Assembly: GCA_963727525.1 (NCBI GenBank)
Contig: CAVSGO010000005.1
Coordinates: forward strand, 320,001-384,000
Length of the DNA stretch: 64,000 bases
From: an uncultured bacterium
GTDB lineage: Bacteria > Krumholzibacteriota > Krumholzibacteriia > LZORAL124-64-63
Direction: 5' to 3'
Part shown: positions 1 through 64,000 of the stretch, in pieces
Numbering within the stretch: the first letter of the stretch is position 1
How the letters are laid out: every line of letters begins with the position of its first letter
Notes under the pieces: model-generated
What the model saw: the letters and a program-made list of their open reading frames with translations, nothing else
Told to the model about the DNA's origin: nothing
The model's database searches: none
Position numbers and translations under genes: made by a program

Positions 1-2
1 GC

Positions 3-287
3 GGCGCCATCGCCGCTCAGCCGCGCCGCTGGCAGCAGACGCTGACAAAAGAAGGCTTCCGCGCCCGCCATCAGCGCTTCGGGGACCGTTTGTCGCGCGT
101 GCCGCGCGGCTTCCGGCCCGACGATCCGGCCGCCGAGGAGTTGAAGTGGAAGGACTACGGCAGCGCGGTAAACCTCACGCAGAAAGACGTGCTGGCCCGC
201 AACTTTCCCGAGCGCCTCGCGGAGGCCTGGGCCGAAGGCGCGCCGATGATGCGCTTCCTTTGCGAGGCCCTCGAACTGCCGTTCTGA
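3..287 (+). CDS. DUF2461 (TIGR02453-like) family protein, C-terminal part (5' truncated by window edge)
   Basis: Frame open from position 3; GDRLSRVPRGF..DDP..EELKWKD..PMMRFLCEAL resembles the DUF2461 C-terminus. Confidence 0.7.
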   Translation, partial: GAIAAQPRRWQQTLTKEGFRARHQRFGDRLSRVPRGFRPDDPAAEELKWKDYGSAVNLTQKDVLARNFPERLAEAWAEGAPMMRFLCEALELPF

Positions 288-291
288 CGCG

Positions 292-1965
292 TTACTTTGC
301 GAGCAGCACCCGGCCCGTCCGCACCTGCGTCCCCGCCTGCACGCGGTAGAGGTACACGCCGCTGGCCAGCCCCTGAGGCTGCCACGCCAGTGCGTGCCGG
401 CCCGCCGTCTGCGGCCCGCTGACGAGGGTCGCCACGCAATGCCCGACAATATCGAATACCTGCGCGCGTACGGGAGCTGGCTGCGCGAGTTCGAAGGTCA
501 GCGTGGTGGTCGGATTGAATGGATTCGGGTAGGCCGCCACCGCACCGAGCACGCCGGGCGTGGATCCACTCGCGAGGGGCACACCGGTCGCGCGCTGGTT
601 GCGGAAGATGTAGGTGGCGTCGTCCCAGTTGGCCACCACGAGGTCCGGCACCGGCGACCAGGCATACGTCACCGTGATCGGTGCGGTGAGGAGGTCGTGG
701 CGCACCGACACCCAGCCGTCGGCCGCGTGGCAGCACCAGTCGGTTCGCGGAAGGGGAACGCCGCCCACGCTCACGTCGACCACGCGCTGCACCCGCAAGT
801 GCGGCAGCGCCAGGTGTGGGCCGACGCCGGTGGCGAAGGTCGCCGTCGCGAGGCGTGTGTGACTCTCGTCGAGATCGGCGAAAGCGAAACTCTCGACAAC
901 CGAGGTATGCCCAGGATCCGTCTGCCAGTCCGGCGCAACGGGGAACGTACCATCGACGTTCACGTAGAGCCGCACCGCACCCCACCACGAGCCCGCGACA
1001 AGATCGAGGCCCGCATCCCCGGAAACATCGAGGCAGGCAACCGCCGAACCGTAGCCGTCGAAATCGCTCGACCAGTCGGGCGTGGTGGCGAGCGTGCCGC
1101 CCTCGTTGCGGTACACGGCCGCGCTGCCGTCGCCGCCGAGCTGGTCGTTGTAGTGTACGACCAGGTCGAGATCGCCGTCACCATCGAGGTCGCCGAAGTC
1201 AAAAGAATTGCCGCTGCCCGGATGCGCACTCACCCAGCCGGGGCTGGTGGCAAGCACGCCGTCCTCGTTGAAGTAGACCTTCACCCGTCCCTGCGCCGAG
1301 CCCTCGAGGACCGCGAGATCCTGGTCGCCATCGCCATCGATGTCGACGAAGGCGATGTCGTAAGACGCGTCGGTGTCGTCGCTCGCCCAGCCCGGGCTCG
1401 CCTGCAGCGTGCCGCCCTCGTTGAAGAAGATGAGCGTGGGCTCGAGGTAGGAGTGGTACTCCTCGCCGGTGGCCACGGCGAGGTCGAGATCGCCGTCACC
1501 ATCGGGATCGCCGAAGGTGGCGCGAAAGGTGTGGATGGTATGGGGCGACTCCCAGGTGGGACTGGTGGCGAGCGTGCCGCCGTCATTGGCGTAGACCTGC
1601 ACCCAGCCCGCCCCCCAGCCCGGCGTGATGTAATTGGCGACCATCAGTTCCGGATAACCATCGGCATCGAGATCGGCGAAGCCGCACATCCCGCTGAACT
1701 CGGCATCGTCCGACACCCACGTGGCCGTGTTCGGCAACTCCCCCGCCTGGCTCAGATAAACCAGGTTGGGCGCCTGCAGCATATCGTTGCCATTGCTGAC
1801 GGCGAGATCGAGAAACCCATCCCCATCGACATCGGCGAGATCGCAACCGGTGCCGAAATACCCGTTCTCGGTAGACTGCCAGTCGGGCAGCACGGGCCAG
1901 GGGAAGCTGGCTGACGCGGTCGCAGCGAGGAGGGTGACGACGAGGCAAGTGAGGCCGACGCGCAT
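292..1965 (-). CDS. Secreted FG-GAP/VCBS repeat beta-propeller protein with FlgD-Ig/T9SS-like C-terminal domain
   Basis: Signal peptide MRVGLTCLVV..ASA; about 7 DxDGDGxxDL repeats; C-terminal YPNPFNPxT..VFDIVG..SGVYLYR; GGGAG RBS before ATG 1965. Confidence 0.85.
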   Translation of the reverse strand: MRVGLTCLVVTLLAATASASFPWPVLPDWQSTENGYFGTGCDLADVDGDGFLDLAVSNGNDMLQAPNLVYLSQAGELPNTATWVSDDAEFSGMCGFADLDADGYPELMVANYITPGWGAGWVQVYANDGGTLATSPTWESPHTIHTFRATFGDPDGDGDLDLAVATGEEYHSYLEPTLIFFNEGGTLQASPGWASDDTDASYDIAFVDIDGDGDQDLAVLEGSAQGRVKVYFNEDGVLATSPGWVSAHPGSGNSFDFGDLDGDGDLDLVVHYNDQLGGDGSAAVYRNEGGTLATTPDWSSDFDGYGSAVACLDVSGDAGLDLVAGSWWGAVRLYVNVDGTFPVAPDWQTDPGHTSVVESFAFADLDESHTRLATATFATGVGPHLALPHLRVQRVVDVSVGGVPLPRTDWCCHAADGWVSVRHDLLTAPITVTYAWSPVPDLVVANWDDATYIFRNQRATGVPLASGSTPGVLGAVAAYPNPFNPTTTLTFELAQPAPVRAQVFDIVGHCVATLVSGPQTAGRHALAWQPQGLASGVYLYRVQAGTQVRTGRVLLAK

Positions 1966-2220
1966 GGCAAATCTCCCAGCAAATAGCAAAGGAAGAACAG
2001 ATCACTGTTTCGACCGTCGGCTCCCCCTAATTCGCCGCCGCGACTTCCATAGTATACCACATCGGCGGCGATCCCCAGTTTCCGTCGGAGTGAAGTTCCG
2101 CAAGTCTCTGCTTGGCTTTCACGGCAGGCTTCCACCATTCACTGAGATTTTCACGGACCTGCGCCTGCGCGTAGCCGTACTCCCCGACCACGGTGGTGAA
2201 CGGGTAGCCCTTGAGTCCTT

Positions 2221-2291
2221 TGGCTCCCCTGGTTGGACTCGAACCCAACCGGTCTCGGTTAACAGCCACAGGAACGCTTAGGCCGAAGGGA
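2221..2291 (-). pseudogene. Degenerate tRNA-Asn(GTT)-like sequence, 3' half best preserved
   Basis: Minus strand reads GGCTGTTAACCG..GGTTCGAGTCCAACCAGGGGAGCCA (anticodon loop, T loop, CCA); D arm non-canonical, extra G in T arm. Confidence 0.65.
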
Positions 2292-2506
2292 GAGTCTTGC
2301 GGAGATCTGCATCCAGCACGGACCCCGGCCAGGCGTGATGGAGTTGGACACCACCAGTGTCCGAAGGCATCGGCGCGGAGGTCGGGGATGGCGCATGTCC
2401 TGCCGAACGTGGCGTCGTCTGACGCCGCGTGGCCGTGGGCGGCGAGATGGTCGCCTGGCTCGGAGACACCGGGTTGGGAGACTGTCGTCGGGTGGCCCAT
2501 CAACCA

Positions 2507-2541
2507 CCATGGACCCGCGGCGGGATGCGGCGGGTCCATGG
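2507..2541. terminator. GC-rich hairpin downstream of gene 2559-3131
   Basis: CCATGGACCCGC / GCGGGTCCATGG perfect 12-bp inverted repeat; no clear U tract. Confidence 0.5.
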
Positions 2542-2558
2542 CGAGTCCGGAGTGGTGG

Positions 2559-3131
2559 TTAGTTGTAGAGCGACTTGATCGAGCCCCATGTTGTCTTCTC
2601 GTCCGAGACGGGACCGCAGACCGAGCGTACGTTGTCGAAGCACGCGCGCCAGGCGTTGTTTTGCGGATCCACGACGAGGCAGAGTTGGATGACGTGCAGA
2701 CCGCACGGCACCACGTAGGTCACGGTCGTCCAGGGGGTGTCGCCCGTGGCCACGGTGTCCTGGATTCCGTCGATTTCGATCATGATGTGGCCGGTGTCCG
2801 GTCCGGCGTCCACGGGCGCGAGGGAGTAGTCGATGCCGATCGTGCAATCCCCCTCGTCGCCCTGCTGGCTGCAGTAGAAGGTCTGCGAGATGCAGCCTGT
2901 GCCGCCGGGACCGCTGAACGGGGACTGGATCGCAGCGTAGCCACCGGGGTTACCGCCGGCCGCAGGAAAGGCAAGGCCCCAGTCGGGCGGGACGTTCGGA
3001 CTCCAGTCACTTCCACCATTGTCGAATTCACCGTCCATCACGTCCGCGACGGCGGTGCCGGCTCCGATGATCGTCGCAATAATGGCGACGGCAACCACGG
3101 GCCCGAATATGTGCTTCGAAAACCTCGTCAT
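2559..3131 (-). CDS. Secreted Cys-containing beta-sandwich-like protein with C-terminal TTWGSIKSLY motif
   Basis: AGGAGG RBS; signal peptide ending AVA-D; carbohydrate-binding-module-like start DGEFDNGGSDW. Confidence 0.75.
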   Translation of the reverse strand: MTRFSKHIFGPVVAVAIIATIIGAGTAVADVMDGEFDNGGSDWSPNVPPDWGLAFPAAGGNPGGYAAIQSPFSGPGGTGCISQTFYCSQQGDEGDCTIGIDYSLAPVDAGPDTGHIMIEIDGIQDTVATGDTPWTTVTYVVPCGLHVIQLCLVVDPQNNAWRACFDNVRSVCGPVSDEKTTWGSIKSLYN

Positions 3132-3385
3132 GGAATGACCTCCTGCGCGAGGGAGTGGGCGATTGAGCGAGCGAACGGCGACGCCGAGGGCGAGCCGACC
3201 GATCGCGTCGGCGAGGATGCAGGGCACGAGATGACAGGCACGAGACCAGCATACCACGTCTTTCTCGAAGAAAGAGGATCGATTTGATATTTATTTATAC
3301 AGAAGCCTCATAGTATGTCAGCTCAGGCGCATCCTCAGGAAATCCGCACTGCATGCGTTTCTTAGATTCGAATTCACGTGATCGA

Positions 3386-4201
3386 TCACCCAAGCTTGCG
3401 TGCCAGCCAGAAGCTCTCGACGGGGTGGATGCCGTAGCGGTGCCGGGTGGCCTCGTCCAGTTCCTCGGCAGCACGGTGGCAGGCGACGTCCCAGCCGGGA
3501 CGTTCGAGCAGCGTGGTCACGTCGCGGCCGAAGCGCCAGGTGTGGGCGTCGAAGTCGGCGGGGTCGACGGGGATGGGTTCGCTGCGCGCCAGATCGTCGT
3601 GGATGGGGACCTGGAGCCAGGCCACTCCGCCGGGCTTGAGGATCCTGAGCAACTCGTCCACGGCGGGTGCGAGTTCGGCCACGTGTTCGAGTACGTGGCT
3701 GCAGATGATCCAGTCCACCGAGCCCGTGCGGAACCCGGCTCGACGCAGGTCGGCGATCACGTCGGGCGCGTAGCGCGGATCGACGTGATCGTAGTCCATG
3801 CGGAAGCAGCGTCCGAGACCCTCGTGCTCGAGGACGTAACGCGTGGCCGCGGCGAGCGAGCAGCCGAGGATCGTGCGGGGCACGTCGCCGCGGGCCGTCA
3901 ATTCCTCGCGAAAGCCGTGGACGAGATGGCGATGACGATCGAAAGCGCCGCACTCCGGGCAGATGGTGGCGTGCTGGACATTGCCGGGCGCGAGGTAGGA
4001 GCGGAAGCGCAGGCCGCGCCAGCCGCACACGACACACTCCTGCCCGCGCTGGCGCACGAGTCGCTCGCCTAGCGGCAGCAGCCAGTTCGCCGCCGCGCCA
4101 CAGATCAGGCGCGTCGCCTCCACCGGGTGCCGCCAGAGGCAGGCGCGCGACCGGTTATGGAAGATGGTCTGTTTCGCGAACGACAAGGCCGACACGGGCA
4201 C
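3386..4201 (-). CDS. Class I SAM-dependent methyltransferase-like protein with CxxC..CxxC knuckle
   Basis: VDWIICSHVLEHV..ELLRILKPGG motif; CVVC/CPEC. Confidence 0.75.
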   Translation of the reverse strand: MPVSALSFAKQTIFHNRSRACLWRHPVEATRLICGAAANWLLPLGERLVRQRGQECVVCGWRGLRFRSYLAPGNVQHATICPECGAFDRHRHLVHGFREELTARGDVPRTILGCSLAAATRYVLEHEGLGRCFRMDYDHVDPRYAPDVIADLRRAGFRTGSVDWIICSHVLEHVAELAPAVDELLRILKPGGVAWLQVPIHDDLARSEPIPVDPADFDAHTWRFGRDVTTLLERPGWDVACHRAAEELDEATRHRYGIHPVESFWLARKLG

Positions 4202-4297
4202 ACTCTCCCGATGGCTCCACCCACCGCAGGCTCCCTCGCATTGTGTCGCCGTTGTCCGCGGATTGGCAAGGCGAATCCGTCGCGTGGCTCGCGCGCC

Positions 4298-4999
4298 CTA
4301 CCAGGGATTCGTGGCCCAGACGGCCAGGTCGGGCACCATGCCGCGGTCATCCAGCTCGAGGACCGACTTGATGACCACCGCGATCTCCCGCGAGCTCAGC
4401 TTGTTCGGCGGCGCCTCGCGCTCCTGACCGTCGCGTCCGAAGGCGGTGGCCACCTCGCTGGGATCGACCTGGGTGACGCGGATGTCCTGCCGGCGCAACT
4501 CGGCTTGCCAGCATTCCGTCATGCCGCGCAACGCGAATTTGGAGGCCGCGTACACCGTGCCGCCGGCGAAGCCCTTGCGCGCGGCCGTGGACCCCACGTT
4601 CACGATGTGGCCATGCGTGCCTTGCTGACGAAACACCGCGGCCGCGCGCGCGGCGAGGAGGGCCGGCCCGAAGACGTTCACGCGGAAGATGGTCGCGAAG
4701 TCGTCGTAGGTGACGTCGGCCAGTTCCTTGAAGACGCCGATACCGGCGTTGTTGATGAGGACGTCGAGCCCGCCGAGGCGTTCCGCCGCCGTGGCGATGG
4801 TGCGATCGACAACCTCGGGATCGCCGGCGTCGGCCACGATCGGTACCGCGCCGATCGCCGCGGCCGCCTTCTCGAGGCGGTCGGCCTGCCGCGCCGTGAT
4901 GGCCACGCGCGCGCCGGCTTCTACCAGCAGGGACGCCGTCGCCTTGCCGATACCCAGGCTGCCGCCGGTGATGAGGATGCGGGCATCCTTGATCTGCAT
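4298..4999 (-). CDS. Short-chain dehydrogenase/reductase (SDR)
   Basis: TGGSLGIG, NNAG and YAASK motifs; AAGGAG RBS before ATG 4999. Confidence 0.92.
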   Translation of the reverse strand: MQIKDARILITGGSLGIGKATASLLVEAGARVAITARQADRLEKAAAAIGAVPIVADAGDPEVVDRTIATAAERLGGLDVLINNAGIGVFKELADVTYDDFATIFRVNVFGPALLAARAAAVFRQQGTHGHIVNVGSTAARKGFAGGTVYAASKFALRGMTECWQAELRRQDIRVTQVDPSEVATAFGRDGQEREAPPNKLSSREIAVVIKSVLELDDRGMVPDLAVWATNPW

Positions 5000-5015
5000 G
5001 GTCTCTCCTTCTTTA

Positions 5016-6125
5016 TCAGGATGAAGCGCCGCGCGCCGCGAACAGGGTGCGCACCGCGGCGCGGCGGGCGACACGCTCATGCGCCTCCGCCTCCGAATGG
5101 TCCTGCTGGGGATCGATGCTCGTGAACAGCGACGAGTACGCGAAGACGGCGTAGCCGCCAAGCCCGGCACAGGCGGCGACCTGCGGCGCCACCTGATCCG
5201 CGTCCTGCAGATACACCCCCAGACCTGGGCACAGGCGCGCCGGATCGGCCACCCGGCGCCAGGCGGCCAGCTCGCGCGTGAAGACGTCGGCATCGGCCGT
5301 GTAGAGCATGGGCAGCGCGCGGTCGAGCGTGCCGTCGGCCAGCCACCGCGGCGCGTCCTGCAGGTACACCTCACGGGCACGCGCCGGATCGCGCAGGACG
5401 GCCGCCGAGATCTCCACGCCCGGCCGTGCCTCACGGGCGGCCGTGGCGATGCGTCCGACGAGAGCCGTGATGGCGTCGCGCACCTCGTCGCCGCCCGGCC
5501 ACCCCTGCGCCCTGTCGAGGGTCTCGGCGACGAAGCGGATGTAGTCCAGATGCAAGCCATCGATGGCATAGCGCGTGGCGATGTCGCGGCATACCGCCAC
5601 CACGTGGGCCTGCCAGGCGGCATTGCGCGGATCGGCCACCACGTAGTGCTCGTTCAGCGCCTGGTCCACACCGCGCGCGTCGCGCAGACGCCACTGCGGA
5701 TGCGCAAGCCAGGCCTGCGCGGGATTCGTCGGCGGCGTGGTGCCCTTCCAGAGCGGGCACACGTTCACCCAGGCGTGCAGGCGCAGGCCGCGCTGGTGCG
5801 CACGGGTAACGGCGGCGGCGAGCGGATCGAAGCCGGGATCGGTGGCGCCGGGCGGTAGATCGGCAAGCAGTTCGCGGCCCCAGGGTTCCAGATCGCTGGC
5901 GTAGAAGGCGTCGGCCTGGCCGCGCACCTGCCACAGCACGTCGGTTGCGCCCAGGCTGGCCGCATCGTCGATGGCGCGGTTCACGTCAACCAGCGTGCGG
6001 TAGTCCCAGCGGGTGATCCAGAGGCCGCGGTACGGTTGCACGGTGGTGACGCGGTGCGGCGCGCGGACGCACCCACCCAGGGCGACGAGCACGAGCGACG
6101 CCGCGACGACGGCGCGCTTCGTCAT
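5016..6125 (-). CDS. Glycoside hydrolase family 10-like (GHL10/YddW-type) lipoprotein
   Basis: Lipobox LGGC; RGLWI, QVRGQADAFYAS, FDPL, LHAWVN, YAIDGLHLDYIR motifs. Confidence 0.85.
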   Translation of the reverse strand: MTKRAVVAASLVLVALGGCVRAPHRVTTVQPYRGLWITRWDYRTLVDVNRAIDDAASLGATDVLWQVRGQADAFYASDLEPWGRELLADLPPGATDPGFDPLAAAVTRAHQRGLRLHAWVNVCPLWKGTTPPTNPAQAWLAHPQWRLRDARGVDQALNEHYVVADPRNAAWQAHVVAVCRDIATRYAIDGLHLDYIRFVAETLDRAQGWPGGDEVRDAITALVGRIATAAREARPGVEISAAVLRDPARAREVYLQDAPRWLADGTLDRALPMLYTADADVFTRELAAWRRVADPARLCPGLGVYLQDADQVAPQVAACAGLGGYAVFAYSSLFTSIDPQQDHSEAEAHERVARRAAVRTLFAARGASS

Positions 6126-7054
6126 CCCGCCGCAGTGCGCGCGTCGAGCTGGCCGAGGCCGTCACTCTGCTCGCGCGCATGGTAGCTGGACCGCACGAGC
6201 GGACCGGCCTCCACCCACGCCAGGCCCAGCTCACGACCCGCCGCGGCGAGGTCGTCGAACTCGGCCGGCTCCCAGTATCGCACAACGGCATGGTGCTGCG
6301 ACGACGGCTGCAGGTACTGCCCCACCGTCATGATCTCCACGCCATGATCGACGGCGGCGCGCATGACCTCGATCACCTCGTCGCGCGTCTCCCCCACGCC
6401 CACCATGATGCCCGTCTTCACGCTCATCCTCGGCCCGGCGATGCCGGTCGGGAGCGCATCGGCCCATTGGCGGGAACGGCGCAACACCTGCAGGCTCGTG
6501 CGGAAGCGCGCCTGTGGCCGCATCTCGGGATAGAGGCGCGGGATGGTCTCGAGATTGTGGTTCAGCACCTCGGGCTGCGCCACGAGAATGCTCTCCAGGG
6601 CCAGCGGATCGCCGCGGAAATCGGGAATCAGCACCTCGACGCCGCAGCCCGGATTCAGGCGGCGAATCGCGCGGATCGTGGCCGCGATGTGGGCGGCGCC
6701 GCCGTCGGGCAGATCGTCGCGATTGACGCTCGTCACCACGGCGAACCGGAGGCCCAGGTGCTTCACCGTCTCGGCCACGCGCTGCGGCTCGTCCGCCTCC
6801 AGGGACGCCACGCGCCCGCCGGGGATATTGCAGAACGTGCAGTGCCGCGTGCACACGTGGCCCATGAGCAGGAACGTGGCCGTGCCGCTGGCGAAGCACT
6901 CGCCGCGGTTCGGGCAGTTGGCCTCCTCGCACACCGTATTCAGCTTGGCCGAGCGCAGCAGGCGTTTCATCGCGTTGTACGGTTCACCACCCTGCCGCTC
7001 CATGCGTAGCCATTCGGGCTTGGGGGTGCCCTTGCTCCGGATTCTCGGGCTCAT
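6122..7054 (-). CDS. lipA: Lipoyl synthase
   Basis: KPEWL; CEEANCPNRGEC; CTRHCTFC radical SAM motif; VRSSYHA. Confidence 0.97.
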   Translation of the reverse strand: MSPRIRSKGTPKPEWLRMERQGGEPYNAMKRLLRSAKLNTVCEEANCPNRGECFASGTATFLLMGHVCTRHCTFCNIPGGRVASLEADEPQRVAETVKHLGLRFAVVTSVNRDDLPDGGAAHIAATIRAIRRLNPGCGVEVLIPDFRGDPLALESILVAQPEVLNHNLETIPRLYPEMRPQARFRTSLQVLRRSRQWADALPTGIAGPRMSVKTGIMVGVGETRDEVIEVMRAAVDHGVEIMTVGQYLQPSSQHHAVVRYWEPAEFDDLAAAGRELGLAWVEAGPLVRSSYHAREQSDGLGQLDARTAAG

Positions 7055-7911
7055 GCGGATGCTGCCTCCACCAGGGTCAGGGTCTCGCGCACGCGGAAGC
7101 GCTTGCCGTCGAACGCCACGCGGCAGGCGTCGTGCACCGTGTCGTGCTGCAGAACCAGAAGGAAATCGTCCTCCACCGCGCGGCTGAGGAACTGGCGCTT
7201 CTCGCGCACCGAGAGCAGGGGGTTCAGATCGTAGGCCGCCACCCAGGGAATGTGCACGTTGGCGGCGAACGGGACGAGATCGGCGAGGAAGGCCACCACG
7301 CCGCCGGTCGTATGGAATTCCACCGCCTGCATGCCGGGCGTGTGACCGCCCAGAGGCAGCACCCGCACCTCGGGCAGGGGTTCGACGGCGCCGTCCAGCA
7401 GCTCGAGGCGTCCCGTGTCGGCGAGGGCGCCGAAATCCTCGGGGCGGAAGCTGCCGCGATCGCGCTCGGAGGGGCGCTGCGCCCATTCCCATTGCTGCCG
7501 TTGCAACCACCAGGTCGCTCGCGGAAACGCCGGCTCCATGCGGTGGGCGAGATCGTGGAGTGCGCCGCCGGCATGGTCGAAGTGCAGGTGGGTGAGGATC
7601 ACGTCCGTCACGGACTCGGCGGGCACCCCCAGATCCTGGAGGCGCGTGATGAGCTGTCCCGGGCGCCGGTCCATGCCGTAAATCTCGCGTTGACGGGCGT
7701 CCCAGCGGTCGCCGATGCCTACGTCCACGAGGATCCGCCGGTCGCCCTTCTCCGCCAGCAAGCAGTTGAGGGCCAGCGGGATACGGTGCAGCGCGTCGGC
7801 CGGCTTCTCCTTCTCCCAGAGGACGCGTGGCACGATGCCGAACATCGCCCCACCGTCGAGGCGGAACTCGCCGTCGGATATCACCCGGAATGTCCAATCC
7901 CCGAGCTTCAT
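7051..7911 (-). CDS. MBL-fold metallo-hydrolase (YtnP-like)
   Basis: LDGGAMFG; THLHFDHAGG; GHTPG; AYDL.P. Confidence 0.9.
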   Translation of the reverse strand: MKLGDWTFRVISDGEFRLDGGAMFGIVPRVLWEKEKPADALHRIPLALNCLLAEKGDRRILVDVGIGDRWDARQREIYGMDRRPGQLITRLQDLGVPAESVTDVILTHLHFDHAGGALHDLAHRMEPAFPRATWWLQRQQWEWAQRPSERDRGSFRPEDFGALADTGRLELLDGAVEPLPEVRVLPLGGHTPGMQAVEFHTTGGVVAFLADLVPFAANVHIPWVAAYDLNPLLSVREKRQFLSRAVEDDFLLVLQHDTVHDACRVAFDGKRFRVRETLTLVEAASA

Positions 7912-8098
7912 GGGACGTTCACCCGCCTGCGCTGGAATCAGTTGGGGCTCCTGCCAGAATGGCGCGGTGGCCGCGTCGCGACCCCGCTCCTGACCCCACA
8001 GTAACGCCGTTGAGGAGCGCGGACAACCGACGAGCCCAGTCTCGCGGTCGCCAGCGCCCAGAAAACGGACAGTCATTCCCCTATATACAGTTTTTCGA

Positions 8099-8125
8099 TA
8101 AAGCACGAAACCAGTCCGCCGAACA
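8099..8125 (+). promoter_or_regulatory. Sigma28 (FliA)-type promoter of MCP gene
   Basis: TAAA-N15-GCCGAACA versus consensus TAAA-N15-GCCGATAA. Confidence 0.7.
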
Positions 8126-8183
8126 GAACACGCAGGAGCGCGAGCTCCCGGGGAGTGAGGATAGCTGAGAAAGGGGCATCCCT

Positions 8184-10322
8184 ATGTTTGGTCGTATATC
8201 GCTGCGTACGCGCCTCTTGCTGTTCGGGCCAGTGGTGCTCGTCGTCCCCCTCATCGTCGTGGCCGTGACGGTATTCAGGTCCGAGGATCACATGAGCACT
8301 CGCGCCAGTGAAGAATGCCGCAAGCTGGCCTATACGGATCTCGACCATGTGGTGAAAAATGTCGTGTCCCTGTGCGAGACTCAGGACGCCGTCCTCAAGA
8401 CGATGGTCCAGGACGGGCTGGCCGTCGCCCGCAAGGAAGTGGCTGCCAGCGGCGGAGCGCACGTCGCCGAGGAAACGGTGACCTGGAACGCCGTCAACCA
8501 GTTCACCAAGGCATCACAGACGGTCACGCTGCCTCGCCTCATGGTCGGCGACGAGTGGCTGGGTCAGAACCAGGCAGCCAACGTGCCGAGCCCGATCGTG
8601 GACGCCGTTCGGGACCTGGTCGGTGGCACAGCGACCGTTTTTCAGCGCATGAACCCGACCGGAGACATGCTGCGCGTCTGCACGAGCGTGATCAAAGCGG
8701 ACGGCAAGCGGGCAATCGGGACCTACATCCCAGCCGTGAATCCGGACGGGAATGCCAACCCGGTGATCAAGGCTGTCCTGGCCGGACACACCTACACCGG
8801 CCGGGCCTTCGTCGTCGACCGGTGGTACCTCACGTCCTACGAGCCGATCACCGATGCCGGCGGCGACGTCATGGGTGTCGTCTATTTCGGCATACCCATG
8901 GAGAGCGTCACGGCCCTGCGCAAGTCGATCATGGACATCGTGATCGGCCAGACGGGCTACGTCTATGTGCTCGACTCCGCCGGCCACTACGTCATTTCCA
9001 AGGGCGGCCAGCGTGACGGCGAGAACATCTGGGAGGCCCACGACAGCGATGGCGTGCCGTTCATCCAGCAGATCATCGCCAAGGCTCATGACCTGCCGGA
9101 CGGTGGCATCGGCGAGCAGCACTACCCGTGGGTGAACAAGGAGGGGGCCGCTCCGCGCGTGAAGGTGGCGCGCTTCGCCTACTATGCGCCCTGGGACTGG
9201 GTCATCAGCGCCGGGTCCTACGAGGACGAGTTCATGGCGGCCGAGCACCATATCACGACCCTATCGCATCGCAACCGGCTCATCCTCGCCATCACCGCCG
9301 GGCTCTCGCTGCTGCTTTCGAGCCTCGTCGGCTACGTGGTCGCGAGTCGGATCGGTGGCCAGCTCGACCGGGTGGCGACGACTCTACGCGATGCTTCGAG
9401 CAACGTGAACAACGCGTCCAACCAGGTTGCAAGCGCGAGCCAGCAGCTCGCCGAGGGGGCGAACGACCAGGCTGCGTCGCTCCAGGAAGTGAGCGCCACG
9501 CTCACGGAAATCTCGGCATCCACGGACCGCACAGCCGGCAACGCCACGAAGACGAGCGAGTCCGTCGACGCCGTGGCTCAGGCCAGCGACCGCTGTGTCG
9601 CAGCCATGCAGCACCTGGCGACGACGATGGGTGCGATCAAGAATTCGAGCGACGAGACCGCGCGCATTCTCAAGACCATTGACGAGATCGCCTTCCAGAC
9701 CAATCTGCTCGCGCTCAACGCCGCGGTCGAGGCCGCACGCGCCGGCGAAGCCGGTCGGGGTTTCGCAGTGGTCGCGGAGGAGGTGCGGAATCTCGCCCAG
9801 CGCAGCGCCGATGCGGCCCGGAGCACGGGGGGACTGATCGAGCAGGCGAGCCAAAGTTCCGACAGCGGCGTCACGGCCGTGGGCGAAGTGGCGAGCATTC
9901 TCGAGGAGATCGCCACCCGCGTCGCCGAGGTGCGCAGCCTGGTGAGCGAGGTGTCGTCGGCCAGCACCGAGCAAGCCGGGGGTATCCGCGAGGTGACGGT
10001 GGTCGTGACGCAACTCGACCAGGTCACGCAGACCAACGCCGCAAGCGCCGAGGAGACGGCCGCGTCGGGCCACGATCTTCACGACCAGGCGCGGGCCGTC
10101 GCCGACGCCGTGGCCGATCTCGTGGAGTTGATGGAAGGCGGACGCACGTCGCTCCCCGCTGCGACGGCCGCGACCATCCCGGCGCCGGCGAGCATGGGGA
10201 CGTCCCCCGTGCGCCGGCCGCAGCGGCCTACCCCGCCGCAGGGCATCTCCATCCCGCCGCTTTCGGAGACCAGAGCCAGCGTCGTCATTCCCCTGACCGA
10301 GGACGAGACCCTGGAGTTCTGA
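8184..10322 (+). CDS. Methyl-accepting chemotaxis protein with periplasmic Cache domains
   Basis: Two TM helices, Cache-like region, [34 protein letters not shown]. Confidence 0.95.
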
Positions 10323-10344
10323 GGCGGCCAGCAAGACGGCCGAC

Positions 10345-10387
10345 GCGCCGCGGCGACCTGCGACCGGGTCGCCGCGGCGCCTTATTT
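10345..10387 (+). terminator. Intrinsic terminator after MCP
   Basis: 14-bp stem GCGCCGCGGCGACC/GGTCGCCGCGGCGC followed by CTTATTT. Confidence 0.7.
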
Positions 10388-10501
10388 GGCCGACTTCGGG
10401 CACCGAAAAATCACACCGCTGGTATTACGCCCTCTTGGCGTTTCATTGACGGTGGCCGGAGATGGTCGCGCCCTCGTCACCCCTCGCAAGGAGAAGCATC
10501 A

Positions 10502-11752
10502 ATGTCTGGAAAGCGGGTCTGGGGTCTGGTCGCCGTGGTGGTCGTGGCCGCCGCGGGCTTCCTGGTCTGGCGGTCGGCACGCGGAAGCGACGTCGGCACG
10601 GTCTGGCGCACCGAGGATGTCCAGCGCGGCGACGTCGCGGTGCTCGTCTCGGCCACCGGCAGCCTGGAAGCCGTCACCACCGTGACCGTGGGCAGCCAGA
10701 TCAGCGGCACCGTGTCGGCCCTGTACGCCGATTACAACGACCAGGTGAAGGCAGGCCAGGTGCTGGCCCAGCTCGACCCCACCTTCCTCAAGGCGCAGGT
10801 GGCGCAGTCGAGCGCCGACCTCAACCGCACCGAGGTACAGCTACGTCAGGCCGAGCGCGACAGTGCACGCATCTTTCCCCTGCGGAGTGAGGAACTCGTC
10901 TCCCAGGCCGATCTCGACATGGCCCAGACCGCGGTGGACGCAGCTCGCGCCTCCGTGGCATCGGCGCGCGCCAACCTCGACCGCGTGGTGACCAACCTCC
11001 ACTACGCGACCGTGACCTCCCCCATCGACGGCGTCGTGGTGTCGCGCGACGTGGATGTGGGCCAGACCGTGGCCGCCTCGCTGCAGGCCCCCACGCTGTT
11101 CACCATCGCCCAGGACCTCACGCAGATGCAGCTCGAGGCCGCGGTGGACGAAGCCGACATCGGCCAGATCAAGGAAGGTCAGAAGGCCACGTTCACCGTC
11201 GATGCCTATCCCTTCCGCACGTTTGGCGGCACGGTGCACCAGATCCGCCTCGCCCCCGAGGTCGTGCAGAATGTCGTGACCTACACCGTCGTGATCCTGG
11301 TGGAGAATCCGGACAAGATCCTGTTGCCCGGCATGACGGCCAACGTGTCGATCCTGGTGGACGAGGCTCGCGATGTGCTGAAGATCCCGGCCGCCGCGCT
11401 CCGCTTTCAGCCCCCGGGCATGACCACGAGTCGCGCCGGCGGCGCCGGTGCGCGGCCGCGCGGCGGCGGCAATGGCCGTGGCGAACGCGGCACCCTCGCG
11501 CAGGGCGGGGATGCCGGCAGCCACGAGGGCGGTGCGAGGCCGAGCCATGGGCACGTGTTCCTGCCCGGCGCGGCCGAGGGCACCGCGCGGGAGTTGCGCC
11601 TGCGCATCGGTCCAAGCGACGGAAGTTTCACGGCCGTGTACACCGACTCGTTGGTCGAGGGAGAACCTTTGATCGTGGGCCTGGCGAGCGGCGGACGCGG
11701 CCAGGACCAGACCGTCGTCAACCCGTTCATGCCGAATCGGCGGGGACGCTGA
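10502..11752 (+). CDS. Efflux periplasmic adaptor (MacA-like membrane fusion protein)
   Basis: VGSQISG, SPIDGVV, GQTVAASLQAPTLF, VDEADIG, LLPGMTA. Confidence 0.92.
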   Translation: MSGKRVWGLVAVVVVAAAGFLVWRSARGSDVGTVWRTEDVQRGDVAVLVSATGSLEAVTTVTVGSQISGTVSALYADYNDQVKAGQVLAQLDPTFLKAQVAQSSADLNRTEVQLRQAERDSARIFPLRSEELVSQADLDMAQTAVDAARASVASARANLDRVVTNLHYATVTSPIDGVVVSRDVDVGQTVAASLQAPTLFTIAQDLTQMQLEAAVDEADIGQIKEGQKATFTVDAYPFRTFGGTVHQIRLAPEVVQNVVTYTVVILVENPDKILLPGMTANVSILVDEARDVLKIPAAALRFQPPGMTTSRAGGAGARPRGGGNGRGERGTLAQGGDAGSHEGGARPSHGHVFLPGAAEGTARELRLRIGPSDGSFTAVYTDSLVEGEPLIVGLASGGRGQDQTVVNPFMPNRRGR

Positions 11753-11753
11753 G

Positions 11754-12467
11754 ATGAGCGCGCCAGACACGCGCTCGGCTGGCGGCCAGCCGGTCATCGA
11801 GGCCGAACAGATCGTGAAGATCTACGGCCACGGCGAGAACCAGGTGGCGGCCCTGCGGGGCGTGACCTTCACCATCACGGCCGGCGAGATGGTGGCGATC
11901 ATCGGCGCCTCGGGCAGCGGCAAGTCCACGCTCATGAACATCATCGGCTGCCTCGATAGGCCCACCAGCGGCGCCTACCGCCTCGACGGGCACGATGTCA
12001 GCCGCTTCGACCGCGACCAGCTTGCCGAGATCCGCAACGCCAGGCTCGGCTTCGTTTTCCAGAGTTTCAACCTTTTACCGCGCACGTCGGCGCTGGAAAA
12101 CGTGGAGCTGCCACTCGTGTATTCCCAGGCCGACCGCCACCACATGCGCGAGCGCTCGCGATCGTGCCTCGAACTGGTGGGGCTTGGCGACCGCCTCGGG
12201 CACATCCCCAGCCAGCTCTCCGGCGGGCAGCAGCAGCGCGTGGCGATCGCGCGCGCCCTGGTGAACGAACCGGCGCTCCTGCTGGCCGACGAGCCCACCG
12301 GCAACCTCGATACGCGCACGAGCCTGGAGATCATCGACGTGTTCCGCCAGCTCAACGCCGACGGCATGACCGTCGTGTTGATTACCCATGAACCGGACAT
12401 CGCCGCCTTCGCCAGGCGCGTCATCGAGCTGCGCGACGGCGAGATCGTCGAGGATCGGCACACCTAG
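11754..12467 (+). CDS. ABC transporter ATP-binding protein (MacB/LolD-like)
   Basis: GASGSGKST, LSGGQQQR, LADEPTGNLD. Confidence 0.95.
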   Translation: MSAPDTRSAGGQPVIEAEQIVKIYGHGENQVAALRGVTFTITAGEMVAIIGASGSGKSTLMNIIGCLDRPTSGAYRLDGHDVSRFDRDQLAEIRNARLGFVFQSFNLLPRTSALENVELPLVYSQADRHHMRERSRSCLELVGLGDRLGHIPSQLSGGQQQRVAIARALVNEPALLLADEPTGNLDTRTSLEIIDVFRQLNADGMTVVLITHEPDIAAFARRVIELRDGEIVEDRHT

Positions 12468-12476
12468 ACACCGGAG

Positions 12477-13706
12477 GTGCCGCCCATGCTGCGGCTGCTG
12501 CTCTTGGTCAAGACCGCCCTGCGCGCCATCGCGCGCAACAAGATGCGCTCCTCGCTCACCGTGCTGGGCATCATCATCGGCGTGGGTGCCGTGATCGCCA
12601 TGGTCGGTATCGGCGAGGGCGCCAGCCACCTCGTGCAGTCGCAGATCTCGAGTCTGGGCGACAACCTGCTGACCGTTTTCCCGGGTTCCGAGCACCGCGG
12701 CGGCATGCATGGGGGCGCCGGCAGCATGTCCACCCTCACGGCCGAGGACGCCGCGGCGATGGCGCAGCAGGTACCGGAGCTGACGGCCGTGAGCCCGGTG
12801 GCGATGACCGGCGCGCCGGTGGTCTACGGCAACCAGAACTGGACGACCAGCATCACCGGCGGCGGCCCCGACTATCTGCACATCCGCAACTGGGAGATTG
12901 CCGAGGGTGCCAACTTCAACGACTCGGCGGTGCGCAGCGGCGCCAAATTGGCCGTGCTGGGCCAGACCGTCGCCACCCAGCTTTTCGGCACTGCTGACCC
13001 CATCGGCCAGACCGTCCGTATCAAGAAGCTCCCGTTCACGGTGGTCGGCCTGCTCGCGGCCAAGGGCCAGAACAGCTGGGGACGCGATCAGGACGACACG
13101 ATCATCATCCCCTACACCACGCTCATGAAGAAGCTGACGGGCACCACGTACCTCAACATGATCCAGGCGTCGGCCTACTCGATGGACGCCCTGCCGCAGG
13201 TCACGTCGGAGATCGAGGGCCTGTTGCGTCAGCGCCACCGCATCCCGCGGGGCCAGGACGCCGACTTCACCGTCCGCACCCAGCAGGACATCGCCAATAT
13301 CATGGGTTCCACGGCGGGCGTCATGCGCGGATTGCTGGCGGCGATCGCGTCGGTGTCGCTCCTTGTGGGTGGCATCGGCATCATGAACATCATGCTCGTG
13401 TCGGTGACCGAGCGCACCCGCGAGATCGGCATCCGCATGGCCGTGGGCGCCAAGGGCTGGCACGTGATGACCCAGTTTCTGGCCGAGGCCGTGGTGCTGG
13501 CCGCGTTCGGGGGGATCCTCGGTATCCTGCTCGGGGTGGGCGCCGCGCGCCTGGTGGCCCATTTCGCACACTGGCCCATTCTCATCGCGCCGCAGGCCAT
13601 CGCCGTGGCGTTCCTGTTCTCGGCGCTGGTGGGCGTGTTCTTCGGCTTCTGGCCCGCGCGCAAGGCGGCGCGGCTGGACCCGATCGAGGCGCTGCGCTAC
13701 GAGTAG
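12477..13706 (+). CDS. ABC transporter permease (MacB/FtsX-like)
   Basis: RSSLTVLGIIIG, GGIGIMNIMLVSVTERTREIGIR, PIEALRYE; start may be ATG 12486. Confidence 0.95.
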   Translation: MPPMLRLLLLVKTALRAIARNKMRSSLTVLGIIIGVGAVIAMVGIGEGASHLVQSQISSLGDNLLTVFPGSEHRGGMHGGAGSMSTLTAEDAAAMAQQVPELTAVSPVAMTGAPVVYGNQNWTTSITGGGPDYLHIRNWEIAEGANFNDSAVRSGAKLAVLGQTVATQLFGTADPIGQTVRIKKLPFTVVGLLAAKGQNSWGRDQDDTIIIPYTTLMKKLTGTTYLNMIQASAYSMDALPQVTSEIEGLLRQRHRIPRGQDADFTVRTQQDIANIMGSTAGVMRGLLAAIASVSLLVGGIGIMNIMLVSVTERTREIGIRMAVGAKGWHVMTQFLAEAVVLAAFGGILGILLGVGAARLVAHFAHWPILIAPQAIAVAFLFSALVGVFFGFWPARKAARLDPIEALRYE

Positions 13707-13723
13707 CTCGCGGTGGCGTCCGT

Positions 13724-15229
13724 CTACATCTTCCCCCGCAGCGCCCGCTCAGCTTCCTCGGCCATCTCCTGGGCACGCACGTCGTCCATGATCACGGGCG
13801 TCAGCAGCACCACCAGTTCCGTCTTCGTTCGCTGGTGCACTGTGCGCCTGAAGAGGTACCCGAGCAGCGGGATGTCCTTGAGGATGGGCACACCTGCGAT
13901 GTCGAGTTTCGTACCCTCGCTCATCAGGCCGGCGATCACCAGGGTCTGGCCGTCGCCCACCTTACCCACGGTATCCAGCTCGCGCACCGACAGCACCGGC
14001 TGGGTGTCGGCGTTGGGGCTCGACTCGATGCGCACGACATCCGAGATCGTCGGATGCACGTTGAGGGTGATGACACGATCCTGTCCCACCTGCGGCGTCA
14101 CGTCGAGCACGATGCCCACGGGGATGATCTGTGGCGTGTACTGCACGATGGGTTCGGTGGCCACGCCGTTGGTCACCACGGCCGGCTCGACCATGGCCTC
14201 GTAATAGACCTCCTCCGTCACCACACGCACCACGGCCTTCTGGTTGTTGAGGGTGCTGATGCGCGGCGTGCTCAGCACCTTGACGCTCCCTTGCGTGCTG
14301 AGCGCCTCCAGGAGCGCCGAGGTCTTGGAATTCTGCAACACCATCGTCAACACCGGGGCGTCGAGCCCCTCCGTCGACTGGAAATCGACGCCGACGTGCT
14401 TGCCGGTGAGGTTCGACCAGTCGATGCCCGAGCGATCGACGTCCCGCAGAGAGACCTCGAGGATCTTCACCTCGATCGCCACCTGCCGTCGCAGCGATTC
14501 CTCCAGACGCGCGAGCATCGTCTGCACCTTCTGGACACGGTTCCACTCGGCCGTCACCTGCACCAGCCCCGCCATGGCGTTGACCACGAGGCTGCGTCCC
14601 TGCGCGTCGGAGAGGCTGATGGACAGCTCCGTGTCGGCGCCACCCTCGGCTCCGGCCACAGCGCCGGCCTCGAAGACCACGGTCTGCAGGGAGGCGATGA
14701 CCTGCGGCCAGACGGCCATGGTCGCCGAGGTCGTGAGGTGGCTGCGGTTCTCGTCGCCGCCCTCACCGCCGCTGCCGCCGCTGCTGCGCCCACCGCCGCC
14801 GCCACCGCCGCTCGAGCCGCCGGCCCGGCGCGCGGACACCTGAAGTTCGCCCTGGCCTTCGCGCTTCGTCACCGGGTAGTCGAAGGTGAGCCAGCGCGTG
14901 ACCATGCCCTGCTTGTAGACAACGAGGACGTTGTCGACGAACTCGTAGCCCAGGGCCACCGGTTCGAGCACCGCGCTCAGCGCCTGGGGCAACGGCACCG
15001 ATTCCAGGTGCACGTTGACCTCGCCGGTCACGTCGGGGGCGATCTGCAAGCCGAGCCCGGCCTCACTCGCCACCGTGCGCAGCAGTTCGCGGACGTCGAC
15101 CCAGCCGTTGGTCACCAGCGTGACAGGGGTATCCGGCGCCGACGCGTCCTCGCGCGTCTGCCCGTGGCCGGCGCGGGCGCCGGCGAGCAGGACAACGAGG
15201 GCCAGAGTGGTGACGCTGATCTGTCGCAT
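13724..15229 (-). CDS. Secretin (MshL/PilQ/GspD-like)
   Basis: Signal peptide, Gly/Ser linker, QVAIEVKILEV, LSTPRISTLNNQKA, GVPILKDIPLLGYLF. Confidence 0.92.
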   Translation of the reverse strand: MRQISVTTLALVVLLAGARAGHGQTREDASAPDTPVTLVTNGWVDVRELLRTVASEAGLGLQIAPDVTGEVNVHLESVPLPQALSAVLEPVALGYEFVDNVLVVYKQGMVTRWLTFDYPVTKREGQGELQVSARRAGGSSGGGGGGGRSSGGSGGEGGDENRSHLTTSATMAVWPQVIASLQTVVFEAGAVAGAEGGADTELSISLSDAQGRSLVVNAMAGLVQVTAEWNRVQKVQTMLARLEESLRRQVAIEVKILEVSLRDVDRSGIDWSNLTGKHVGVDFQSTEGLDAPVLTMVLQNSKTSALLEALSTQGSVKVLSTPRISTLNNQKAVVRVVTEEVYYEAMVEPAVVTNGVATEPIVQYTPQIIPVGIVLDVTPQVGQDRVITLNVHPTISDVVRIESSPNADTQPVLSVRELDTVGKVGDGQTLVIAGLMSEGTKLDIAGVPILKDIPLLGYLFRRTVHQRTKTELVVLLTPVIMDDVRAQEMAEEAERALRGKM

Positions 15230-15248
15230 GGTTCCATCCTTTGTCGGG

Positions 15249-15869
15249 TCAGGGCCGCTTCGCGGCGTCGGGGCGTTCCAGTTCGGTGCGGCCTTCCGCG
15301 CCGGGCTGCTTGGGTCGGGTTACCAGCGGAAACACCGCGGCCGCGCTCGCGGGCTGTCCCACCGGAAGAAACAGGGACTTGTTGGAGCGGTGCAGGGTGA
15401 CGCCGTCGCGCGAAATGGCGTGCACGCGATAGCCCGCCACGGAGTCCCCGCAGTGATAGGCGTGATTGCCGATGAGCGCGGTCGGTTCGCGTCCTCCCAG
15501 CATGACCGCGTTGCAGGTCGGCACTGCCGGCGAACCGGCGCGGGTCTGCCGCTGTGAGGGCGCTTGTGTCGGGGCTGGCGTGCCGGTGCCCTTCTGAAAG
15601 GGATCGCGGCCGGCCGTGAGATCCGTCGCCCCCCATACCATGCCCGGCGACGGTCCCAGGCTCGCCGTGCCGGTCACATGCCGGCTGGCCGCCTGCGATA
15701 GCGCTGCCGCATCGCTCGGTAGCACGAGCGTTTCGGTCATGGCGGGATCGGCAGCCCCGCCGCCATGCGACAGGAATGGGCCCAGGTTGATCGCCGCCAC
15801 CGCCACGAGCAATACGGCCACCACCATCACGAGGCGCGGATCGCGCAGATCAATCGGATTGTTGCGCAT
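15249..15869 (-). CDS. Pilus/T2SS accessory protein (PilP/MshK/GspC-like position)
   Basis: N-terminal TM helix, RDPF motif, ALIG..GDSVAGYRV.AI..DGV; lies between PilO-like gene and secretin. Confidence 0.55.
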   Translation of the reverse strand: MRNNPIDLRDPRLVMVVAVLLVAVAAINLGPFLSHGGGAADPAMTETLVLPSDAAALSQAASRHVTGTASLGPSPGMVWGATDLTAGRDPFQKGTGTPAPTQAPSQRQTRAGSPAVPTCNAVMLGGREPTALIGNHAYHCGDSVAGYRVHAISRDGVTLHRSNKSLFLPVGQPASAAAVFPLVTRPKQPGAEGRTELERPDAAKRP

Positions 15870-16509
15870 AATACTCCAGCTCCATCTCCACAGCGATCTC
15901 CCCGCGCGACGGCTCGGCGTGCAGCATCTGCAGGTTGAGCGCCCGTTCGATACTCTGTAGACCCGCCACGAAGCGAGCTGTGTGCACGTAGTCGGCAGAG
16001 AACGATATGCGCAGCCGGTACGGATCGAGGTGCGCCGACGGCATGCCACTCTGGTCCGGCATGAACTGGTCGACGAGCATGGCGACCTCGGGATCGGCGG
16101 CCGTACCCCCGTCGTCCTCGCCCAGGTCGCCCTGCTCGAACGACTCTGCGTGCGACGGCACCTCGGTCACGGTGACCGGATCCACGCGGCTCTCGCGTGC
16201 CACACGCGTGATCTCCAGGAACAGCGCCTCGCGTTGCTTCGTGGCAGGGAATTGACGTTCGTACACTGCCTGCTGCTCGGGCTGCCAGCGCTCCGCCGCT
16301 GCGGCGTACCACACGCCGGCGACCGACCAGGCATCGAGGCTGGCGAGGCGGGCCGACTCGGCCTGCATGTCGTGATCCTGGCGATGCGCCACGTGCCAAG
16401 CCGGAACGGCGCCGCCGACGAGCACGATCGCCCACGTGACGCCGGCGACGATCATGAAGAGCCGGTGACCCGGCGAGGACCTGAACCAGACGATCACCTT
16501 CGCGGTCAT
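15850..16509 (-). CDS. PilO/GspM-like inner membrane assembly protein
   Basis: Single TM helix, coiled coil, Y....F...L....R ferredoxin-like C-terminus; operon context. Confidence 0.6.
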   Translation of the reverse strand: MTAKVIVWFRSSPGHRLFMIVAGVTWAIVLVGGAVPAWHVAHRQDHDMQAESARLASLDAWSVAGVWYAAAAERWQPEQQAVYERQFPATKQREALFLEITRVARESRVDPVTVTEVPSHAESFEQGDLGEDDGGTAADPEVAMLVDQFMPDQSGMPSAHLDPYRLRISFSADYVHTARFVAGLQSIERALNLQMLHAEPSRGEIAVEMELEYYAQQSD

Positions 16510-17987
16510 GGCCGGGCCTCCGTGATGCGATACTCGAGTGTGAAGGCGACACGCGATCCGGTGCCAGCGTCCCGCGCGGCATCGATGCCGGCGATCTCGA
16601 GGGCCGACGGTTCGCCAATGGCCGCAAGCCGGGTGCTCGCGGCCAGATCGTCCAGGAACGCCAGGAACACCTCCTGCGCCTGCATGCCATCGCGCCCCTG
16701 GCTCTCGCCACTGAGCGTGAGATGGAACGACGCGTCAGGCGCCTGGGTGATCGCGAGATCCTGGTACACGACGGACGACGGTGTACGCTTCGCGATGTCC
16801 AGGAGCAGTCCGGCGAAATCGACCCGGCCCTGCGTCAAGCGGTCCAGGCTCGCCTGACGCGCCAGCAGAGCACGGTTCTCCAGATAGGCCGCGGTGGCAT
16901 CCTGCGCGCGTTCGTAGGTCGTGCTCTCGTGGTCGGCCAGGGTGCGCAGGCATTCCTGTTGCACGTGTCCGGTCAGCAGGCTGCCACCCAGCACCAGGGG
17001 TACGGCGGCGGCCGCCGCCGCGGCCGCCGCGATGCGCCCGAAGCGGATCAGCTCGCGTCCCCGGGCGGGACGCTGCTCGTGCGGTAGAAGGTTCGGAACA
17101 TCGCGCTCCATCGCCATGGCCGCCGCGATGGCCGGCAGGAGCAGCGCGAGGTCGGCGCCGCCCTCGGGCCACGCGAAGAGGTCCTGCGGCTCCCACGGCT
17201 CGGCCGCGATCTCCACGGCGCTGGCGAGCTGCGCGATCACCGCCGCCGTCAGCTCCGGCTCGCCACACACGACGATACGGTCGACACGCAGGCTGCGTTC
17301 CGCCTGCTGGGCGAAGAAGTTGCTGCGCTCGATCTCGGTGACGAGGCGCTCCACGTACTCCTGCTGCTCCGCGCCGCCCGAGAGGTCGGCTGGAAGCGTG
17401 CGCGTGAACAGCAACCCCTCGGGATCGCCGACACACAGGAAGCGCAGCTGTGGCCCCAGGTACACGAGGTTCCAGGGTCCGGTCACGGTGGCCGGCCGCC
17501 GGCGGCGGTAGAAGGCGTCGAGCGCGAGGTAGCCCGGCAACACGTGGGACACGCGCGCGCCCAGCTCGCGCGCCCGGTCGAGATGCCGGTTCACCACCGT
17601 CGTACGCGCAAAGACCATACCCACGTCCTGACGACCGGCGCGGCGGATCGCCTCGCGGTCGGAGAGCGTGCGGAAGTCGATCGTCCAGTCGCCGGGCTCG
17701 CCGCCTTTCTCGCGCACGAGCACCCCGCGCAGCGCCGTGCCCTGCTGCTTCAGCTTCAATTTCGGCAGCGGCGTGATGAGGTAGGCCGCATCGTCGCCGG
17801 GAACCACGACACTCGTCGGCCCCGCATGGCCGCCCAGGTCGCGCTGCGCGCGCGGGCCGAAACGCTGCTGCGTGGGCACGGTCTCCGACCAGACCACGCG
17901 CAGCAGTTCGGCGGTATGAGCCTGGACCCGGACCGCGACGGCGCGATCGGCCATAAGTGTGAGGCTGGTTCCGGAGCGGTTCTTCAC
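16506..17987 (-). CDS. PilM/PilN (GspL-like) fusion protein
   Basis: Actin-like region (EIERS..F..IVVCGE), then TM helix and PilN-like periplasmic part; GTG start overlaps upstream stop. Confidence 0.6.
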   Translation of the reverse strand: MKNRSGTSLTLMADRAVAVRVQAHTAELLRVVWSETVPTQQRFGPRAQRDLGGHAGPTSVVVPGDDAAYLITPLPKLKLKQQGTALRGVLVREKGGEPGDWTIDFRTLSDREAIRRAGRQDVGMVFARTTVVNRHLDRARELGARVSHVLPGYLALDAFYRRRRPATVTGPWNLVYLGPQLRFLCVGDPEGLLFTRTLPADLSGGAEQQEYVERLVTEIERSNFFAQQAERSLRVDRIVVCGEPELTAAVIAQLASAVEIAAEPWEPQDLFAWPEGGADLALLLPAIAAAMAMERDVPNLLPHEQRPARGRELIRFGRIAAAAAAAAAVPLVLGGSLLTGHVQQECLRTLADHESTTYERAQDATAAYLENRALLARQASLDRLTQGRVDFAGLLLDIAKRTPSSVVYQDLAITQAPDASFHLTLSGESQGRDGMQAQEVFLAFLDDLAASTRLAAIGEPSALEIAGIDAARDAGTGSRVAFTLEYRITEARP

Positions 17988-19018
17988 GGTCCTACTCCCG
18001 GGGGAAGATTGTCCGACACGGTGCCGGGATTGCCGTCCGGTCCCGCCGAGAACACGACGCGCGACGACGCGTTCACCGCGTAGGTGCGCCCCCAACCGTC
18101 CTGGTCGTAGGCCGCAGCCAGCCCCAGCGCCGCGCGGATGCCGCCGGCCCAGGGACCGGCCAGCACGAGGGTGGGCTGCGCGTTGAGCGCCGTCTGGGCG
18201 ATCTCCAGCTCGGAGACCGTGGTATGGCGACCGGGCGGGACACTGCTCACGGTGACGGCGATGTCGTCGCCGCCGCCGTTGTTGTTCTGCCGGTTCGGTC
18301 CGAAACTCGCGATACGCAGCGACGGCGCCGCGCCGCCGAGGCTCGTGAACACATATGCGGTGTTCCAGCCGTCGACGAGCGAGGCGTTCTGGTATCCGGC
18401 ATCGAGATAGCCTCCCACGAGATCGACCGGCGCTGCCGGGAAACTGGCGTGGTCCTGGAAGTAGTCGCGGCAGGCGTCGGCAAGGTTCGTCAGCTCGCCG
18501 CCGGTGGCCGACGTCTTCTCGCGCGCCGCGGGACCCGCACTCACAGCCACGTAGAGGTCGTCGGTGTCGAGAGTGAGATTCCAGGGGTGGTTCAGGCTGC
18601 CCGAGTCCCAGCGATGGTTCACGCCGGGACTGGCCACCAGCACGTCGGCCGTGCCCGCCGGCGTGACACTGGGCGTGGTGTCGAAGGTGTACGTCGTGCC
18701 GAAAGCGTCGGTCAGGATGGCCGCCGTCAGCGCCTCCGCTCCGCCCTCGACGTACGGCCCCTGCCAGTTGGTCGCGCCGGGATCCACCACGAGGGCGATG
18801 AGTCCCTCCGCCTCGGTGGGGAAACGGCCGGTATCGTCGTAGAAGTCCATCAGCCCCTTCTGAATCGTGTTCAGCTCACGGCTCGTGGCGTCGCTGCGCG
18901 CCTCGTTGAGCTGGCGAAACACCACCGGCGTGAGCGCACCCGCCATGATGGCAACGATCGCCACCGCCACGATCACCTCCAGGAGCGTGAAACCCTCACC
19001 TGCAATCTTGCGTGGCAC
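17984..19018 (-). CDS. Prepilin with three tandem GspG-like globular repeats
   Basis: GFTLLEV type IV N-methylation site; WQGPY; repeated D(A/G)(F/W)..Y..S.G motifs; GGAGGG RBS. Confidence 0.8.
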   Translation of the reverse strand: MPRKIAGEGFTLLEVIVAVAIVAIMAGALTPVVFRQLNEARSDATSRELNTIQKGLMDFYDDTGRFPTEAEGLIALVVDPGATNWQGPYVEGGAEALTAAILTDAFGTTYTFDTTPSVTPAGTADVLVASPGVNHRWDSGSLNHPWNLTLDTDDLYVAVSAGPAAREKTSATGGELTNLADACRDYFQDHASFPAAPVDLVGGYLDAGYQNASLVDGWNTAYVFTSLGGAAPSLRIASFGPNRQNNNGGGDDIAVTVSSVPPGRHTTVSELEIAQTALNAQPTLVLAGPWAGGIRAALGLAAAYDQDGWGRTYAVNASSRVVFSAGPDGNPGTVSDNLPPGVGP

Positions 19019-19038
19019 GTCGACCCTCCCTCGCACGG

Positions 19039-20247
19039 CTAGTGCCCGAGCTGGCTGCGGATCTGCAGGATCGGCAGCAGTAGCGAGAGTGCCGCGATCG
19101 CGATCAGGGCGCCCATCACGGCAATGATCACCGCTTCCAGGATCTTGAATGCTTGCTGCAGCGCGCGCGGAAGCTCGCGGTCGTAGTACTCGGCCGCCTT
19201 CAAAAGCGTGGTGTCGAGGCTGCCCGCCTTCTCGCCCACCGCCACGAGGCGCTGGATCAGCGGCGGAAACCATGGGCTGAGGCGGAAGCTCTCGGTGAGC
19301 GTGGCGCCTGTCACCACCCGTTCACGGATCGCGCCGAGTTCCGCCTCGAGCACGGCGTTGCCGACGATCTTCTCCGAGAGTTGGAGCACGCGCAGCAAAC
19401 CAGTGCCCGAACTGAACAGCAGCGAGAAGTGGCGCGCGAAGCGCGCGAGGGCGAGCTTGCGCACGAATGCGCCGAGCGCCGGCAAGCGCAGCATCGTCAG
19501 GTCAATGAGGTAGCGTCCCTGGCGCGTGCGGCGCAGGAACCCGAAAACCACTGAACCGGCGACGATCGCGCCCGCGAGTACCGGCCACCAGTGGCGCAGG
19601 AACGTCCAGAGACCGAGGACCCGTAGGGTCAGGGTGGGCAGCGTGAAATCGGCCGTCTCGAAGATGACCAGGAAGCGCGGGATGACATACAGCAGCAGCA
19701 GCAGGAAGAGCCCGATCACGCCCGTCACGAGGATGGCGGGGTAGACCATGGCCTGGCGGCTGCGGTCGCGCAGGTCGTCGAACCATTCGAGGTACGCCAC
19801 CAGTTCGTTGCAGATCTCTGCGAGATTCCCAGTGTCCTGGCCGGCGCGCACCATCGCCACGTACACGTCCGAGAAGATCTCGGGATGACGTTCGAGGGCG
19901 TCGGCCACCTGCGTGCCGCTGGACACTTCCTCTCGAATGTCGACGATCACGTCGCGAAAGGCGCCGCGTGCGGTGGCCAGTTCGAAATCGCGCATGGCCA
20001 CCAGGATCGGGATGCCCGCGCCCAGACACGTGGCCAGGTGGATCGTGAAGTCGCGCAGTTCGCGGCGTCCGGCGCGCCCAGCTCCGCTGAATGCCTTGCC
20101 CAGCGAACCCAGGGTGGCGCGGCTGTCGAGCAGCACGACGTTTTGCGCGATGAGTTGCGACGCCAGTGCCGCGGCGTTCGGCGCTCGGCGGATGCCGGCC
20201 ACCAGCTCGCCGCCGGGTGTGAGGGCACGATACCGATACTCCCTCAT
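19039..20247 (-). CDS. Type II secretion F / PilC platform protein
   Basis: YRYRA, AGIPIL, HPEIFS..YV.MV.AG..G.L, VGEKAGSL. Confidence 0.92.
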   Translation of the reverse strand: MREYRYRALTPGGELVAGIRRAPNAAALASQLIAQNVVLLDSRATLGSLGKAFSGAGRAGRRELRDFTIHLATCLGAGIPILVAMRDFELATARGAFRDVIVDIREEVSSGTQVADALERHPEIFSDVYVAMVRAGQDTGNLAEICNELVAYLEWFDDLRDRSRQAMVYPAILVTGVIGLFLLLLLYVIPRFLVIFETADFTLPTLTLRVLGLWTFLRHWWPVLAGAIVAGSVVFGFLRRTRQGRYLIDLTMLRLPALGAFVRKLALARFARHFSLLFSSGTGLLRVLQLSEKIVGNAVLEAELGAIRERVVTGATLTESFRLSPWFPPLIQRLVAVGEKAGSLDTTLLKAAEYYDRELPRALQQAFKILEAVIIAVMGALIAIAALSLLLPILQIRSQLGH

Positions 20248-21920
20248 GCCACGACCCTCGCCAGCTCGGCCAGGGAGGTCATGCCCGCGATAGCCTTGTC
20301 CAGCGCGTCCTGCAACAGAGTGCGCGTGCCGGTCTCTTCCGCCCGGGCGCCCAGCTCATCGGAGGTGGCACGCGTGTTGATCAGCGAACGGACGGCTCCG
20401 TCCACACGCAGGTACTCGAAAACGGCGTTGCGGCCGGCATAGCCGGTATCCCGGCACGATGGGCATCCCTTGCCGACGAAGAACGTGTGCTGCACCGGAT
20501 CCACACCGAGCTGGGTCAGCAATTCAAGTTCATCCTCGTCGGGATCGTGCCGCACGCGACACAGCGGGCACACCTTGCGCACCAGCCGTTGAGCGAGCAC
20601 CGAGATCAGCGTAGCCGACAACAGGAATGGTTCCACGCCCATCTCGACGAGACGGGGGATCGCGCCCACCGCACTGTTGGTATGCAGCGTGCTGAACACG
20701 AGGTGGCCGGTGAGGGCGGCGCGGATCGCCATCTGCGCCGTCTCCTGGTCGCGGATCTCGCCCACGAGCAGGATGTCAGGGTCCTGACGCAGGATGGATC
20801 GCAGTCCGGCTGCGAAGGTGAAGCCCTGCGCCGTGTTGATCTGAGCCTGATTGATCGACGGCAGCTCGTACTCCACCGGATCTTCCATGGTGATGATCTT
20901 CACGTCGGGCTTGTTCAGCTGGGCCAGCGCCGAGTACAGCGTGGTGGTCTTGCCCGAACCGGTGGGGCCGGTCACCAGGATGATGCCGTGTGGCAGCGAG
21001 ATGTCCCGCCGGAATGCCCTGTGCATCGCCTTGCTCATGCCCAGCCTGTCGAGGCCCACGATGAGGTTCTGCTTGTCGAGCACGCGGCACACCACCGTTT
21101 CGCCGTGCACGGTGGGAAACGTGGAGACGCGCAGATCGATCGAACGCTTGCCGAGGTCGTAGAGGATGCGGCCATCCTGCGGCACACGCGTTTCCGAGAT
21201 GTTCATGCCCGCCAGGATCTTCAGGCGCGTGGTCACCATGCTCTGCAGTTCCTTGGCCATGAACGGCCCCTGCACCAGACCGCCGTCCACGCGATACCGG
21301 CTGCGTACGACCCGTTCCTCCGGCTCCACGTGGATGTCGGTGGCACCGTCCTCGATGGCCTTGCGCAGGATCAGATCGACGAGCTTGATGAACGGCGAGT
21401 CGATCTCGCCGAGCTTCGCACCGGCCTCCACGGCGTCGCGCGCCTCGGTGATGCTCGCCTGCAGCAACGAGTCGGTGTCGCTCTTGGCGCCGTAGTAGCG
21501 CAGCAGGGCATCGGCGAGGTCCGACTCTGTCGCGTGCACGACCTCCACGTAGTGGCCGGTCATGCGCGCGACGGCATCGATGGTATCGAGGTCCAGGGGA
21601 TTCGCCATGGCAAGCGCGAGCGTCTTGCCCCTGATGGTCAACGGAAGTATGCGGTGCTCCTCGGCGAAGGCTTGCGGCAGCAGATCGATGGCCTCGCGCT
21701 GGATCCACTCCTCGGCGAGCGACACATAGCCCACGCCGGCCTGGTTGGCCAGGACGCGGCCGATCTCCTTCTCCGAGCAGATGCCCAGCCGCTGCAGGAT
21801 CGTGCCCAGCTTCTCGCGGGTCTGGTGCTGTTCCTTCAGCGCCTGCTCGAGCTGATCCTCGCTGATCCGTCCGGATTCAACGAGGATCTGCCCGAGCTTC
21901 TTCGTCCGTGTGACGACCAT
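20244..21920 (-). CDS. GspE/PilB/MshE assembly ATPase
   Basis: GPTGSGKTTT, EDPVEY, LRQDPD..VGEIRD, HLVFSTLHTN, tetracysteine motif, N-terminal MshEN-like repeats. Confidence 0.95.
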   Translation of the reverse strand: MVVTRTKKLGQILVESGRISEDQLEQALKEQHQTREKLGTILQRLGICSEKEIGRVLANQAGVGYVSLAEEWIQREAIDLLPQAFAEEHRILPLTIRGKTLALAMANPLDLDTIDAVARMTGHYVEVVHATESDLADALLRYYGAKSDTDSLLQASITEARDAVEAGAKLGEIDSPFIKLVDLILRKAIEDGATDIHVEPEERVVRSRYRVDGGLVQGPFMAKELQSMVTTRLKILAGMNISETRVPQDGRILYDLGKRSIDLRVSTFPTVHGETVVCRVLDKQNLIVGLDRLGMSKAMHRAFRRDISLPHGIILVTGPTGSGKTTTLYSALAQLNKPDVKIITMEDPVEYELPSINQAQINTAQGFTFAAGLRSILRQDPDILLVGEIRDQETAQMAIRAALTGHLVFSTLHTNSAVGAIPRLVEMGVEPFLLSATLISVLAQRLVRKVCPLCRVRHDPDEDELELLTQLGVDPVQHTFFVGKGCPSCRDTGYAGRNAVFEYLRVDGAVRSLINTRATSDELGARAEETGTRTLLQDALDKAIAGMTSLAELARVVA

Positions 21921-21944
21921 GCGCGCTCTCCTGCTCCGTCTTCG

Positions 21945-22601
21945 CTACTGCTGGTTCGAGCCGCGGATCACGTAACCGATGTCGTCGCCACTCACCTGTT
22001 CGTTCGTCTGCGCGTCGGCGAACGGTGTCTGGAAGCGGCCGTCGGGTCCCGCCGAGATCACCATCACGTTGTGCTGCGGCGCTGTGGCCACGTCGTTGCG
22101 CGCGTAGTACACATTGACAACGAACGGACGGCCCCAGGGATCGAGAGGCACGCGATCGAGGTACGGCCCGTTCCAGCCGGGACGTACGTGCGGGCTCGAG
22201 CTGGGCGTATACAGCGGGGTGTTGCCGCTGCCATCGGAGTTGCGAATCAGAAGGTTGTCGAGCGTGCCGGCAAGGCCGCGGCTACGCCACCCATTCGACG
22301 CGCCGTCGACGCCCGATGGCAGGCCGTTGTTGCCACCACCCATGTCGGCGTTGCCCGCCAGCCGCGCGAGGTCGTACGCCGTGTCGGCGTCGTACTGCAG
22401 CGGCCAGTCGCCCACGTCCTTATAGAACGCCGCCACCGCATTGCCGATGACCTGCGCGTCGCTCTGCGCGCGCGCGACCTTTCCCTCATTGAGGTTCTTG
22501 ATCAGCGGCGGCGCGATGGCGATGGCCATGATGGCCACGAGCGCTACGGCGATGATCACCTCGAAGAGCGTGAAACCTGCGTTGCGTCGAATACGGAACA
22601 T
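21945..22601 (-). CDS. GspG-like major (pseudo)pilin
   Basis: GFTLFEV, GWNGPYL..VPLDPWG, SAGPDG..DDI. Confidence 0.88.
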   Translation of the reverse strand: MFRIRRNAGFTLFEVIIAVALVAIMAIAIAPPLIKNLNEGKVARAQSDAQVIGNAVAAFYKDVGDWPLQYDADTAYDLARLAGNADMGGGNNGLPSGVDGASNGWRSRGLAGTLDNLLIRNSDGSGNTPLYTPSSSPHVRPGWNGPYLDRVPLDPWGRPFVVNVYYARNDVATAPQHNVMVISAGPDGRFQTPFADAQTNEQVSGDDIGYVIRGSNQQ

Positions 22602-22946
22602 GACGCTGCATCCTCCAGCGTTAAATGGCGTCGGCGCCGCGTCGAGCGACGGTCCGGGTCCAGGACATCGACCGCAAACTCGCGCGGTCGGCCCGGTGGT
22701 CATGACGACCCGGAAACGAATCCTCGGCCACGAAGTGCAAGACGCGGGCCGCGGGCGTCGGGACCCGGCCCCGGAACAAAAGCACGCGTAATCTGCATGA
22801 CCGCCGAGTAGCGACGGACCATCAGTAAAATCAAAACGCAGAGGGTTAAAAAATTAGCGAAACCGTGATGGTGGGGCGACGGGAGTCGGCGGCATGGCGG
22901 CGGAACGTCCCGGCAATTCCTTCCCCCACCAGGAATATCCCGCCCG

Positions 22947-23840
22947 TCAGCGGTAGCACCACGAGTCCACGTCCTGGTCCGCGAGGAAGGCCTCGGCCCG
23001 CCGCCCCTCGAGCAGGGCCAGCGTGGCGAGGATTCCGGCTTCGAGGCAGCAGTCGGCGACGACGGTGACCGATCGCGGCGCCTGGTGCACCGGCCAGCCG
23101 GTGCGGGGATTCAGGACGTGCGAGTAGCGGACGCCGTGGCGCAGCAGGTAGCGACGCGCGTCGCCGCTCGTGGCCAGTCCGCCGGCGGCCAGCGGGAGCT
23201 GGCGCCAGGCCTGACGATCGCGCGTGGGGTCCTCGATGCCGATCGACCAGTGGCCGGCGCCCGGCGGCCGCAGGGCGCGCAGATCGCCGCCGAAGTTCAC
23301 GAGCACCCCCTGCGGCGTGGCCTCGCCGAGTTGCTCGGCTACCCGGTCGACGGCGTACTCCTTGCCCAGACCTCCGAGATCGATCTCCATGCCGGCGGGC
23401 AGGACGAGCGTGGGCGGATCCCAGCGCACCCTTTCCCACCCGATCGCGGGCAGCAGGGCCTTGACCTGCGTCCGCGACGGCACCCGGTCGGATCCGTCGA
23501 AACGCCACACACGACGCAGGATCCCGGTGGTGATGTCGAAGCGTCCGTGGCTGAGGGTGTGGCAGCGGTCGGCGAAGGCCAGGAGTCCTGCGGTCTCCTC
23601 GTCCACGGTGACGGGAGCGCCGGCGCTGGTGTTGATGGTATGCACGACACTGTCGTCGCGGTAGCGGCTGTACTTGCGCTCGATGCGCCAGGCCTCGGCG
23701 GCTGCCTGCTCGGTCAGCCGCCGGGCCTGTTCACGATCGTCGACATCGATCAGGATCTCGCAGGGGCTCGCCATCGCGCGGAACCGGCCGACGCAATGCG
23801 TCTGGCCCGCGGGACGCTCGAGCGTGATCCCGTCGGTCAT
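22947..23840 (-). CDS. apbE: FAD:protein FMN transferase
   Basis: SRYRDDS, FDIT, DLGGLGKEYAVD, ATSGD, HVLNPRTG. Confidence 0.92.
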   Translation of the reverse strand: MTDGITLERPAGQTHCVGRFRAMASPCEILIDVDDREQARRLTEQAAAEAWRIERKYSRYRDDSVVHTINTSAGAPVTVDEETAGLLAFADRCHTLSHGRFDITTGILRRVWRFDGSDRVPSRTQVKALLPAIGWERVRWDPPTLVLPAGMEIDLGGLGKEYAVDRVAEQLGEATPQGVLVNFGGDLRALRPPGAGHWSIGIEDPTRDRQAWRQLPLAAGGLATSGDARRYLLRHGVRYSHVLNPRTGWPVHQAPRSVTVVADCCLEAGILATLALLEGRRAEAFLADQDVDSWCYR

Positions 23841-25147
23841 TTCAGGCCGAACGAGTACCCCACCTGGAAGATGACGGCATCCACGGTGGGAAACAGGTCG
23901 AACCCCTGCAGCCCGGCCGGCGCGTCCACGGGATGGCTGTCGCCCGTCTGCCAGTAATACTCTCCACGCACCGTAACCGTGTGGCCACTGGCCAGCGTGC
24001 GACCGTATTCGAGCCCCACAGTCTTACCCGTGAACTTGCCGAGGCGATAGTCAGCCGACGCGACGTCGGGTAGCGCCCCGCCAGTGAGCAGGTAACGGTG
24101 ATAGAAATCGGCCGCCGTCTGGCGGTACCAGCGCACGTGCGGCTGCAGGTACGCATTCTCGCCCAGGCCCCAGCGCCAGCGCGCCTCGGCGGTGTGCGAA
24201 TGGATGCCCCAATCGTCGTGGTAGAAGCGGTACGAGAGATCGAGGACCGACCAGCCGAAGTGGTGCTTCAATTCACCGAACACGGCCTGCCGCGTCCGCG
24301 ACTCGGGTCGCTTCTCGAAGATGTACTGCGACGGATCGCCGGACACGGGATCGACCACGCTCAGCAGCTTGTAAGGATCCGTCTGGTAGCCGCTGACGTG
24401 GCCGAGCGAGTAGCTGAACTGCACGAGTGTGCGGCGGTCGAGGACCTGGGTGAGGCCGAAGTTGGCATCGACCAGGTTCTTCTGCCCATCGCCGAGTGCG
24501 CCGGGCCGGTTGCCGCCCTCGTTCTCGCCCTCGCCTCCATTGGCAATGGGCGCCGGCATCACGTCGAATCCCACGGGACGGCCTCCCATGGGCCGCACGA
24601 TGTCGTGCGACAGGCTGAGCGAGGCGGCCAGGGTCGTGTTGCGCTTGAAAAAGTCGCGCGACAGCGACGTGCTCGCCCCCAGCGACGTGTAGTCGCGCTC
24701 GAACGAAATGTTGGCACCCAGGCCAAGGTTCGTGAGGCGATCCAGCGGCATCAGGTAATTGCCGTCGACCGCGAACCGCAGGTCCTGGAAGGTGTCGTCG
24801 AGAGGCGTCTCGCCGGCCGGCGTGGTGTAGCCGCTGCTGCCGGAAGGACTCGTGAAGGTCTGGGCGCTCGGCGCTGGCGTGGCGCCGTTGGCCGAAGCGC
24901 CGGAGAGGGCGTCGAGCACGACCTTGACCTTGCCCGTGCGACCACCCGTGAAATCCGACGCGGCCTCGAGCAGCGCCTCGAGGGCACCCACCCGGCCGGG
25001 TTCCTTGTAATAAAGCACCGCCGAATCGAGATTCGTCGTCTGGGCCGGTGCCGCATGCACGCCCACGAGGGTACACGCGGCCGCCAGGCCGGCGCGCAGG
25101 CCATGTCGCAGGCGTCCGTGTCCCGTTCTCGGATCAGTTGCAGCCAC
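23837..25147 (-). CDS. DUF3570 family outer-membrane beta-barrel protein
   Basis: GTG start overlapping DUF4266 end; DALSGAS, DPYK, RP..R, YRFYHDDWGI.SHT, SADYRL. Confidence 0.85.
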   Translation of the reverse strand: MAATDPRTGHGRLRHGLRAGLAAACTLVGVHAAPAQTTNLDSAVLYYKEPGRVGALEALLEAASDFTGGRTGKVKVVLDALSGASANGATPAPSAQTFTSPSGSSGYTTPAGETPLDDTFQDLRFAVDGNYLMPLDRLTNLGLGANISFERDYTSLGASTSLSRDFFKRNTTLAASLSLSHDIVRPMGGRPVGFDVMPAPIANGGEGENEGGNRPGALGDGQKNLVDANFGLTQVLDRRTLVQFSYSLGHVSGYQTDPYKLLSVVDPVSGDPSQYIFEKRPESRTRQAVFGELKHHFGWSVLDLSYRFYHDDWGIHSHTAEARWRWGLGENAYLQPHVRWYRQTAADFYHRYLLTGGALPDVASADYRLGKFTGKTVGLEYGRTLASGHTVTVRGEYYWQTGDSHPVDAPAGLQGFDLFPTVDAVIFQVGYSFGLK

Positions 25148-25406
25148 AGCCCCCACCCCCCGAACTGAGGCCGCCGGTGGATGCCTCCTTGCTGAAGTAG
25201 ATGTGGGCATCGATCGCGCTGTCCATCGGGCCGGCGCCAACGGCCATGGCATCCTGCGCCAGGAGGTCGCGTTCCCATGGCTGCACTCCCACGCTGCCGC
25301 AACCGGCCAGGGCCACGGCCAGCCCGAATCCGACGAGCACCAGCAGGAACATGCGCGGCCGGAGATCGCGCATCCTGGTGATCATGACATCAGAGTCCCG
25401 GGTCAT
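25134..25406 (-). CDS. DUF4266 family lipoprotein
   Basis: Lipobox LAGC; VQPWERDLLA; H..FSKE; C-terminal GGGCGCN; start uncertain. Confidence 0.88.
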   Translation of the reverse strand: MTRDSDVMITRMRDLRPRMFLLVLVGFGLAVALAGCGSVGVQPWERDLLAQDAMAVGAGPMDSAIDAHIYFSKEASTGGLSSGGGGCGCN

Positions 25407-25896
25407 GTTCGCCCCCTTCCGCCAGCAGTCCCGTCAACTCGGACTCGAGCGCGGCCACGTCGTCGGGATGGAATCCGAGGTGGGTGGCGCGCAGCTTGCC
25501 GCTGCGATCGTAGACGTAGCTCGTGGGCATGCCCTGGAGATCGAACGCTTCGGCAACCTTGCCGTCGGGATCGTAGACCACGGTCATGGGCGTGGGCAAT
25601 CCGGACAGGAAGCGGTCGGCGAGCTTGCGCTCGTGATCCACGTTCACGGTGACGATCGTCAGGCCCTGCTGGCCGTGACGTGTCTGCATCGTCCCCAACC
25701 AGGGCAACGACGCCTGGCAAGGCTTGCACCACGAGGCCCAGAAATCGACGACGACCACGTCGCCGTGGTGTGCCGCGAGCGCGAGGGAGGCCGGCGCCTC
25801 GTCCAGGCTAGCCGGCGGGGCGCCCATCGCGAACGCCGCCGTCAGGACGACGCCGAGCGCGGCACAGCCCGTTACGATGCGGTGGAGTAGAGTCAT
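25390..25896 (-). CDS. TlpA-family periplasmic thioredoxin
   Basis: VDFWASWCKPC, GMPTSY; signal peptide. Confidence 0.92.
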   Translation of the reverse strand: MTLLHRIVTGCAALGVVLTAAFAMGAPPASLDEAPASLALAAHHGDVVVVDFWASWCKPCQASLPWLGTMQTRHGQQGLTIVTVNVDHERKLADRFLSGLPTPMTVVYDPDGKVAEAFDLQGMPTSYVYDRSGKLRATHLGFHPDDVAALESELTGLLAEGGEHDPGL

Positions 25897-26014
25897 CAGG
25901 CTGACCTCCGGTGAGTGCCGATCGGGGTGGCAACGGCGTGGCAGCGGGCGTCGCGAGCGGGTTGAACCCTAGGTTTCAGGAGTTGTTCCGTCAAACGACT
26001 GTATTCGTAGACTT

Positions 26015-27355
26015 TCATCGTATCGCTCGCGCGTCGACGCCCGGCGCGGGATCGGGCACGGGCTGCTCTCCACCGAAGCGTACGCCGAGTTCCCGCAGGA
26101 ACGCGAACGGCGCGATGCCGCCCGCAAGGATGAAGACGTCGTCGTTGGGCACCAGCAGCCGGCCGCCGTCCTTCTCGAGCACGCACGCCTCGGGCTGGAT
26201 CTGCGCCACCGTGGTGCCACCGTGAAAAGCGATGCGTCCACTCGCGATGAGCGGCTGGATATGCTCCTGGTTGCGCTGCTTGATACGCAGCAACTCCGGT
26301 TTCCGGTACGAGAGCGTGACCTCGCAGTCGTCCTGGTGGGCCAGTCCCACGGCCGCCTCCACCGCCGAATCGCCGCCGCCCACGACGAGCACGCGGCGCC
26401 CGGCAAACGCCTCGGCGTCGATGAGCTTGTAGGCGACCTTGGCGAGGTCCTCGCCGGGGACATTGAGCTTGCGCGGCGTGCCGCGCCGTCCGAGGGCCAG
26501 GACGACGTGGCGGCAGCGCCAGGTATCAGAGGTCGCCTGTACGGTGAATTCGCCGACGTTACCGGTGACGCCCGTGACCCGCACTCCCGTGCGGATGTCG
26601 AGGCCCGAGCCAGCGTGCAGCTCGTTCCAGATCGCGAGCAGCTCCTCTTTCGAGTACTCGTGCTTGGGCAGGCGCCCGATCACCGGCAATTCCACCGGCT
26701 GCACCATGACCAGCTTGCGTCTGGGGTACTGCAGGATCGTGCCCCCGGCCCCTTGCTGGTCGAGCACGACGCACGAAAGCCCGCGCTCGCGCAGCACCAT
26801 GCCCGCAGTGATCCCGGCCGGGCCGGCCCCCACGACGACGGCGTCCAGGAGATCCGGGTCGCCGGGACTTCCGAGCGTCGCGATACGTTCGGCCACCAGG
26901 CGCCCCTGGGCCACCGCGTTGTTGATGAGTGCGAAGCCGCTCAGCTCGCCGGCGATCCAGAGGCCCGGCACCGTCGTCTGGTTATGCGCGTCGAGCAAGG
27001 GGATGTCGTCGCGCCGTGTGATGTCACCCAGACCTACCTGGATCGCCCCGACCGGACACGCCTCGGCGCACAGCCCGTGGCCGATGCAGCGCACGCCGTT
27101 GATCACGACGGCCTTGCCCATCACGATGCCCAGGACGTCGCCCTCAGGGCAGGCGCTCACGCAGGAGCCGCAACCGATGCACTGGCTGGCGTCAATCAGG
27201 GGATACTGGCCCGAGGGGCGATCCATGCCCAGCTCGCGCGTCATATGCAACCGCCGCGAATCCTGGCCGCGCCGGCGACGGAACTGGATGGCGTAGGTGG
27301 AGATGACCACCGACATGATCAGCAGCACGACAACCCAGATCGCGATCGATTCCAT
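26015..27355 (-). CDS. Membrane-anchored ferredoxin / FAD-NAD(P) oxidoreductase (TrxR/YpdA-like)
   Basis: N-terminal TM helix; CIGCGSCVSACP and CIGHGLCAEACP; GAGPAG; GGGDSAVE. Confidence 0.85.
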   Translation of the reverse strand: MESIAIWVVVLLIMSVVISTYAIQFRRRRGQDSRRLHMTRELGMDRPSGQYPLIDASQCIGCGSCVSACPEGDVLGIVMGKAVVINGVRCIGHGLCAEACPVGAIQVGLGDITRRDDIPLLDAHNQTTVPGLWIAGELSGFALINNAVAQGRLVAERIATLGSPGDPDLLDAVVVGAGPAGITAGMVLRERGLSCVVLDQQGAGGTILQYPRRKLVMVQPVELPVIGRLPKHEYSKEELLAIWNELHAGSGLDIRTGVRVTGVTGNVGEFTVQATSDTWRCRHVVLALGRRGTPRKLNVPGEDLAKVAYKLIDAEAFAGRRVLVVGGGDSAVEAAVGLAHQDDCEVTLSYRKPELLRIKQRNQEHIQPLIASGRIAFHGGTTVAQIQPEACVLEKDGGRLLVPNDDVFILAGGIAPFAFLRELGVRFGGEQPVPDPAPGVDARAIR

Positions 27356-27370
27356 GCGTCGTCCTCGCCG

Positions 27371-28969
27371 TCAGAACCGCCGCCGCCACTGCAGCAGCCA
27401 GCGGTCGCCCGCGATATCCCGGCCCCAGTCGCGGTGCACCTCGGCGCCGAGCGACCAGCCGGCGGTGAGGGACCAGTCGACGCCGACCTCGCCCCAGGAG
27501 CTGGACCGGCCACCGGCCCCGTCGATGCCGCGATAGCCGTAGTATCCCGCGGCGACACGGACGTCGAGCCCGCCGCGCGAGCGCCGCGCGAGCCCCAGGG
27601 ATGGCGACCAGCCGGAAAGATATGGACCGTCGAAACCGCGAAGCGCCAGGTCGAGATCCAGCCCGCGGGTCGGCAGGTTCACGGCATAGATCCGACTGCT
27701 CCACGAGTACACCGTCGTAGCGCTGGCGTCGTCGCGCCGTAGGCTCCCACGCAGGTCGAACGTCTTGCCGGGGGCGGGTCGCCAGGTCACGCCCGCGCCG
27801 AGGCCGCGGCGGCCGGCATCGCGGAATAGACTGTCCGGCAGAGCTTGCGATTCCCAGGTGCGCACGGGGTTGCGGTCGTCCCAGCCCAGGCTCAGAGCTA
27901 CCTGCCGCGACGCTCGCCAGCGGCCGGTGAGCGCCAGGCTGGACAGCGCGAGTCGCGTACCGGTGGCTTCGTGGCGCCAGCCGCGGTTCACGTCGACCTC
28001 GGCAGCCTGGAGCAGACTCAGACCCGACGCGTTGCGCCAGCTCGTCGTGATGGACACGTACTCGCGGCTGATCGCGCTGCGCCGGTAGCGCCCCACCGCC
28101 GACAGGACGACATCGAGCGCGCGGCCACGTGCTGTCCGCCCATCGATGTGGGCAGTGAACCCGACGAGTCGATCGTCGGTAGCGAAACCGAGATCCGACC
28201 AGCGCGGGGCGAAGCCGCCGAACAGCCCCACGCGCAGCGGTCCGGACACCCGCACGTCGGCGCGCAGGCCGTCGAAAGGGCCGGCGGCCGCCACGAGCCG
28301 CGAGCCGACGCGGCCGATCGCGTAGTTCCAGTTGCGGCGCGGGTCGTCCTGGACCAGCGCGATCTCGAGCACACGGTTGCGCCATTCCTGGCCGGGAACC
28401 GACGCGGTATAGCCTTGACGCGTCAGGTGCCGCAACCGGCCACGCGCTCGCAGCTCACGCCCACCTCCGAGTCCACGCACGAGCACGCGGAACGGCAGGG
28501 TCACGAGATCGCTGCTCAGTCCAACGTCCAGTTCCTCGCTCGTGTGATCCCACGCGAGTCCCAGGTAACCGGACATGTCGACGCCGGCGTTCGCCTCGGA
28601 CGTCGCCACCTGTCGCGTGCGTATGGACGCGCGCATGCGCTCCGGCGCGGGCGGTGGCGCCGGTGCGGGAGGCTCCTCGGTCACCTCCGGCACGTACGTC
28701 ACGACGTCGCCTGAAAGGATCTCGCCGGTCGCCACCACCACCCGGCACGAGGCCGAGTGGTCGGCCACGAAGACCACCTCCAGCTCGGCGATCTCCTTGC
28801 CATCGCGATGCACGCGCGGATGGTCGCCGAGGCTCACACCGCGCAACGTCCCCGCGTCGAGGTAGACGTGGTCGGCGGACACGTAGCGCACCTCGCACTG
28901 CGCGGACTGGCCGCGCGCGGGTGCGACGAGGGCAAACAGGAGGCCTCCGAGTATCAGCTGGCGCCGCAT
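27371..28969 (-). CDS. Putative outer-membrane beta-barrel (porin-like) protein
   Basis: Signal peptide, small N-domain, Pro-rich linker, alternating amphipathic strands, terminal Phe; coupled to cytochrome gene. Confidence 0.65.
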   Translation of the reverse strand: MRRQLILGGLLFALVAPARGQSAQCEVRYVSADHVYLDAGTLRGVSLGDHPRVHRDGKEIAELEVVFVADHSASCRVVVATGEILSGDVVTYVPEVTEEPPAPAPPPAPERMRASIRTRQVATSEANAGVDMSGYLGLAWDHTSEELDVGLSSDLVTLPFRVLVRGLGGGRELRARGRLRHLTRQGYTASVPGQEWRNRVLEIALVQDDPRRNWNYAIGRVGSRLVAAAGPFDGLRADVRVSGPLRVGLFGGFAPRWSDLGFATDDRLVGFTAHIDGRTARGRALDVVLSAVGRYRRSAISREYVSITTSWRNASGLSLLQAAEVDVNRGWRHEATGTRLALSSLALTGRWRASRQVALSLGWDDRNPVRTWESQALPDSLFRDAGRRGLGAGVTWRPAPGKTFDLRGSLRRDDASATTVYSWSSRIYAVNLPTRGLDLDLALRGFDGPYLSGWSPSLGLARRSRGGLDVRVAAGYYGYRGIDGAGGRSSSWGEVGVDWSLTAGWSLGAEVHRDWGRDIAGDRWLLQWRRRF

Positions 28970-30219
28970 CAGTCGCCCTGCCCGCGCGGGTGGCACTGGT
29001 AGCAGGCCGTGCTCACATACTGATAGTTGTTGACTTCCCGATGATCACGATCGGTATCCGTCTGATTGTGTTCGTGACAGAAGATACACTCGAACACCGT
29101 GTAGTCCGTCGCCACGACGTGGCAATCGGCGCAAACGTTCCACTCGTTGCGATGCCTACCGCTGTAGATCGGGAACAGTGTGTCGTGATCCCAGTTCGCG
29201 GGTTGCCAGGCCGTCGTGGTGTGGCACGTCGCGCAGGTGGTCGGAAAGTTCGACGCCGTGTGCGGCGGGTCGTTGGTCTGCTGGAAGTCGGTCTGGTGGC
29301 ACGCGTAGCAGCCGGTGGGCGTACCCGTGTAGCCGCTCGTGTGGCATGAGGCGCATTCGGTGGTGCGGTGCGCGCCCGTCAGCGGGAACGCCGTGGCATC
29401 GTGATCGAAGGTGGCCGGCTGCCAGGCGTTGATCGTATGGCAGTTCGTGCAGCTCGTGGCGAAGCCCGCGGCCACGTGCGCCGGGTCCGTCGTCTGCTCG
29501 TAGTCGGTACGATGGCACGCGTAGCAATCGGTTGGAGTGCCGGCGAAGCCGCTGGTGTGGCAGCGCGCGCATTCCACACCCGCGTGTCCACCCGAGAGGG
29601 GGAACGACGACGGATGGTGGAAATCACGCGATCCCCACGAGGTGGCGAAGACGCCGTGGCAAACGCGGCAATCGGTGCCGAAACCGGCGCTCGCATGTGC
29701 CGGCGCGGTGGTCGCCGCGTAAACGTCGGCATGGCACGTGTAGCAGTCGGTGGGCGTGCCCACGTAGTCGTCGCCCGGGGCGCCGCGATGGCAGGCCTCG
29801 CAATCGACACGTTCATGCACGCCGACGAGCGGCATCGACGTGCCGTCGTGCAGTCGTCGCATACGCTCGCGGTCGATGAAGCCCGTCGTGGCGTGGCAGT
29901 GCGCGCAGTCCGGCCCCAGCCGCCCGCGATGGGCGTCGGCGTGGCAGTCGACGCAGCTCGTCCCCACGTGGGAGAACACGAGGTCGCCGTGGCAGGCGCG
30001 GCACTGCACATCCTTGTGGCGTCCCGTCAGGGGAAATCCCGTCGTTCCGTGGTCGAATCCCGCGGGTCGGCCCGTGATGCGCCAGGACGCCTCGACATGG
30101 CAGGTGGCACAATCCAGATCGGCATTGCCGTGAGGGTTGTCCTGGGCACGCGCCTCGACCCCCATCAGGGCGAGGGCAGTCAGCGCGAGCAGGCTCGAGG
30201 TCGACAAGCGACGACTCAT
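28969..30219 (-). CDS. Multiheme c-type cytochrome, 16 CxxCH
   Basis: Signal peptide; 16 CxxCH counted; repeated FDH...FPL.G.H units. Confidence 0.93.
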   Translation of the reverse strand: MSRRLSTSSLLALTALALMGVEARAQDNPHGNADLDCATCHVEASWRITGRPAGFDHGTTGFPLTGRHKDVQCRACHGDLVFSHVGTSCVDCHADAHRGRLGPDCAHCHATTGFIDRERMRRLHDGTSMPLVGVHERVDCEACHRGAPGDDYVGTPTDCYTCHADVYAATTAPAHASAGFGTDCRVCHGVFATSWGSRDFHHPSSFPLSGGHAGVECARCHTSGFAGTPTDCYACHRTDYEQTTDPAHVAAGFATSCTNCHTINAWQPATFDHDATAFPLTGAHRTTECASCHTSGYTGTPTGCYACHQTDFQQTNDPPHTASNFPTTCATCHTTTAWQPANWDHDTLFPIYSGRHRNEWNVCADCHVVATDYTVFECIFCHEHNQTDTDRDHREVNNYQYVSTACYQCHPRGQGD

Positions 30220-31928
30220 GGCGTCTCCTTCCCGGCGGGAACCTTCGCCCCGTGGCACGCCGCACATGTGGTTGGAAGCGGCTTGAACGTGAGTGCGTGA
30301 CCCGGTTCTCGCGGCTCATGGCAACCCGTGCAGGCCACCTTCTCGTGGCCGCCGCGCAGCGCAAAACGGCTGTCGCGATCGTGATCGAATCTCTCGGCCA
30401 GCCAGTCCGCGGGGACATGGCAGCGGTCGCAGGTCGTCCGCCCCTCGGCGTCGGCGAGCTGGCCGTCATGGATGTCGGCGTGGCAGGTGGCGCAGGTACG
30501 CGACGCCCCCGTGTCGCCGAGGATCCAATCCCTGCCCTCGCCCCGCGGATGGCATGCGCGGCACGCCACCTGCGCATGGCGCCCCGTCAGGTCGAAGCCC
30601 ACGCCGGTGTGGACGAAGGCGACCTGGCGCCAGCTCCCCTCGTCATGGCAGGTCGTACATCCGGTCACAGCCGCGAGCTTCTGCGTTCGCTCGCCGTGCG
30701 GGTCCCGATGACAGTCGGTGCACGATCCGTGTGGGGGGAGCAGCTCGGCGGCGTGTGTCCCGGCTCGCGGCTGGTGGCAAGCGACGCAGGCCACGGCGAG
30801 ATGGGCGCCGCGCAGGGGAAACGCCGTGCTGTCGTGGCGCGCCACGGTGAAAGTCGCACGTGCGTAGTCGGCCACCGTATGGCAGTCGGCGCACGCGAGC
30901 AGGTCGGCCCTTCCCCGAGCCTTCACGCCGTGATCGTCGCGATGGCAATTCACGCAACGCGCGAAGGCGGGCCGCCGCCTGTCGCCGCCATGGCACGCAT
31001 TGCAGGACAGGCCCGCGTGGCGGCCGCGCAGCGGATATCGCGTGCGATCGTGGTCGAATGTGCTGCCCTCGATCTGGCGCCATCCAGCGGTCACATGGCA
31101 ACTACTGCAGTTCGGACCGAGCGCCCCGGCATGGGCATCCCTGTGGCAGCTCGTGCACTGCGTGGCGGCCACGCCCGCATACTTCCGCCGGGGCGCGCCA
31201 CCCTGGCGTGCGGCGGGCTGCAGCGTGTGGCAGGAATCGCACGCCGCCGACGCATGACGCCCCGTGAGAGGAAATCCGGTCTTCGCGTGATCGAACCGGG
31301 CGGCGGGTTTCCAGGCCTGCGTATCGTGACACTCGGTGCAAACCTGCCGGAACTGCCCTGCGTGGGGATCCTGATGGCAGGCCGCGCAAGCCGTGGCCAG
31401 CCCGAGGAACGTGCGGGTCAGGTCCTTGCCCATCGCGCGCCAGCGCGCCGGTTCCTGGATGTGCGACGGCATATGGCAGTCGCGGCATTTCAGTGTGGCG
31501 TGACGCCCGGTGAGCGAGAACCCCGTCGTCCCGTGGTCGAAGGCCTCCCGCCCGCCCTCCCAGTAGACGAGATCGTAATCCACGCCCTGATGCTCGACGT
31601 GACAATCGGCGCAGCGAGAAAACCTCGCCTCGCGGTGCAATCCCGGCCCGCCGGCACGCATGGCGGCGATCGCCTCGTGGCATGCGAGGCACCGATCGGT
31701 GACCTCGCGACTCCCGAACGTGTGGCAGCGCGAGCATTGCTTGATGCCTTCGAGTTCGCTGTGGAACCGGCTGAGCGGGCCCGGAGAGAGCTGCGCCCAG
31801 GCAGACCCGGATACGGGCAGAACCAGCACTAAAGCCAGCGCTGATCCAATATAAAGGCATCTTGTCGCATTTTGCGGACGGTAGTAAATGATGCTGTTTC
31901 CTCGCCATCCGAGGATTCGGGGAATCAT
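30216..31928 (-). CDS. Multiheme c-type cytochrome, 20 CxxCH
   Basis: ATG overlapping upstream TGA; AQLSPGPLS..H; 20 CxxCH counted. Confidence 0.92.
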   Translation of the reverse strand: MIPRILGWRGNSIIYYRPQNATRCLYIGSALALVLVLPVSGSAWAQLSPGPLSRFHSELEGIKQCSRCHTFGSREVTDRCLACHEAIAAMRAGGPGLHREARFSRCADCHVEHQGVDYDLVYWEGGREAFDHGTTGFSLTGRHATLKCRDCHMPSHIQEPARWRAMGKDLTRTFLGLATACAACHQDPHAGQFRQVCTECHDTQAWKPAARFDHAKTGFPLTGRHASAACDSCHTLQPAARQGGAPRRKYAGVAATQCTSCHRDAHAGALGPNCSSCHVTAGWRQIEGSTFDHDRTRYPLRGRHAGLSCNACHGGDRRRPAFARCVNCHRDDHGVKARGRADLLACADCHTVADYARATFTVARHDSTAFPLRGAHLAVACVACHQPRAGTHAAELLPPHGSCTDCHRDPHGERTQKLAAVTGCTTCHDEGSWRQVAFVHTGVGFDLTGRHAQVACRACHPRGEGRDWILGDTGASRTCATCHADIHDGQLADAEGRTTCDRCHVPADWLAERFDHDRDSRFALRGGHEKVACTGCHEPREPGHALTFKPLPTTCAACHGAKVPAGKETP

Positions 31929-32797
31929 AATCTCCACGTGTATCCCAGGGCGACAGCGACCGTGACATGCACGATCATGACCAGGATCATGATGAAAGCA
32001 AAGGGTTTGTGCAGTACGTGCCACCAATGGAAGAGGTCCCGGACGAGGTTGAAGAAGAACATACGGCGCGAGAGCAACACCCACCGACGTGCCGTGGCGA
32101 ATCCGCGTGGTCCCAGGTCCATCCCAATTCCTAGTAACCAAGTTCGCAATTGTCGGGCCAACGTGGCATTGACGAATGGCAGACTCAGGAGGGCGAGAAT
32201 GGACGGACGGCCCTCCAGCTGGCCCATTGCCACCCGCTCGAGTCCGGCAAGGGCCCGGTCATCCATCCCGTGCTCGGTGGACAGCGCCACGAGCATCGAC
32301 TCGCCGCGCTCTTCGACCTCGGACAGGGTCAACGCGTCTCCGAGCACGTTGCGCGGGATCTGCTGGTAGAGAAACCGCCCGATGACCCCGCTCGCGGCCA
32401 CGGCGATCATCGACCAGTAGCTGACGGCCACGAGGCCATCCACCTTGAACGCCGTGTGCAGGGTGATCAGCACCGGCCCCGCGACACCAAGGAAAATATG
32501 ATACCGCAACCAGATACGCAGATTGCCCCAGTGTTGCATAGCGCGCACGCGCTTGCGCAGCGAGTACAGCAGCAAGAGCAGGATCATCGCGCTGCCGATG
32601 ATGCCCAGCCCGTGCCCCACGTCGCCGGCGGAGCGATAAAGGAGGTAGCCGGAACTCCGTGGCCGCTCGAGAAGAGGCGTCCGGTAGTAGTCGAAGGCGT
32701 GCCAGACGGTATGGAAGACGACGAGCCCGACGGCCAGGCTCAGGATCGCGATGATCGTCCGATGAACGATGTCCGCGGTTCGGTTCATGCTTCGCAT
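31925..32797 (-). CDS. Inner membrane protein, putative heme-b (ferric-reductase-like TM) subunit
   Basis: About 5-6 TM helices; LYSLRKR, WLRYHIFLG, LHT, WHVLH, IVHV. Confidence 0.7.
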   Translation of the reverse strand: MRSMNRTADIVHRTIIAILSLAVGLVVFHTVWHAFDYYRTPLLERPRSSGYLLYRSAGDVGHGLGIIGSAMILLLLLYSLRKRVRAMQHWGNLRIWLRYHIFLGVAGPVLITLHTAFKVDGLVAVSYWSMIAVAASGVIGRFLYQQIPRNVLGDALTLSEVEERGESMLVALSTEHGMDDRALAGLERVAMGQLEGRPSILALLSLPFVNATLARQLRTWLLGIGMDLGPRGFATARRWVLLSRRMFFFNLVRDLFHWWHVLHKPFAFIMILVMIVHVTVAVALGYTWRL

Positions 32798-32901
32798 TGC
32801 TCCCGACGTTCACCCCCGGCACCAGGTCGGGAGCGGGAATCCGCATCGCAAGCATCGGACCGACTAAAGAGATCTTGAGCTTCAACTGCCAATCGACGCG
32901 C

Positions 32902-34053
32902 CTATTCGCGGATCGCCCCCGCGACGCCGATGTCCCCCGGGTTCGACACGATGGCCCCGACATCCAGCCCTCGCCGCACAATCTGGTAGACTCGCTCGGT
33001 GGCCACCACCTGGGCCTCGTGGGTGAAGCAGGCTGCGACCCTGACACGGCCGCGGGCGCCGAGTTCCAGCCGCAGCGCTCGATCGGAGAGGATCCGACGC
33101 AGGGCGCGGGCAAGGGCTCGCGCGTCGTCGGGAGGCACGAGCAGGCCCTCGCGGCCATCGCGGATGATCTCCCGGCTGCCGCCCGACACCGTGGCCACGA
33201 CCGGGACACCACGGGCCAGCGCCTCGATGGTGACCAGCCCGAAGGGCTCCGCGCGGGAAGGCACCACCTGCACATCGAACGCCGCCGACAACCGGTCCGC
33301 GCCATGCCGGTAACCGAGGAAGCACGCCACGTCGTTCAGTCCGAGACGTGCCACGAGGCCCTCGAGCTCCCGCCGGTAGGCGCCGCCGCAGGAATCGGCG
33401 CCCACGATCGCCAGGCGCAGGCCAGGCAGGAGCCCATGGATTGCCGCCACGGCCTCGACGAGCGTCGCCACCCCCTTGCTCGGGCACAGTCGCCCCACGT
33501 AGCCGATCACGAGGTCGTCCGCTGCGAGGCCGAGTTCGGCGCGTATTGCCGCCGGAGCCACCACAGGCGGGGTCCCGACGCCATTGGGAATGGTGACGAC
33601 GCGGCACGCCGGCCATCGCGTGGCCAGCAGACCGTCGCTCACGGCCTGGCTCACGGCGATCATGGCGCGCACGCGGTGCAGGAATGGGGCCTTGAGACGC
33701 GGAAAGGCGATCGGTTCCAGCCGGTGCCGGGTGCCGACGAGCGCGCTGGGCATGCCCAGCGTGGCCATGGCGGCCATGTAGTAGTCTCGGGGGCTGTGTG
33801 CGTGCAGGATATCCGGCTGCAACCGGCGCAGGGCACGCCGCAGCGCGAACATGCCCCAGGGCTCGTACCAGTCGCGGAGCCGGATCGTGCTCGTAGCCAC
33901 CCCGGCCGCCGCCAGTTCACGCGCCAGGGCGCTACCCGGCATGGCGATGACATGCACCACGTGGCCCCGGTCGCGCAGCGCCACGGCGAGATCGCGAAGG
34001 TGCACCTCGCCGCCGTAGAAGGCTCGCTGGGAACTCAGATGTACGATACGCAT
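32902..34053 (-). CDS. Glycosyltransferase family 4
   Basis: GGE, YVGRL...KG, EPFGLVTIEALARGVPVV. Confidence 0.93.
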   Translation of the reverse strand: MRIVHLSSQRAFYGGEVHLRDLAVALRDRGHVVHVIAMPGSALARELAAAGVATSTIRLRDWYEPWGMFALRRALRRLQPDILHAHSPRDYYMAAMATLGMPSALVGTRHRLEPIAFPRLKAPFLHRVRAMIAVSQAVSDGLLATRWPACRVVTIPNGVGTPPVVAPAAIRAELGLAADDLVIGYVGRLCPSKGVATLVEAVAAIHGLLPGLRLAIVGADSCGGAYRRELEGLVARLGLNDVACFLGYRHGADRLSAAFDVQVVPSRAEPFGLVTIEALARGVPVVATVSGGSREIIRDGREGLLVPPDDARALARALRRILSDRALRLELGARGRVRVAACFTHEAQVVATERVYQIVRRGLDVGAIVSNPGDIGVAGAIRE

Positions 34054-34230
34054 GAGTCGACAATATGCCTCAATGAACGCCGCGCGCGGCCGAAAACCAC
34101 GGCATCTCTCCCGAAATTGACAGTCCGGGAATCATAGACTAGCGTGGCCCAAGCCACCATCGGGAAGATCCCTACCTCGCTCGCGTCCTGCAACGTCACG
34201 GCCACAGGCCGCACAGGATCGGGAGGCCCC

Positions 34231-35787
34231 ATGTTCGTCGCTGTCATTCGCCGCCATCGGTGGTTGCCGCTGCTGCTCTTGCTGGGCTTGATGCTGCTCT
34301 GCAGCTTGCCCATCGCCGCACTTGCCGCCCCGCACTCGTCGGCACAACCGACGACCGAGGCCGACGTGTCGTTGCCGCTGGACACCGAGCACGCGGGACT
34401 CCACGTCGACCCGGTGGGCAAGATGCCGCTATGGACGTGCCTGCCATTCGTGGGCATCCTCCTGAGCATCGCGATCTTTCCCCTCGTGGCCCCGCATTTC
34501 TGGCACCGCCACTTTCCCAAGGTGAGCGCCTTCTGGGCCCTGCTATTCGCCATACCCTTCGTGTTCGTGCTGAAGGAGGCGGCGTGGCAGTCGATCATCC
34601 ACATCTACCTGATCGACTACATCCCATTCATCATCCTGCTCTGGTCGCTGTTCACGATCAGTGGCGGCATCGTACTCGAGGGCGACCTGCGCGGCACGCC
34701 GGGCGCGAACCTGGTCGTGCTCGCCATCGGGACCTTCCTTGCGTCCTGGATCGGCACGACCGGCGCGGCCATGCTCATGATCCGGCCCATCCTGCGCGCG
34801 AACGCCTGGCGCCGCAGCCAGGTACACATCGTCTGCTTCTTCATCTTCCTGGTGGCGAACGTTGGCGGTAGTCTCACGCCGCTCGGCGACCCGCCGCTGT
34901 TTCTCGGCTTCCTGCACGGGGTGCCGTTCTTCTGGGTCACCCGCGGCCTCTTCGAGCATCTGCTCGTCACGGCCGGGATCCTGCTCATCATCTTCTACCT
35001 CGTCGATCGGCGCGCGTACCGGCTCGAGCCCGACAAGCCCGTCGCCACAGCCGGCAAGGGCGCCGGCATCCGGCTGCGCGGCACGCACAACTTCCTGTTC
35101 CTGCTGGGTGTGATGGCCGGCGTGGTCTTCTCCGGCAGCGGCGCGGCGAAGGCCATGCCCATCATCCCGATCTACGGCCACGTGGCGGTGCCTCTGGCCA
35201 ACTGGATCAAGGACGTCGTGCTCATCCTCATGGGTGTGCTCAGCCTCGCGACCACGCGCAAGGATCTGCGGGTGGCCAACGGCTTCAACTGGGAACCGAT
35301 CAAGGAAGTCGCCTACCTGTTCGCAGGCATCTTCATGACGATCATCCCGGCCCTGGCGATCCTCAAGGCCGGCACCGAGGGCGCCCTGGCCGGTCTGGTG
35401 ACGGCCGTGCAACATCCGTGGCAGTACTTCTGGGTCGCCGGCGGTCTCTCGTCGTTCCTCGATAACGCGCCCACCTATCTCACGTTCTTCAACGCGGCGC
35501 TCGGTCAGATCGGCGCCGACGAGTCGCAGGTGGCCGGCATGCTGGGCCACGGGGCCGAGATGCTGCGCAATCCGGCGTTCATCAAGACGCTGACGGCGAT
35601 CAGCGCCGGCGCGGTGTTCATGGGTGCCAATACCTACATCGGCAATGCCCCGAACTTCATGGTCAAATCCATCGCCGAGGAGTCGGGCGTCCCCATGCCG
35701 AGCTTCTTCGGCTACATGATCAAGTACTCGTTGGTCTACCTTGTCCCGGTGTTCGTCCTCGTGACGCTGGTCTTCTTCATCTTCTAA
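34231..35787 (+). CDS. Putative Na+/H+ antiporter (IT superfamily)
   Basis: Multi-TM; IGTTGA, ANVGGSLTPLGDPPLFLG, SSFLDNAPTY, YIGNAPNFMV. Confidence 0.88.
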   Translation: MFVAVIRRHRWLPLLLLLGLMLLCSLPIAALAAPHSSAQPTTEADVSLPLDTEHAGLHVDPVGKMPLWTCLPFVGILLSIAIFPLVAPHFWHRHFPKVSAFWALLFAIPFVFVLKEAAWQSIIHIYLIDYIPFIILLWSLFTISGGIVLEGDLRGTPGANLVVLAIGTFLASWIGTTGAAMLMIRPILRANAWRRSQVHIVCFFIFLVANVGGSLTPLGDPPLFLGFLHGVPFFWVTRGLFEHLLVTAGILLIIFYLVDRRAYRLEPDKPVATAGKGAGIRLRGTHNFLFLLGVMAGVVFSGSGAAKAMPIIPIYGHVAVPLANWIKDVVLILMGVLSLATTRKDLRVANGFNWEPIKEVAYLFAGIFMTIIPALAILKAGTEGALAGLVTAVQHPWQYFWVAGGLSSFLDNAPTYLTFFNAALGQIGADESQVAGMLGHGAEMLRNPAFIKTLTAISAGAVFMGANTYIGNAPNFMVKSIAEESGVPMPSFFGYMIKYSLVYLVPVFVLVTLVFFIF

Positions 35788-35798
35788 GGAGTGCCGAG

Positions 35799-36410
35799 AT
35801 GACCTCGAATCAGCCCGCACCTACCACCACCCCGACCTTCAGCGAGGTGACCCTCAAGGGCTCGCCGAAAGTGGTACGCGGCTTTCTGGCCGGCGTCGCC
35901 CTCGGCAGCGGCGAGTGCCTGCCCTACTGGTTCCATCACGACGAGGACATCATCAGCGACTCCGGAGCTTCAACAGCCCACCGTGCCGCGGCTCTGCTGC
36001 ACCTGCAGACCGGGGACGTGCAGTTCGTCGCGACCGGCCCGCTGGTGAAGCTGCTACGCAAGGTGCAGCGCGAGGCGGCGGATCGCGGGATCTGCGAGCT
36101 GAACTCGATCGTGAAGATCAAGTCGGCGTCGTGCCACCTCAGCTACCGCGCCTTCGCCACCCGCTACGACGAAGAGATCCAGGCGCTCCTGCGCGATCTA
36201 CCGCGGGGCGTGAAGCTGGTCGACGTCGAACGCGAGGTGCACACCGATCCGTCGGCAAAGGGTGTCGAGGCCTACGCGCCGGCACACGACTACGAGGCGC
36301 AGGGCTCCGCGCGGTTGCAGGGACGCTTCGATCTGGTACGAGCGAAGCGGTTACAGCTGCGCGATCATCCCCTCGTCGAGGTCAAGGAACTCGTGCTGGA
36401 ACTCGTCTGA
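35799..36410 (+). CDS. Hypothetical protein
   Basis: AAGGAG RBS, coding-like codon usage, follows the antiporter. Confidence 0.75.
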   Translation: MTSNQPAPTTTPTFSEVTLKGSPKVVRGFLAGVALGSGECLPYWFHHDEDIISDSGASTAHRAAALLHLQTGDVQFVATGPLVKLLRKVQREAADRGICELNSIVKIKSASCHLSYRAFATRYDEEIQALLRDLPRGVKLVDVEREVHTDPSAKGVEAYAPAHDYEAQGSARLQGRFDLVRAKRLQLRDHPLVEVKELVLELV

Positions 36411-36427
36411 AACCAGCTACCCTCATG

Positions 36428-36468
36428 ACGACGCGGCGCAGGATCCTCCCTGCGCCGCGTCGTTTTTT
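36428..36468 (+). terminator. Intrinsic terminator between convergent genes
   Basis: 15-bp stem ACGACGCGGCGCAGG/CCTGCGCCGCGTCGT plus T run. Confidence 0.85.
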
Positions 36469-36483
36469 CGGCAAAATACGAGG

Positions 36484-37095
36484 TCAGTCGAAGAGCGCCT
36501 TGACGTGGCCCCACGAGCTCGGAGCGGCGGCCACAGGCTGGCTGTTGACGCCGAACACCGGCGACGTGAACGCGTCGTTCGCGGAATAGGGCACCATCGA
36601 CTGCAGCACGCCGGCATCGGCGAGATCGATGTACGCCATCTGGCCGGGCAGCGACGGATTCAGATTATTGGGCCGCAGGTAGAGGTTTGTGACACCCGGA
36701 GCACTCAGGAAGGCGAGGGTGATCGAGCAGATCACTACATGGTCATTGGACATCGGGACGCCACTGCCATACCCGATGATCGGGTCATGGTCGGTGCCGA
36801 TGTTGATGAAGGACACGGGTGCGGAAAAATCGATCACGAAGTGACCCGGATCCGGGCTGAAATCCCAGCCGAAGTCGCAGGCCGCCAGCAGGCCCGACGG
36901 CAGGGTCGGGTGATACAGCACGAAGTAGACGGTGAACGGCGTCGTCGCCCCGACGCCGTTGATGAAGTTGTCCGCCGGCGCGTCGGCCGCCGTCAGAACG
37001 CAGAGCACGCCGTCGCCATCGTCCGGAGGCGGCGGTACCGCCAGCGCCGACGTTGCGAGAACCAGGAAGAGCAGGCACGATACCGCGTTGCGCAT
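36484..37095 (-). CDS. Secreted protein with C-terminal SSWGHVKALF motif
   Basis: AAAGGAG RBS; signal peptide MRNAVSCLL..ALA; beta-rich body. Confidence 0.78.
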   Translation of the reverse strand: MRNAVSCLLFLVLATSALAVPPPPDDGDGVLCVLTAADAPADNFINGVGATTPFTVYFVLYHPTLPSGLLAACDFGWDFSPDPGHFVIDFSAPVSFINIGTDHDPIIGYGSGVPMSNDHVVICSITLAFLSAPGVTNLYLRPNNLNPSLPGQMAYIDLADAGVLQSMVPYSANDAFTSPVFGVNSQPVAAAPSSWGHVKALFD

Positions 37096-37166
37096 GAGGT
37101 CTCCTTTCGAGTCTATCGGCGCGCCGCCGTCCATGGCCGGCAGCGCGCCTGATGAAAGACGCCGCG

Positions 37167-40100
37167 CTATTTCAGCAGCAGCATCTTGTTCGTGAGCGTC
37201 TTGCCGTCGGCCACGAGGCGATACACATAGAGGCCGCTGCCCACGGTGCGGCCACTGTCGTCGCGGCCGGTCCAGGTGATGGCATGCCGACCCGCCGGCA
37301 AGACATCGCTGACCAGCGTTGTCACCTTCTGGCCGCGCAGATCGTACACGCCCAGATCCACCCGCTGCGTCCGCGGCACGGAGAAGCGGATCACCGTCTG
37401 CGGATTGAACGGGTTGGGGAAGTTGCCCTCGAGCGCGACCACGGCCGGTACGGCAGCATCCTCGACGGGGGTGGCGCCCTCCGGGAAACCGAGACGCACG
37501 CACCACGAGTTCACCGTGCCGGCGTCGTACGCGCCCGAATCCACGACATGCAATGTCCACACGCCCTGGATGCTCTCGCCCACGAGCGGCGCAAGCAGTT
37601 CGTACGGCGTGAGGTCATCGGGATACCAGCCGACGATGTCGTCGTCGGTGCCGCCCTGGCCGTGGTTGTGCAGCCGCACGACGATGCCCGCCGGGCTGAC
37701 CAGGTCGACATCGAGGTCGCCGATGTACGGATGCGTGATATCCACGTACACCGCGATGTTGCTCAGCTCGCCCTGAGCATTGACGGTGATAGGGCAGGAG
37801 ATACCCGTCGTATTGTTGTCGGGGATCGCCAGTCCGGGATCGTCGCAGAAGTCTTGCGTCACGAACGGCAGGAGAGTGAAGTCCACACCCGTGACGTCGG
37901 CGCCGCTCGGCACGACCACATCGGCCGCCGCGCTCGTGTACCCGTCGCATGTGGCCACCACGTGGTAGGTAGCCGCGAAGAGACCCGGGAACGAATAGTG
38001 GCCGGTACTATCGGTCGTGGTGGTGACGTTCCCTGGAGTCAGCGTGATCACGGCACCGCCATTGTCGCCGCTTCCCGAGAGGTCCACCGCGCCGCTCAGG
38101 GAGCCGTCGCCGACCTCGGGCGTGATCAACCAGTTCACCGCGTTGTGCAAAAGCGCCTTGCGCCCCGCCGTTTCAGCGGCGCTGTAGTTCCACGAGAAGA
38201 ACACGGCCTGGCCGCCCACTGGCGACGAATTCTCGTCGTAACAGATGACGCTGGCGTCGGTCGGGAAGTTGGTCCAGTTGCCGACCATTGCCGCGCCGCT
38301 CGCGGGAATGGCTGCGTCGCTGTCGCCGTAGCCCGAGTAGCTGAGCGTGACCGGGCCCGCGATGAGGTTGGGTACGCTCATCACGTAGTGGTTCGCGTCG
38401 GCCACGCCGACGTGGCCCGCGCTGTCGTGGGTCCAGCTGGCGCAGTGCAGCACTGACTGGAAGAACGTGGCATCGGTGTACTGCATGTCGTACGCCAGTT
38501 CGCCACCCTCGAGAAGCACATGGCCACCGTTCGCCACGAACGCGAGCAGGGCGGAGCGCAGCGTGGCGTCGCTGAGCGGGCTCAGATTGTTGCCACAGGT
38601 GACGATGAGGGCGTCGTACTGGCTCCACGCCACCGGATCGGTGGCCCCTGCAGCCTCCACCGTCGCCGTATAGCCGATGTCCTCGAGATCGGCCACGATC
38701 TCCGCCAGCGAGCGGCAGGGCGGGCTGTCGTAAGCGGGCGCGATGACGTCGCGCTCCTTGTAGAGCTTGGCCGGGAACGACGTCGACTTGGCCGCACCGT
38801 TGTCGTCGATCACCAGGAGATCGCCCTCGGTGGGATCGAGCGCGAAGTCGCGTACCAGGGAGGCCGCGTCCACCGTGACGCCCACGGTCTGCGGAATGCG
38901 GCGATACGCCCGTACCAGGAGCCGGTAGTCGAAGTACGGCAGAGCCGTCGTGGCGTAGGCGCCGGTGGCGGGATCGGTGTTCGTCTCGGCATAGACCGCA
39001 CCGGTGTCGGTACGGATCACCTTCACCGACGCATCCAGGGGCGAACCGTCCTCGCTCGCGGTGATGGTGCCATTCAGGACGCCGGCCGGCGCATTCTCCA
39101 CGGTGATGCCGTGATCGTTGGCGCCATACATCAGGAAGTACGTCTCACTATAGGGCAGATACCCGAATTTCGTGACGTACAGGTCGTAGTCGCCGACCTC
39201 GAGGTCATCGGGCACGGTGTAGGTTCCCGCAGCCGTCGTCGTCAGGTCGAAGAGCGGCGTGCCGCCGGGGTCGCTGCCGGCCACGAAGCCGGTGACGCGC
39301 GCCCCGACGAGCGGCTGGCTCGACCCGTCGAGCACGGTGCCGGCAAGCGTGCCGTAGGCGGCTACGACCGGGATCGTCGTCTCGTACACCTGGTATCCCG
39401 CGCGGACGATCGCCGCCGTCACGTCGCTGAGCTCGGTGGGCGTGACGGCGAGCGTCACCTCGGTGCCCGGATCCGAGGCCATATCGTCCACACCGCCGCC
39501 GTGCACATGCAACGTCAGACCGCTCTCGGCAGCCGACCCGGTCACCGTGCCCTCGAGGTGGGGCGTGAGGCTGCCATCCAGACCGATGCTCGGCACGCCG
39601 GCCGCGATTACCGGGTGGGTCAGCGGCGTGGCGCCGGTGACCGGCAGATCCACACCGAAGATCTCGTATCCCTCGCCCACTTCCTGGCCGTGCACGACCA
39701 GCGTCTCACCGTACTGCGGCGACACGGTGATCTGAACCTGGCCCGCCGCGTTCGTCGTCGCGGGCGCGCTCGTGAAGCCGTAACCGGTGATCCACACCGC
39801 GATGTTGGCCAGGCCGTCGCCCGTGTCCGGGTCGGTGATGGTGACGGTGACGTCTGTGTTCGTGCCCACCGGCACGGTGGCCGGCACCACGGACACGTTC
39901 GCCGGTACCACGGCCTGCAGCGTGGCTTGATAGGTGAGGGTGTTGTAACCGAAGCACGTGAGCGTGACCTCGCCCACTGAGGCGATGGGCATGGCGACAT
40001 CGATGGTCGCATGCCCCGAGGCGTCGCTCACGCCCGTGCCGTGCACCACGCCGTCGGTGTACAGCGTGCAGGTGACGCCGGGAGCGCCGCAATCGACGTC

Positions 40101-41882
40101 GAAGGACGGCTGGAACAGCGGGATCACGGGCGCGTGGCTCACGGCCAGCGCAGCCGGTGTGTCCGTGCGCACCTGCATGGAGCAATCGCCAAAGAGGTTG
40201 TACTGCTCGATGAGCTGCAGACCGGTGCCCGACTGCCCGTAATCGTCGACCACCTTCATGATACCGCCCTGCACGAGCACGCCCAGGACGTTGCTCGCGT
40301 CTGTCACGAGCAGGTTCACAACCTCGGTTTGCATGACGCACGGCGGCACCCACGGCGTGCTCGTCGACGACGCGTACATACCGACGGCGCCATATGGCGC
40401 GGCCGGCGACCCGGCCCGCAGCCAGGCCTCGGCGAAGCTCTCGCTCAGGGCGGAGATGCCGCCGTTGAGGCAGGAGACGTCGATGATCCAGGGCCAGGCC
40501 GGCGTGTTGACGAGGCTGTGGACATTGCTGTTGGTGTACGACACGCTGCCCCACGAGGTGCCCGAACCGTGTCCGATGTAGTTGACGAGGCTGCGACCCT
40601 CATTGATCGCGGCGGTGATGCCCGCCGTGGTACCGCCCTGCCCCTGATAGATCCGGTCGACGTCGCTGAACGTGTAGCCCAGGAGGTCGTCTCTCAACCA
40701 GTCGGCGCGCTCGGAGTCGGTGGGCGAGCCCTCGTTGGAAGCGATGCCGGTAGCCATGTGGTACCAGTCGGCGCCCGCCTGCGGATCGCGTTCGTACTGC
40801 ACGAACTTCGTCACCTGCGTCTGCACCTGCGTGAGATTCTGCGCCGAGATACGGCTCACCAGGGCGTCGGGATACTTGTCGTTGCCCTCGAGCCAGACGT
40901 AGCGGGTGTCGTCGTTGGCGCCCTCATAGGCACCGCTCCAGCACGGTACCTGCTGCCCGTCGCCCACGAGGATCACGAAGGCCAATCCGGCAGGGCTGTC
41001 GTACCGCGTCTGGATCGCATCGAGAATGCCGGTCGTGGTGCCGCCGCAGGAACTCGAGGCGATCATCTCGACGTCGAGGCCGCGCATCTGCTTCCACTCC
41101 ACGAAGGGCTGCATCGCGCTCATGAAGGCGTCGTAGCAGACGATGAGCATCGGCCCCTCGGAGCTATTGATCTGGTACTTGCTCGCACTGTTGAAGTTCA
41201 GGAACCGATTGCTGTATAGCGCGTGGAAGGCCGCGGATTCCTCGGCTGCGTGGCGCACCTTCGGGTTCACGCCGCCCTGGCCGCTGGTGACCACGTCCAC
41301 GGTGAGGTGCTTGAGGACGCGCAGCACGCCCCGGTCGGCATCCCATTGCACGGGGTAGATCCGCAGCGTCACGCCGCGGTAGTCGCGCACGATGTATGGA
41401 TCACCGATCTCCGTCGGCGCGGTCGGGAACACGCCGCCCTGCTGGTACGGCGCGCCAAATGCGTAGGGTACCGCCGCCGGGTCCTCGGTACGCAGGATCA
41501 CGCCCTTCGACGGTTCAATGGGGTCCGTGGCGAACTCGACGTACTCCGTCTTGACCACCTGCACCGTCGGCGTGCCTTCGTCCGCGATGAGCAGGCTAGC
41601 CGTGACGTAGGGCAGCTGCGGCAGACCGCGCTCGAGGAGTTGCACATACCCGGGTAGCACGATGCTGGCGTAAGTCTTGCCGTCGATGGTCACCGGCGCC
41701 GTGTCGTAGCCGGTGAGAGTGAGGTCCACGCGCGTGCGCTGGCCGTCGAGTTGGGTCGCCGTCAGGCGCGGGGTCGACCTGTCACCACTGTCGATCCCCA
41801 CCCAGGCCGCCTGGGCGGCAGTCGCCGCCACCATGATCACGGCCATCGTGAGCAAGAAACTCCGCTTGAACCTCGGCTCCAT
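37167..41882 (-). CDS. Gingipain-like C25 cysteine peptidase with carboxypeptidase-regulatory-like repeats, proprotein convertase P domain and FlgD/T9SS-like CTD
   Basis: Propeptide; ILVGD; NYIGHGS (His); VSCLNG (Cys); YNLFGD; ITHPYIGDL..L.SP.G; NFPNPFNPQT. Confidence 0.9.
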   Translation of the reverse strand: MEPRFKRSFLLTMAVIMVAATAAQAAWVGIDSGDRSTPRLTATQLDGQRTRVDLTLTGYDTAPVTIDGKTYASIVLPGYVQLLERGLPQLPYVTASLLIADEGTPTVQVVKTEYVEFATDPIEPSKGVILRTEDPAAVPYAFGAPYQQGGVFPTAPTEIGDPYIVRDYRGVTLRIYPVQWDADRGVLRVLKHLTVDVVTSGQGGVNPKVRHAAEESAAFHALYSNRFLNFNSASKYQINSSEGPMLIVCYDAFMSAMQPFVEWKQMRGLDVEMIASSSCGGTTTGILDAIQTRYDSPAGLAFVILVGDGQQVPCWSGAYEGANDDTRYVWLEGNDKYPDALVSRISAQNLTQVQTQVTKFVQYERDPQAGADWYHMATGIASNEGSPTDSERADWLRDDLLGYTFSDVDRIYQGQGGTTAGITAAINEGRSLVNYIGHGSGTSWGSVSYTNSNVHSLVNTPAWPWIIDVSCLNGGISALSESFAEAWLRAGSPAAPYGAVGMYASSTSTPWVPPCVMQTEVVNLLVTDASNVLGVLVQGGIMKVVDDYGQSGTGLQLIEQYNLFGDCSMQVRTDTPAALAVSHAPVIPLFQPSFDVDCGAPGVTCTLYTDGVVHGTGVSDASGHATIDVAMPIASVGEVTLTCFGYNTLTYQATLQAVVPANVSVVPATVPVGTNTDVTVTITDPDTGDGLANIAVWITGYGFTSAPATTNAAGQVQITVSPQYGETLVVHGQEVGEGYEIFGVDLPVTGATPLTHPVIAAGVPSIGLDGSLTPHLEGTVTGSAAESGLTLHVHGGGVDDMASDPGTEVTLAVTPTELSDVTAAIVRAGYQVYETTIPVVAAYGTLAGTVLDGSSQPLVGARVTGFVAGSDPGGTPLFDLTTTAAGTYTVPDDLEVGDYDLYVTKFGYLPYSETYFLMYGANDHGITVENAPAGVLNGTITASEDGSPLDASVKVIRTDTGAVYAETNTDPATGAYATTALPYFDYRLLVRAYRRIPQTVGVTVDAASLVRDFALDPTEGDLLVIDDNGAAKSTSFPAKLYKERDVIAPAYDSPPCRSLAEIVADLEDIGYTATVEAAGATDPVAWSQYDALIVTCGNNLSPLSDATLRSALLAFVANGGHVLLEGGELAYDMQYTDATFFQSVLHCASWTHDSAGHVGVADANHYVMSVPNLIAGPVTLSYSGYGDSDAAIPASGAAMVGNWTNFPTDASVICYDENSSPVGGQAVFFSWNYSAAETAGRKALLHNAVNWLITPEVGDGSLSGAVDLSGSGDNGGAVITLTPGNVTTTTDSTGHYSFPGLFAATYHVVATCDGYTSAAADVVVPSGADVTGVDFTLLPFVTQDFCDDPGLAIPDNNTTGISCPITVNAQGELSNIAVYVDITHPYIGDLDVDLVSPAGIVVRLHNHGQGGTDDDIVGWYPDDLTPYELLAPLVGESIQGVWTLHVVDSGAYDAGTVNSWCVRLGFPEGATPVEDAAVPAVVALEGNFPNPFNPQTVIRFSVPRTQRVDLGVYDLRGQKVTTLVSDVLPAGRHAITWTGRDDSGRTVGSGLYVYRLVADGKTLTNKMLLLK

Positions 41883-42166
41883 CGTGTCCTCCTGGTTTCG
41901 GCAATGCGAACGAATCAGGCGATCCATTCTACCATCCGGGAGCGGCGCACCTCAACGCGGCCCGCGCGGCGCGAGGTTGCCGGAACGGCGCACGCCGAAG
42001 CGCCAAGCAGCAACATCGTTCCGTGCATGAGGTTAGGATGATGAATGCGTGCGATCACACGCAGGTCGTCGCCATCGCCGGCCGCGCAGTCGCGCGCTCC
42101 ATAGCCGACGATCATGCTCCGGGAAAGCTCACGAAAGGATCACGCCCGCCGACGCGGCATTCAGTC

Positions 42167-43398
42167 TAACGTGCCACGAAGAATGTTGACGGGTCCAGCG
42201 CTTGCCTGGGCCCGTCTTCATGAACACCAAAACACTCACTTCATGCCCTACGCTTCCGCCCCACTGCCCCAACCCTAACTGCAAATACCACAAGCCTCAG
42301 CCGCAACCCTGGCCCTTCGCGCTCTTCGGCACCTTCTCCCGAAAATCCCCACCCTACACCGTCCAACGCTACCTCTGCCTGGCCTGCGGCAGGACCTGCT
42401 CAGACCAGACCTTCCGCACCACATACTGGCTCAAACGCGCCGATCTCCTGCCCAAGGTCCACAAGCACGCCGTCTCTGGCGCCGCCAATCGCCAGATCGC
42501 CAGGCTCCTCGACACCTCGCCGACGACCGTCGACAACCTCCTCGCCCGCCTCGGCCGACACTGCATCCTCTTCCATCGACACCTGGTGTCCCAGGCGTCA
42601 CCCTTCGTGGACATCGCCATCGACGGGCTCGTCACCTTCGAGCACTCCCAGTATTTCCCCTACGAGATCGTCGCGGCCGTCGATCGCCCCTCCAGCTTCA
42701 TCATCCACTTCGCCGAGGCCGAGCGACGACGCAGCGGGGCGATGACCGACGAGCAGAAATGGAAACGGTCCCTCTTTGAACAAAACTATGGCCGGCCGGA
42801 CCCCAGGTCGTTGATGCGGGCGCTGCTCGAGGTGCTCTCGGTCTCGCTCGACGGCGCCACCGAGGCCCACATCTGGAGCGACAAGCACAAGACCTATCCC
42901 TACGCGATCGCGAAGCTACGGTATTGCAAGGTGATCCACGAGACGATCGACTCCCGTGAGCCGCGGACGAGTCGCAACCCGTTGTTCGAGGTCAACTTGC
43001 TGGACATGTTGCTGCGGCATTGTCTGAAAGACCACACGCGGGAGACGATCGCGTTCGGGAAGCGACGCCAGCATTCGATCTACCGGCTGGCGATCTTCCT
43101 GGTGTGGCGCAACACGATCAAGTTGCGTCGGGAGAAGCGGTGCTGGAGCACGCCGGCGATGCAGATCGGGATCGCCACGAAGCCCCTGACCGAGGAGGAG
43201 GTGTTGTCGCGGCGGCTGTTCGTGTCGCATATCGAGTTGCCGCCGTTGTGGGATGACTACTACTGGCGACGGGTCGAGACGCGGCCATTGAAGGTGAACC
43301 GGAGGCACAAGCTGACGTACGCCGCGTAGCGGGAAAAGTCGGGCCTGGCGGGAGAGACCTCGGTGCGAAACCTCGTCAACATTCTTCTTGGCACAACC
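42167..43398 (+). mobile_element. IS1-family-like insertion sequence, about 1.23 kb
   Basis: 21-bp IR (42171-42191 and 43374-43394, one mismatch); 9-bp direct repeat CATTCAGTC at 42158-42166 and 43399-43407. Confidence 0.85.
42220..43329 (+). CDS. Transposase (Zn finger, HTH, DDE-like)
   Basis: CPNPNC..RYLCLACGR; RQIARLL HTH; acidic residues in IDG, SDK, FEVN. Confidence 0.8.
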   Translation: MNTKTLTSCPTLPPHCPNPNCKYHKPQPQPWPFALFGTFSRKSPPYTVQRYLCLACGRTCSDQTFRTTYWLKRADLLPKVHKHAVSGAANRQIARLLDTSPTTVDNLLARLGRHCILFHRHLVSQASPFVDIAIDGLVTFEHSQYFPYEIVAAVDRPSSFIIHFAEAERRRSGAMTDEQKWKRSLFEQNYGRPDPRSLMRALLEVLSVSLDGATEAHIWSDKHKTYPYAIAKLRYCKVIHETIDSREPRTSRNPLFEVNLLDMLLRHCLKDHTRETIAFGKRRQHSIYRLAIFLVWRNTIKLRREKRCWSTPAMQIGIATKPLTEEEVLSRRLFVSHIELPPLWDDYYWRRVETRPLKVNRRHKLTYAA

Positions 43399-43401
43399 CA
43401 T

Positions 43402-43875
43402 TCAGTCGCCGGAATCAGCGCTGTCCAGCTCCTGTTTGACCTGGAGCTTGAGCGCGATGAGTTCTTGCTGACGCAGCTCGAGCAGGAACGCCACGCGGTG
43501 CATCAACGCATCCTCGTGGGCTTCGAGCCGGCCGTCGCTGTAGACCACGCGCCACAGCAATTCCACGATTGCCAGCTTCTGCGGCCGGGTGAAGTGATCG
43601 TTGATCACGCGGGTGAAGCTGTAGAGGTCGGTACTGTCGCGCCGGTGCGCTTCGGCCACGGCGAGCAGTTCGGTGGCATCGGTGGCCGAGAGCTGAAAAC
43701 GTCGCGAGACGAGGTCGATGAGCGTGGCGGTCTCGGCTGCATCGAGGACATTGTCGGCATGAGCCGCCTCGAGCAGCAACACGCAGGTGGCGATGCGCCG
43801 GCGGCGAAGCTCGGCGTCGGGATCGTGTTGCGCCGTACCATTGCCCACGAGCAGCTTCTTCAGCCCTTCAAGCAT
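43402..43875 (-). CDS. TerB family protein
   Basis: LLLEAAHAD, DLYSFT, LWRVVYSDG.L..HE. Confidence 0.85.
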   Translation of the reverse strand: MLEGLKKLLVGNGTAQHDPDAELRRRRIATCVLLLEAAHADNVLDAAETATLIDLVSRRFQLSATDATELLAVAEAHRRDSTDLYSFTRVINDHFTRPQKLAIVELLWRVVYSDGRLEAHEDALMHRVAFLLELRQQELIALKLQVKQELDSADSGD

Positions 43876-45079
43876 CGGGTGCCTCCACGTGTCGATGTGC
43901 CTCTTGCGGATGATCCACTTGCGGATGTGCCTCGCGTCGCCAGGTGTCCTTGGGCAGCGTGAGCACCTCGTACGGAATGGTGCCCAGCCAGTCGGCCATC
44001 TGCTCGGCCGGGATCGCGTCGTCGCCCTGGCGCCCCAGCAGTACCGCCGCATCGCCGGCCTGCGCATCGGGAATGTGGGTGACGTCCGCCATGCAGAGAT
44101 TCATGCAGATGCGGCCGCGCACGGGCGCCCGGCGCCCGCGGATCAGCACGTGCGACCGTCCCGAGAGCGCGCGGGGATAGCCGTCGGCATATCCTACGGG
44201 CAGCACGGCGATGCGGCTGTCGGTTGGCGCCACCCACGTGCGGCCGTAGCCCACGGCTTCGCCTGCCGGCACCGGCTTGACCTGCCCCACGCCGACCTCC
44301 CACGTCATCGCGGGTCGCAGGTCCAGCTCGCCCAGCCCCGCCAGGCGCGCCACCACGCGCGTCTCGCGGCTTGGCCAGATGCCGTACGCCGAGATTCCGA
44401 CGCGCGCGAGATCCCGGTGCGATTCCGTCCACAGCAGCGTCGAGGCGCTGCACGACATGTGCCGGACGAGATCCGCGTGGCCGGCCGCCGCCAGCCTCGC
44501 GATCGCCTGGTCGAATCGCGCCTGCTGGCGCCGTGCGAACGTGTGATCGGTGGTGTCCTCGACATCCGCGAAGTGGCTCGCCACACCCACCAGGACGACG
44601 CCCGGCGCTGCGATCTCGGCGAGGGCCGCGTCCAGCTCTTCCTCCCGGACGCCCTGCCGGTTGACGCCGGTCTCCACCTTGAGATGCACGCGGCACGGGC
44701 TGCCCTCCGCCGCCGCCGCCCGCATGGCCGCCGCCGCCGCGAGGCTGCCGACCATCATCTCGCAGTCCAGCGCGGCCGCGGCCGCGGCTTCCGCCCGCGT
44801 CAACGGTCCCAGAATGAGGATCGCCGCGTCCAGACCAGCGTCTCGCAATCGCCGAGCCTCGGCCAGAGCGTGCACGCCGAGCATGTCGGCTCCGCCGTCC
44901 AGGAAGGCACGCCCCGCGATCTCCAGCCCGTGACCATAGCCGTTCGCCTTGACCACGGCGAGCAGCCGCGCCGGCGGGCGTACCCGCTGGCGAAACTGGG
45001 CCACGTTGTCCCGGAGCGCTTCGGTATCGACCAGAAGGCGCAGCCAGCTCTCGGTCTTGCTCGCAAGCCGGGTGTTCAT
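43868..45079 (-). CDS. alr: Alanine racemase
   Basis: AVVKANGYGHG, HLKVETG, VGYG, GYADG, GRICM. Confidence 0.93.
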   Translation of the reverse strand: MNTRLASKTESWLRLLVDTEALRDNVAQFRQRVRPPARLLAVVKANGYGHGLEIAGRAFLDGGADMLGVHALAEARRLRDAGLDAAILILGPLTRAEAAAAAALDCEMMVGSLAAAAAMRAAAAEGSPCRVHLKVETGVNRQGVREEELDAALAEIAAPGVVLVGVASHFADVEDTTDHTFARRQQARFDQAIARLAAAGHADLVRHMSCSASTLLWTESHRDLARVGISAYGIWPSRETRVVARLAGLGELDLRPAMTWEVGVGQVKPVPAGEAVGYGRTWVAPTDSRIAVLPVGYADGYPRALSGRSHVLIRGRRAPVRGRICMNLCMADVTHIPDAQAGDAAVLLGRQGDDAIPAEQMADWLGTIPYEVLTLPKDTWRREAHPQVDHPQEAHRHVEAPDA

Positions 45080-45254
45080 CCTCGACGCGTCCTTGTGCAA
45101 CCGACACATCGGCCAGATAGCCAGCCGACCCGCCACCTCGTGCCTGTCATGGTGGAAACGGTTCGCGCCCATGTCAATGGCAACGGCGGGATCCCCCCGC
45201 GAGAGGCCCCGCCGTCGACACGTCCCAACGCGCTTTCGGCTGTCGTGCAGTCGG

Positions 45255-45761
45255 TCAGCCCTGGTGCTGCTGCTCGGTCTTGGTGTGCGCGCAATCGCTT
45301 GGATCCTCGCACACGCCGTAGAGTTCGAGGCGATGCCGGAAGATCTTGAAACCGTTCTCCTCGGCCAGGCGCTGCTGGATCTCCAGGAGCCGCGGGTTGG
45401 AGAACTCGCGAATCTTGCCGCACTCGAGGCAGATCATGTGGTCATGATGCTCCACCTCGCTGCGTCCCTCGTAGCGCGCGAGACCATCGCCGAAGCGACG
45501 TTCCTCCACGAGGCCGCTCTCGACCAGAAGGTGCAGCGTCCGGTAGACGGTCGCATACCCGATCCGGGGGTTGACTCGTTTGACCTCACGCAACAGTTCC
45601 TCCACCGAGACGTGGCCGTGCATGCGAAAGAACACCTGCACGATGGTGCTTCGCTGCCGCGTCGTCTTCAGGCCCTTCGTCTGGATGAACTCCAGGAACT
45701 GGGCCTCCTTCTCCTTGATGAACTGCTCATCCGCGGGAGCTTGATTCTCCGCAGCCCTCAT
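45255..45761 (-). CDS. fur: Fur family transcriptional regulator
   Basis: T.QR, ATVYRTL, HHDHMICLECG, HRLELYGVC. Confidence 0.92.
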   Translation of the reverse strand: MRAAENQAPADEQFIKEKEAQFLEFIQTKGLKTTRQRSTIVQVFFRMHGHVSVEELLREVKRVNPRIGYATVYRTLHLLVESGLVEERRFGDGLARYEGRSEVEHHDHMICLECGKIREFSNPRLLEIQQRLAEENGFKIFRHRLELYGVCEDPSDCAHTKTEQQHQG

Positions 45762-45804
45762 TATGGACCTCGCTTCCGAGAAGCTGGTGGTACTCGACTG
45801 GTGA

Positions 45805-45819
45805 TGATAACGATAATCC
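45805..45819. promoter_or_regulatory. Fur-box-like operator upstream of fur
   Basis: TGATAACGATAATCC versus 7-1-7 consensus TGATAATnATTATCA. Confidence 0.5.
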
Positions 45820-45939
45820 GCTTTTGATATGGTACCCGTTCCGGGCATCTCGCGCAACTATTTTAGAGCAATTCAATCTTTTTTCTGGCGACTACCCAAA
45901 AATCCACGGAATCGCCAGTGGGGTCGCCAGTTACGGCGC

Positions 45940-46674
45940 TCAGAAGATGCCCACGCGTATGGCGAAACGGCCGCCAATTGGCAGAAAATAGAGATTCTGG
46001 CCATCGTAAGCCAGCAAGACATCCCTGCCGCGCATCAGGAAGCTCGCGGCATCCACGGTGGCCGACGTCGCCAGCCGCGCCCCGCTGAGACGATACATCC
46101 GACCCGTGGCGCTGTCGGTCGTCCAGATCGCCGAACCGTCGTAGGTGAGCCCGTACGGCGAGAAGGCCGGGGCCGTCACGGAACGGGTCACCTGCCCCTT
46201 CTCGGGGTCCACGCGATCGATCCGGGCGCTGTCGCGATCGCTCACCCAGACCCAGTGGCCATCGTAGCAGCAGTCGACGGGACGGTGCCCCGGCAACGGA
46301 AAGCTCTGCAGCACCTCCAGCGTTGCGGCGTCCACCTGGTAGATCAACGACCCACCCTCGGCATCGTCACCGCAGCTCCAGTAGTACTCCCCATCGTAGG
46401 CCAGGCCGCGCGCGAGCGTACCGGTGACGTCCTGACGCGCGAGAACCCGGCCAGAACTGTCCTGCACCACGAGGAACGTGGCCTGGCTGCCGGTGGTCGC
46501 GGCCGAGTCGGCATCCGTGGTGAGCACGGCCAGCACGTCGGGGCCCACCCACGTGATTCCGGTCACCGTCCCCGGCGGCATCGCGAGGCTGTCGATGGGA
46601 GCGATGGTCAGTTCCGCACGCGCCAGCGCGGCGGGACCCAACACGATCAAGCTGAGTGCGATGAAACGCGACAC
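45940..46674 (-). CDS. Secreted beta-propeller protein
   Basis: Signal peptide; repeated GL.YDG..W blades. Confidence 0.7.
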   Translation of the reverse strand: MSRFIALSLIVLGPAALARAELTIAPIDSLAMPPGTVTGITWVGPDVLAVLTTDADSAATTGSQATFLVVQDSSGRVLARQDVTGTLARGLAYDGEYYWSCGDDAEGGSLIYQVDAATLEVLQSFPLPGHRPVDCCYDGHWVWVSDRDSARIDRVDPEKGQVTRSVTAPAFSPYGLTYDGSAIWTTDSATGRMYRLSGARLATSATVDAASFLMRGRDVLLAYDGQNLYFLPIGGRFAIRVGIF

Positions 46675-46738
46675 GCGGCAAACCTCCGAATCCCGTCCAA
46701 AAAGTTCCAGCATTCTCGAGGATCACTGCTCTCGAGAA

Positions 46739-47818
46739 TCATTGCTCTCGACGCCGCGCACAGAGGACGCCGGCGCGCTGCAGCAACACCAGCAGACGCG
46801 GCAGGTCGAGAGGTTTGGTGCACATGAAATCAATTGCCGGATCGTCGGCCATCCCGGAGGCGGCCTCGCTGCCCCAGCCCGTCATCAGGATCACCGCGAC
46901 GGCAGGATCGCACCGGCGTAGCTCGGCTGCCACCTCGAGTCCCGAGCGCCCGGGCAGGCGCAGATCCACGAGCACGACGTCGGCGCTACCCGCATCGTAG
47001 CCGGCGAGGGCGTCTGCGGCCGCGCTGGCCACGACCACGGTGTGTCCCTCGGCCTCCAGGCAATCGCGGAGCATATCCCGGACGCTCACCTCGTCGTCCA
47101 CCGCCAGCACGCGCAACCGGCGCGAGTTGATCGCCTCGCCCACGAGAGGCAGAGTCAGGCGGAAGACCGTCCCTTTCGCTCCCGCGCGTACCAGGGTCAG
47201 GTCGCCACCGTGATCGCGCGCTAGCTGACGACAGCCCGCCAGGCCGATGCCATGTCCCCCGCCCTTTGTGCTCACCCCCGCGGTAAAGATCGACGCCGCC
47301 AGGTCCGGGGCCATGCCGGGGCCATCGTCGGCCACGTCGAGCATGACGTCACCCTCATGTTCGCGCCATGAACAGACCACGTGCGCCTGCGCCCCGCCGG
47401 CCTCGAGTGCATTCGTGAAAAGGTTGGCCAGGATCCTGCGGGCCACGAGCTCCGGCACCGCCAATCGCGACGGCGGGCCGTCGCCCGACGCCAGGGTCCC
47501 GACCACAGACGCCCCGGTGCGAGCCGCGACGAGGTCGTGACTCTGTCGCCAGGCCAGCCTCACGACGTCGCCGACGTCGCAGGCTCCGGGATCGGCCACG
47601 ATCGCCTCGTCGCCCAGCAATCCGCGCAGCAACGCCGAGGCATCGCGCGCAGCGGCGGCGATCCTCGCCACGGCCGGTGGCGCCGCGGGGTCGTGCTCCC
47701 AGAGCGATGCCTGGCCGAGAATGACCCACAGGAGCTGATTGACGTCGTGGACGACGGTGCGCACCCGCAGGTCCGGCGCCGAAGATCCCGGTACGCGATC
47801 GGAGGTTGGCTCCGCCAT
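46739..47818 (-). CDS. Hybrid histidine kinase / response regulator
   Basis: HDVNQLL, NLFTNA, DDGPG, G.GIGL, C-terminal receiver (AVDDE, D, KP). Confidence 0.88.
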   Translation of the reverse strand: MAEPTSDRVPGSSAPDLRVRTVVHDVNQLLWVILGQASLWEHDPAAPPAVARIAAAARDASALLRGLLGDEAIVADPGACDVGDVVRLAWRQSHDLVAARTGASVVGTLASGDGPPSRLAVPELVARRILANLFTNALEAGGAQAHVVCSWREHEGDVMLDVADDGPGMAPDLAASIFTAGVSTKGGGHGIGLAGCRQLARDHGGDLTLVRAGAKGTVFRLTLPLVGEAINSRRLRVLAVDDEVSVRDMLRDCLEAEGHTVVVASAAADALAGYDAGSADVVLVDLRLPGRSGLEVAAELRRCDPAVAVILMTGWGSEAASGMADDPAIDFMCTKPLDLPRLLVLLQRAGVLCARRREQ

Positions 47819-47910
47819 GGTTCATGCTCCCGTGTATGCGGCATCTTCGCGTGGCAAAGCCGCAATTTACGGGCACACTAGCAAAGGCCCCACCGACCGT
47901 CCATACGCGA

Positions 47911-48996
47911 TCACGTGAGGCACGCCGCGCCACCTCGCAGGGGCACGAGCGGCACGGTGAGGCGAACGACCGGCCATGGCGAGCCGGCCTCAACGTCGAT
48001 TCGACCACCGAGCACGTCGAGAAGACCCGGCGCGACCATGAACCCTATCAGCCGCTGTAGCTCGTCGGCATCGTCGACGGGGTCGCTCAGGCCGGTGCGA
48101 TTGACCCGGTGGCTAGATTCCGCCACACCTTCGAGGCGTAGGTCGAGCGCCAGGCGGGTCAGCTCGGAATCGGCGGCCGCAATCTCGCTCGCGGCGACGG
48201 CAACGGTGAGGTCCGATTGGAAGTAGTGGATCGCGTGGAGCGTTTGACGTAGCAAGCGTCGCCATTGCTCGCGCGCGATGGCGACATTCTTGCCCCAATC
48301 GCCCATCTCCGCGGACCACTCCACCACCACCGCGCTGACGAGCTCATCGATGTCCTGCACGAGTTCGCCGGTCGTCGCGATCGCCGGCGCCGCGTCATTG
48401 TCGACCATCGTCGCATCGATGAAATCGCCGGCCCATTCCACCGTATGCTCCAGGCGCTTGAGATTGCGAAGCGCGATGTCCAAGAGATCGAGCTCTCCAT
48501 TCACAGGCGCCAGCTCGCAACGACGCGCCAGGGTCTGCAACGCCGCGCTGGCGGCGGCGAGCGGCGTCCTCAGCTCGTGATTGAAGAAATGCAAGTGCTG
48601 GCGCAGGTCGCCGGACATCGGCAGGGCGCTGGCCGGACTCGCTTCCACGTCGACGCAGTAGGCCAGAGCCTCCCGCAGACGCGCTTCCATGTCCTCGCCA
48701 TCGGCGAGCACGGCGGCGGCCACGCGGCGCAACGCAACCGGCGCTCCCGGCGCATCGATGAGTACGAGCGGAACCAATGCGTGTTCAGGCAGGGTGACGG
48801 CAGCACCGTTGATCCACGACGTCTCCTCGCTCCACGCCACGATGACGGCCGCGGCTCGCTCCCGGGTCTGTGCCGCGGGGTGACCGCCGGCCGCGGTGAG
48901 AGGCGCGGCCACGAGGCCCCACCCGGAAAGCCAGGAGGACAGACGTCGCATCTGCGTGGGGTCGGCTACGATGAGAACGCGATTCATCGGCACCAT
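47911..48996 (-). CDS. Histidine-kinase-like protein with HisKA box and degenerate ATPase domain
   Basis: FNHELRTPL; receiver-like N-terminus; no recognisable G boxes. Confidence 0.6.
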   Translation of the reverse strand: MVPMNRVLIVADPTQMRRLSSWLSGWGLVAAPLTAAGGHPAAQTRERAAAVIVAWSEETSWINGAAVTLPEHALVPLVLIDAPGAPVALRRVAAAVLADGEDMEARLREALAYCVDVEASPASALPMSGDLRQHLHFFNHELRTPLAAASAALQTLARRCELAPVNGELDLLDIALRNLKRLEHTVEWAGDFIDATMVDNDAAPAIATTGELVQDIDELVSAVVVEWSAEMGDWGKNVAIAREQWRRLLRQTLHAIHYFQSDLTVAVAASEIAAADSELTRLALDLRLEGVAESSHRVNRTGLSDPVDDADELQRLIGFMVAPGLLDVLGGRIDVEAGSPWPVVRLTVPLVPLRGGAACLT

Positions 48997-49040
48997 CCGG
49001 TTGCGGATCGCCCGCGGTGAAGACTGACGGGGAACGATCG

Positions 49041-49055
49041 GCAAGGGACATGCCA
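49041..49055 (-). promoter_or_regulatory. Sigma54 -24/-12 promoter
   Basis: Minus strand TGGCATGTCCCTTGC (GG-N10-GC). Confidence 0.65.
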
Positions 49056-49198
49056 TGGGTACGGCCGCGGAATTCCGCGCCCGCCGTTCGCCCCGCCGCG
49101 GCGTTATCGGGTACGACAGGGAATCCCCGCGACGCCTCGTGCACGCGCACGGGTCGCGCCAACCGGATCGGCACTGGCAAAATGCCGTGGCCGTCGCG

Positions 49199-50104
49199 TC
49201 AGCGTCGCTGCGCCGACGGCGGCGCCGGCGGTGTGCCGGCGAATCGCCAGAACACGGCCACCTCGTCGGTGCCCGCCCGGTCGGAGCGCTCGCCGAGATC
49301 GCGCGTGTACGCGACGCCGCACATGTGGCGCGTATGCAGCGGAAACCAGCAGGCCGCGGTGATACGTCGTGTGGCATGACCGCCGAAGCTGCGCTCGAGG
49401 AAGGACACATGGAACGACCGGCCTGTCCGCGGTTCCCAGATCGCTTCCGCGCCGAAGCGGTGGCCATCGGGAAACGCGTCCGGCGCGAGCGCGTCGCCGG
49501 CGGCATCGAGTGTGCTCTCGATACCCGCGCGAAGCGCGATCTCGACCGCGGGCGTCACCCGCCAGCCGCGTCGCAGATCGAGGACGAGGGGCAGACTGGT
49601 CGAGCCGAACGGGTACAGTTCCTCCTTGCCCACGGGCAAGCCGACCAGGATTCCCATGCGCGCGTGCCCCACGAGGGGTAACCGCGCCGGCATGACGATC
49701 CCGATCTGCATCTGGCCCCAGCTCGTGATGTAGCGCGCGCGTGGCCAGGTCGGGTCATCCGCCGTGGATTCCCCCGCGACTTGCGGCCAGCGTTCGAGGG
49801 CCGGCAAATCGTCGCGATCGAAGTGGACGAGGTGCACGCGCAGGAACACGGCGCCTTCGCGACCCGCCGGCAAGGTCGCCATCAGGCCGAGGCGGCTGGC
49901 CGTCCAGTGGGTGAGGTTGTCCCAGGAACGATCGGCCGACACGGTGAGCGCGCGCCGGCTCGCGGTATCGGCCACGGCTGTCCACGGAAGATCGTCGAGG
50001 CGGGGAACCTGGGCCCGCGCCGCGGGTGCCGCGAAGAGCCCGATCAGGATGACGCACGCGGCGCCGGCCCACGCGCAACGCGCGGAACGACGGCGGTGGC
50101 ACAT
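49199..50104 (-). CDS. Exported hypothetical protein, possibly beta-barrel
   Basis: Signal peptide ending ARA-Q; amphipathic strands; coupled to upstream gene. Confidence 0.6.
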   Translation of the reverse strand: MCHRRRSARCAWAGAACVILIGLFAAPAARAQVPRLDDLPWTAVADTASRRALTVSADRSWDNLTHWTASRLGLMATLPAGREGAVFLRVHLVHFDRDDLPALERWPQVAGESTADDPTWPRARYITSWGQMQIGIVMPARLPLVGHARMGILVGLPVGKEELYPFGSTSLPLVLDLRRGWRVTPAVEIALRAGIESTLDAAGDALAPDAFPDGHRFGAEAIWEPRTGRSFHVSFLERSFGGHATRRITAACWFPLHTRHMCGVAYTRDLGERSDRAGTDEVAVFWRFAGTPPAPPSAQRR

Positions 50105-50682
50105 CAGTAACCGTCCGTGGTGCGCTCGATGAGGTGCGCCACGCCCACCGACTCGAAGTAGACCTTGACCGCCTTGCGGCCGCCCGGCAACGACTCGTTG
50201 GCCACGACCAGACCACAATCGTCCCAGGCGAGATGGTGAATCACATCCCCGACCGTGTACGCGTCGCTCGGGCGGTAGGGACGAGCCATGCTCACGTCGG
50301 CGGCCGCGAGCCTGGCCGCATATTCGGCGATGGGTTCCGCCGGCGCCGCGGCGGGCGCGTCGTCAGCGACATCGTCGTCAGCATCGTCGTCCGTGTCGTC
50401 GTCAGCGTCCGGCGTCGCCGCCGTGTCGCGGCGCGGCTGGGGCGGCACAGGCTGCGCCGGCACGATCGAGCCGGCGACTGCGGGTTCGGCTGTGCTGGGT
50501 TCGGCGTCCGTGGGGTCGGCGACAGCCGTGGAGGCGGCGGATTCGCCGCTGAACTTGGGCAGGAAGCCCTTGCATTCAGGGCAGCGCAACCAGATGACGC
50601 CGTCATCGCCACCGTCCTCGGTGGGGACGACGTCCATGTCCAGGTGCTGCTTGCAGACGGAACAGTACTGGTTGATCTTCAC
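50104..50682 (-). CDS. Zn-ribbon protein with acidic linker and Tudor/CarD-like C-terminal domain
   Basis: CSVC..CPEC; Asp-rich linker; YTVGDVIHH..W...G.V. Confidence 0.65.
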   Translation of the reverse strand: MKINQYCSVCKQHLDMDVVPTEDGGDDGVIWLRCPECKGFLPKFSGESAASTAVADPTDAEPSTAEPAVAGSIVPAQPVPPQPRRDTAATPDADDDTDDDADDDVADDAPAAAPAEPIAEYAARLAAADVSMARPYRPSDAYTVGDVIHHLAWDDCGLVVANESLPGGRKAVKVYFESVGVAHLIERTTDGY

Positions 50683-50729
50683 ATGGTCCCTGACTATTGG
50701 CCCCTGACGATGCGCAATCCCCTGGGCGA

Positions 50730-50906
50730 TCAGGACATGATACGGCAACAATCCTCGGCGTCCGCTTTGGCAAGATAACGCATCCCGCAAACGAGGCACT
50801 TGCAGGGACCATCGATACGTCCCTCCACCTCCGCTTTGTGCAGGAGCCGCTCATATTTCACGAAACTTTCATCTCGGATCAGAATCTGTTCTTCCTTGAC
50901 TGCCAT
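50730..50906 (-). CDS. Small (58 aa) Cys-rich protein
   Basis: Strong AGGAGG RBS; CKCLVCG..Y..A.DCC. Confidence 0.7.
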   Translation of the reverse strand: MAVKEEQILIRDESFVKYERLLHKAEVEGRIDGPCKCLVCGMRYLAKADAEDCCRIMS

Positions 50907-50963
50907 GGGCTCTCCTCCTTGAGAGGCATCGGTCGTGGGAGCGGATTCCTCCAAGTCCATTGC

Positions 50964-50992
50964 ATGTTAGAACATACACAGATCGGAGTCAA
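50964..50992 (-). promoter_or_regulatory. Sigma70-type promoter
   Basis: TTGACT-N17-TAACAT on minus strand. Confidence 0.6.
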
Positions 50993-51049
50993 GTCGGCTC
51001 GCTTCAACGATCCGCGGGATCCTGCCTCGAGAGTGACAAAACGCCCGAA

Positions 51050-51892
51050 CTAGGACTCTGCTGTCCGCAGCTTGGCCGCAACCGCACCGTCGATGGCCAC
51101 GACTGGCGCCTCCAACTCGAAGATCTCGCCGAGGGTCGTGCGACCGAGGCGTCGCGCCTCCTGGAGCGCCAGCTTGAGCACACCCGCCGTCGCCGTCGCG
51201 TCGTCGGCGGCGCGGTGCGGACGATCATGGCAAACGCCCAGGCTGACAGCGAGTTCCGGCAGACTGTGGCTGGCGAGATCGGGCCAGAGGGCGCGCGAGA
51301 GGCAGAGCGTACAAAGGCCGGGAACGGCGGGAAATTCGAGATCCCGGCGCATGATCTCCCAGCGGAGGAAAGGCAGGTCGAAGCGGATGTCGTGCGCCAC
51401 GAACACCGACCCGCGCAGCATGCCGAGAAGCTGCGGGGCAACCTCGTCGAGCGTCGGAGCATCGGTCAGATCGGACTCGCGCAGGCCGGTGAGTCGGCTC
51501 ACCCACGGAGGGATGGCGCGTCCGGTGCGCACGCGGCTCGAGAATCCCGGCATGATCCGCTCGCGGCGCAGGCGCGCCACGCCCAGTTCCATGATCTCGT
51601 CGACACCGACCACGCTGCCCGTCGTCTCCAGATCGACCACCGCGAACGTGATCTCACGGGTATCCCGCTGCAGGAATGGCGTCCAGCGGGCGCACCATCG
51701 CTGATCGTGGGTGCGCAGGAAGCGCGGATCGCCCTCGAGCAGCATGCGCACCACGACATGCGCCTCCGGCATCTCGTGCCGCTGGGGGCCGAAGAGTCGG
51801 CGGGCAATGCAATGCGTCTGGACAGGTCGGTCGATCTCGAGCAGATAACGGTGCGCAAGATCGCGGAGCTGTTTCAGGTCGTTGATCGGCAT
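51050..51892 (-). CDS. DEDDh 3'-5' exonuclease (DNA pol III epsilon-like) with N-terminal extension
   Basis: VVDLETTG, VAHDIRFDL, HRAADDA. Confidence 0.88.
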   Translation of the reverse strand: MPINDLKQLRDLAHRYLLEIDRPVQTHCIARRLFGPQRHEMPEAHVVVRMLLEGDPRFLRTHDQRWCARWTPFLQRDTREITFAVVDLETTGSVVGVDEIMELGVARLRRERIMPGFSSRVRTGRAIPPWVSRLTGLRESDLTDAPTLDEVAPQLLGMLRGSVFVAHDIRFDLPFLRWEIMRRDLEFPAVPGLCTLCLSRALWPDLASHSLPELAVSLGVCHDRPHRAADDATATAGVLKLALQEARRLGRTTLGEIFELEAPVVAIDGAVAAKLRTAES

Positions 51893-51898
51893 GGCGTC

Positions 51899-51927
51899 AT
51901 TATAGCACAGGGGTATCGCGTGTTCAA
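51899..51927 (-). promoter_or_regulatory. Sigma70 promoter, probably producing a leaderless mRNA
   Basis: TTGAAC-N17-TATAAT with extended TGn; 6 nt before ATG. Confidence 0.7.
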
Positions 51928-52793
51928 TCAGGGCCCGGAGCCGCCCCCGTCAGCAGGGGACGGGCGTCCTGGCCATAGCCCAGACACTCGAGGGTCTCCA
52001 CCTTCGCCTGGGGCGGCGGCGGGGAAAACCGGGGGCTCGCTGGCGTCATGACCGACTCGGCGCGCATCCGCTCGGCGGCAAACGCGAGGCCCAGCAACGG
52101 GATATCGTCCGAAACCGCCGCGTTGACCTCGATCGTGGTCATCTGGACCAGGGTGCCGGTGGCGAACGTGGCAGCCTGGGTATCGGCCGCGGCGAACGCG
52201 AACTGGTGGCATGTGAGCGATCGATCCTGGATCACGCGGACGGTGGTTCCCTGATCGGCCACCGACTCGGCCTGAAAGTCCCCGCGCAACGCGTCCGTGA
52301 CCAGGGGATCGGCCCGCCACTGCGCGCCGGTCAGGTCGGTGGGGACTCCGTCCTGCCACCGCTCGACGGCCACGACGGTGTCCAGTAACTGGCCCCGTCG
52401 CATGAGGATGGTATCGGCAACCCACACCCGCACGCCCTCTCCCGGCACCGGCTCCCGCTCACCAGGTTCGGCGAGTTCCTGCACCGGGACGATCTCGAGG
52501 AGCCAGCCCGCATCGGGGTGACCCGGCCCGGGCGCGAGGCACTGGATACGCAGCAACTCTCTCTCGCGGCGACCACCCGCCAGGCTCTGGCGCTGGTATT
52601 CCACCCAGGAGCCGACCTTCAGGCGGAGCGGGATTTGCGGCTGACGCCACAGGGTGAACAGGTCGAGGGCACGGGCGGGTACCGACGCGAACAGCAACGC
52701 GGACACGAGCAGGGCCGGCAGCGCATGCCGCCGGCCCCATCGCCATGCCCGAGCCCCATTCTCAGTGTTTGATCTTCTCCCAGTAGCTCGCAT
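51924..52793 (-). CDS. Exported hypothetical protein (start uncertain)
   Basis: Signal-like ALLVSALLFASVPARA; KVGSWVEYQ; coding-like composition. Confidence 0.6.
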   Translation of the reverse strand: MRATGRRSNTENGARAWRWGRRHALPALLVSALLFASVPARALDLFTLWRQPQIPLRLKVGSWVEYQRQSLAGGRRERELLRIQCLAPGPGHPDAGWLLEIVPVQELAEPGEREPVPGEGVRVWVADTILMRRGQLLDTVVAVERWQDGVPTDLTGAQWRADPLVTDALRGDFQAESVADQGTTVRVIQDRSLTCHQFAFAAADTQAATFATGTLVQMTTIEVNAAVSDDIPLLGLAFAAERMRAESVMTPASPRFSPPPPQAKVETLECLGYGQDARPLLTGAAPGPD

Positions 52794-54150
52794 AGTCGAA
52801 ATCGGTATCCTTCGTCTTGTCGTAACACGGGCGCTTGCTGTTGTCATGGCAGCCGGAGCAGGACTCACGGGCGACCTTGAGCCACGACGCGTCACGCTCG
52901 TGCTCGGTACCGTAGCCATGGCAGGACTCGCACTGCACGTTGGTCAGGTGCTTGTTCGGACCGTTTTCCTCGTACCCGCCGTAGTACTGGTACCCCGTGG
53001 TGTGGCACGTGAGACACTGCGGCTCAGTTTCCAGGGCCTGACCACGCAGGGTATTGAACGCCTGGGCATGCTCCGTCTTGCGCCAGGACTCGTAGGCATC
53101 CGTATGGCACGAGCGGCAGTTGACCAGGCCGAGGAACTGCTCGTCCTTGGAACCCTTGTCTCGCGGCCACTTGGCGCGTTCCTCCGCCTTCGCCTGCTCC
53201 TCGTGCTCCTTGAAGGCCGTGACCTTGCCCGCCATGTCCTTGTCGTCGGCGATCTGGTCGTCCAGGCTGGTGACGTGCACCTGCACCGCCATCACCTTGC
53301 CGTCGGACGGCTCCACCTGCAGATCCGCACGCCCGATGAAGCGACCCTCGTAGACGGCGGCCAGCATGACCGCGTCCTGGACGATGCGCTCGGTCTCGTA
53401 GCTGCGGAACGTGTGGCCCACCACCACGACATCGATGCCCTTCACTTCCTTCAGGATGTTCTCGGTGCCGTTGTCGCCCATGTGGCTGAGCAGCACCACC
53501 GTGTCGCACTTCTCGCGCAACTTCGGAATGACATCCCGCAGGGCGGCGATCGGATCATCCACACGGAATTGAGCCTCGCTCGCATCCATCGTGATGATCT
53601 TCTGCTGCGGATCAAGGATACTGACGATGCCGAACCTGATGCCGTTCTTCTCCACGACGAGGTACTCCGGCAGGATGAGCTCGCCGGAACCTGGATCGTG
53701 AACGTTGGCGCTCGTGAACGGCAGCTTGTATTTCTCGATCATCTGCTTCAGAAATCCGAGACCGTAGTTCAGATCCTGCTCGCCGAGACCGATCCCGTCG
53801 TAACCGAAGGCGCCGGTCTGCTCACAGAGGAACTCCGTCTGGTTCCGTTCCTGCCGCGTACGCTTTCCAAACAGATCTCCGGCGTCAAGAGTCAGCGTCT
53901 CGACGCCTTCGTCCCAAACAGTGTTGAAAAAGGTGGCCCTCCGGGCCAACCCGCCACGCTGATGGGAGTGTCAGCCACAGGGGTCGATCTTGCCCTTGAC
54001 GTCGCTGGTGTAGATGAGCGAGACCGGCTTCCAGTTGACGTCGGCGGCGTGCGCCACACGTACGGGCAGCAGACTCGGCACGATCAGCAGCGCCGCCAGG
54101 AGCAAGCCCAGCCCCCCGCTCGCGGCAATGCGTCGGTTGGGGTGCATCAT
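52762..54150 (-). CDS. Putative selenoprotein: UshA/5'-nucleotidase-like domain (CGU) fused to tetraheme c554-like cytochrome
   Basis: ORFs 53971-54186 and 52762-53949 are in frame, separated only by TGA in IDPCG*HSHQRGGLARR; 4 CxxCH; signal peptide. Confidence 0.85.
53932..53951 (-). promoter_or_regulatory. Bacterial SECIS-like hairpin
   Basis: GGTTGGCCC-GGA-GGGCCACC starting 19 nt after UGA; G-led loop, bulged U. Confidence 0.7.
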
Positions 54151-54285
54151 GCTTCCTCTTGAGCGGGGTTGTGTTTTACGGCTCAAACGGCCGCACCAGC
54201 CGCTGAACCGGCCGGCGTCGCGAAAAGTTCCAAGGAAACCGAAGTATACCCCGGCTTGCAGAGACCGGCAAGCGACGGTTCTCTC

Positions 54286-57200
54286 TCAATAGAGCCCGCC
54301 GGAGGCGAGGCCGCCGGCGCTCCCCAGCAGGTCCTCCTTGCCCTGGGTGAGCTTCAGCTCGGGGATCGCCTTGAGATAGAACCGGAAACCGAACTGTGAG
54401 TCGTTGACACCGGCGAGGACGCGGTAGAACTCGAGTCGCCAGCAGTGCAGGTCACGCTGCAGGCGATAGGTCTGCCGCGTGGTGGCGCCGGCACTCAGGT
54501 CGAAAGAGCTGCTGTAGCTCAGCTCCCAGCCATGGGTCAAGAAAGCCGACACGCTCAGATTCGCCCGCGCGGTGGACGCGCCGCCGGCCTGGCGCGAGTA
54601 GGTGAGCGATCCGTTCAGATTCCAGGGGATCAGACGTCCGCCCTCGGTGGCGTCGCGCTCGGCGCCTCCGGATTCCCCGCGCCCGGCGTTGGGCTCGTCG
54701 AAACCGCCGTAGAAATCGTCCTGCACGAACGCGTCCTGGTCGGCCGGATTGGCGAGGCTGTCGGCGACGGCGGTCGACGAATCGGGAACCATGGCCTCGA
54801 GCTGATCGATCGCCGCGTTGCGTTTCTGCTCGCGTTCCTTGCCCAGCCATCCCGTATCGAACCGCCCACGGAACCCGAAGGCGTAGTTGAGCTGGGTGCT
54901 GATGATGCGGCGGCGGTACGGGTCGATCGTATTCGACATGCCGAGATTGAGATTGCGGTTCGAACCTGGCTTGATGGTGATACGGCTGGACACATTGTTC
55001 CACATCCGCCCGCTGGGCGCCTTCGGCGTGTAACCGGTGCCCATGGTCCAATCGATCAGGCCGTCGAGCTTTTTCAGCGTCTCGCCGCTGTCGGTGGCCC
55101 CGGCGGCGTACTTCACGTCGAAACGGTTGCTCATCGAGAACGAGTAGCTCGAGCGCCGATCCTGCTTGCTGCCGAGCTGCGGCTGGAACGAGCCCGACGC
55201 CGAGAGCCCCAGCGTGTGGCGGATCGCGCGTAGGGCGCCCACGCGTGCAGGAAAGACGCCGTAGAGGGTGGTGGTCACCCCCGCATTGTAGGCGAGGCTC
55301 GGCCGTGTGACCTCGTGCACCGAATCGATGGGCGCATAGTAGCCCACAGTGTCGGTATCGGAGGTGACGGTGTAGTAATCGCGTCCGGTCACCACGTCGC
55401 GCTGCCACGACTGGCTGCCCGAGGCGCCGAAGCTCGGATTCAGGAAGCCGATCCGCGGCGGCCGCACCCGTAGCGACCAGTTACCCGAGGCCGCGTACGT
55501 GTGCAGGTCGGTTCGCTCACGCTTGCGCACGTAGTTGCGCATCGAATAGCTCTGCGTCAGGTACGTGTTGCGGGCCAGTTCGCCCAGCATGCTGCCCTTC
55601 TGCCCCGCCGGCAACGCCGGCGCCAGGGCGATCTGGTTGGGGCTGATGCTCAGCGAAGGCAGCGTCATGTTGTAGACCTCGTTGTTGGACAACGGGTCGT
55701 TGTCGTCGGCGTTCAGCTGCTCCGTGCGGTCAGCGTTGAGGCTCATGCTGGCCCAATTGAACTTACGGCTCACGAACATCGTCGACTTGCGATTCTGATC
55801 GAGGATGTCGCGCCCGACGTTTGAGTTGAGGTCGTTGCTGGTGAGCGTGCGACTCGCCATCTTCACGCTGGCCCGGAACGTGTAGTCGTCGAAGAGGTGC
55901 GGTTGGTTATGATTCGCGGCGAGCTGCCACTCCTTGAGATCCTCGCCGGCACGCAGGCTCACCCGCCGCGTGTAGTCGATGCCCCCGCTGAAGGCATAAC
56001 GCTTGTTGTAGCGGTTGCGCAGCCGTGTGGCGATCTCCGAATGCTCGTTGTAGTCGACCTCGAACGTGAAGTCCGTGTAATCGTTCGTCGCCCAGAAATA
56101 GCCAAGATCGCGGATGTAGCGCCCCGTGCGCGATGACCAGCCCACATTGAAATTCGGGAAGAGGATTCCCGAACGCCGCCCCTGTTTCAGCGACTTGAAA
56201 TAGAAGGGCAGAGCGAATACGGGTACCTTACCCACTTTCATCACGATCGGCGCCGCCACCACCTGGTCGCCGATGCGCATCTTCATCTTGTCGGCCCAGA
56301 AGTGATAGTGGGGCCGCTCGAGATCGCAGCTCGTCATCTTGCCGCCGTGGATCTTGAGACTGCCATCGGGATAGCGGTAGATCTCATCGCCGACGTAGTA
56401 GTAGTTGTCGAACGTGGTGATGCCGTGTTTCACGGCGCCGGTCTTGTTGGCGAAATCGTACCCCATGCGCTGGCCGACGATCGTCTCGTTCTGCTCGAGC
56501 AGCGGCTGGCCAGACGCATAGAGCTCGCGGGTGCGGGTATCGAGCTGAACCTCCTGGGCCGTGAGCGTCATGTCACCGTACACGAGCCGGGCGTCCTGGC
56601 TCACATCGATGGTCATGTGCGCGAGGTCGAAGGCCACCGCTTGACCGCTATAGTTCACGGCCTCCTCATGGGCCGTGAAGTCACCGCGAAGCGCGGCGGA
56701 ATCGGCGATGGCCGCGACGAGCGAGTCCGCCACCGCAGTCGTTTCGACGGCGGCGGTCGTATCGACGGCGGCGGAGTCGGACGCGGCCTTGCCCCTCATG
56801 GCGGCGATCCGGGCGAAGTGGTAGACACCGCTCATCGAGCCGCGCACGTTCACCTTGCGCACGCGGCCGCCATGGAAGTCGATGACCAGCGTATCGCCAT
56901 TCACGTCGTTGAACGCCACCTCCTCATCGACATCGGTGGGCACGTACACGCTGTGCGCGTTGCCGATCACCACGGTACTTGACACCTGCTTGTTCTGCAG
57001 ATGCACGGTGATGCTGTCTCCGTCCACCGTATCCAGGGCCGGCAAGCCGGTATAGACGGCCGCCAGGCTGTCCGGGTCGCCATCCTCCATGTGTGCATCG
57101 CCCACCAGCACCACCCGCACGAGCTGGCCGTGGAGATAGAAGAACGTGATCTCGTCCCCCCGCATGCGGCTGCCCTCGTCGAGCGACACCTCGGGGTGGC

Positions 57201-58137
57201 CGCGCAGGACCATGCGCTGCTTGCCGAACGCCACGGCGGTATCGGCCTGGGCATGCGTCCTCCCCTGTCGCAGCCGTACGGAGTCGGTCATGACCACGCG
57301 TTCCTCGGAGCGGTAGAACCGCATGCGTCCGGCCACGCTGGTCGCCGGCTCGCCCCCCTCCTCGCGCGAGGTGAGCACCGGCGACTCGTCCACCTCGGCC
57401 CAGGTGCCGTCGGCCGCGAACACGGCGTGCCGGCCGGTGACCAGTGTCGACTCCTTGGGATCGATGATCCGTACGTGGCCGAAGGCCTCGCCGTGGTCGA
57501 GCGTGCGGTCACGTACGACGGTATCGGCCATCACCGTGTATTCGGGCGCGATGACGACCGCATCCTCGAAAAGACGCATCAGACGGCCCTGCTCACGCAT
57601 TTCGCCCCGCCGCGCCGTGGCCAGTACGCCCCCCTCGAGCACATGTACGTTGTCGTAGAAGTCGGCATCCTGGGACTGGCGGCTGTAGTCAGCGCGGTCG
57701 CTCGACATCCGGGTACTGAACTGGCGCATGCGGACATGGCCGAAGAGGCGCGCGAACTCGCGGTCGCGGTACACGCGGGCCGAGTCGGCCCGCACGACCA
57801 CCGTGTCGCGATCGATGTAGACGTTACCGATGAGGTACGACACGGGTTTGCCGTTGACCGTGCGGTCGATGAAGCGATCGGCGACGATCCACGACCCCTG
57901 CCGCGCCGTGCGCGGCAGCGTGCGCGCACGCGGGGCGGGCGCGAACCCGGCCACCGCCGTGTCGGCGGCGGCGGTATCGGTGAGGGTCGAATCGGTCGCG
58001 GGTGATCCGGGCGCCTGGGGATCGGCGAATGCCGCGCGTTCGCGCAGCGACGCCGCGAGGATGAGCAGCCCGAGCAGGCCGGCGTAGAGTCCGGTCACGA
58101 CGAGGCGACCGCGACCATCGCGCCGGCCCGCGGTCAC
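54286..58137 (-). CDS. lptD: LPS assembly protein LptD-like, with long OstA/LptA-like N-terminal region
   Basis: TSCDL..PHY, LPFYF..RRSGIL.P, GYFW, RDLHCW. Confidence 0.8.
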   Translation of the reverse strand: MTAGRRDGRGRLVVTGLYAGLLGLLILAASLRERAAFADPQAPGSPATDSTLTDTAAADTAVAGFAPAPRARTLPRTARQGSWIVADRFIDRTVNGKPVSYLIGNVYIDRDTVVVRADSARVYRDREFARLFGHVRMRQFSTRMSSDRADYSRQSQDADFYDNVHVLEGGVLATARRGEMREQGRLMRLFEDAVVIAPEYTVMADTVVRDRTLDHGEAFGHVRIIDPKESTLVTGRHAVFAADGTWAEVDESPVLTSREEGGEPATSVAGRMRFYRSEERVVMTDSVRLRQGRTHAQADTAVAFGKQRMVLRGHPEVSLDEGSRMRGDEITFFYLHGQLVRVVLVGDAHMEDGDPDSLAAVYTGLPALDTVDGDSITVHLQNKQVSSTVVIGNAHSVYVPTDVDEEVAFNDVNGDTLVIDFHGGRVRKVNVRGSMSGVYHFARIAAMRGKAASDSAAVDTTAAVETTAVADSLVAAIADSAALRGDFTAHEEAVNYSGQAVAFDLAHMTIDVSQDARLVYGDMTLTAQEVQLDTRTRELYASGQPLLEQNETIVGQRMGYDFANKTGAVKHGITTFDNYYYVGDEIYRYPDGSLKIHGGKMTSCDLERPHYHFWADKMKMRIGDQVVAAPIVMKVGKVPVFALPFYFKSLKQGRRSGILFPNFNVGWSSRTGRYIRDLGYFWATNDYTDFTFEVDYNEHSEIATRLRNRYNKRYAFSGGIDYTRRVSLRAGEDLKEWQLAANHNQPHLFDDYTFRASVKMASRTLTSNDLNSNVGRDILDQNRKSTMFVSRKFNWASMSLNADRTEQLNADDNDPLSNNEVYNMTLPSLSISPNQIALAPALPAGQKGSMLGELARNTYLTQSYSMRNYVRKRERTDLHTYAASGNWSLRVRPPRIGFLNPSFGASGSQSWQRDVVTGRDYYTVTSDTDTVGYYAPIDSVHEVTRPSLAYNAGVTTTLYGVFPARVGALRAIRHTLGLSASGSFQPQLGSKQDRRSSYSFSMSNRFDVKYAAGATDSGETLKKLDGLIDWTMGTGYTPKAPSGRMWNNVSSRITIKPGSNRNLNLGMSNTIDPYRRRIISTQLNYAFGFRGRFDTGWLGKEREQKRNAAIDQLEAMVPDSSTAVADSLANPADQDAFVQDDFYGGFDEPNAGRGESGGAERDATEGGRLIPWNLNGSLTYSRQAGGASTARANLSVSAFLTHGWELSYSSSFDLSAGATTRQTYRLQRDLHCWRLEFYRVLAGVNDSQFGFRFYLKAIPELKLTQGKEDLLGSAGGLASGGLY

Positions 58138-59132
58138 GCGGATGTCCCGCGTTCAACGGCGAGCGCAGCCGCCCCCATGGCAGCCGCGTACGAGCCCAGG
58201 TCGGCCAAGAGGACAGGCGTGGTGCGTCCCGAGGGCGCCATCACGTGGCGCGCCACCATCTCGCGGCAGGGGGCGAGAAGCAGGTCGCCCGCCTGCGCCA
58301 CGCCGCCGCCAATAATCACACGCTCGGGCGCGAGCACGTTGACGAGGCTGGCCACCGCCTGCCCCAGGCGCCGGCCGGCGGCATGGAAGAGCGCGACGGC
58401 CGTGGTGTCGCCCGATTCGGCGACCTCGAAGAGGTCCTTCGTCGTCAGATCATGGCCGCGCCGCCCGACCCACTCGCGGAACGCCGCCGTCGAGGCCTTG
58501 TCGCCTGCCAGTTCCCGCGCGCGGCGCACGAGGCCGTTGCTGCCGCAATACGCCTCGAGGCAGCCGTGGTTGCCGCACGGACACAGCGGGCCGTCGAGCG
58601 CCAGGGTCATGTGGCCGATCTCGCCCGCGCCATGACCGTGGCCGGTGAGCAGGTTGCCATCCACGATCACACCGCCGCCCACACCGGTACCCAGCGCGAT
58701 CATCACCAGGTGACGCACGCCGCGCCCGGCCCCGTGGCAAAACTCGCCGTAGGCAGCCGCATTGACGTCGTTGGCCACGGCGGTGGCCAGCGCACCGTTC
58801 GCCAGGTTCCCCGTGCCCAGTTCGCCGAAAGCCGTCGTCAGCTCCCCGACGAGGTTCACCTCTTCCCAGCCCGGCAAGTTGGGCGAGCGGCCGAGTTGAC
58901 CGCTCTCGGGATCGACGATGCCGGCGCACGCAAGTCCTACGGCGTCGATCCCGCCCCGCGCATCGGCGAGATCGTGGGCGATGGCATCGCGCAGGCGCCG
59001 GATCGAGGCCCGCGCGTCGCGCGGATCGGTGGCGACATCGCCCTGGGCGACGCGTTCGCCTCCATGCTCTTGCACCACGTACTTGATGTTCGTGCCGCCC
59101 ACATCGGCACCCACGAGCAGCGATTTCGGCAC
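58134..59132 (-). CDS. ROK family kinase (glucokinase-like)
   Basis: DVGGT, NDVNAAAYGE, LGTGVGGG, GEIGH, CPCGNHGCLE. Confidence 0.92.
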   Translation of the reverse strand: MPKSLLVGADVGGTNIKYVVQEHGGERVAQGDVATDPRDARASIRRLRDAIAHDLADARGGIDAVGLACAGIVDPESGQLGRSPNLPGWEEVNLVGELTTAFGELGTGNLANGALATAVANDVNAAAYGEFCHGAGRGVRHLVMIALGTGVGGGVIVDGNLLTGHGHGAGEIGHMTLALDGPLCPCGNHGCLEAYCGSNGLVRRARELAGDKASTAAFREWVGRRGHDLTTKDLFEVAESGDTTAVALFHAAGRRLGQAVASLVNVLAPERVIIGGGVAQAGDLLLAPCREMVARHVMAPSGRTTPVLLADLGSYAAAMGAAALAVERGTSA

Positions 59133-59159
59133 GTGTGTCTCCTCGTCGTCGCTCCCGCG

Positions 59160-60563
59160 TCAGCGGGACAGCAGTTCGACGGCCGGCCGGGGTCGCCGGG
59201 TCGCCTCGAGGCGGCCGAAACCGAGGCGATGCAGCACCTCGGCGACCATGAAGCACGATCCGGTCACCAGGACGGCGTCGTCGCGCCTCAGTTCCTGGCG
59301 CCAGTATTCCAGCGCCGCCGCCACGCTGTCCATGATGGAGTGGGCAGCCATGTCCGCGAGTCCCCACTCGCCGAACAACCCCCTCCACGCCTCACGGTTC
59401 CGCGAGCGCGGCAGACTCACCGGCGCCGCCGTCACGGCATCGAAGCGCCGCAACCATGTCCCCAGCTCCGGCGGTGCCGGCTTGTCCTGCATGGCGCCCA
59501 GCAACACGATGCGGCGACCCCGGCAAGGCCGCGCCGCGAAGGCGTCGAGTGCGATACGCAGCGCCTGGGCATTGTGGGCGGTATCGACGATCACGTCCGG
59601 CCCCGTGAGCACGGTCTGGAAACGTCCCGGCAACACGAGGTCGCTCAGCGCTCCCGCCGGATCGTCCGGCAAGCGCAGGCTCCCGCGATCCTCCAGGGTT
59701 GTCAGGGTCAGCAGCGCCAGGGCCACGTTGCGCTCGAGCACGGGCTCGGCGAGGTGGGGCAGGCCGCCAAACGTGCGGCCGGCACACTGCAGACTCCAGG
59801 TCGCGCCGGCGTCGGCGGCGCGGACACAGGCATCGAGGCCGTACCAGGGGCTGCCGACCAGGGCGGCGGCGGCGCGGGCCTGTTCGCGCAGCGCGTCGTC
59901 GTCGAGAGCACAGTACAGCGGTACGTCCGCCTTGAGGAGCCCCAGTTTTTCGGCCAGGATCTGCTCGCGCGTCTCGCCCAGGATGTGCTGGTGGTCCAGG
60001 CCGATCGAGGTGAGCAGTGTGGCGACGGCCGGCAGGGCGTTGGTGGCGTCGAGGCGCCCGCCCAGCCCGACCTCGCAGCACACCACGTCGACCGCAGCGT
60101 CGCGCAGGATCTGCATCGCCACGGCGGTGAGGCTCTCGAACCAGCTCGCCTCGTGCCGTTCCACCAGGCGGCGAACGGCGACCACGCGCGCGGCGAAGAG
60201 CGCCGGATCCACCGGCGTCTCGTCGATCATGATGCGTTCGTGCACATTCAGCAGGTGAGGGCTCGTATAAGTGCCCACGCGATAGCCCGCCGCGCGCAAC
60301 AGCCGCGTGAGGATGAGCGTCGTGCTGCCCTTGCCGTTGGTACCCGCGACCACGAGGGTGCGCAGCCCCTGTTCGGGATGGCCGAGATCGCCGAGCAATC
60401 CCTCGATGCGTTGCAGGCCGGGACGGATGCCGAAACGGTTGAGAGAGAACAGCCAGCGCGTGGCCTCGTCGGGCGGAGCGAAGGGCGGCGGCAGCTGCGG
60501 ACCGATGCCGGGTTCGCCGGGGAAGACCGCCTCCGGCGGGTGGGGTTGCCGCGGATCGGTCAT
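59160..60563 (-). CDS. folC: Folylpolyglutamate synthase/dihydrofolate synthase
   Basis: VAGTNGKGS, YTSPHL, EVGLGGRLDATN, DTAHN. Confidence 0.95.
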   Translation of the reverse strand: MTDPRQPHPPEAVFPGEPGIGPQLPPPFAPPDEATRWLFSLNRFGIRPGLQRIEGLLGDLGHPEQGLRTLVVAGTNGKGSTTLILTRLLRAAGYRVGTYTSPHLLNVHERIMIDETPVDPALFAARVVAVRRLVERHEASWFESLTAVAMQILRDAAVDVVCCEVGLGGRLDATNALPAVATLLTSIGLDHQHILGETREQILAEKLGLLKADVPLYCALDDDALREQARAAAALVGSPWYGLDACVRAADAGATWSLQCAGRTFGGLPHLAEPVLERNVALALLTLTTLEDRGSLRLPDDPAGALSDLVLPGRFQTVLTGPDVIVDTAHNAQALRIALDAFAARPCRGRRIVLLGAMQDKPAPPELGTWLRRFDAVTAAPVSLPRSRNREAWRGLFGEWGLADMAAHSIMDSVAAALEYWRQELRRDDAVLVTGSCFMVAEVLHRLGFGRLEATRRPRPAVELLSR

Positions 60564-60569
60564 CGTTCA

Positions 60570-61448
60570 CTAGTCTCGCACAGGATGGGGAACGGACACG
60601 TCACGCCCGTCGACGAACCAGTGCAGGGCGCGCGCCAGGATGGGCTTGAGTTGCCGTCGTTCGACCACCATGTCCACCTGCCCGTGCTCCAGCAGGAATT
60701 CGGCCGACTGGAATCCCGGGGGCAGATCGCTGCCGATGGTCTGCTTGATCACCCGTGGTCCCGCGAAGCCGATGAGGGCGCCGGGCTCGGCCACGTTGAC
60801 GTCGCCCAGCGACGCGAAGCTGGCCGTCACCCCGCCGTAGGTGGGATTGGCGAGCACCGAGATGAACGGGATACCCGCCTCGCGCAGCCGCGCCAGTGCA
60901 GCCGACGTCTTGGCCATCTGCATGAGCGAAAGCAGCGACTCCTGCATGCGTGCACCGCCGGAGCGCGACAGGATGAGAGCCGCGTGACGGTCGCGTAGAC
61001 TGTCCAGCAGCATGCGGGCGATCTTCTCGCCCATCACCGAGCCGAGGCTGCCGCCCATGAACGAGAAATCGAGCAGTGCGAGGTTGAGGGGTAGACCATC
61101 GATGCGCCCGGCGCCGGTGATGACAGCGTCGTCCTTCCCCGTGGCCTGCATGCTCGCCTTCACGCGATCGCGATAGCGCTTGGTGTCCTTGAACCTGAGA
61201 GGATCGGCGCTGGTGATGCCACGATGGGTCTCGCACCAGGTGCCGCCGTCGACGAGCAGCTCGATGTACCGCTCCGTATCCAGCGGCAGGTGATGGCCAC
61301 AGGCGCCGCAGACCCAGAGGTTCCGCTCGAGCTCCCGACTGTAGAGCACCTCGCCGCATCCCGGGCACTTCTGCCAGAGATTGTCGGGTACTTCGTGCTG
61401 CTTGGCCAGGGCCTGGATGCCCCGGGCGGCGCGATTGAGCCAGGACAA
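60570..61448 (-). CDS. accD: Acetyl-CoA carboxylase carboxyltransferase beta subunit
   Basis: LWQKCPGC..CGAC, FMGGS.G, SGGARMQE, GGVTAS; TTG start after AAGGAGG. Confidence 0.96.
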   Translation of the reverse strand: MSWLNRAARGIQALAKQHEVPDNLWQKCPGCGEVLYSRELERNLWVCGACGHHLPLDTERYIELLVDGGTWCETHRGITSADPLRFKDTKRYRDRVKASMQATGKDDAVITGAGRIDGLPLNLALLDFSFMGGSLGSVMGEKIARMLLDSLRDRHAALILSRSGGARMQESLLSLMQMAKTSAALARLREAGIPFISVLANPTYGGVTASFASLGDVNVAEPGALIGFAGPRVIKQTIGSDLPPGFQSAEFLLEHGQVDMVVERRQLKPILARALHWFVDGRDVSVPHPVRD

Positions 61449-61562
61449 CGAGCACACCTCCTTGCGCCGGCGGTCCGGCGCAGTGCCACCAATGTGACGC
61501 AAGCGGACGGGATCGACAAGTCAGTTATCCAGGGCCACCGGCAGTCGCTGCGGGCGTTGCGG

Positions 61563-62024
61563 TTACGAATCGGCGAGCGATCGTGTCAGGATCAGCGCAT
61601 CTTCCCCCGTATCCGGGTAGTAACCGCGTCGCACACCCTCCTGCTGAAAACCGAGCCTCGCGTAGAAGCGCTGGGCGCCCAGGTTGGTCACGCGGACCTC
61701 GAGGGTCACCACGCGCTGCCCCGACCGCCTGGCCACGTCCATGGCGGCGGCCAACAAGGCCGCGCCGGCGCCGCGACGGCGCGCGCGGCCGGCGACGGCG
61801 ATGTTCAGGACGTGCAGCTCGTCGGCCACGAGCCAGGCCATGAGGTACCCCACCACCTCGTCCGCCCACTCGGCGACCAGCGCCAGATGCAGCGGCGACG
61901 GCTGCAACTCGGTGAGCAGAGCCGCCCGCGACCACGGATCGCCGAAACTCTCCTGCTCGATCCGCACCACCGCGCCGAGATCGGCGATGTCGCCGGACCG
62001 GATGGCGATTGTACCATCGCTCAT
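61563..62024 (-). CDS. rimI: Ribosomal protein S18 alanine N-acetyltransferase
   Basis: IEQESF..PWS, LNIAV, LEVRVTN..A..FY...GF, YY..GEDA. Confidence 0.9.
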   Translation of the reverse strand: MSDGTIAIRSGDIADLGAVVRIEQESFGDPWSRAALLTELQPSPLHLALVAEWADEVVGYLMAWLVADELHVLNIAVAGRARRRGAGAALLAAAMDVARRSGQRVVTLEVRVTNLGAQRFYARLGFQQEGVRRGYYPDTGEDALILTRSLADS

Positions 62025-62824
62025 GGACGCTCCTCGTTCCGCGAGCGCGAGGCATGGAAATCGATGGCATCGCTTGGGCGCGATGGCGTGAGGTCGACCT
62101 CGCGCAGCACCTCGGCGTCGGAGGCGCGCAGGTACCGCGGCGTCAGCGCGAACGGATGCACCATCGCCGCCGACCGCAACCCGTCATCGGCGAGCGCGAC
62201 GGCGAGAGCTCGCGCCGTGGCGGGATGCGCGGCCGTCCAGGCCCGCGTCACCGGTTCGTCGAGGTGGCGCAGCTCCTGCCGCAGGTCCGCCCCCTGCCCC
62301 ACGAGCAGGCTCACACCGCTGCCGCCGTAGATCGGCGCCTGCAGCTCGGGCACGGTTTCCACGAGCCGCTGCCACCAGACATCGTAGCCCAGACAGGCGA
62401 TCTCCCGCACCGGCTCCACCCAGGCACCGGCGCGTCGGAACACGCCCGCGAAGACCTCGCCGCGCCGCGCGTCGAGCACGGGCACGGCCAGTTCGCGATC
62501 CGTATGCTCCGCCAGCAACGCCGCGGCCATCGCGGCGAGGGTGGAGACGGTGGCCAGTTCGCAGCCCAGCGCATAGGCCAGGCCCTTCGCGGTGGCCACG
62601 CCCAGGCGCACGCCGGTGAAGCTGCCAGGACCATCGGTCACGCCGAGCACCCTCACCTCGTCGAGCCGCCGGCCTGCATCGGCCAGGGTCTGGTCGATCA
62701 GCGGCAGGATGGCGTCAGCGTAGCTGCCATTGACGTTGTGCGGACGGTAGGCGAGCAGTGCGCCGGCGTCCGCGACGGCGAAACGGCCCCAGGGCGTGGC
62801 GGTGTCCAGGGTCAGGACGAGCAC
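62021..62824 (-). CDS. tsaB: tRNA t6A biosynthesis protein TsaB
   Basis: LDTAT, GPGSFTGVRLG, DARRGEVF, P.YLR.SDAE. Confidence 0.92.
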   Translation of the reverse strand: MLVLTLDTATPWGRFAVADAGALLAYRPHNVNGSYADAILPLIDQTLADAGRRLDEVRVLGVTDGPGSFTGVRLGVATAKGLAYALGCELATVSTLAAMAAALLAEHTDRELAVPVLDARRGEVFAGVFRRAGAWVEPVREIACLGYDVWWQRLVETVPELQAPIYGGSGVSLLVGQGADLRQELRHLDEPVTRAWTAAHPATARALAVALADDGLRSAAMVHPFALTPRYLRASDAEVLREVDLTPSRPSDAIDFHASRSRNEERP

Positions 62825-63351
62825 GACGTTCCCTCCGGGGCCGGAGGCGGGAAGCTGAAGATCTCGGCAAACGCGGCCGGCAGCGCGGGCGCGCCACGAG
62901 CCAGCCAGAGCCGCGCGTCCGGATCCGCAAGCGGCGACACGAGCAGTTCGATCCGCCGCGGCAGCAGGGGTACCAGCAGCCCCGGCCATTCGGCCACGAG
63001 GATGGCCCCACCCGCGTCCAGGTCATCGAGCACAGCCTCCACACCGATATCCGCGAGATCGGCCCCCGACGCGATGCGGTAGAAGTCGAGGTGGTGCACC
63101 ACGAGCCGGCCGGTGTAACGATTGGCCAGCGTGAACGTGGGCGACGTCACCTCCTCGGCGACCCCCAGCGCGGCACACAGCCCTTGCACGAACGCCGTCT
63201 TGCCCGCACCCAGGAAGCCGTGCAACAGCAACGCCTCGCCGCCCTGGAGCAGCGCGGCGACGCGGGCGGCCAGGCGATGCGTGCCGGACACGTCGGTCAC
63301 GGCGACGCTCCCCGCGAACGCCGCGGGGGCGGGAAGATCGGCGGTGCTCAC
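62812..63351 (-). CDS. tsaE: tRNA t6A biosynthesis ATPase TsaE
   Basis: G.LGAGKT, VTSPTF, HLDFYR, EW. Confidence 0.93.
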   Translation of the reverse strand: MSTADLPAPAAFAGSVAVTDVSGTHRLAARVAALLQGGEALLLHGFLGAGKTAFVQGLCAALGVAEEVTSPTFTLANRYTGRLVVHHLDFYRIASGADLADIGVEAVLDDLDAGGAILVAEWPGLLVPLLPRRIELLVSPLADPDARLWLARGAPALPAAFAEIFSFPPPAPEGTSCSS

Positions 63352-63361
63352 GCAGGCTCCC

Positions 63362-64000
63362 TCAGCGAGGCTTGAGCACGGCGAAGGGACAGACCATCTC
63401 CTCGAGACTGATCCCGCCATGCTGGAAACTGTCCCTGTACAGACGCTCGTACTCGTGAAAGTTCGTCGGGTACACGAGATAGTAGTTCTCCGTGGTGACG
63501 GCATAGGTCTCGATGGTGCTGTTCTGCGGCAGTCGATAGGCTGCCGGATCCTTGATCAGCATGACCTTCTTCTCGTCTACCGAGAGATTGTCGCCGAACT
63601 TGTAGCGCACGTTGTTGCTGGCGTCGCGATTGCCCCGCACCTGGGTGGCGCGGCGGCTGAACATCGAGCCGTGATCGGTGGTGATCACCACGGTGGATCC
63701 CCGGCGCCCCACGTCCTTGAGCAGGTCGAAGAGACTCGAGTGCTCGAACCAGCTCCGCATCAGCGTGCAGAAGGCCGCCTCGTCGGGCGCCAGTTCCTTG
63801 AGGATGTAGCTCTGGCTGCGGCCGTGCGCCATGATGTCGAGGAAGTTGTAGACGCCCGCCACCAGCCGCACGTTGCCGAGCGATCCGTAGTCGCGCCGTA
63901 GCTGGTCGGTATCGCGCGCGTCAGACACCTTGAAGTACCGGTAGCTTTCGCGCGCCGGACTGTCCAGCACGGCGAGCTGAAACCCCAGCAGCTCCGCCTC
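63362..64000 (-). CDS. PorX-like response regulator, PglZ/alkaline-phosphatase domain (5' truncated by window edge)
   Basis: VYNFLD..AH, SWFEHS, ITTDHG, RYKFG.NL, YP.N, FQHGGISLEEM. Confidence 0.85.
   Translation of the reverse strand, partial: EAELLGFQLAVLDSPARESYRYFKVSDARDTDQLRRDYGSLGNVRLVAGVYNFLDIMAHGRSQSYILKELAPDEAAFCTLMRSWFEHSSLFDLLKDVGRRGSTVVITTDHGSMFSRRATQVRGNRDASNNVRYKFGDNLSVDEKKVMLIKDPAAYRLPQNSTIETYAVTTENYYLVYPTNFHEYERLYRDSFQHGGISLEEMVCPFAVLKPR

Follow-up and report, generated by a model that had tools for sequence, protein, structure and literature searches.

Gene Content and Layout of the Locus

The window, a 64,000-nt stretch of contig CAVSGO010000005.1 of an uncultured Krumholzibacteriota bacterium, carries nine ORFs between positions 22947 and 32797, all of them on the minus strand and numbered here g1 to g9 in the direction of reading (Table 1). 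Families were assigned by Pfam and NCBIfam searches. A preceding sequence-only reading of the same DNA had listed nine co-oriented genes and 20 + 16 c-type hemes; all nine ORFs were found, and g2 and g3 contain 20 and 16 CxxCH motifs, respectively. The same reading had described the genes as mostly overlapping at their stop and start codons. This holds for g1/g2, g2/g3 and g8/g9, which are joined by ATGA overlaps, and for g3/g4, which share 1 nt, but not for g4 and g5, which are spaced by 15 nt, or for g5 and g6, which are 118 nt apart. Overlaps at g6/g7 and g7/g8 hinge on the choice of start codon. As will be seen below, the nine genes are two separate modules lying side by side, head to tail, and not one system; the 118-nt gap is the true border between them.

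Table 1. Features of the locus (positions in the window).
Feature	Position	Strand	Basis
Module A (g1-g5), putative PCC3-type conduit + g5	26015-32797	-	
g1, inner-membrane protein, 290 aa, PCC3 IMP type	31925..32797	-	motifs, AF2 model
g2, 20-heme c-type cytochrome, signal peptide	30216..31928	-	20 CxxCH
g3, 16-heme c-type cytochrome	28969..30219	-	16 CxxCH
g4, outer-membrane beta-barrel	27371..28969	-	AF2 model, Foldseek
g5, membrane-anchored FeS flavoprotein	26015..27355	-	Pfam/NCBIfam, conservation, PDB profile
g5-g6 intergenic gap, 118 nt	25897..26014	-	widest gap of cluster
Module B (g6-g9), TlpA-DUF4266-DUF3570-ApbE	22947-25896	-	
g6, periplasmic TlpA/ResA-like thioredoxin, WCKPC	25390..25896	-	Redoxin 9.2e-17
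g7, DUF4266 lipoprotein	25134..25406	-	PF14086 6.9e-20
g8, DUF3570	23837..25252	-	PF12094 1.8e-127
g9, ApbE-family FAD:protein FMN transferase	22947..23840	-	PF02424 2.6e-67

Proteins of Module A

The g1 protein contains 12 histidines and has no match in Pfam or NCBIfam. Its AF2 model (pLDDT 91.3) has five TM helices; helices span residues 3-33, 59-83, 93-114 and 121-144 and are followed by soluble helices (158-223) and a long helix (229-284). Two motifs of the same form, W96-x3-H100-x13-H114 and W259-x3-H263-x13-H277, are located on TM3 and TM5, and S136-G137-x2-G140 is located on TM4. The membrane histidines pointed out in the sequence-only reading proved to be conserved: H100, H114, H263 and H277 are unchanged in 31/31 aligned sequences from several phyla. 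In the same alignment, SGxxG and W259 do not vary, and W96 is conserved at ≥90%. We regard g1 as a candidate for carrying electrons across the membrane on two b hemes. A Foldseek search with the model returned no significant match to a solved heme protein (top E 0.41), and a profile search of PDB sequences returned no matches at all. VIA-align comparisons with di-heme b proteins gave Z scores of 7.8 for CybB and 7.0 for both FdnI and STEAP1, all inside the noise band of helical bundles.

The 20-heme cytochrome g2 starts with the ATG at 31928, matches Cytochrome_C7 (3.3e-23) and Cytochrom_CIII (3.4e-15) and has one heme per ~26 residues. The start of g3 is most likely M17, at 30219. This protein is rich in T (11.8%), A (10.9%) and G (8.8%) and is built from a repeating triheme unit in which the CxxCH motifs are spaced by ~33-36, 15-16 and 25 residues. 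By our own reckoning, 36 CxxCH motifs in ~990 residues would be far above chance expectation. Across 19 intact loci, the window and Emticicia, g2-type proteins have either 20 or 23 hemes, while the heme count of g3-type proteins varies from 13 to 64 in relatives, in which the two cytochromes together may carry up to ~87 c hemes. The g3-type gene always adjoins the barrel gene. Of the two cytochromes, g2 keeps a constant length and presumably spans the periplasm, and g3, whose length varies, is presumably on the barrel or extracellular side.

The gene next to g3 had been taken for an outer-membrane barrel, and structure prediction bears this out. The AF2 model of g4 (pLDDT 87.9) has 22 predicted strands within residues 131-531. 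The protein further has a signal peptide, a Pro-rich linker and, at residues 23-92, a small N-terminal beta domain, and it ends with RRRF. Foldseek retrieved 366 PDB matches at E<=1e-3, with FimD/PapC ushers, porins and TonB-dependent receptors at the top. No Pfam family, those of MtrB-type barrels included, matches g4.

The g5 protein begins with a TM helix followed by FRRRRGQDSRRLH; both the helix and a positive patch after it are conserved in the alignment. Downstream are a Fer4 dicluster domain and a Pyr_redox_3 domain (5.6e-39). The first FeS motif is C59-x2-C62-x2-C65-x3-C69-P, in which C59, C65, C69 and P70 are invariant and C62 is conserved at ≥90%. In the second, C90-x2-H93-x2-C96-x3-C100-P, C90, C96, C100 and P101 are invariant, with histidine present at ≥90%. 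The glycine motifs for FAD and NAD(P)H are also invariant. The C-terminal part, an FAD/NAD(P)H domain with a TrxR fold, is of the kind found in YpdA/Bdr bacillithiol-disulfide reductases and TrxR-type ferredoxin-NADP+ reductases (FNRs), which match residues ~170-440 best. A profile search of the PDB put Bdr (7a7b, 2.8e-51) first, ahead of the TrxR-type FNRs 3ab1 and 2zbw (~1e-27 to 1e-28), so that the closest solved relatives are NADPH-dependent Bdr/YpdA and TrxR-type FNRs. However, g5 scores 150 bits against a TIGR04018 cut-off of 339.9, and its N-terminal TM helix and two-cluster ferredoxin domain are lacking in YpdA/Bdr and in TrxR-type FNRs.

Module A is Inherited as a Unit

The g1, g4 and g5 genes are present in the identical 14 out of 41 genomes of the class. 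We have also inspected the neighborhoods of 34 g4 relatives from Krumholzibacteria, Zixibacteria, KSB1, Gemmatimonadota, Eisenbacteria, Acidobacteriota and Polyangiaceae. Contig ends cut through many of the neighborhoods; g1 was found in 21 of the 34, g2 and g3 in 27 each and g5 in 23. Over the 34 loci, module A is clustered in at least seven phyla and occurs in five different gene orders. Six relatives of the same family retain g1-g5 with no flanking genes in common with the window. In a cultured bacterium, Emticicia oligotrophica DSM 17448, plasmid pEMTOL02 carries the module arranged as ccsA-g1-g5-g2-g3-g4, and the two cytochromes have 23 and 40 hemes. Strict co-occurrence and clustering despite varied gene order uphold the tie between g5 and the conduit that the sequence-only reading had drawn. 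In Gemmatimonadaceae, g5 can be detached: it lies on another contig in one genome and 3 kb away, divergently transcribed, in another. On a Methylophaga plasmid, a g1-like protein gene is located between a gene for a membrane-anchored FAD_binding_6 + NAD_binding_1 + 2Fe-2S protein and that for a 7-heme cytochrome; a non-homologous NAD(P)H module thus fills the position of g5.

Relation to Known Porin-Cytochrome Systems

The sequence-only reading had cited porin-cytochrome conduits (Mtr/Pcc) as known systems but had not recognized the published type, PCC3, to which g1-g4 appear to belong. PCC3 was defined bioinformatically (He et al. 2017, Front Microbiol 8:1584), and the likeness is one of motifs and architecture. 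The inner-membrane protein (IMP) of PCC3 and PCC4 is ~300 aa long and has five TM helices, an SGxxG motif and two W-x3-H-x13-H motifs (He et al. 2017), all of which, size included, are shared by g1. The near-fixed periplasmic multiheme cytochrome (MHC) of PCC3 has 21, 24 or 27 hemes, compared with 20 in g2 and 20 or 23 in its relatives; the barrel-adjacent, repeat-rich, variable MHC has 10-85 hemes, which is comparable to g3 and its relatives. Like PCC3, module A has an outer-membrane barrel, with 22 predicted strands in g4 as opposed to up to 42 predicted transmembrane segments in PCC3 (He et al.). The hosts differ: Alpha-, Beta- and Gammaproteobacteria for PCC3 (He et al.), Krumholzibacteria-like and other non-proteobacterial phyla for module A. 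Finally, proteobacterial PCC3 is described as four genes, without the fifth co-inherited gene of module A, so g5 is not universal. PCC3 was later surveyed in Gallionellaceae and Sideroxydans, and its function is called unverified in the literature.

A further counterpart may be found in the Group-1 clusters of karst MAGs (FEMS Microbiol Ecol 2026, PMC13264449), in which a 4-5 kb MHC gene adjoins a porin of ~20 strands and a gene annotated as ferredoxin-NADP+ reductase is nearby in 7/11 clusters. Matched by description alone, they are very probably of the same five-gene type as module A. The article devotes one sentence and one figure to these clusters, with no link between IMP and reductase and no motif, phyletic or mechanistic analysis.

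The overall logic of module A is that of MtrCAB, MtoAB and PioAB, in which electrons cross the outer membrane by way of a periplasmic MHC and a barrel, sometimes joined by a surface MHC. Mtr is supplied with electrons from quinol through CymA, and the MtrB barrel is 26-stranded. The cytochromes of module A had been judged unlike MtrA decahemes, and this was correct: the DmsE-family model (TIGR03508), which has a cut-off of 192 bits, gives a score of 47.

He et al. compared the paired histidines of the IMP with those of NOX, FRE, STEAP and MsrQ, and g1 likewise has them on TM3 and TM5 with a 13-residue spacing. As in ferric-reductase-domain enzymes, two stacked b hemes would accept electrons derived from cytoplasmic NAD(P)H via flavin and release them on the outer side. 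Nevertheless, g1 has no PF01794 match, and it has five TM helices and a helical insert of ~100 aa before TM5 whereas these enzymes have six TM helices. The dehydrogenase of module A would be the separate TrxR-fold g5 with two FeS clusters rather than a fused FNR-fold domain.

Proposed Electron Path and Alternatives

We consider it slightly better than an even bet that the two modules are independent and that module A is a PCC3-type trans-envelope conduit equipped with a cytoplasmic input enzyme. In such a conduit, g5, anchored by its single helix on the cytoplasmic side of the membrane, would oxidize NAD(P)H at FAD and relay electrons one at a time via two FeS clusters, one of them with a Cys3-His (or 3Fe) site, to g1, with which it would be in contact. 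Two bis-His b hemes of g1 would then take them through the inner membrane, the H100/H263 pair near the cytoplasm and the H114/H277 pair near the periplasm. The 20-heme g2 would bridge the periplasm, and g4, the 22-strand barrel, would hold the 16-heme g3, which would hand electrons to an extracellular acceptor, candidates for which are Fe(III)/Mn(IV) minerals, humics and possibly O2. From NAD(P)H to the cell exterior, electrons would pass FAD, FeS clusters, two b hemes and 36 c hemes, with no need for a quinone step. Outward flow is proposed because the membrane potential and the potential of NAD(P)H both favor electron export.

Alternatively, electrons may flow inward, module A being a conduit for electron uptake or for Fe(II)/Mn(II) oxidation whose IMP reduces the quinone pool. 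The role proposed for PCC3 in iron oxidizers is of this kind, with IMP-quinone exchange and inward flow from Fe(II) (He et al. 2017), and the PCC3 IMP gene is up-regulated in iron-oxidizing Sideroxydans CL21 cells. The absence of g5 from canonical PCC3 clusters and the HX13H pairs, reminiscent of quinone-reactive cytochromes b, point the same way. The g5 protein would then be an accessory, for example a redox sensor, a repair enzyme or an alternative side input. Such a part is hard to reconcile with its strict co-occurrence with g1 and g4 and clustering across phyla, and with the non-homologous NAD(P)H-FAD-2Fe2S protein next to the Methylophaga g1-like IMP. By our reasoning, inward flow to NAD(P)+ would also have to oppose both the membrane potential and ~-320 mV. 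Most MAGs with porin-cytochrome clusters of any type are heterotrophic, as stated in the ghost-rock paper (PMC13264449). We regard uptake as rather unlikely.

Outward flow need not be respiratory. The g1 and g5 proteins could together act as a transmembrane reductase that is driven by NAD(P)H and serves assimilatory ferric reduction or extracellular superoxide production, much like a trans-envelope, bacterial version of the eukaryotic FRE/NOX enzymes. The logic is that of NOX/FRE, from NAD(P)H through flavin to a pair of bis-His b hemes located on TM3 and TM5 (a comparison made by He et al.), and, by our own reasoning, exporting electrons of NAD(P)H uses up membrane potential and does not conserve energy. 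The occurrence of module A in Gemmatimonadaceae and Emticicia oligotrophica also fits. Both are aerobic heterotrophs. Yet at least 36 c hemes, and far more in some relatives, would be costly for assimilation, no Pfam Ferric_reduct match was obtained, and none of the module A loci examined is flanked by iron-uptake genes. We consider this alternative unlikely.

Module B is a Described Flavinylation Cluster

Module B is the TlpA-DUF4266-DUF3570-ApbE flavinylation cluster already known from the work of Méheust et al. (2021, eLife 10:e66878). In that paper, DUF3570 is a family of ApbE substrates, with flavinylation shown experimentally for the C. luteolum protein, DUF4266 has a CXC tail, and 316 DUF3570 clusters are without co-localized DsbD. 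The gene content of g6-g9, the CXC tail of g7 and the [S/T]GA[S/T] site of g8 are as in those clusters. The g7 protein has an LAGC lipobox and a C-terminal C-G-C-N, its sequence ending with GGGGCGCN. In g8, whose start may be at 25252, 25210, 25156 or 25147, a strict [S/T]GA[S/T] motif occurs once, as DALSGAS at residue 117, and a relaxed one, LGAST, lies at ~191. This single strict motif and the lack of a signal peptide in g9 set module B apart from the clusters as presented there; no hydrophobic N-terminal leader was found in g9 or in 10 orthologues. The ResA-type model matches g6 at 2.3e-19, under its cut-off.

In relatives, TlpA, DUF4266, DUF3570 and ApbE genes stay together in 11/11 strong loci, and the g6-type gene adjoins DUF3570 in all 11. 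Since it has no co-localized DsbD, module B belongs to the class of 316 such clusters of Méheust et al. The DsbD_TM domain is encoded in this genome on contig C7 only. Most likely, module B functions independently, and its DsbD is encoded in another part of the genome.

The Two Modules are Separate Elsewhere

The sequence-only reading had joined the conduit to the flavin/thiol genes and had itself named halves that never co-occur elsewhere as a refutation; on this point, comparison with other genomes gives the join no support. None of the 34 loci around g4 relatives contains DUF4266, DUF3570 or ApbE. Ten relatives carry both modules, and in 10/10 these are on different contigs or separated by ≥284 kb; nor is module B located downstream of g5 in any of the six same-family relatives, although one locus (L062) covers only ~0.9 kb past g5. 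Presence is mismatched as well: DUF3570 has no match in three of the module A genomes, and nine genomes with a DUF3570 match lack module A. DUF3570 is nevertheless somewhat enriched alongside module A (11/14 genomes versus 9/27 without it; 7/14 versus 5/27 for strong matches), which may reflect either a shared lifestyle of kindred genomes or a loose functional tie.

The g5-g6 gap contains a GGAGG ribosome-binding site ahead of g6, and TTGACG-17 nt-TAGGGT is a weak candidate for a promoter. A consensus scan of the gap identified neither a terminator nor a promoter, and no terminator-like hairpin was found, so read-through co-transcription is possible in this genome. A single nine-gene system, in which electrons pass in either direction between the flavin/thiol branch and the conduit with its NAD(P)H reductase, would accord with the close packing on one strand, the hairpin-free gap, the DUF3570 enrichment and the electron source left open for the 316 DsbD-less clusters of Méheust et al., but it is improbable given the separation and mismatched presence of the modules, the self-contained module B of relatives and the coincidence of the widest gap, with a possible promoter within, with the module border.

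The linkage that does persist across phyla is that of g5 with the PCC3-type conduit. It is consistent with a route from NAD(P)H to the cell exterior that would be able to bypass quinones.

Gene Organization of the Conduit Locus

The nine co-oriented genes that had been claimed in the sequence-only reading were confirmed on the minus strand, and their families were assigned by Pfam and NCBIfam searches (see the table). They are treated here as module A, which consists of g1-g5 (an inner-membrane protein, or IMP, two multiheme cytochromes, or MHCs, a barrel and an iron-sulfur flavoprotein), and module B, which consists of g6-g9 (TlpA, DUF4266, DUF3570 and ApbE). The g1/g2, g2/g3 and g8/g9 junctions are ATGA overlaps (with the start of g2 taken as position 31928), and g4 overlaps the stop codon of g3 by 1 nt. 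Gaps of 15 nt and 118 nt separate g4 from g5 and g5 from g6, respectively.

Coordinates and assignments of genes in the conduit locus and around it
Feature	Position	Strand	Assignment or remark
Cache-domain chemoreceptor	8184-10322	+	Seems unrelated to the conduit
HlyD/MacB-type ABC exporter	10502-13706	+	Seems unrelated to the conduit
T2SS-like gene set	13724-22703	-	Directly downstream of module B
Secretin	13724-15229	-	T2SS-like set; other ORFs between
GspG-like gene	17984-19273	-	T2SS-like set
GspF	19039-20247	-	T2SS-like set
GspE	20244-21920	-	T2SS-like set
Pseudopilin	21945-22703	-	T2SS-like set
g9	22947-23840	-	Module B; ApbE, PF02424 2.6e-67
g8		-	Module B; DUF3570, PF12094 1.8e-127
g7		-	Module B; DUF4266, PF14086 6.9e-20
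g6		-	Module B; TlpA/ResA-like thioredoxin, Redoxin 9.2e-17
g5	26015-27355	-	Module A; N-terminal TM helix, 2x[4Fe-4S]-type ferredoxin domain and Pyr_redox_3 flavoprotein domain
g4	27371-28969	-	Module A; no family match, barrel by model
g3	28969-30219	-	Module A; 16 CxxCH, matches cytochrome c7/c3 families
g2	30216-31928	-	Module A; 20 CxxCH, matches cytochrome c7/c3 families
g1	31925-32797	-	Module A; 290-aa membrane protein, no Pfam or NCBIfam match
GT4 glycosyltransferase	32902-34053	-	Seems unrelated to the conduit
CitMHS_2 transporter	34144-35787	+	Seems unrelated to the conduit

Module A Is Inherited as a Unit

The surroundings of g4 relatives at 34 loci, many of which end at contig ends, were searched by tblastn with the proteins of the window. 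Homologues of g1, g2, g3 and g5 were found at 21, 27, 27 and 23 of these loci, respectively, and five gene orders were observed (g1-g2-g3-g4-g5, g1-g5-g2-g3-g4, g5-g1-g2-g3-g4, g3-g4-g5-g1-g2 and g3-g4-g1-g5). When the window's genome and 40 relatives of the same class were compared (presence being scored at E<=1e-60 for g5 and at profile E<=1e-10 for g1 and g4), g1, g4 and g5 were present in an identical set of 14 out of 41 genomes, and they share contigs in these carriers wherever the assembly permits. Six relatives of the same family have g1-g5 in the window's order, with neither flank common to the window.

Exceptions were encountered. Of two Gemmatimonadaceae genomes, one has g5 3 kb upstream and divergently transcribed, and the other has it on a different contig; a genome with a solitary g4-like barrel is without g5. 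Judged by its strict co-inheritance with g1 and g4, g5 belongs to the conduit. Further conserved neighbours of module A were lineage-specific genes only (6 loci), without informative Pfam matches. The T2SS-like set next to module B could export the surface cytochrome; its link to the conduit is treated as incidental, since homologues of pseudopilin and GspF turned up at none of the 34 g4 loci and a GspE homologue at one.

Module A as a Variant of the PCC3 Cluster Type

PCC3-type porin-cytochrome clusters are widely cited as candidate conduits for extracellular electron transfer, a function that is putative. In the definition of He et al. 2017 (PMC5566968), a porin is combined with two MHCs, one extracellular (median 34 hemes and a maximum of 85, with repeats rich in T, S, A and G) and one periplasmic (median 21 hemes). 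The fourth member is a conserved hypothetical IMP of ~300 aa that has five TM helices, bearing SGxxG on TM4 and a WX3HX13H motif on each of TM3 and TM5. The same authors saw a likeness of this IMP to FRD/NOX and to cytochrome b, and in their proposal quinones are its reaction partners (PMC5566968). Later accounts, a Gallionellaceae pangenome (PMC9900912) and a preprint on Sideroxydans CL21 (10.1101/2025.02.27.639646), describe four genes of unverified function, with 21, 24 or 27 hemes in the periplasmic MHC and 10-35 in the extracellular one.

Every feature of the PCC3 IMP is present in g1 (W96/H100/H114, S136-G137-x2-G140 and W259/H263/H277) and, as in PCC3, the barrel gene adjoins an MHC gene (g4 next to g3). 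With 20 hemes (20 or 23 in relatives), g2 fits the PCC3 periplasmic MHC of ~21 hemes and is a putative periplasmic protein. In its composition, repeats and heme variability, g3 is like the PCC3 extracellular MHC and is placed, putatively, outside the cell. Module A differs from the four-gene PCC3 in having a fifth co-inherited gene, g5, and is therefore treated as a variant.

Module A is unlike MtrCAB, MtoAB and PioAB, since the model for their decaheme MtrA/DmsE-family periplasmic cytochrome, TIGR03508, scored 47.4 bits on g2 against a cut-off of 192.2 and did not match g3; unlike barrels of the MtrB/PioB family, g4 matches no Pfam family. We conclude that the data support an assignment of module A to the PCC3 type, as a variant in which an NAD(P)H-ferredoxin-flavoprotein is co-inherited, the likeness to the proteobacterial founders (S. 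lithotrophicus ES-1 and L. cholodnii) being drawn through their published description. It is in this form that the conduit proposed from the sequence is upheld.

No FAD, ferredoxin or Pyr_redox terms were found in the text available from the eight supplementary files of He et al. 2017. A metagenomic paper of 2026 (PMC13264449) presents 11 porin-cytochrome clusters in which a large MHC is accompanied by a ~20-stranded porin; seven of them have a ferredoxin-NADP+ reductase gene nearby, "suggesting potential functional coupling". This is the one earlier mention of a reductase beside such clusters that was found in the literature searched, and the paper leaves it at that. The cluster type is known from bioinformatics, and coupling of the IMP to the reductase is a new hypothesis.

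The Inner-Membrane Protein g1

An alignment of 31 g1 sequences (from Krumholzibacteria-like MAGs, Zixibacteria, KSB1, Gemmatimonadota, Eisenbacteria, Polyangiaceae and others) showed that H100, H114, H263 and H277 are invariant in all 31, with 13 residues inside each pair. Four further residues (S136, G137, G140 and W259) do not vary either, and W96 is kept in at least 90% of the sequences. The g1 model (pLDDT 91.3) contains five TM helices, with the first His pair on TM3 and the second on TM5, and ~100 residues of soluble helices separate TM4 from TM5. Our own reading of the positive-inside rule would place H100 and H263 towards the cytoplasm and H114 and H277 towards the periplasm, as expected if two bis-His b hemes are stacked.

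In the layout of its His pairs, g1 resembles the ferric reductase domain (PF01794; NOX/FRE/MsrQ). However, g1 is unlike this domain in having no Pfam match at E<=0.01 and five rather than six TM helices, and its structural similarity to STEAP1 (Z 7.0) does not rise above noise. In a wide VIA-align search, the best Z was 8.3, and CybB, FdnI and STEAP1 (Z 7.0-7.8) fell in the noise band of helical proteins. Foldseek comparison of the model with PDB retrieved nothing at E<=0.001 (best E 0.41), the g1 profile produced only chance matches among PDB sequences (E>1), and the ESM Atlas returned only unnamed clusters. When 1.84 billion representatives were searched with the g1 profile, 4559 clusters passed a threshold of E<=1e-3, and 956 passed E<=1e-30. 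Going by these profile matches, the g1 family is large and unnamed.

Apparent fusions of g1 with g5 or with a cytochrome (library proteins P0386, P0321, P0359, P0367 and P0378), which had the look of Rosetta-stone evidence, were rejected as frameshift artefacts of metagenome assemblies, because the TM5 motif is lost in them and R/P/G-rich out-of-frame stretches join the parts.

The g4 Barrel and the Cytochromes

The AlphaFold2 model of g4, built from a 35-sequence alignment (pLDDT 87.9), contains 22 beta strands (residues 131-531), preceded by a signal peptide, a small N-terminal beta domain (23-92) and a disordered Pro-rich linker; the protein has RRRF at its C-terminus. Foldseek search against PDB yielded 366 matches at E<=1e-3, with FimD/PapC ushers, porins and TonB-dependent receptors at the top. 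Both the model and these matches agree with the earlier view that g4 is a beta-barrel.

The heme count of g2-type cytochromes is either 20 or 23 across 19 intact loci, the window and Emticicia; a locus fragmented by frameshifts (L003) and one with a mis-called ORF (L034, 19 hemes) were left outside these counts. The barrel-adjacent g3-type cytochromes contain 13-64 hemes in relatives and 16 in the window, where g3 has ~24 residues per heme, a repeating triheme spacing and a composition of T 11.8%, A 10.9% and G 8.8%. In three Gemmatimonadaceae MAGs (L020, L021 and L029), single barrel-adjacent ORFs of 1523-1692 aa contain 58-64 CxxCH motifs, which are among the largest heme counts met in this analysis.

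The NAD(P)H Flavoprotein g5

In the g5 alignment, the TM helix and the positive patch that follows it are conserved. Invariant elements comprise the glycine motifs for FAD and NAD(P)H, the S-Y-R after the NAD(P)H strand and the greater part of the first FeS motif. The second FeS motif (residues 90-101) reads C-x2-H-x2-C-x3-C-P, with His in place of the second Cys in at least 90% of 24 members and likewise in the Emticicia protein. This pattern suggests a Cys3His-ligated or 3Fe cluster, which would perhaps be the electron exit site. In g5 homologues from Gemmatimonadota and Eisenbacteria, a zinc ribbon (CPRC...CxxC) is located between the TM helix and the ferredoxin domain (L011, L012, L013, L015, L023, L025, L026 and L032-L035).

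The nearest solved relatives of g5 in a PDB profile search were NADPH-dependent Bdr/YpdA (2.8e-51), followed by TrxR-type ferredoxin-NADP reductases. The score of g5 with TIGR04018 (YpdA/Bdr) was 150 bits against a cut-off of 339.9; g5 thus shares a fold family with these enzymes but is not an equivalog, and it differs from them by an added TM helix and Fer4 dicluster domain. A prediction of the g1-g5 complex, run without controls, scored 0.19 against a mark of 0.32 and is taken as evidence neither for nor against such a complex.

Plasmid Relatives of Module A

A search of a plasmid collection for the IMP retrieved only two cases, a complete module in Emticicia and a distant IMP in Methylophaga. 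The 100-kb plasmid pEMTOL02 of Emticicia oligotrophica DSM 17448 (L060:8899-20697) carries the full five-gene module (cluster at 12001-20697) beside ccsA, in the form of genes for g1, g5 and two cytochromes with 23 and 40 hemes, respectively; the position of g4 is taken by a 538-aa hypothetical protein without a Pfam match. The g1 homologue (33.8% identity, 2e-31) has its IMP motifs intact, as is the His-bearing FeS motif. Since E. oligotrophica DSM 17448 is a cultured and harmless carrier, it makes the model of electron export directly testable.

The IMP on the Methylophaga pinxianii plasmid (L061:9995-13772) is only distantly g1-like (E 6e-5), with HX13H, WX3HX13H and SGxxG. It is flanked by a membrane-anchored 612-aa protein with FAD_binding_6, NAD_binding_1 and 2Fe-2S domains and by a 7-heme c7-type cytochrome; the locus also includes DUF1622, with a full ccm operon and copper/heavy-metal genes alongside. 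This locus is a porin-less relative of the module A system. That a non-homologous NAD(P)H-flavin-FeS module occupies the same position argues for cytoplasmic NAD(P)H dehydrogenases as the electron donors of this IMP family.

Module B Is a Separate Flavinylation Module

The gene content of g6-g9 is that of the ApbE/DUF3570 flavinylation cluster of Méheust et al. 2021 (PMC8238504), who list ApbE-DUF3570-thioredoxin-DUF4266 clusters with DsbD (227) and without it (316) and report flavinylation of Chlorobium DUF3570 at two [S/T]GA[S/T] sites. There is one strict site of this kind in g8 (SGAS, residue 117) and one relaxed site (LGAST, 191-195), and g7 has a lipobox and a CGCN C-terminal tail. DsbD_TM matches in the window's genome were found only on another contig (C7), not beside module B. 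With no co-localised DsbD, module B fits the published class of 316 clusters.

The sequence-only reading had joined both modules into one system. This union was not borne out. DUF4266, DUF3570 and ApbE were detected by tblastn at 0 of the 34 g4 loci, and TlpA-like matches, at two loci, were weak and ~7 kb away. In all 10 relatives that have both modules, these are never adjacent: they lie on separate contigs or are 284 kb or more from each other. TlpA, DUF4266, DUF3570 and ApbE were clustered at each of 11 strong DUF3570 loci of relatives. We therefore conclude that module B is a separate, known module that is only a neighbour of the conduit here. One comparison speaks against full independence, in that DUF3570 is commoner in genomes with module A (11/14 vs 9/27; strong matches 7/14 vs 5/27); because the genomes are kin, this enrichment is read, at most, as a shared lifestyle. 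Read-through across the g5-g6 gap is possible in the window's genome, since no terminator-like hairpin was found in the gap and the promoter-like site that it holds (TTGACG-17-TAGGGT) is weak. Adjacency in a single genome is a poor ground for a functional link, and the flavinylation cluster is merely adjacent here.

Two further observations concern the flavinylation genes. The g9 protein and 10 ApbE orthologues (L037-L046) begin a few residues ahead of the conserved core and are without a hydrophobic signal peptide, whereas DUF3570, their presumed substrate, is exported. A second, divergent DUF3570-like family (L047-L057), which shares 24-30% identity with g8 and matches Pfam at E 1e-30 to 1e-46, has a TlpA-like partner gene at 10 out of 11 loci, and no ApbE or DUF4266 homologues were found within their 1.5-kb flanks.

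Proposed Electron Path and Its Significance

In the path that we propose, NAD(P)H would reduce the predicted FAD and two FeS clusters of g5, from which electrons would pass, through a presumed contact of the two proteins, to two putative b hemes of g1. The 20 c hemes of g2, placed by us across the periplasm, would then relay electrons to the 16 c hemes of g3, presumably held at the g4 barrel, and on to a putative external acceptor. Outward flow was chosen as the direction: on thermodynamic reasoning, it is favoured because the cell interior is negative and the NAD(P)H potential is low, and inward flow is disfavoured because donors far below -320 mV would be needed. Such a chain would dissipate rather than conserve the membrane potential, like NOX, and so, besides respiration, it could have a role in redox balance, in assimilatory reduction of iron or in the formation of extracellular superoxide.

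That a membrane-anchored NAD(P)H-FAD-FeS protein is strictly co-inherited with the IMP suggests that electrons exit from NAD(P)H, bypassing quinones, and the non-homologous NAD(P)H-FAD-2Fe2S protein that takes this position in Methylophaga is in line with the same model of quinone-free export. Tentatively, and somewhat short of calling it probable, we propose that g5 together with g1 constitutes an NAD(P)H:cytochrome oxidoreductase that does without quinones, a bacterial trans-envelope counterpart of NOX/FRE in which two FeS clusters, two b hemes and 36 c hemes would lead directly from the cytoplasmic pyridine-nucleotide pool to the exterior of a diderm cell. Rather than in energy-conserving respiration, it could act in assimilatory ferric reduction, as a source of extracellular superoxide or as a valve for dumping electrons.

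The system is spread over at least eight phyla (seven from g4 loci, and Bacteroidota). If the proposal is true, g5 would be the first defined cytoplasmic partner for PCC3-type IMPs, the surface cytochrome would provide an extracellular wire of adjustable length (13-64 hemes), and metagenomic clusters of this kind would have to be read as electron export by heterotrophs, not as iron oxidation.
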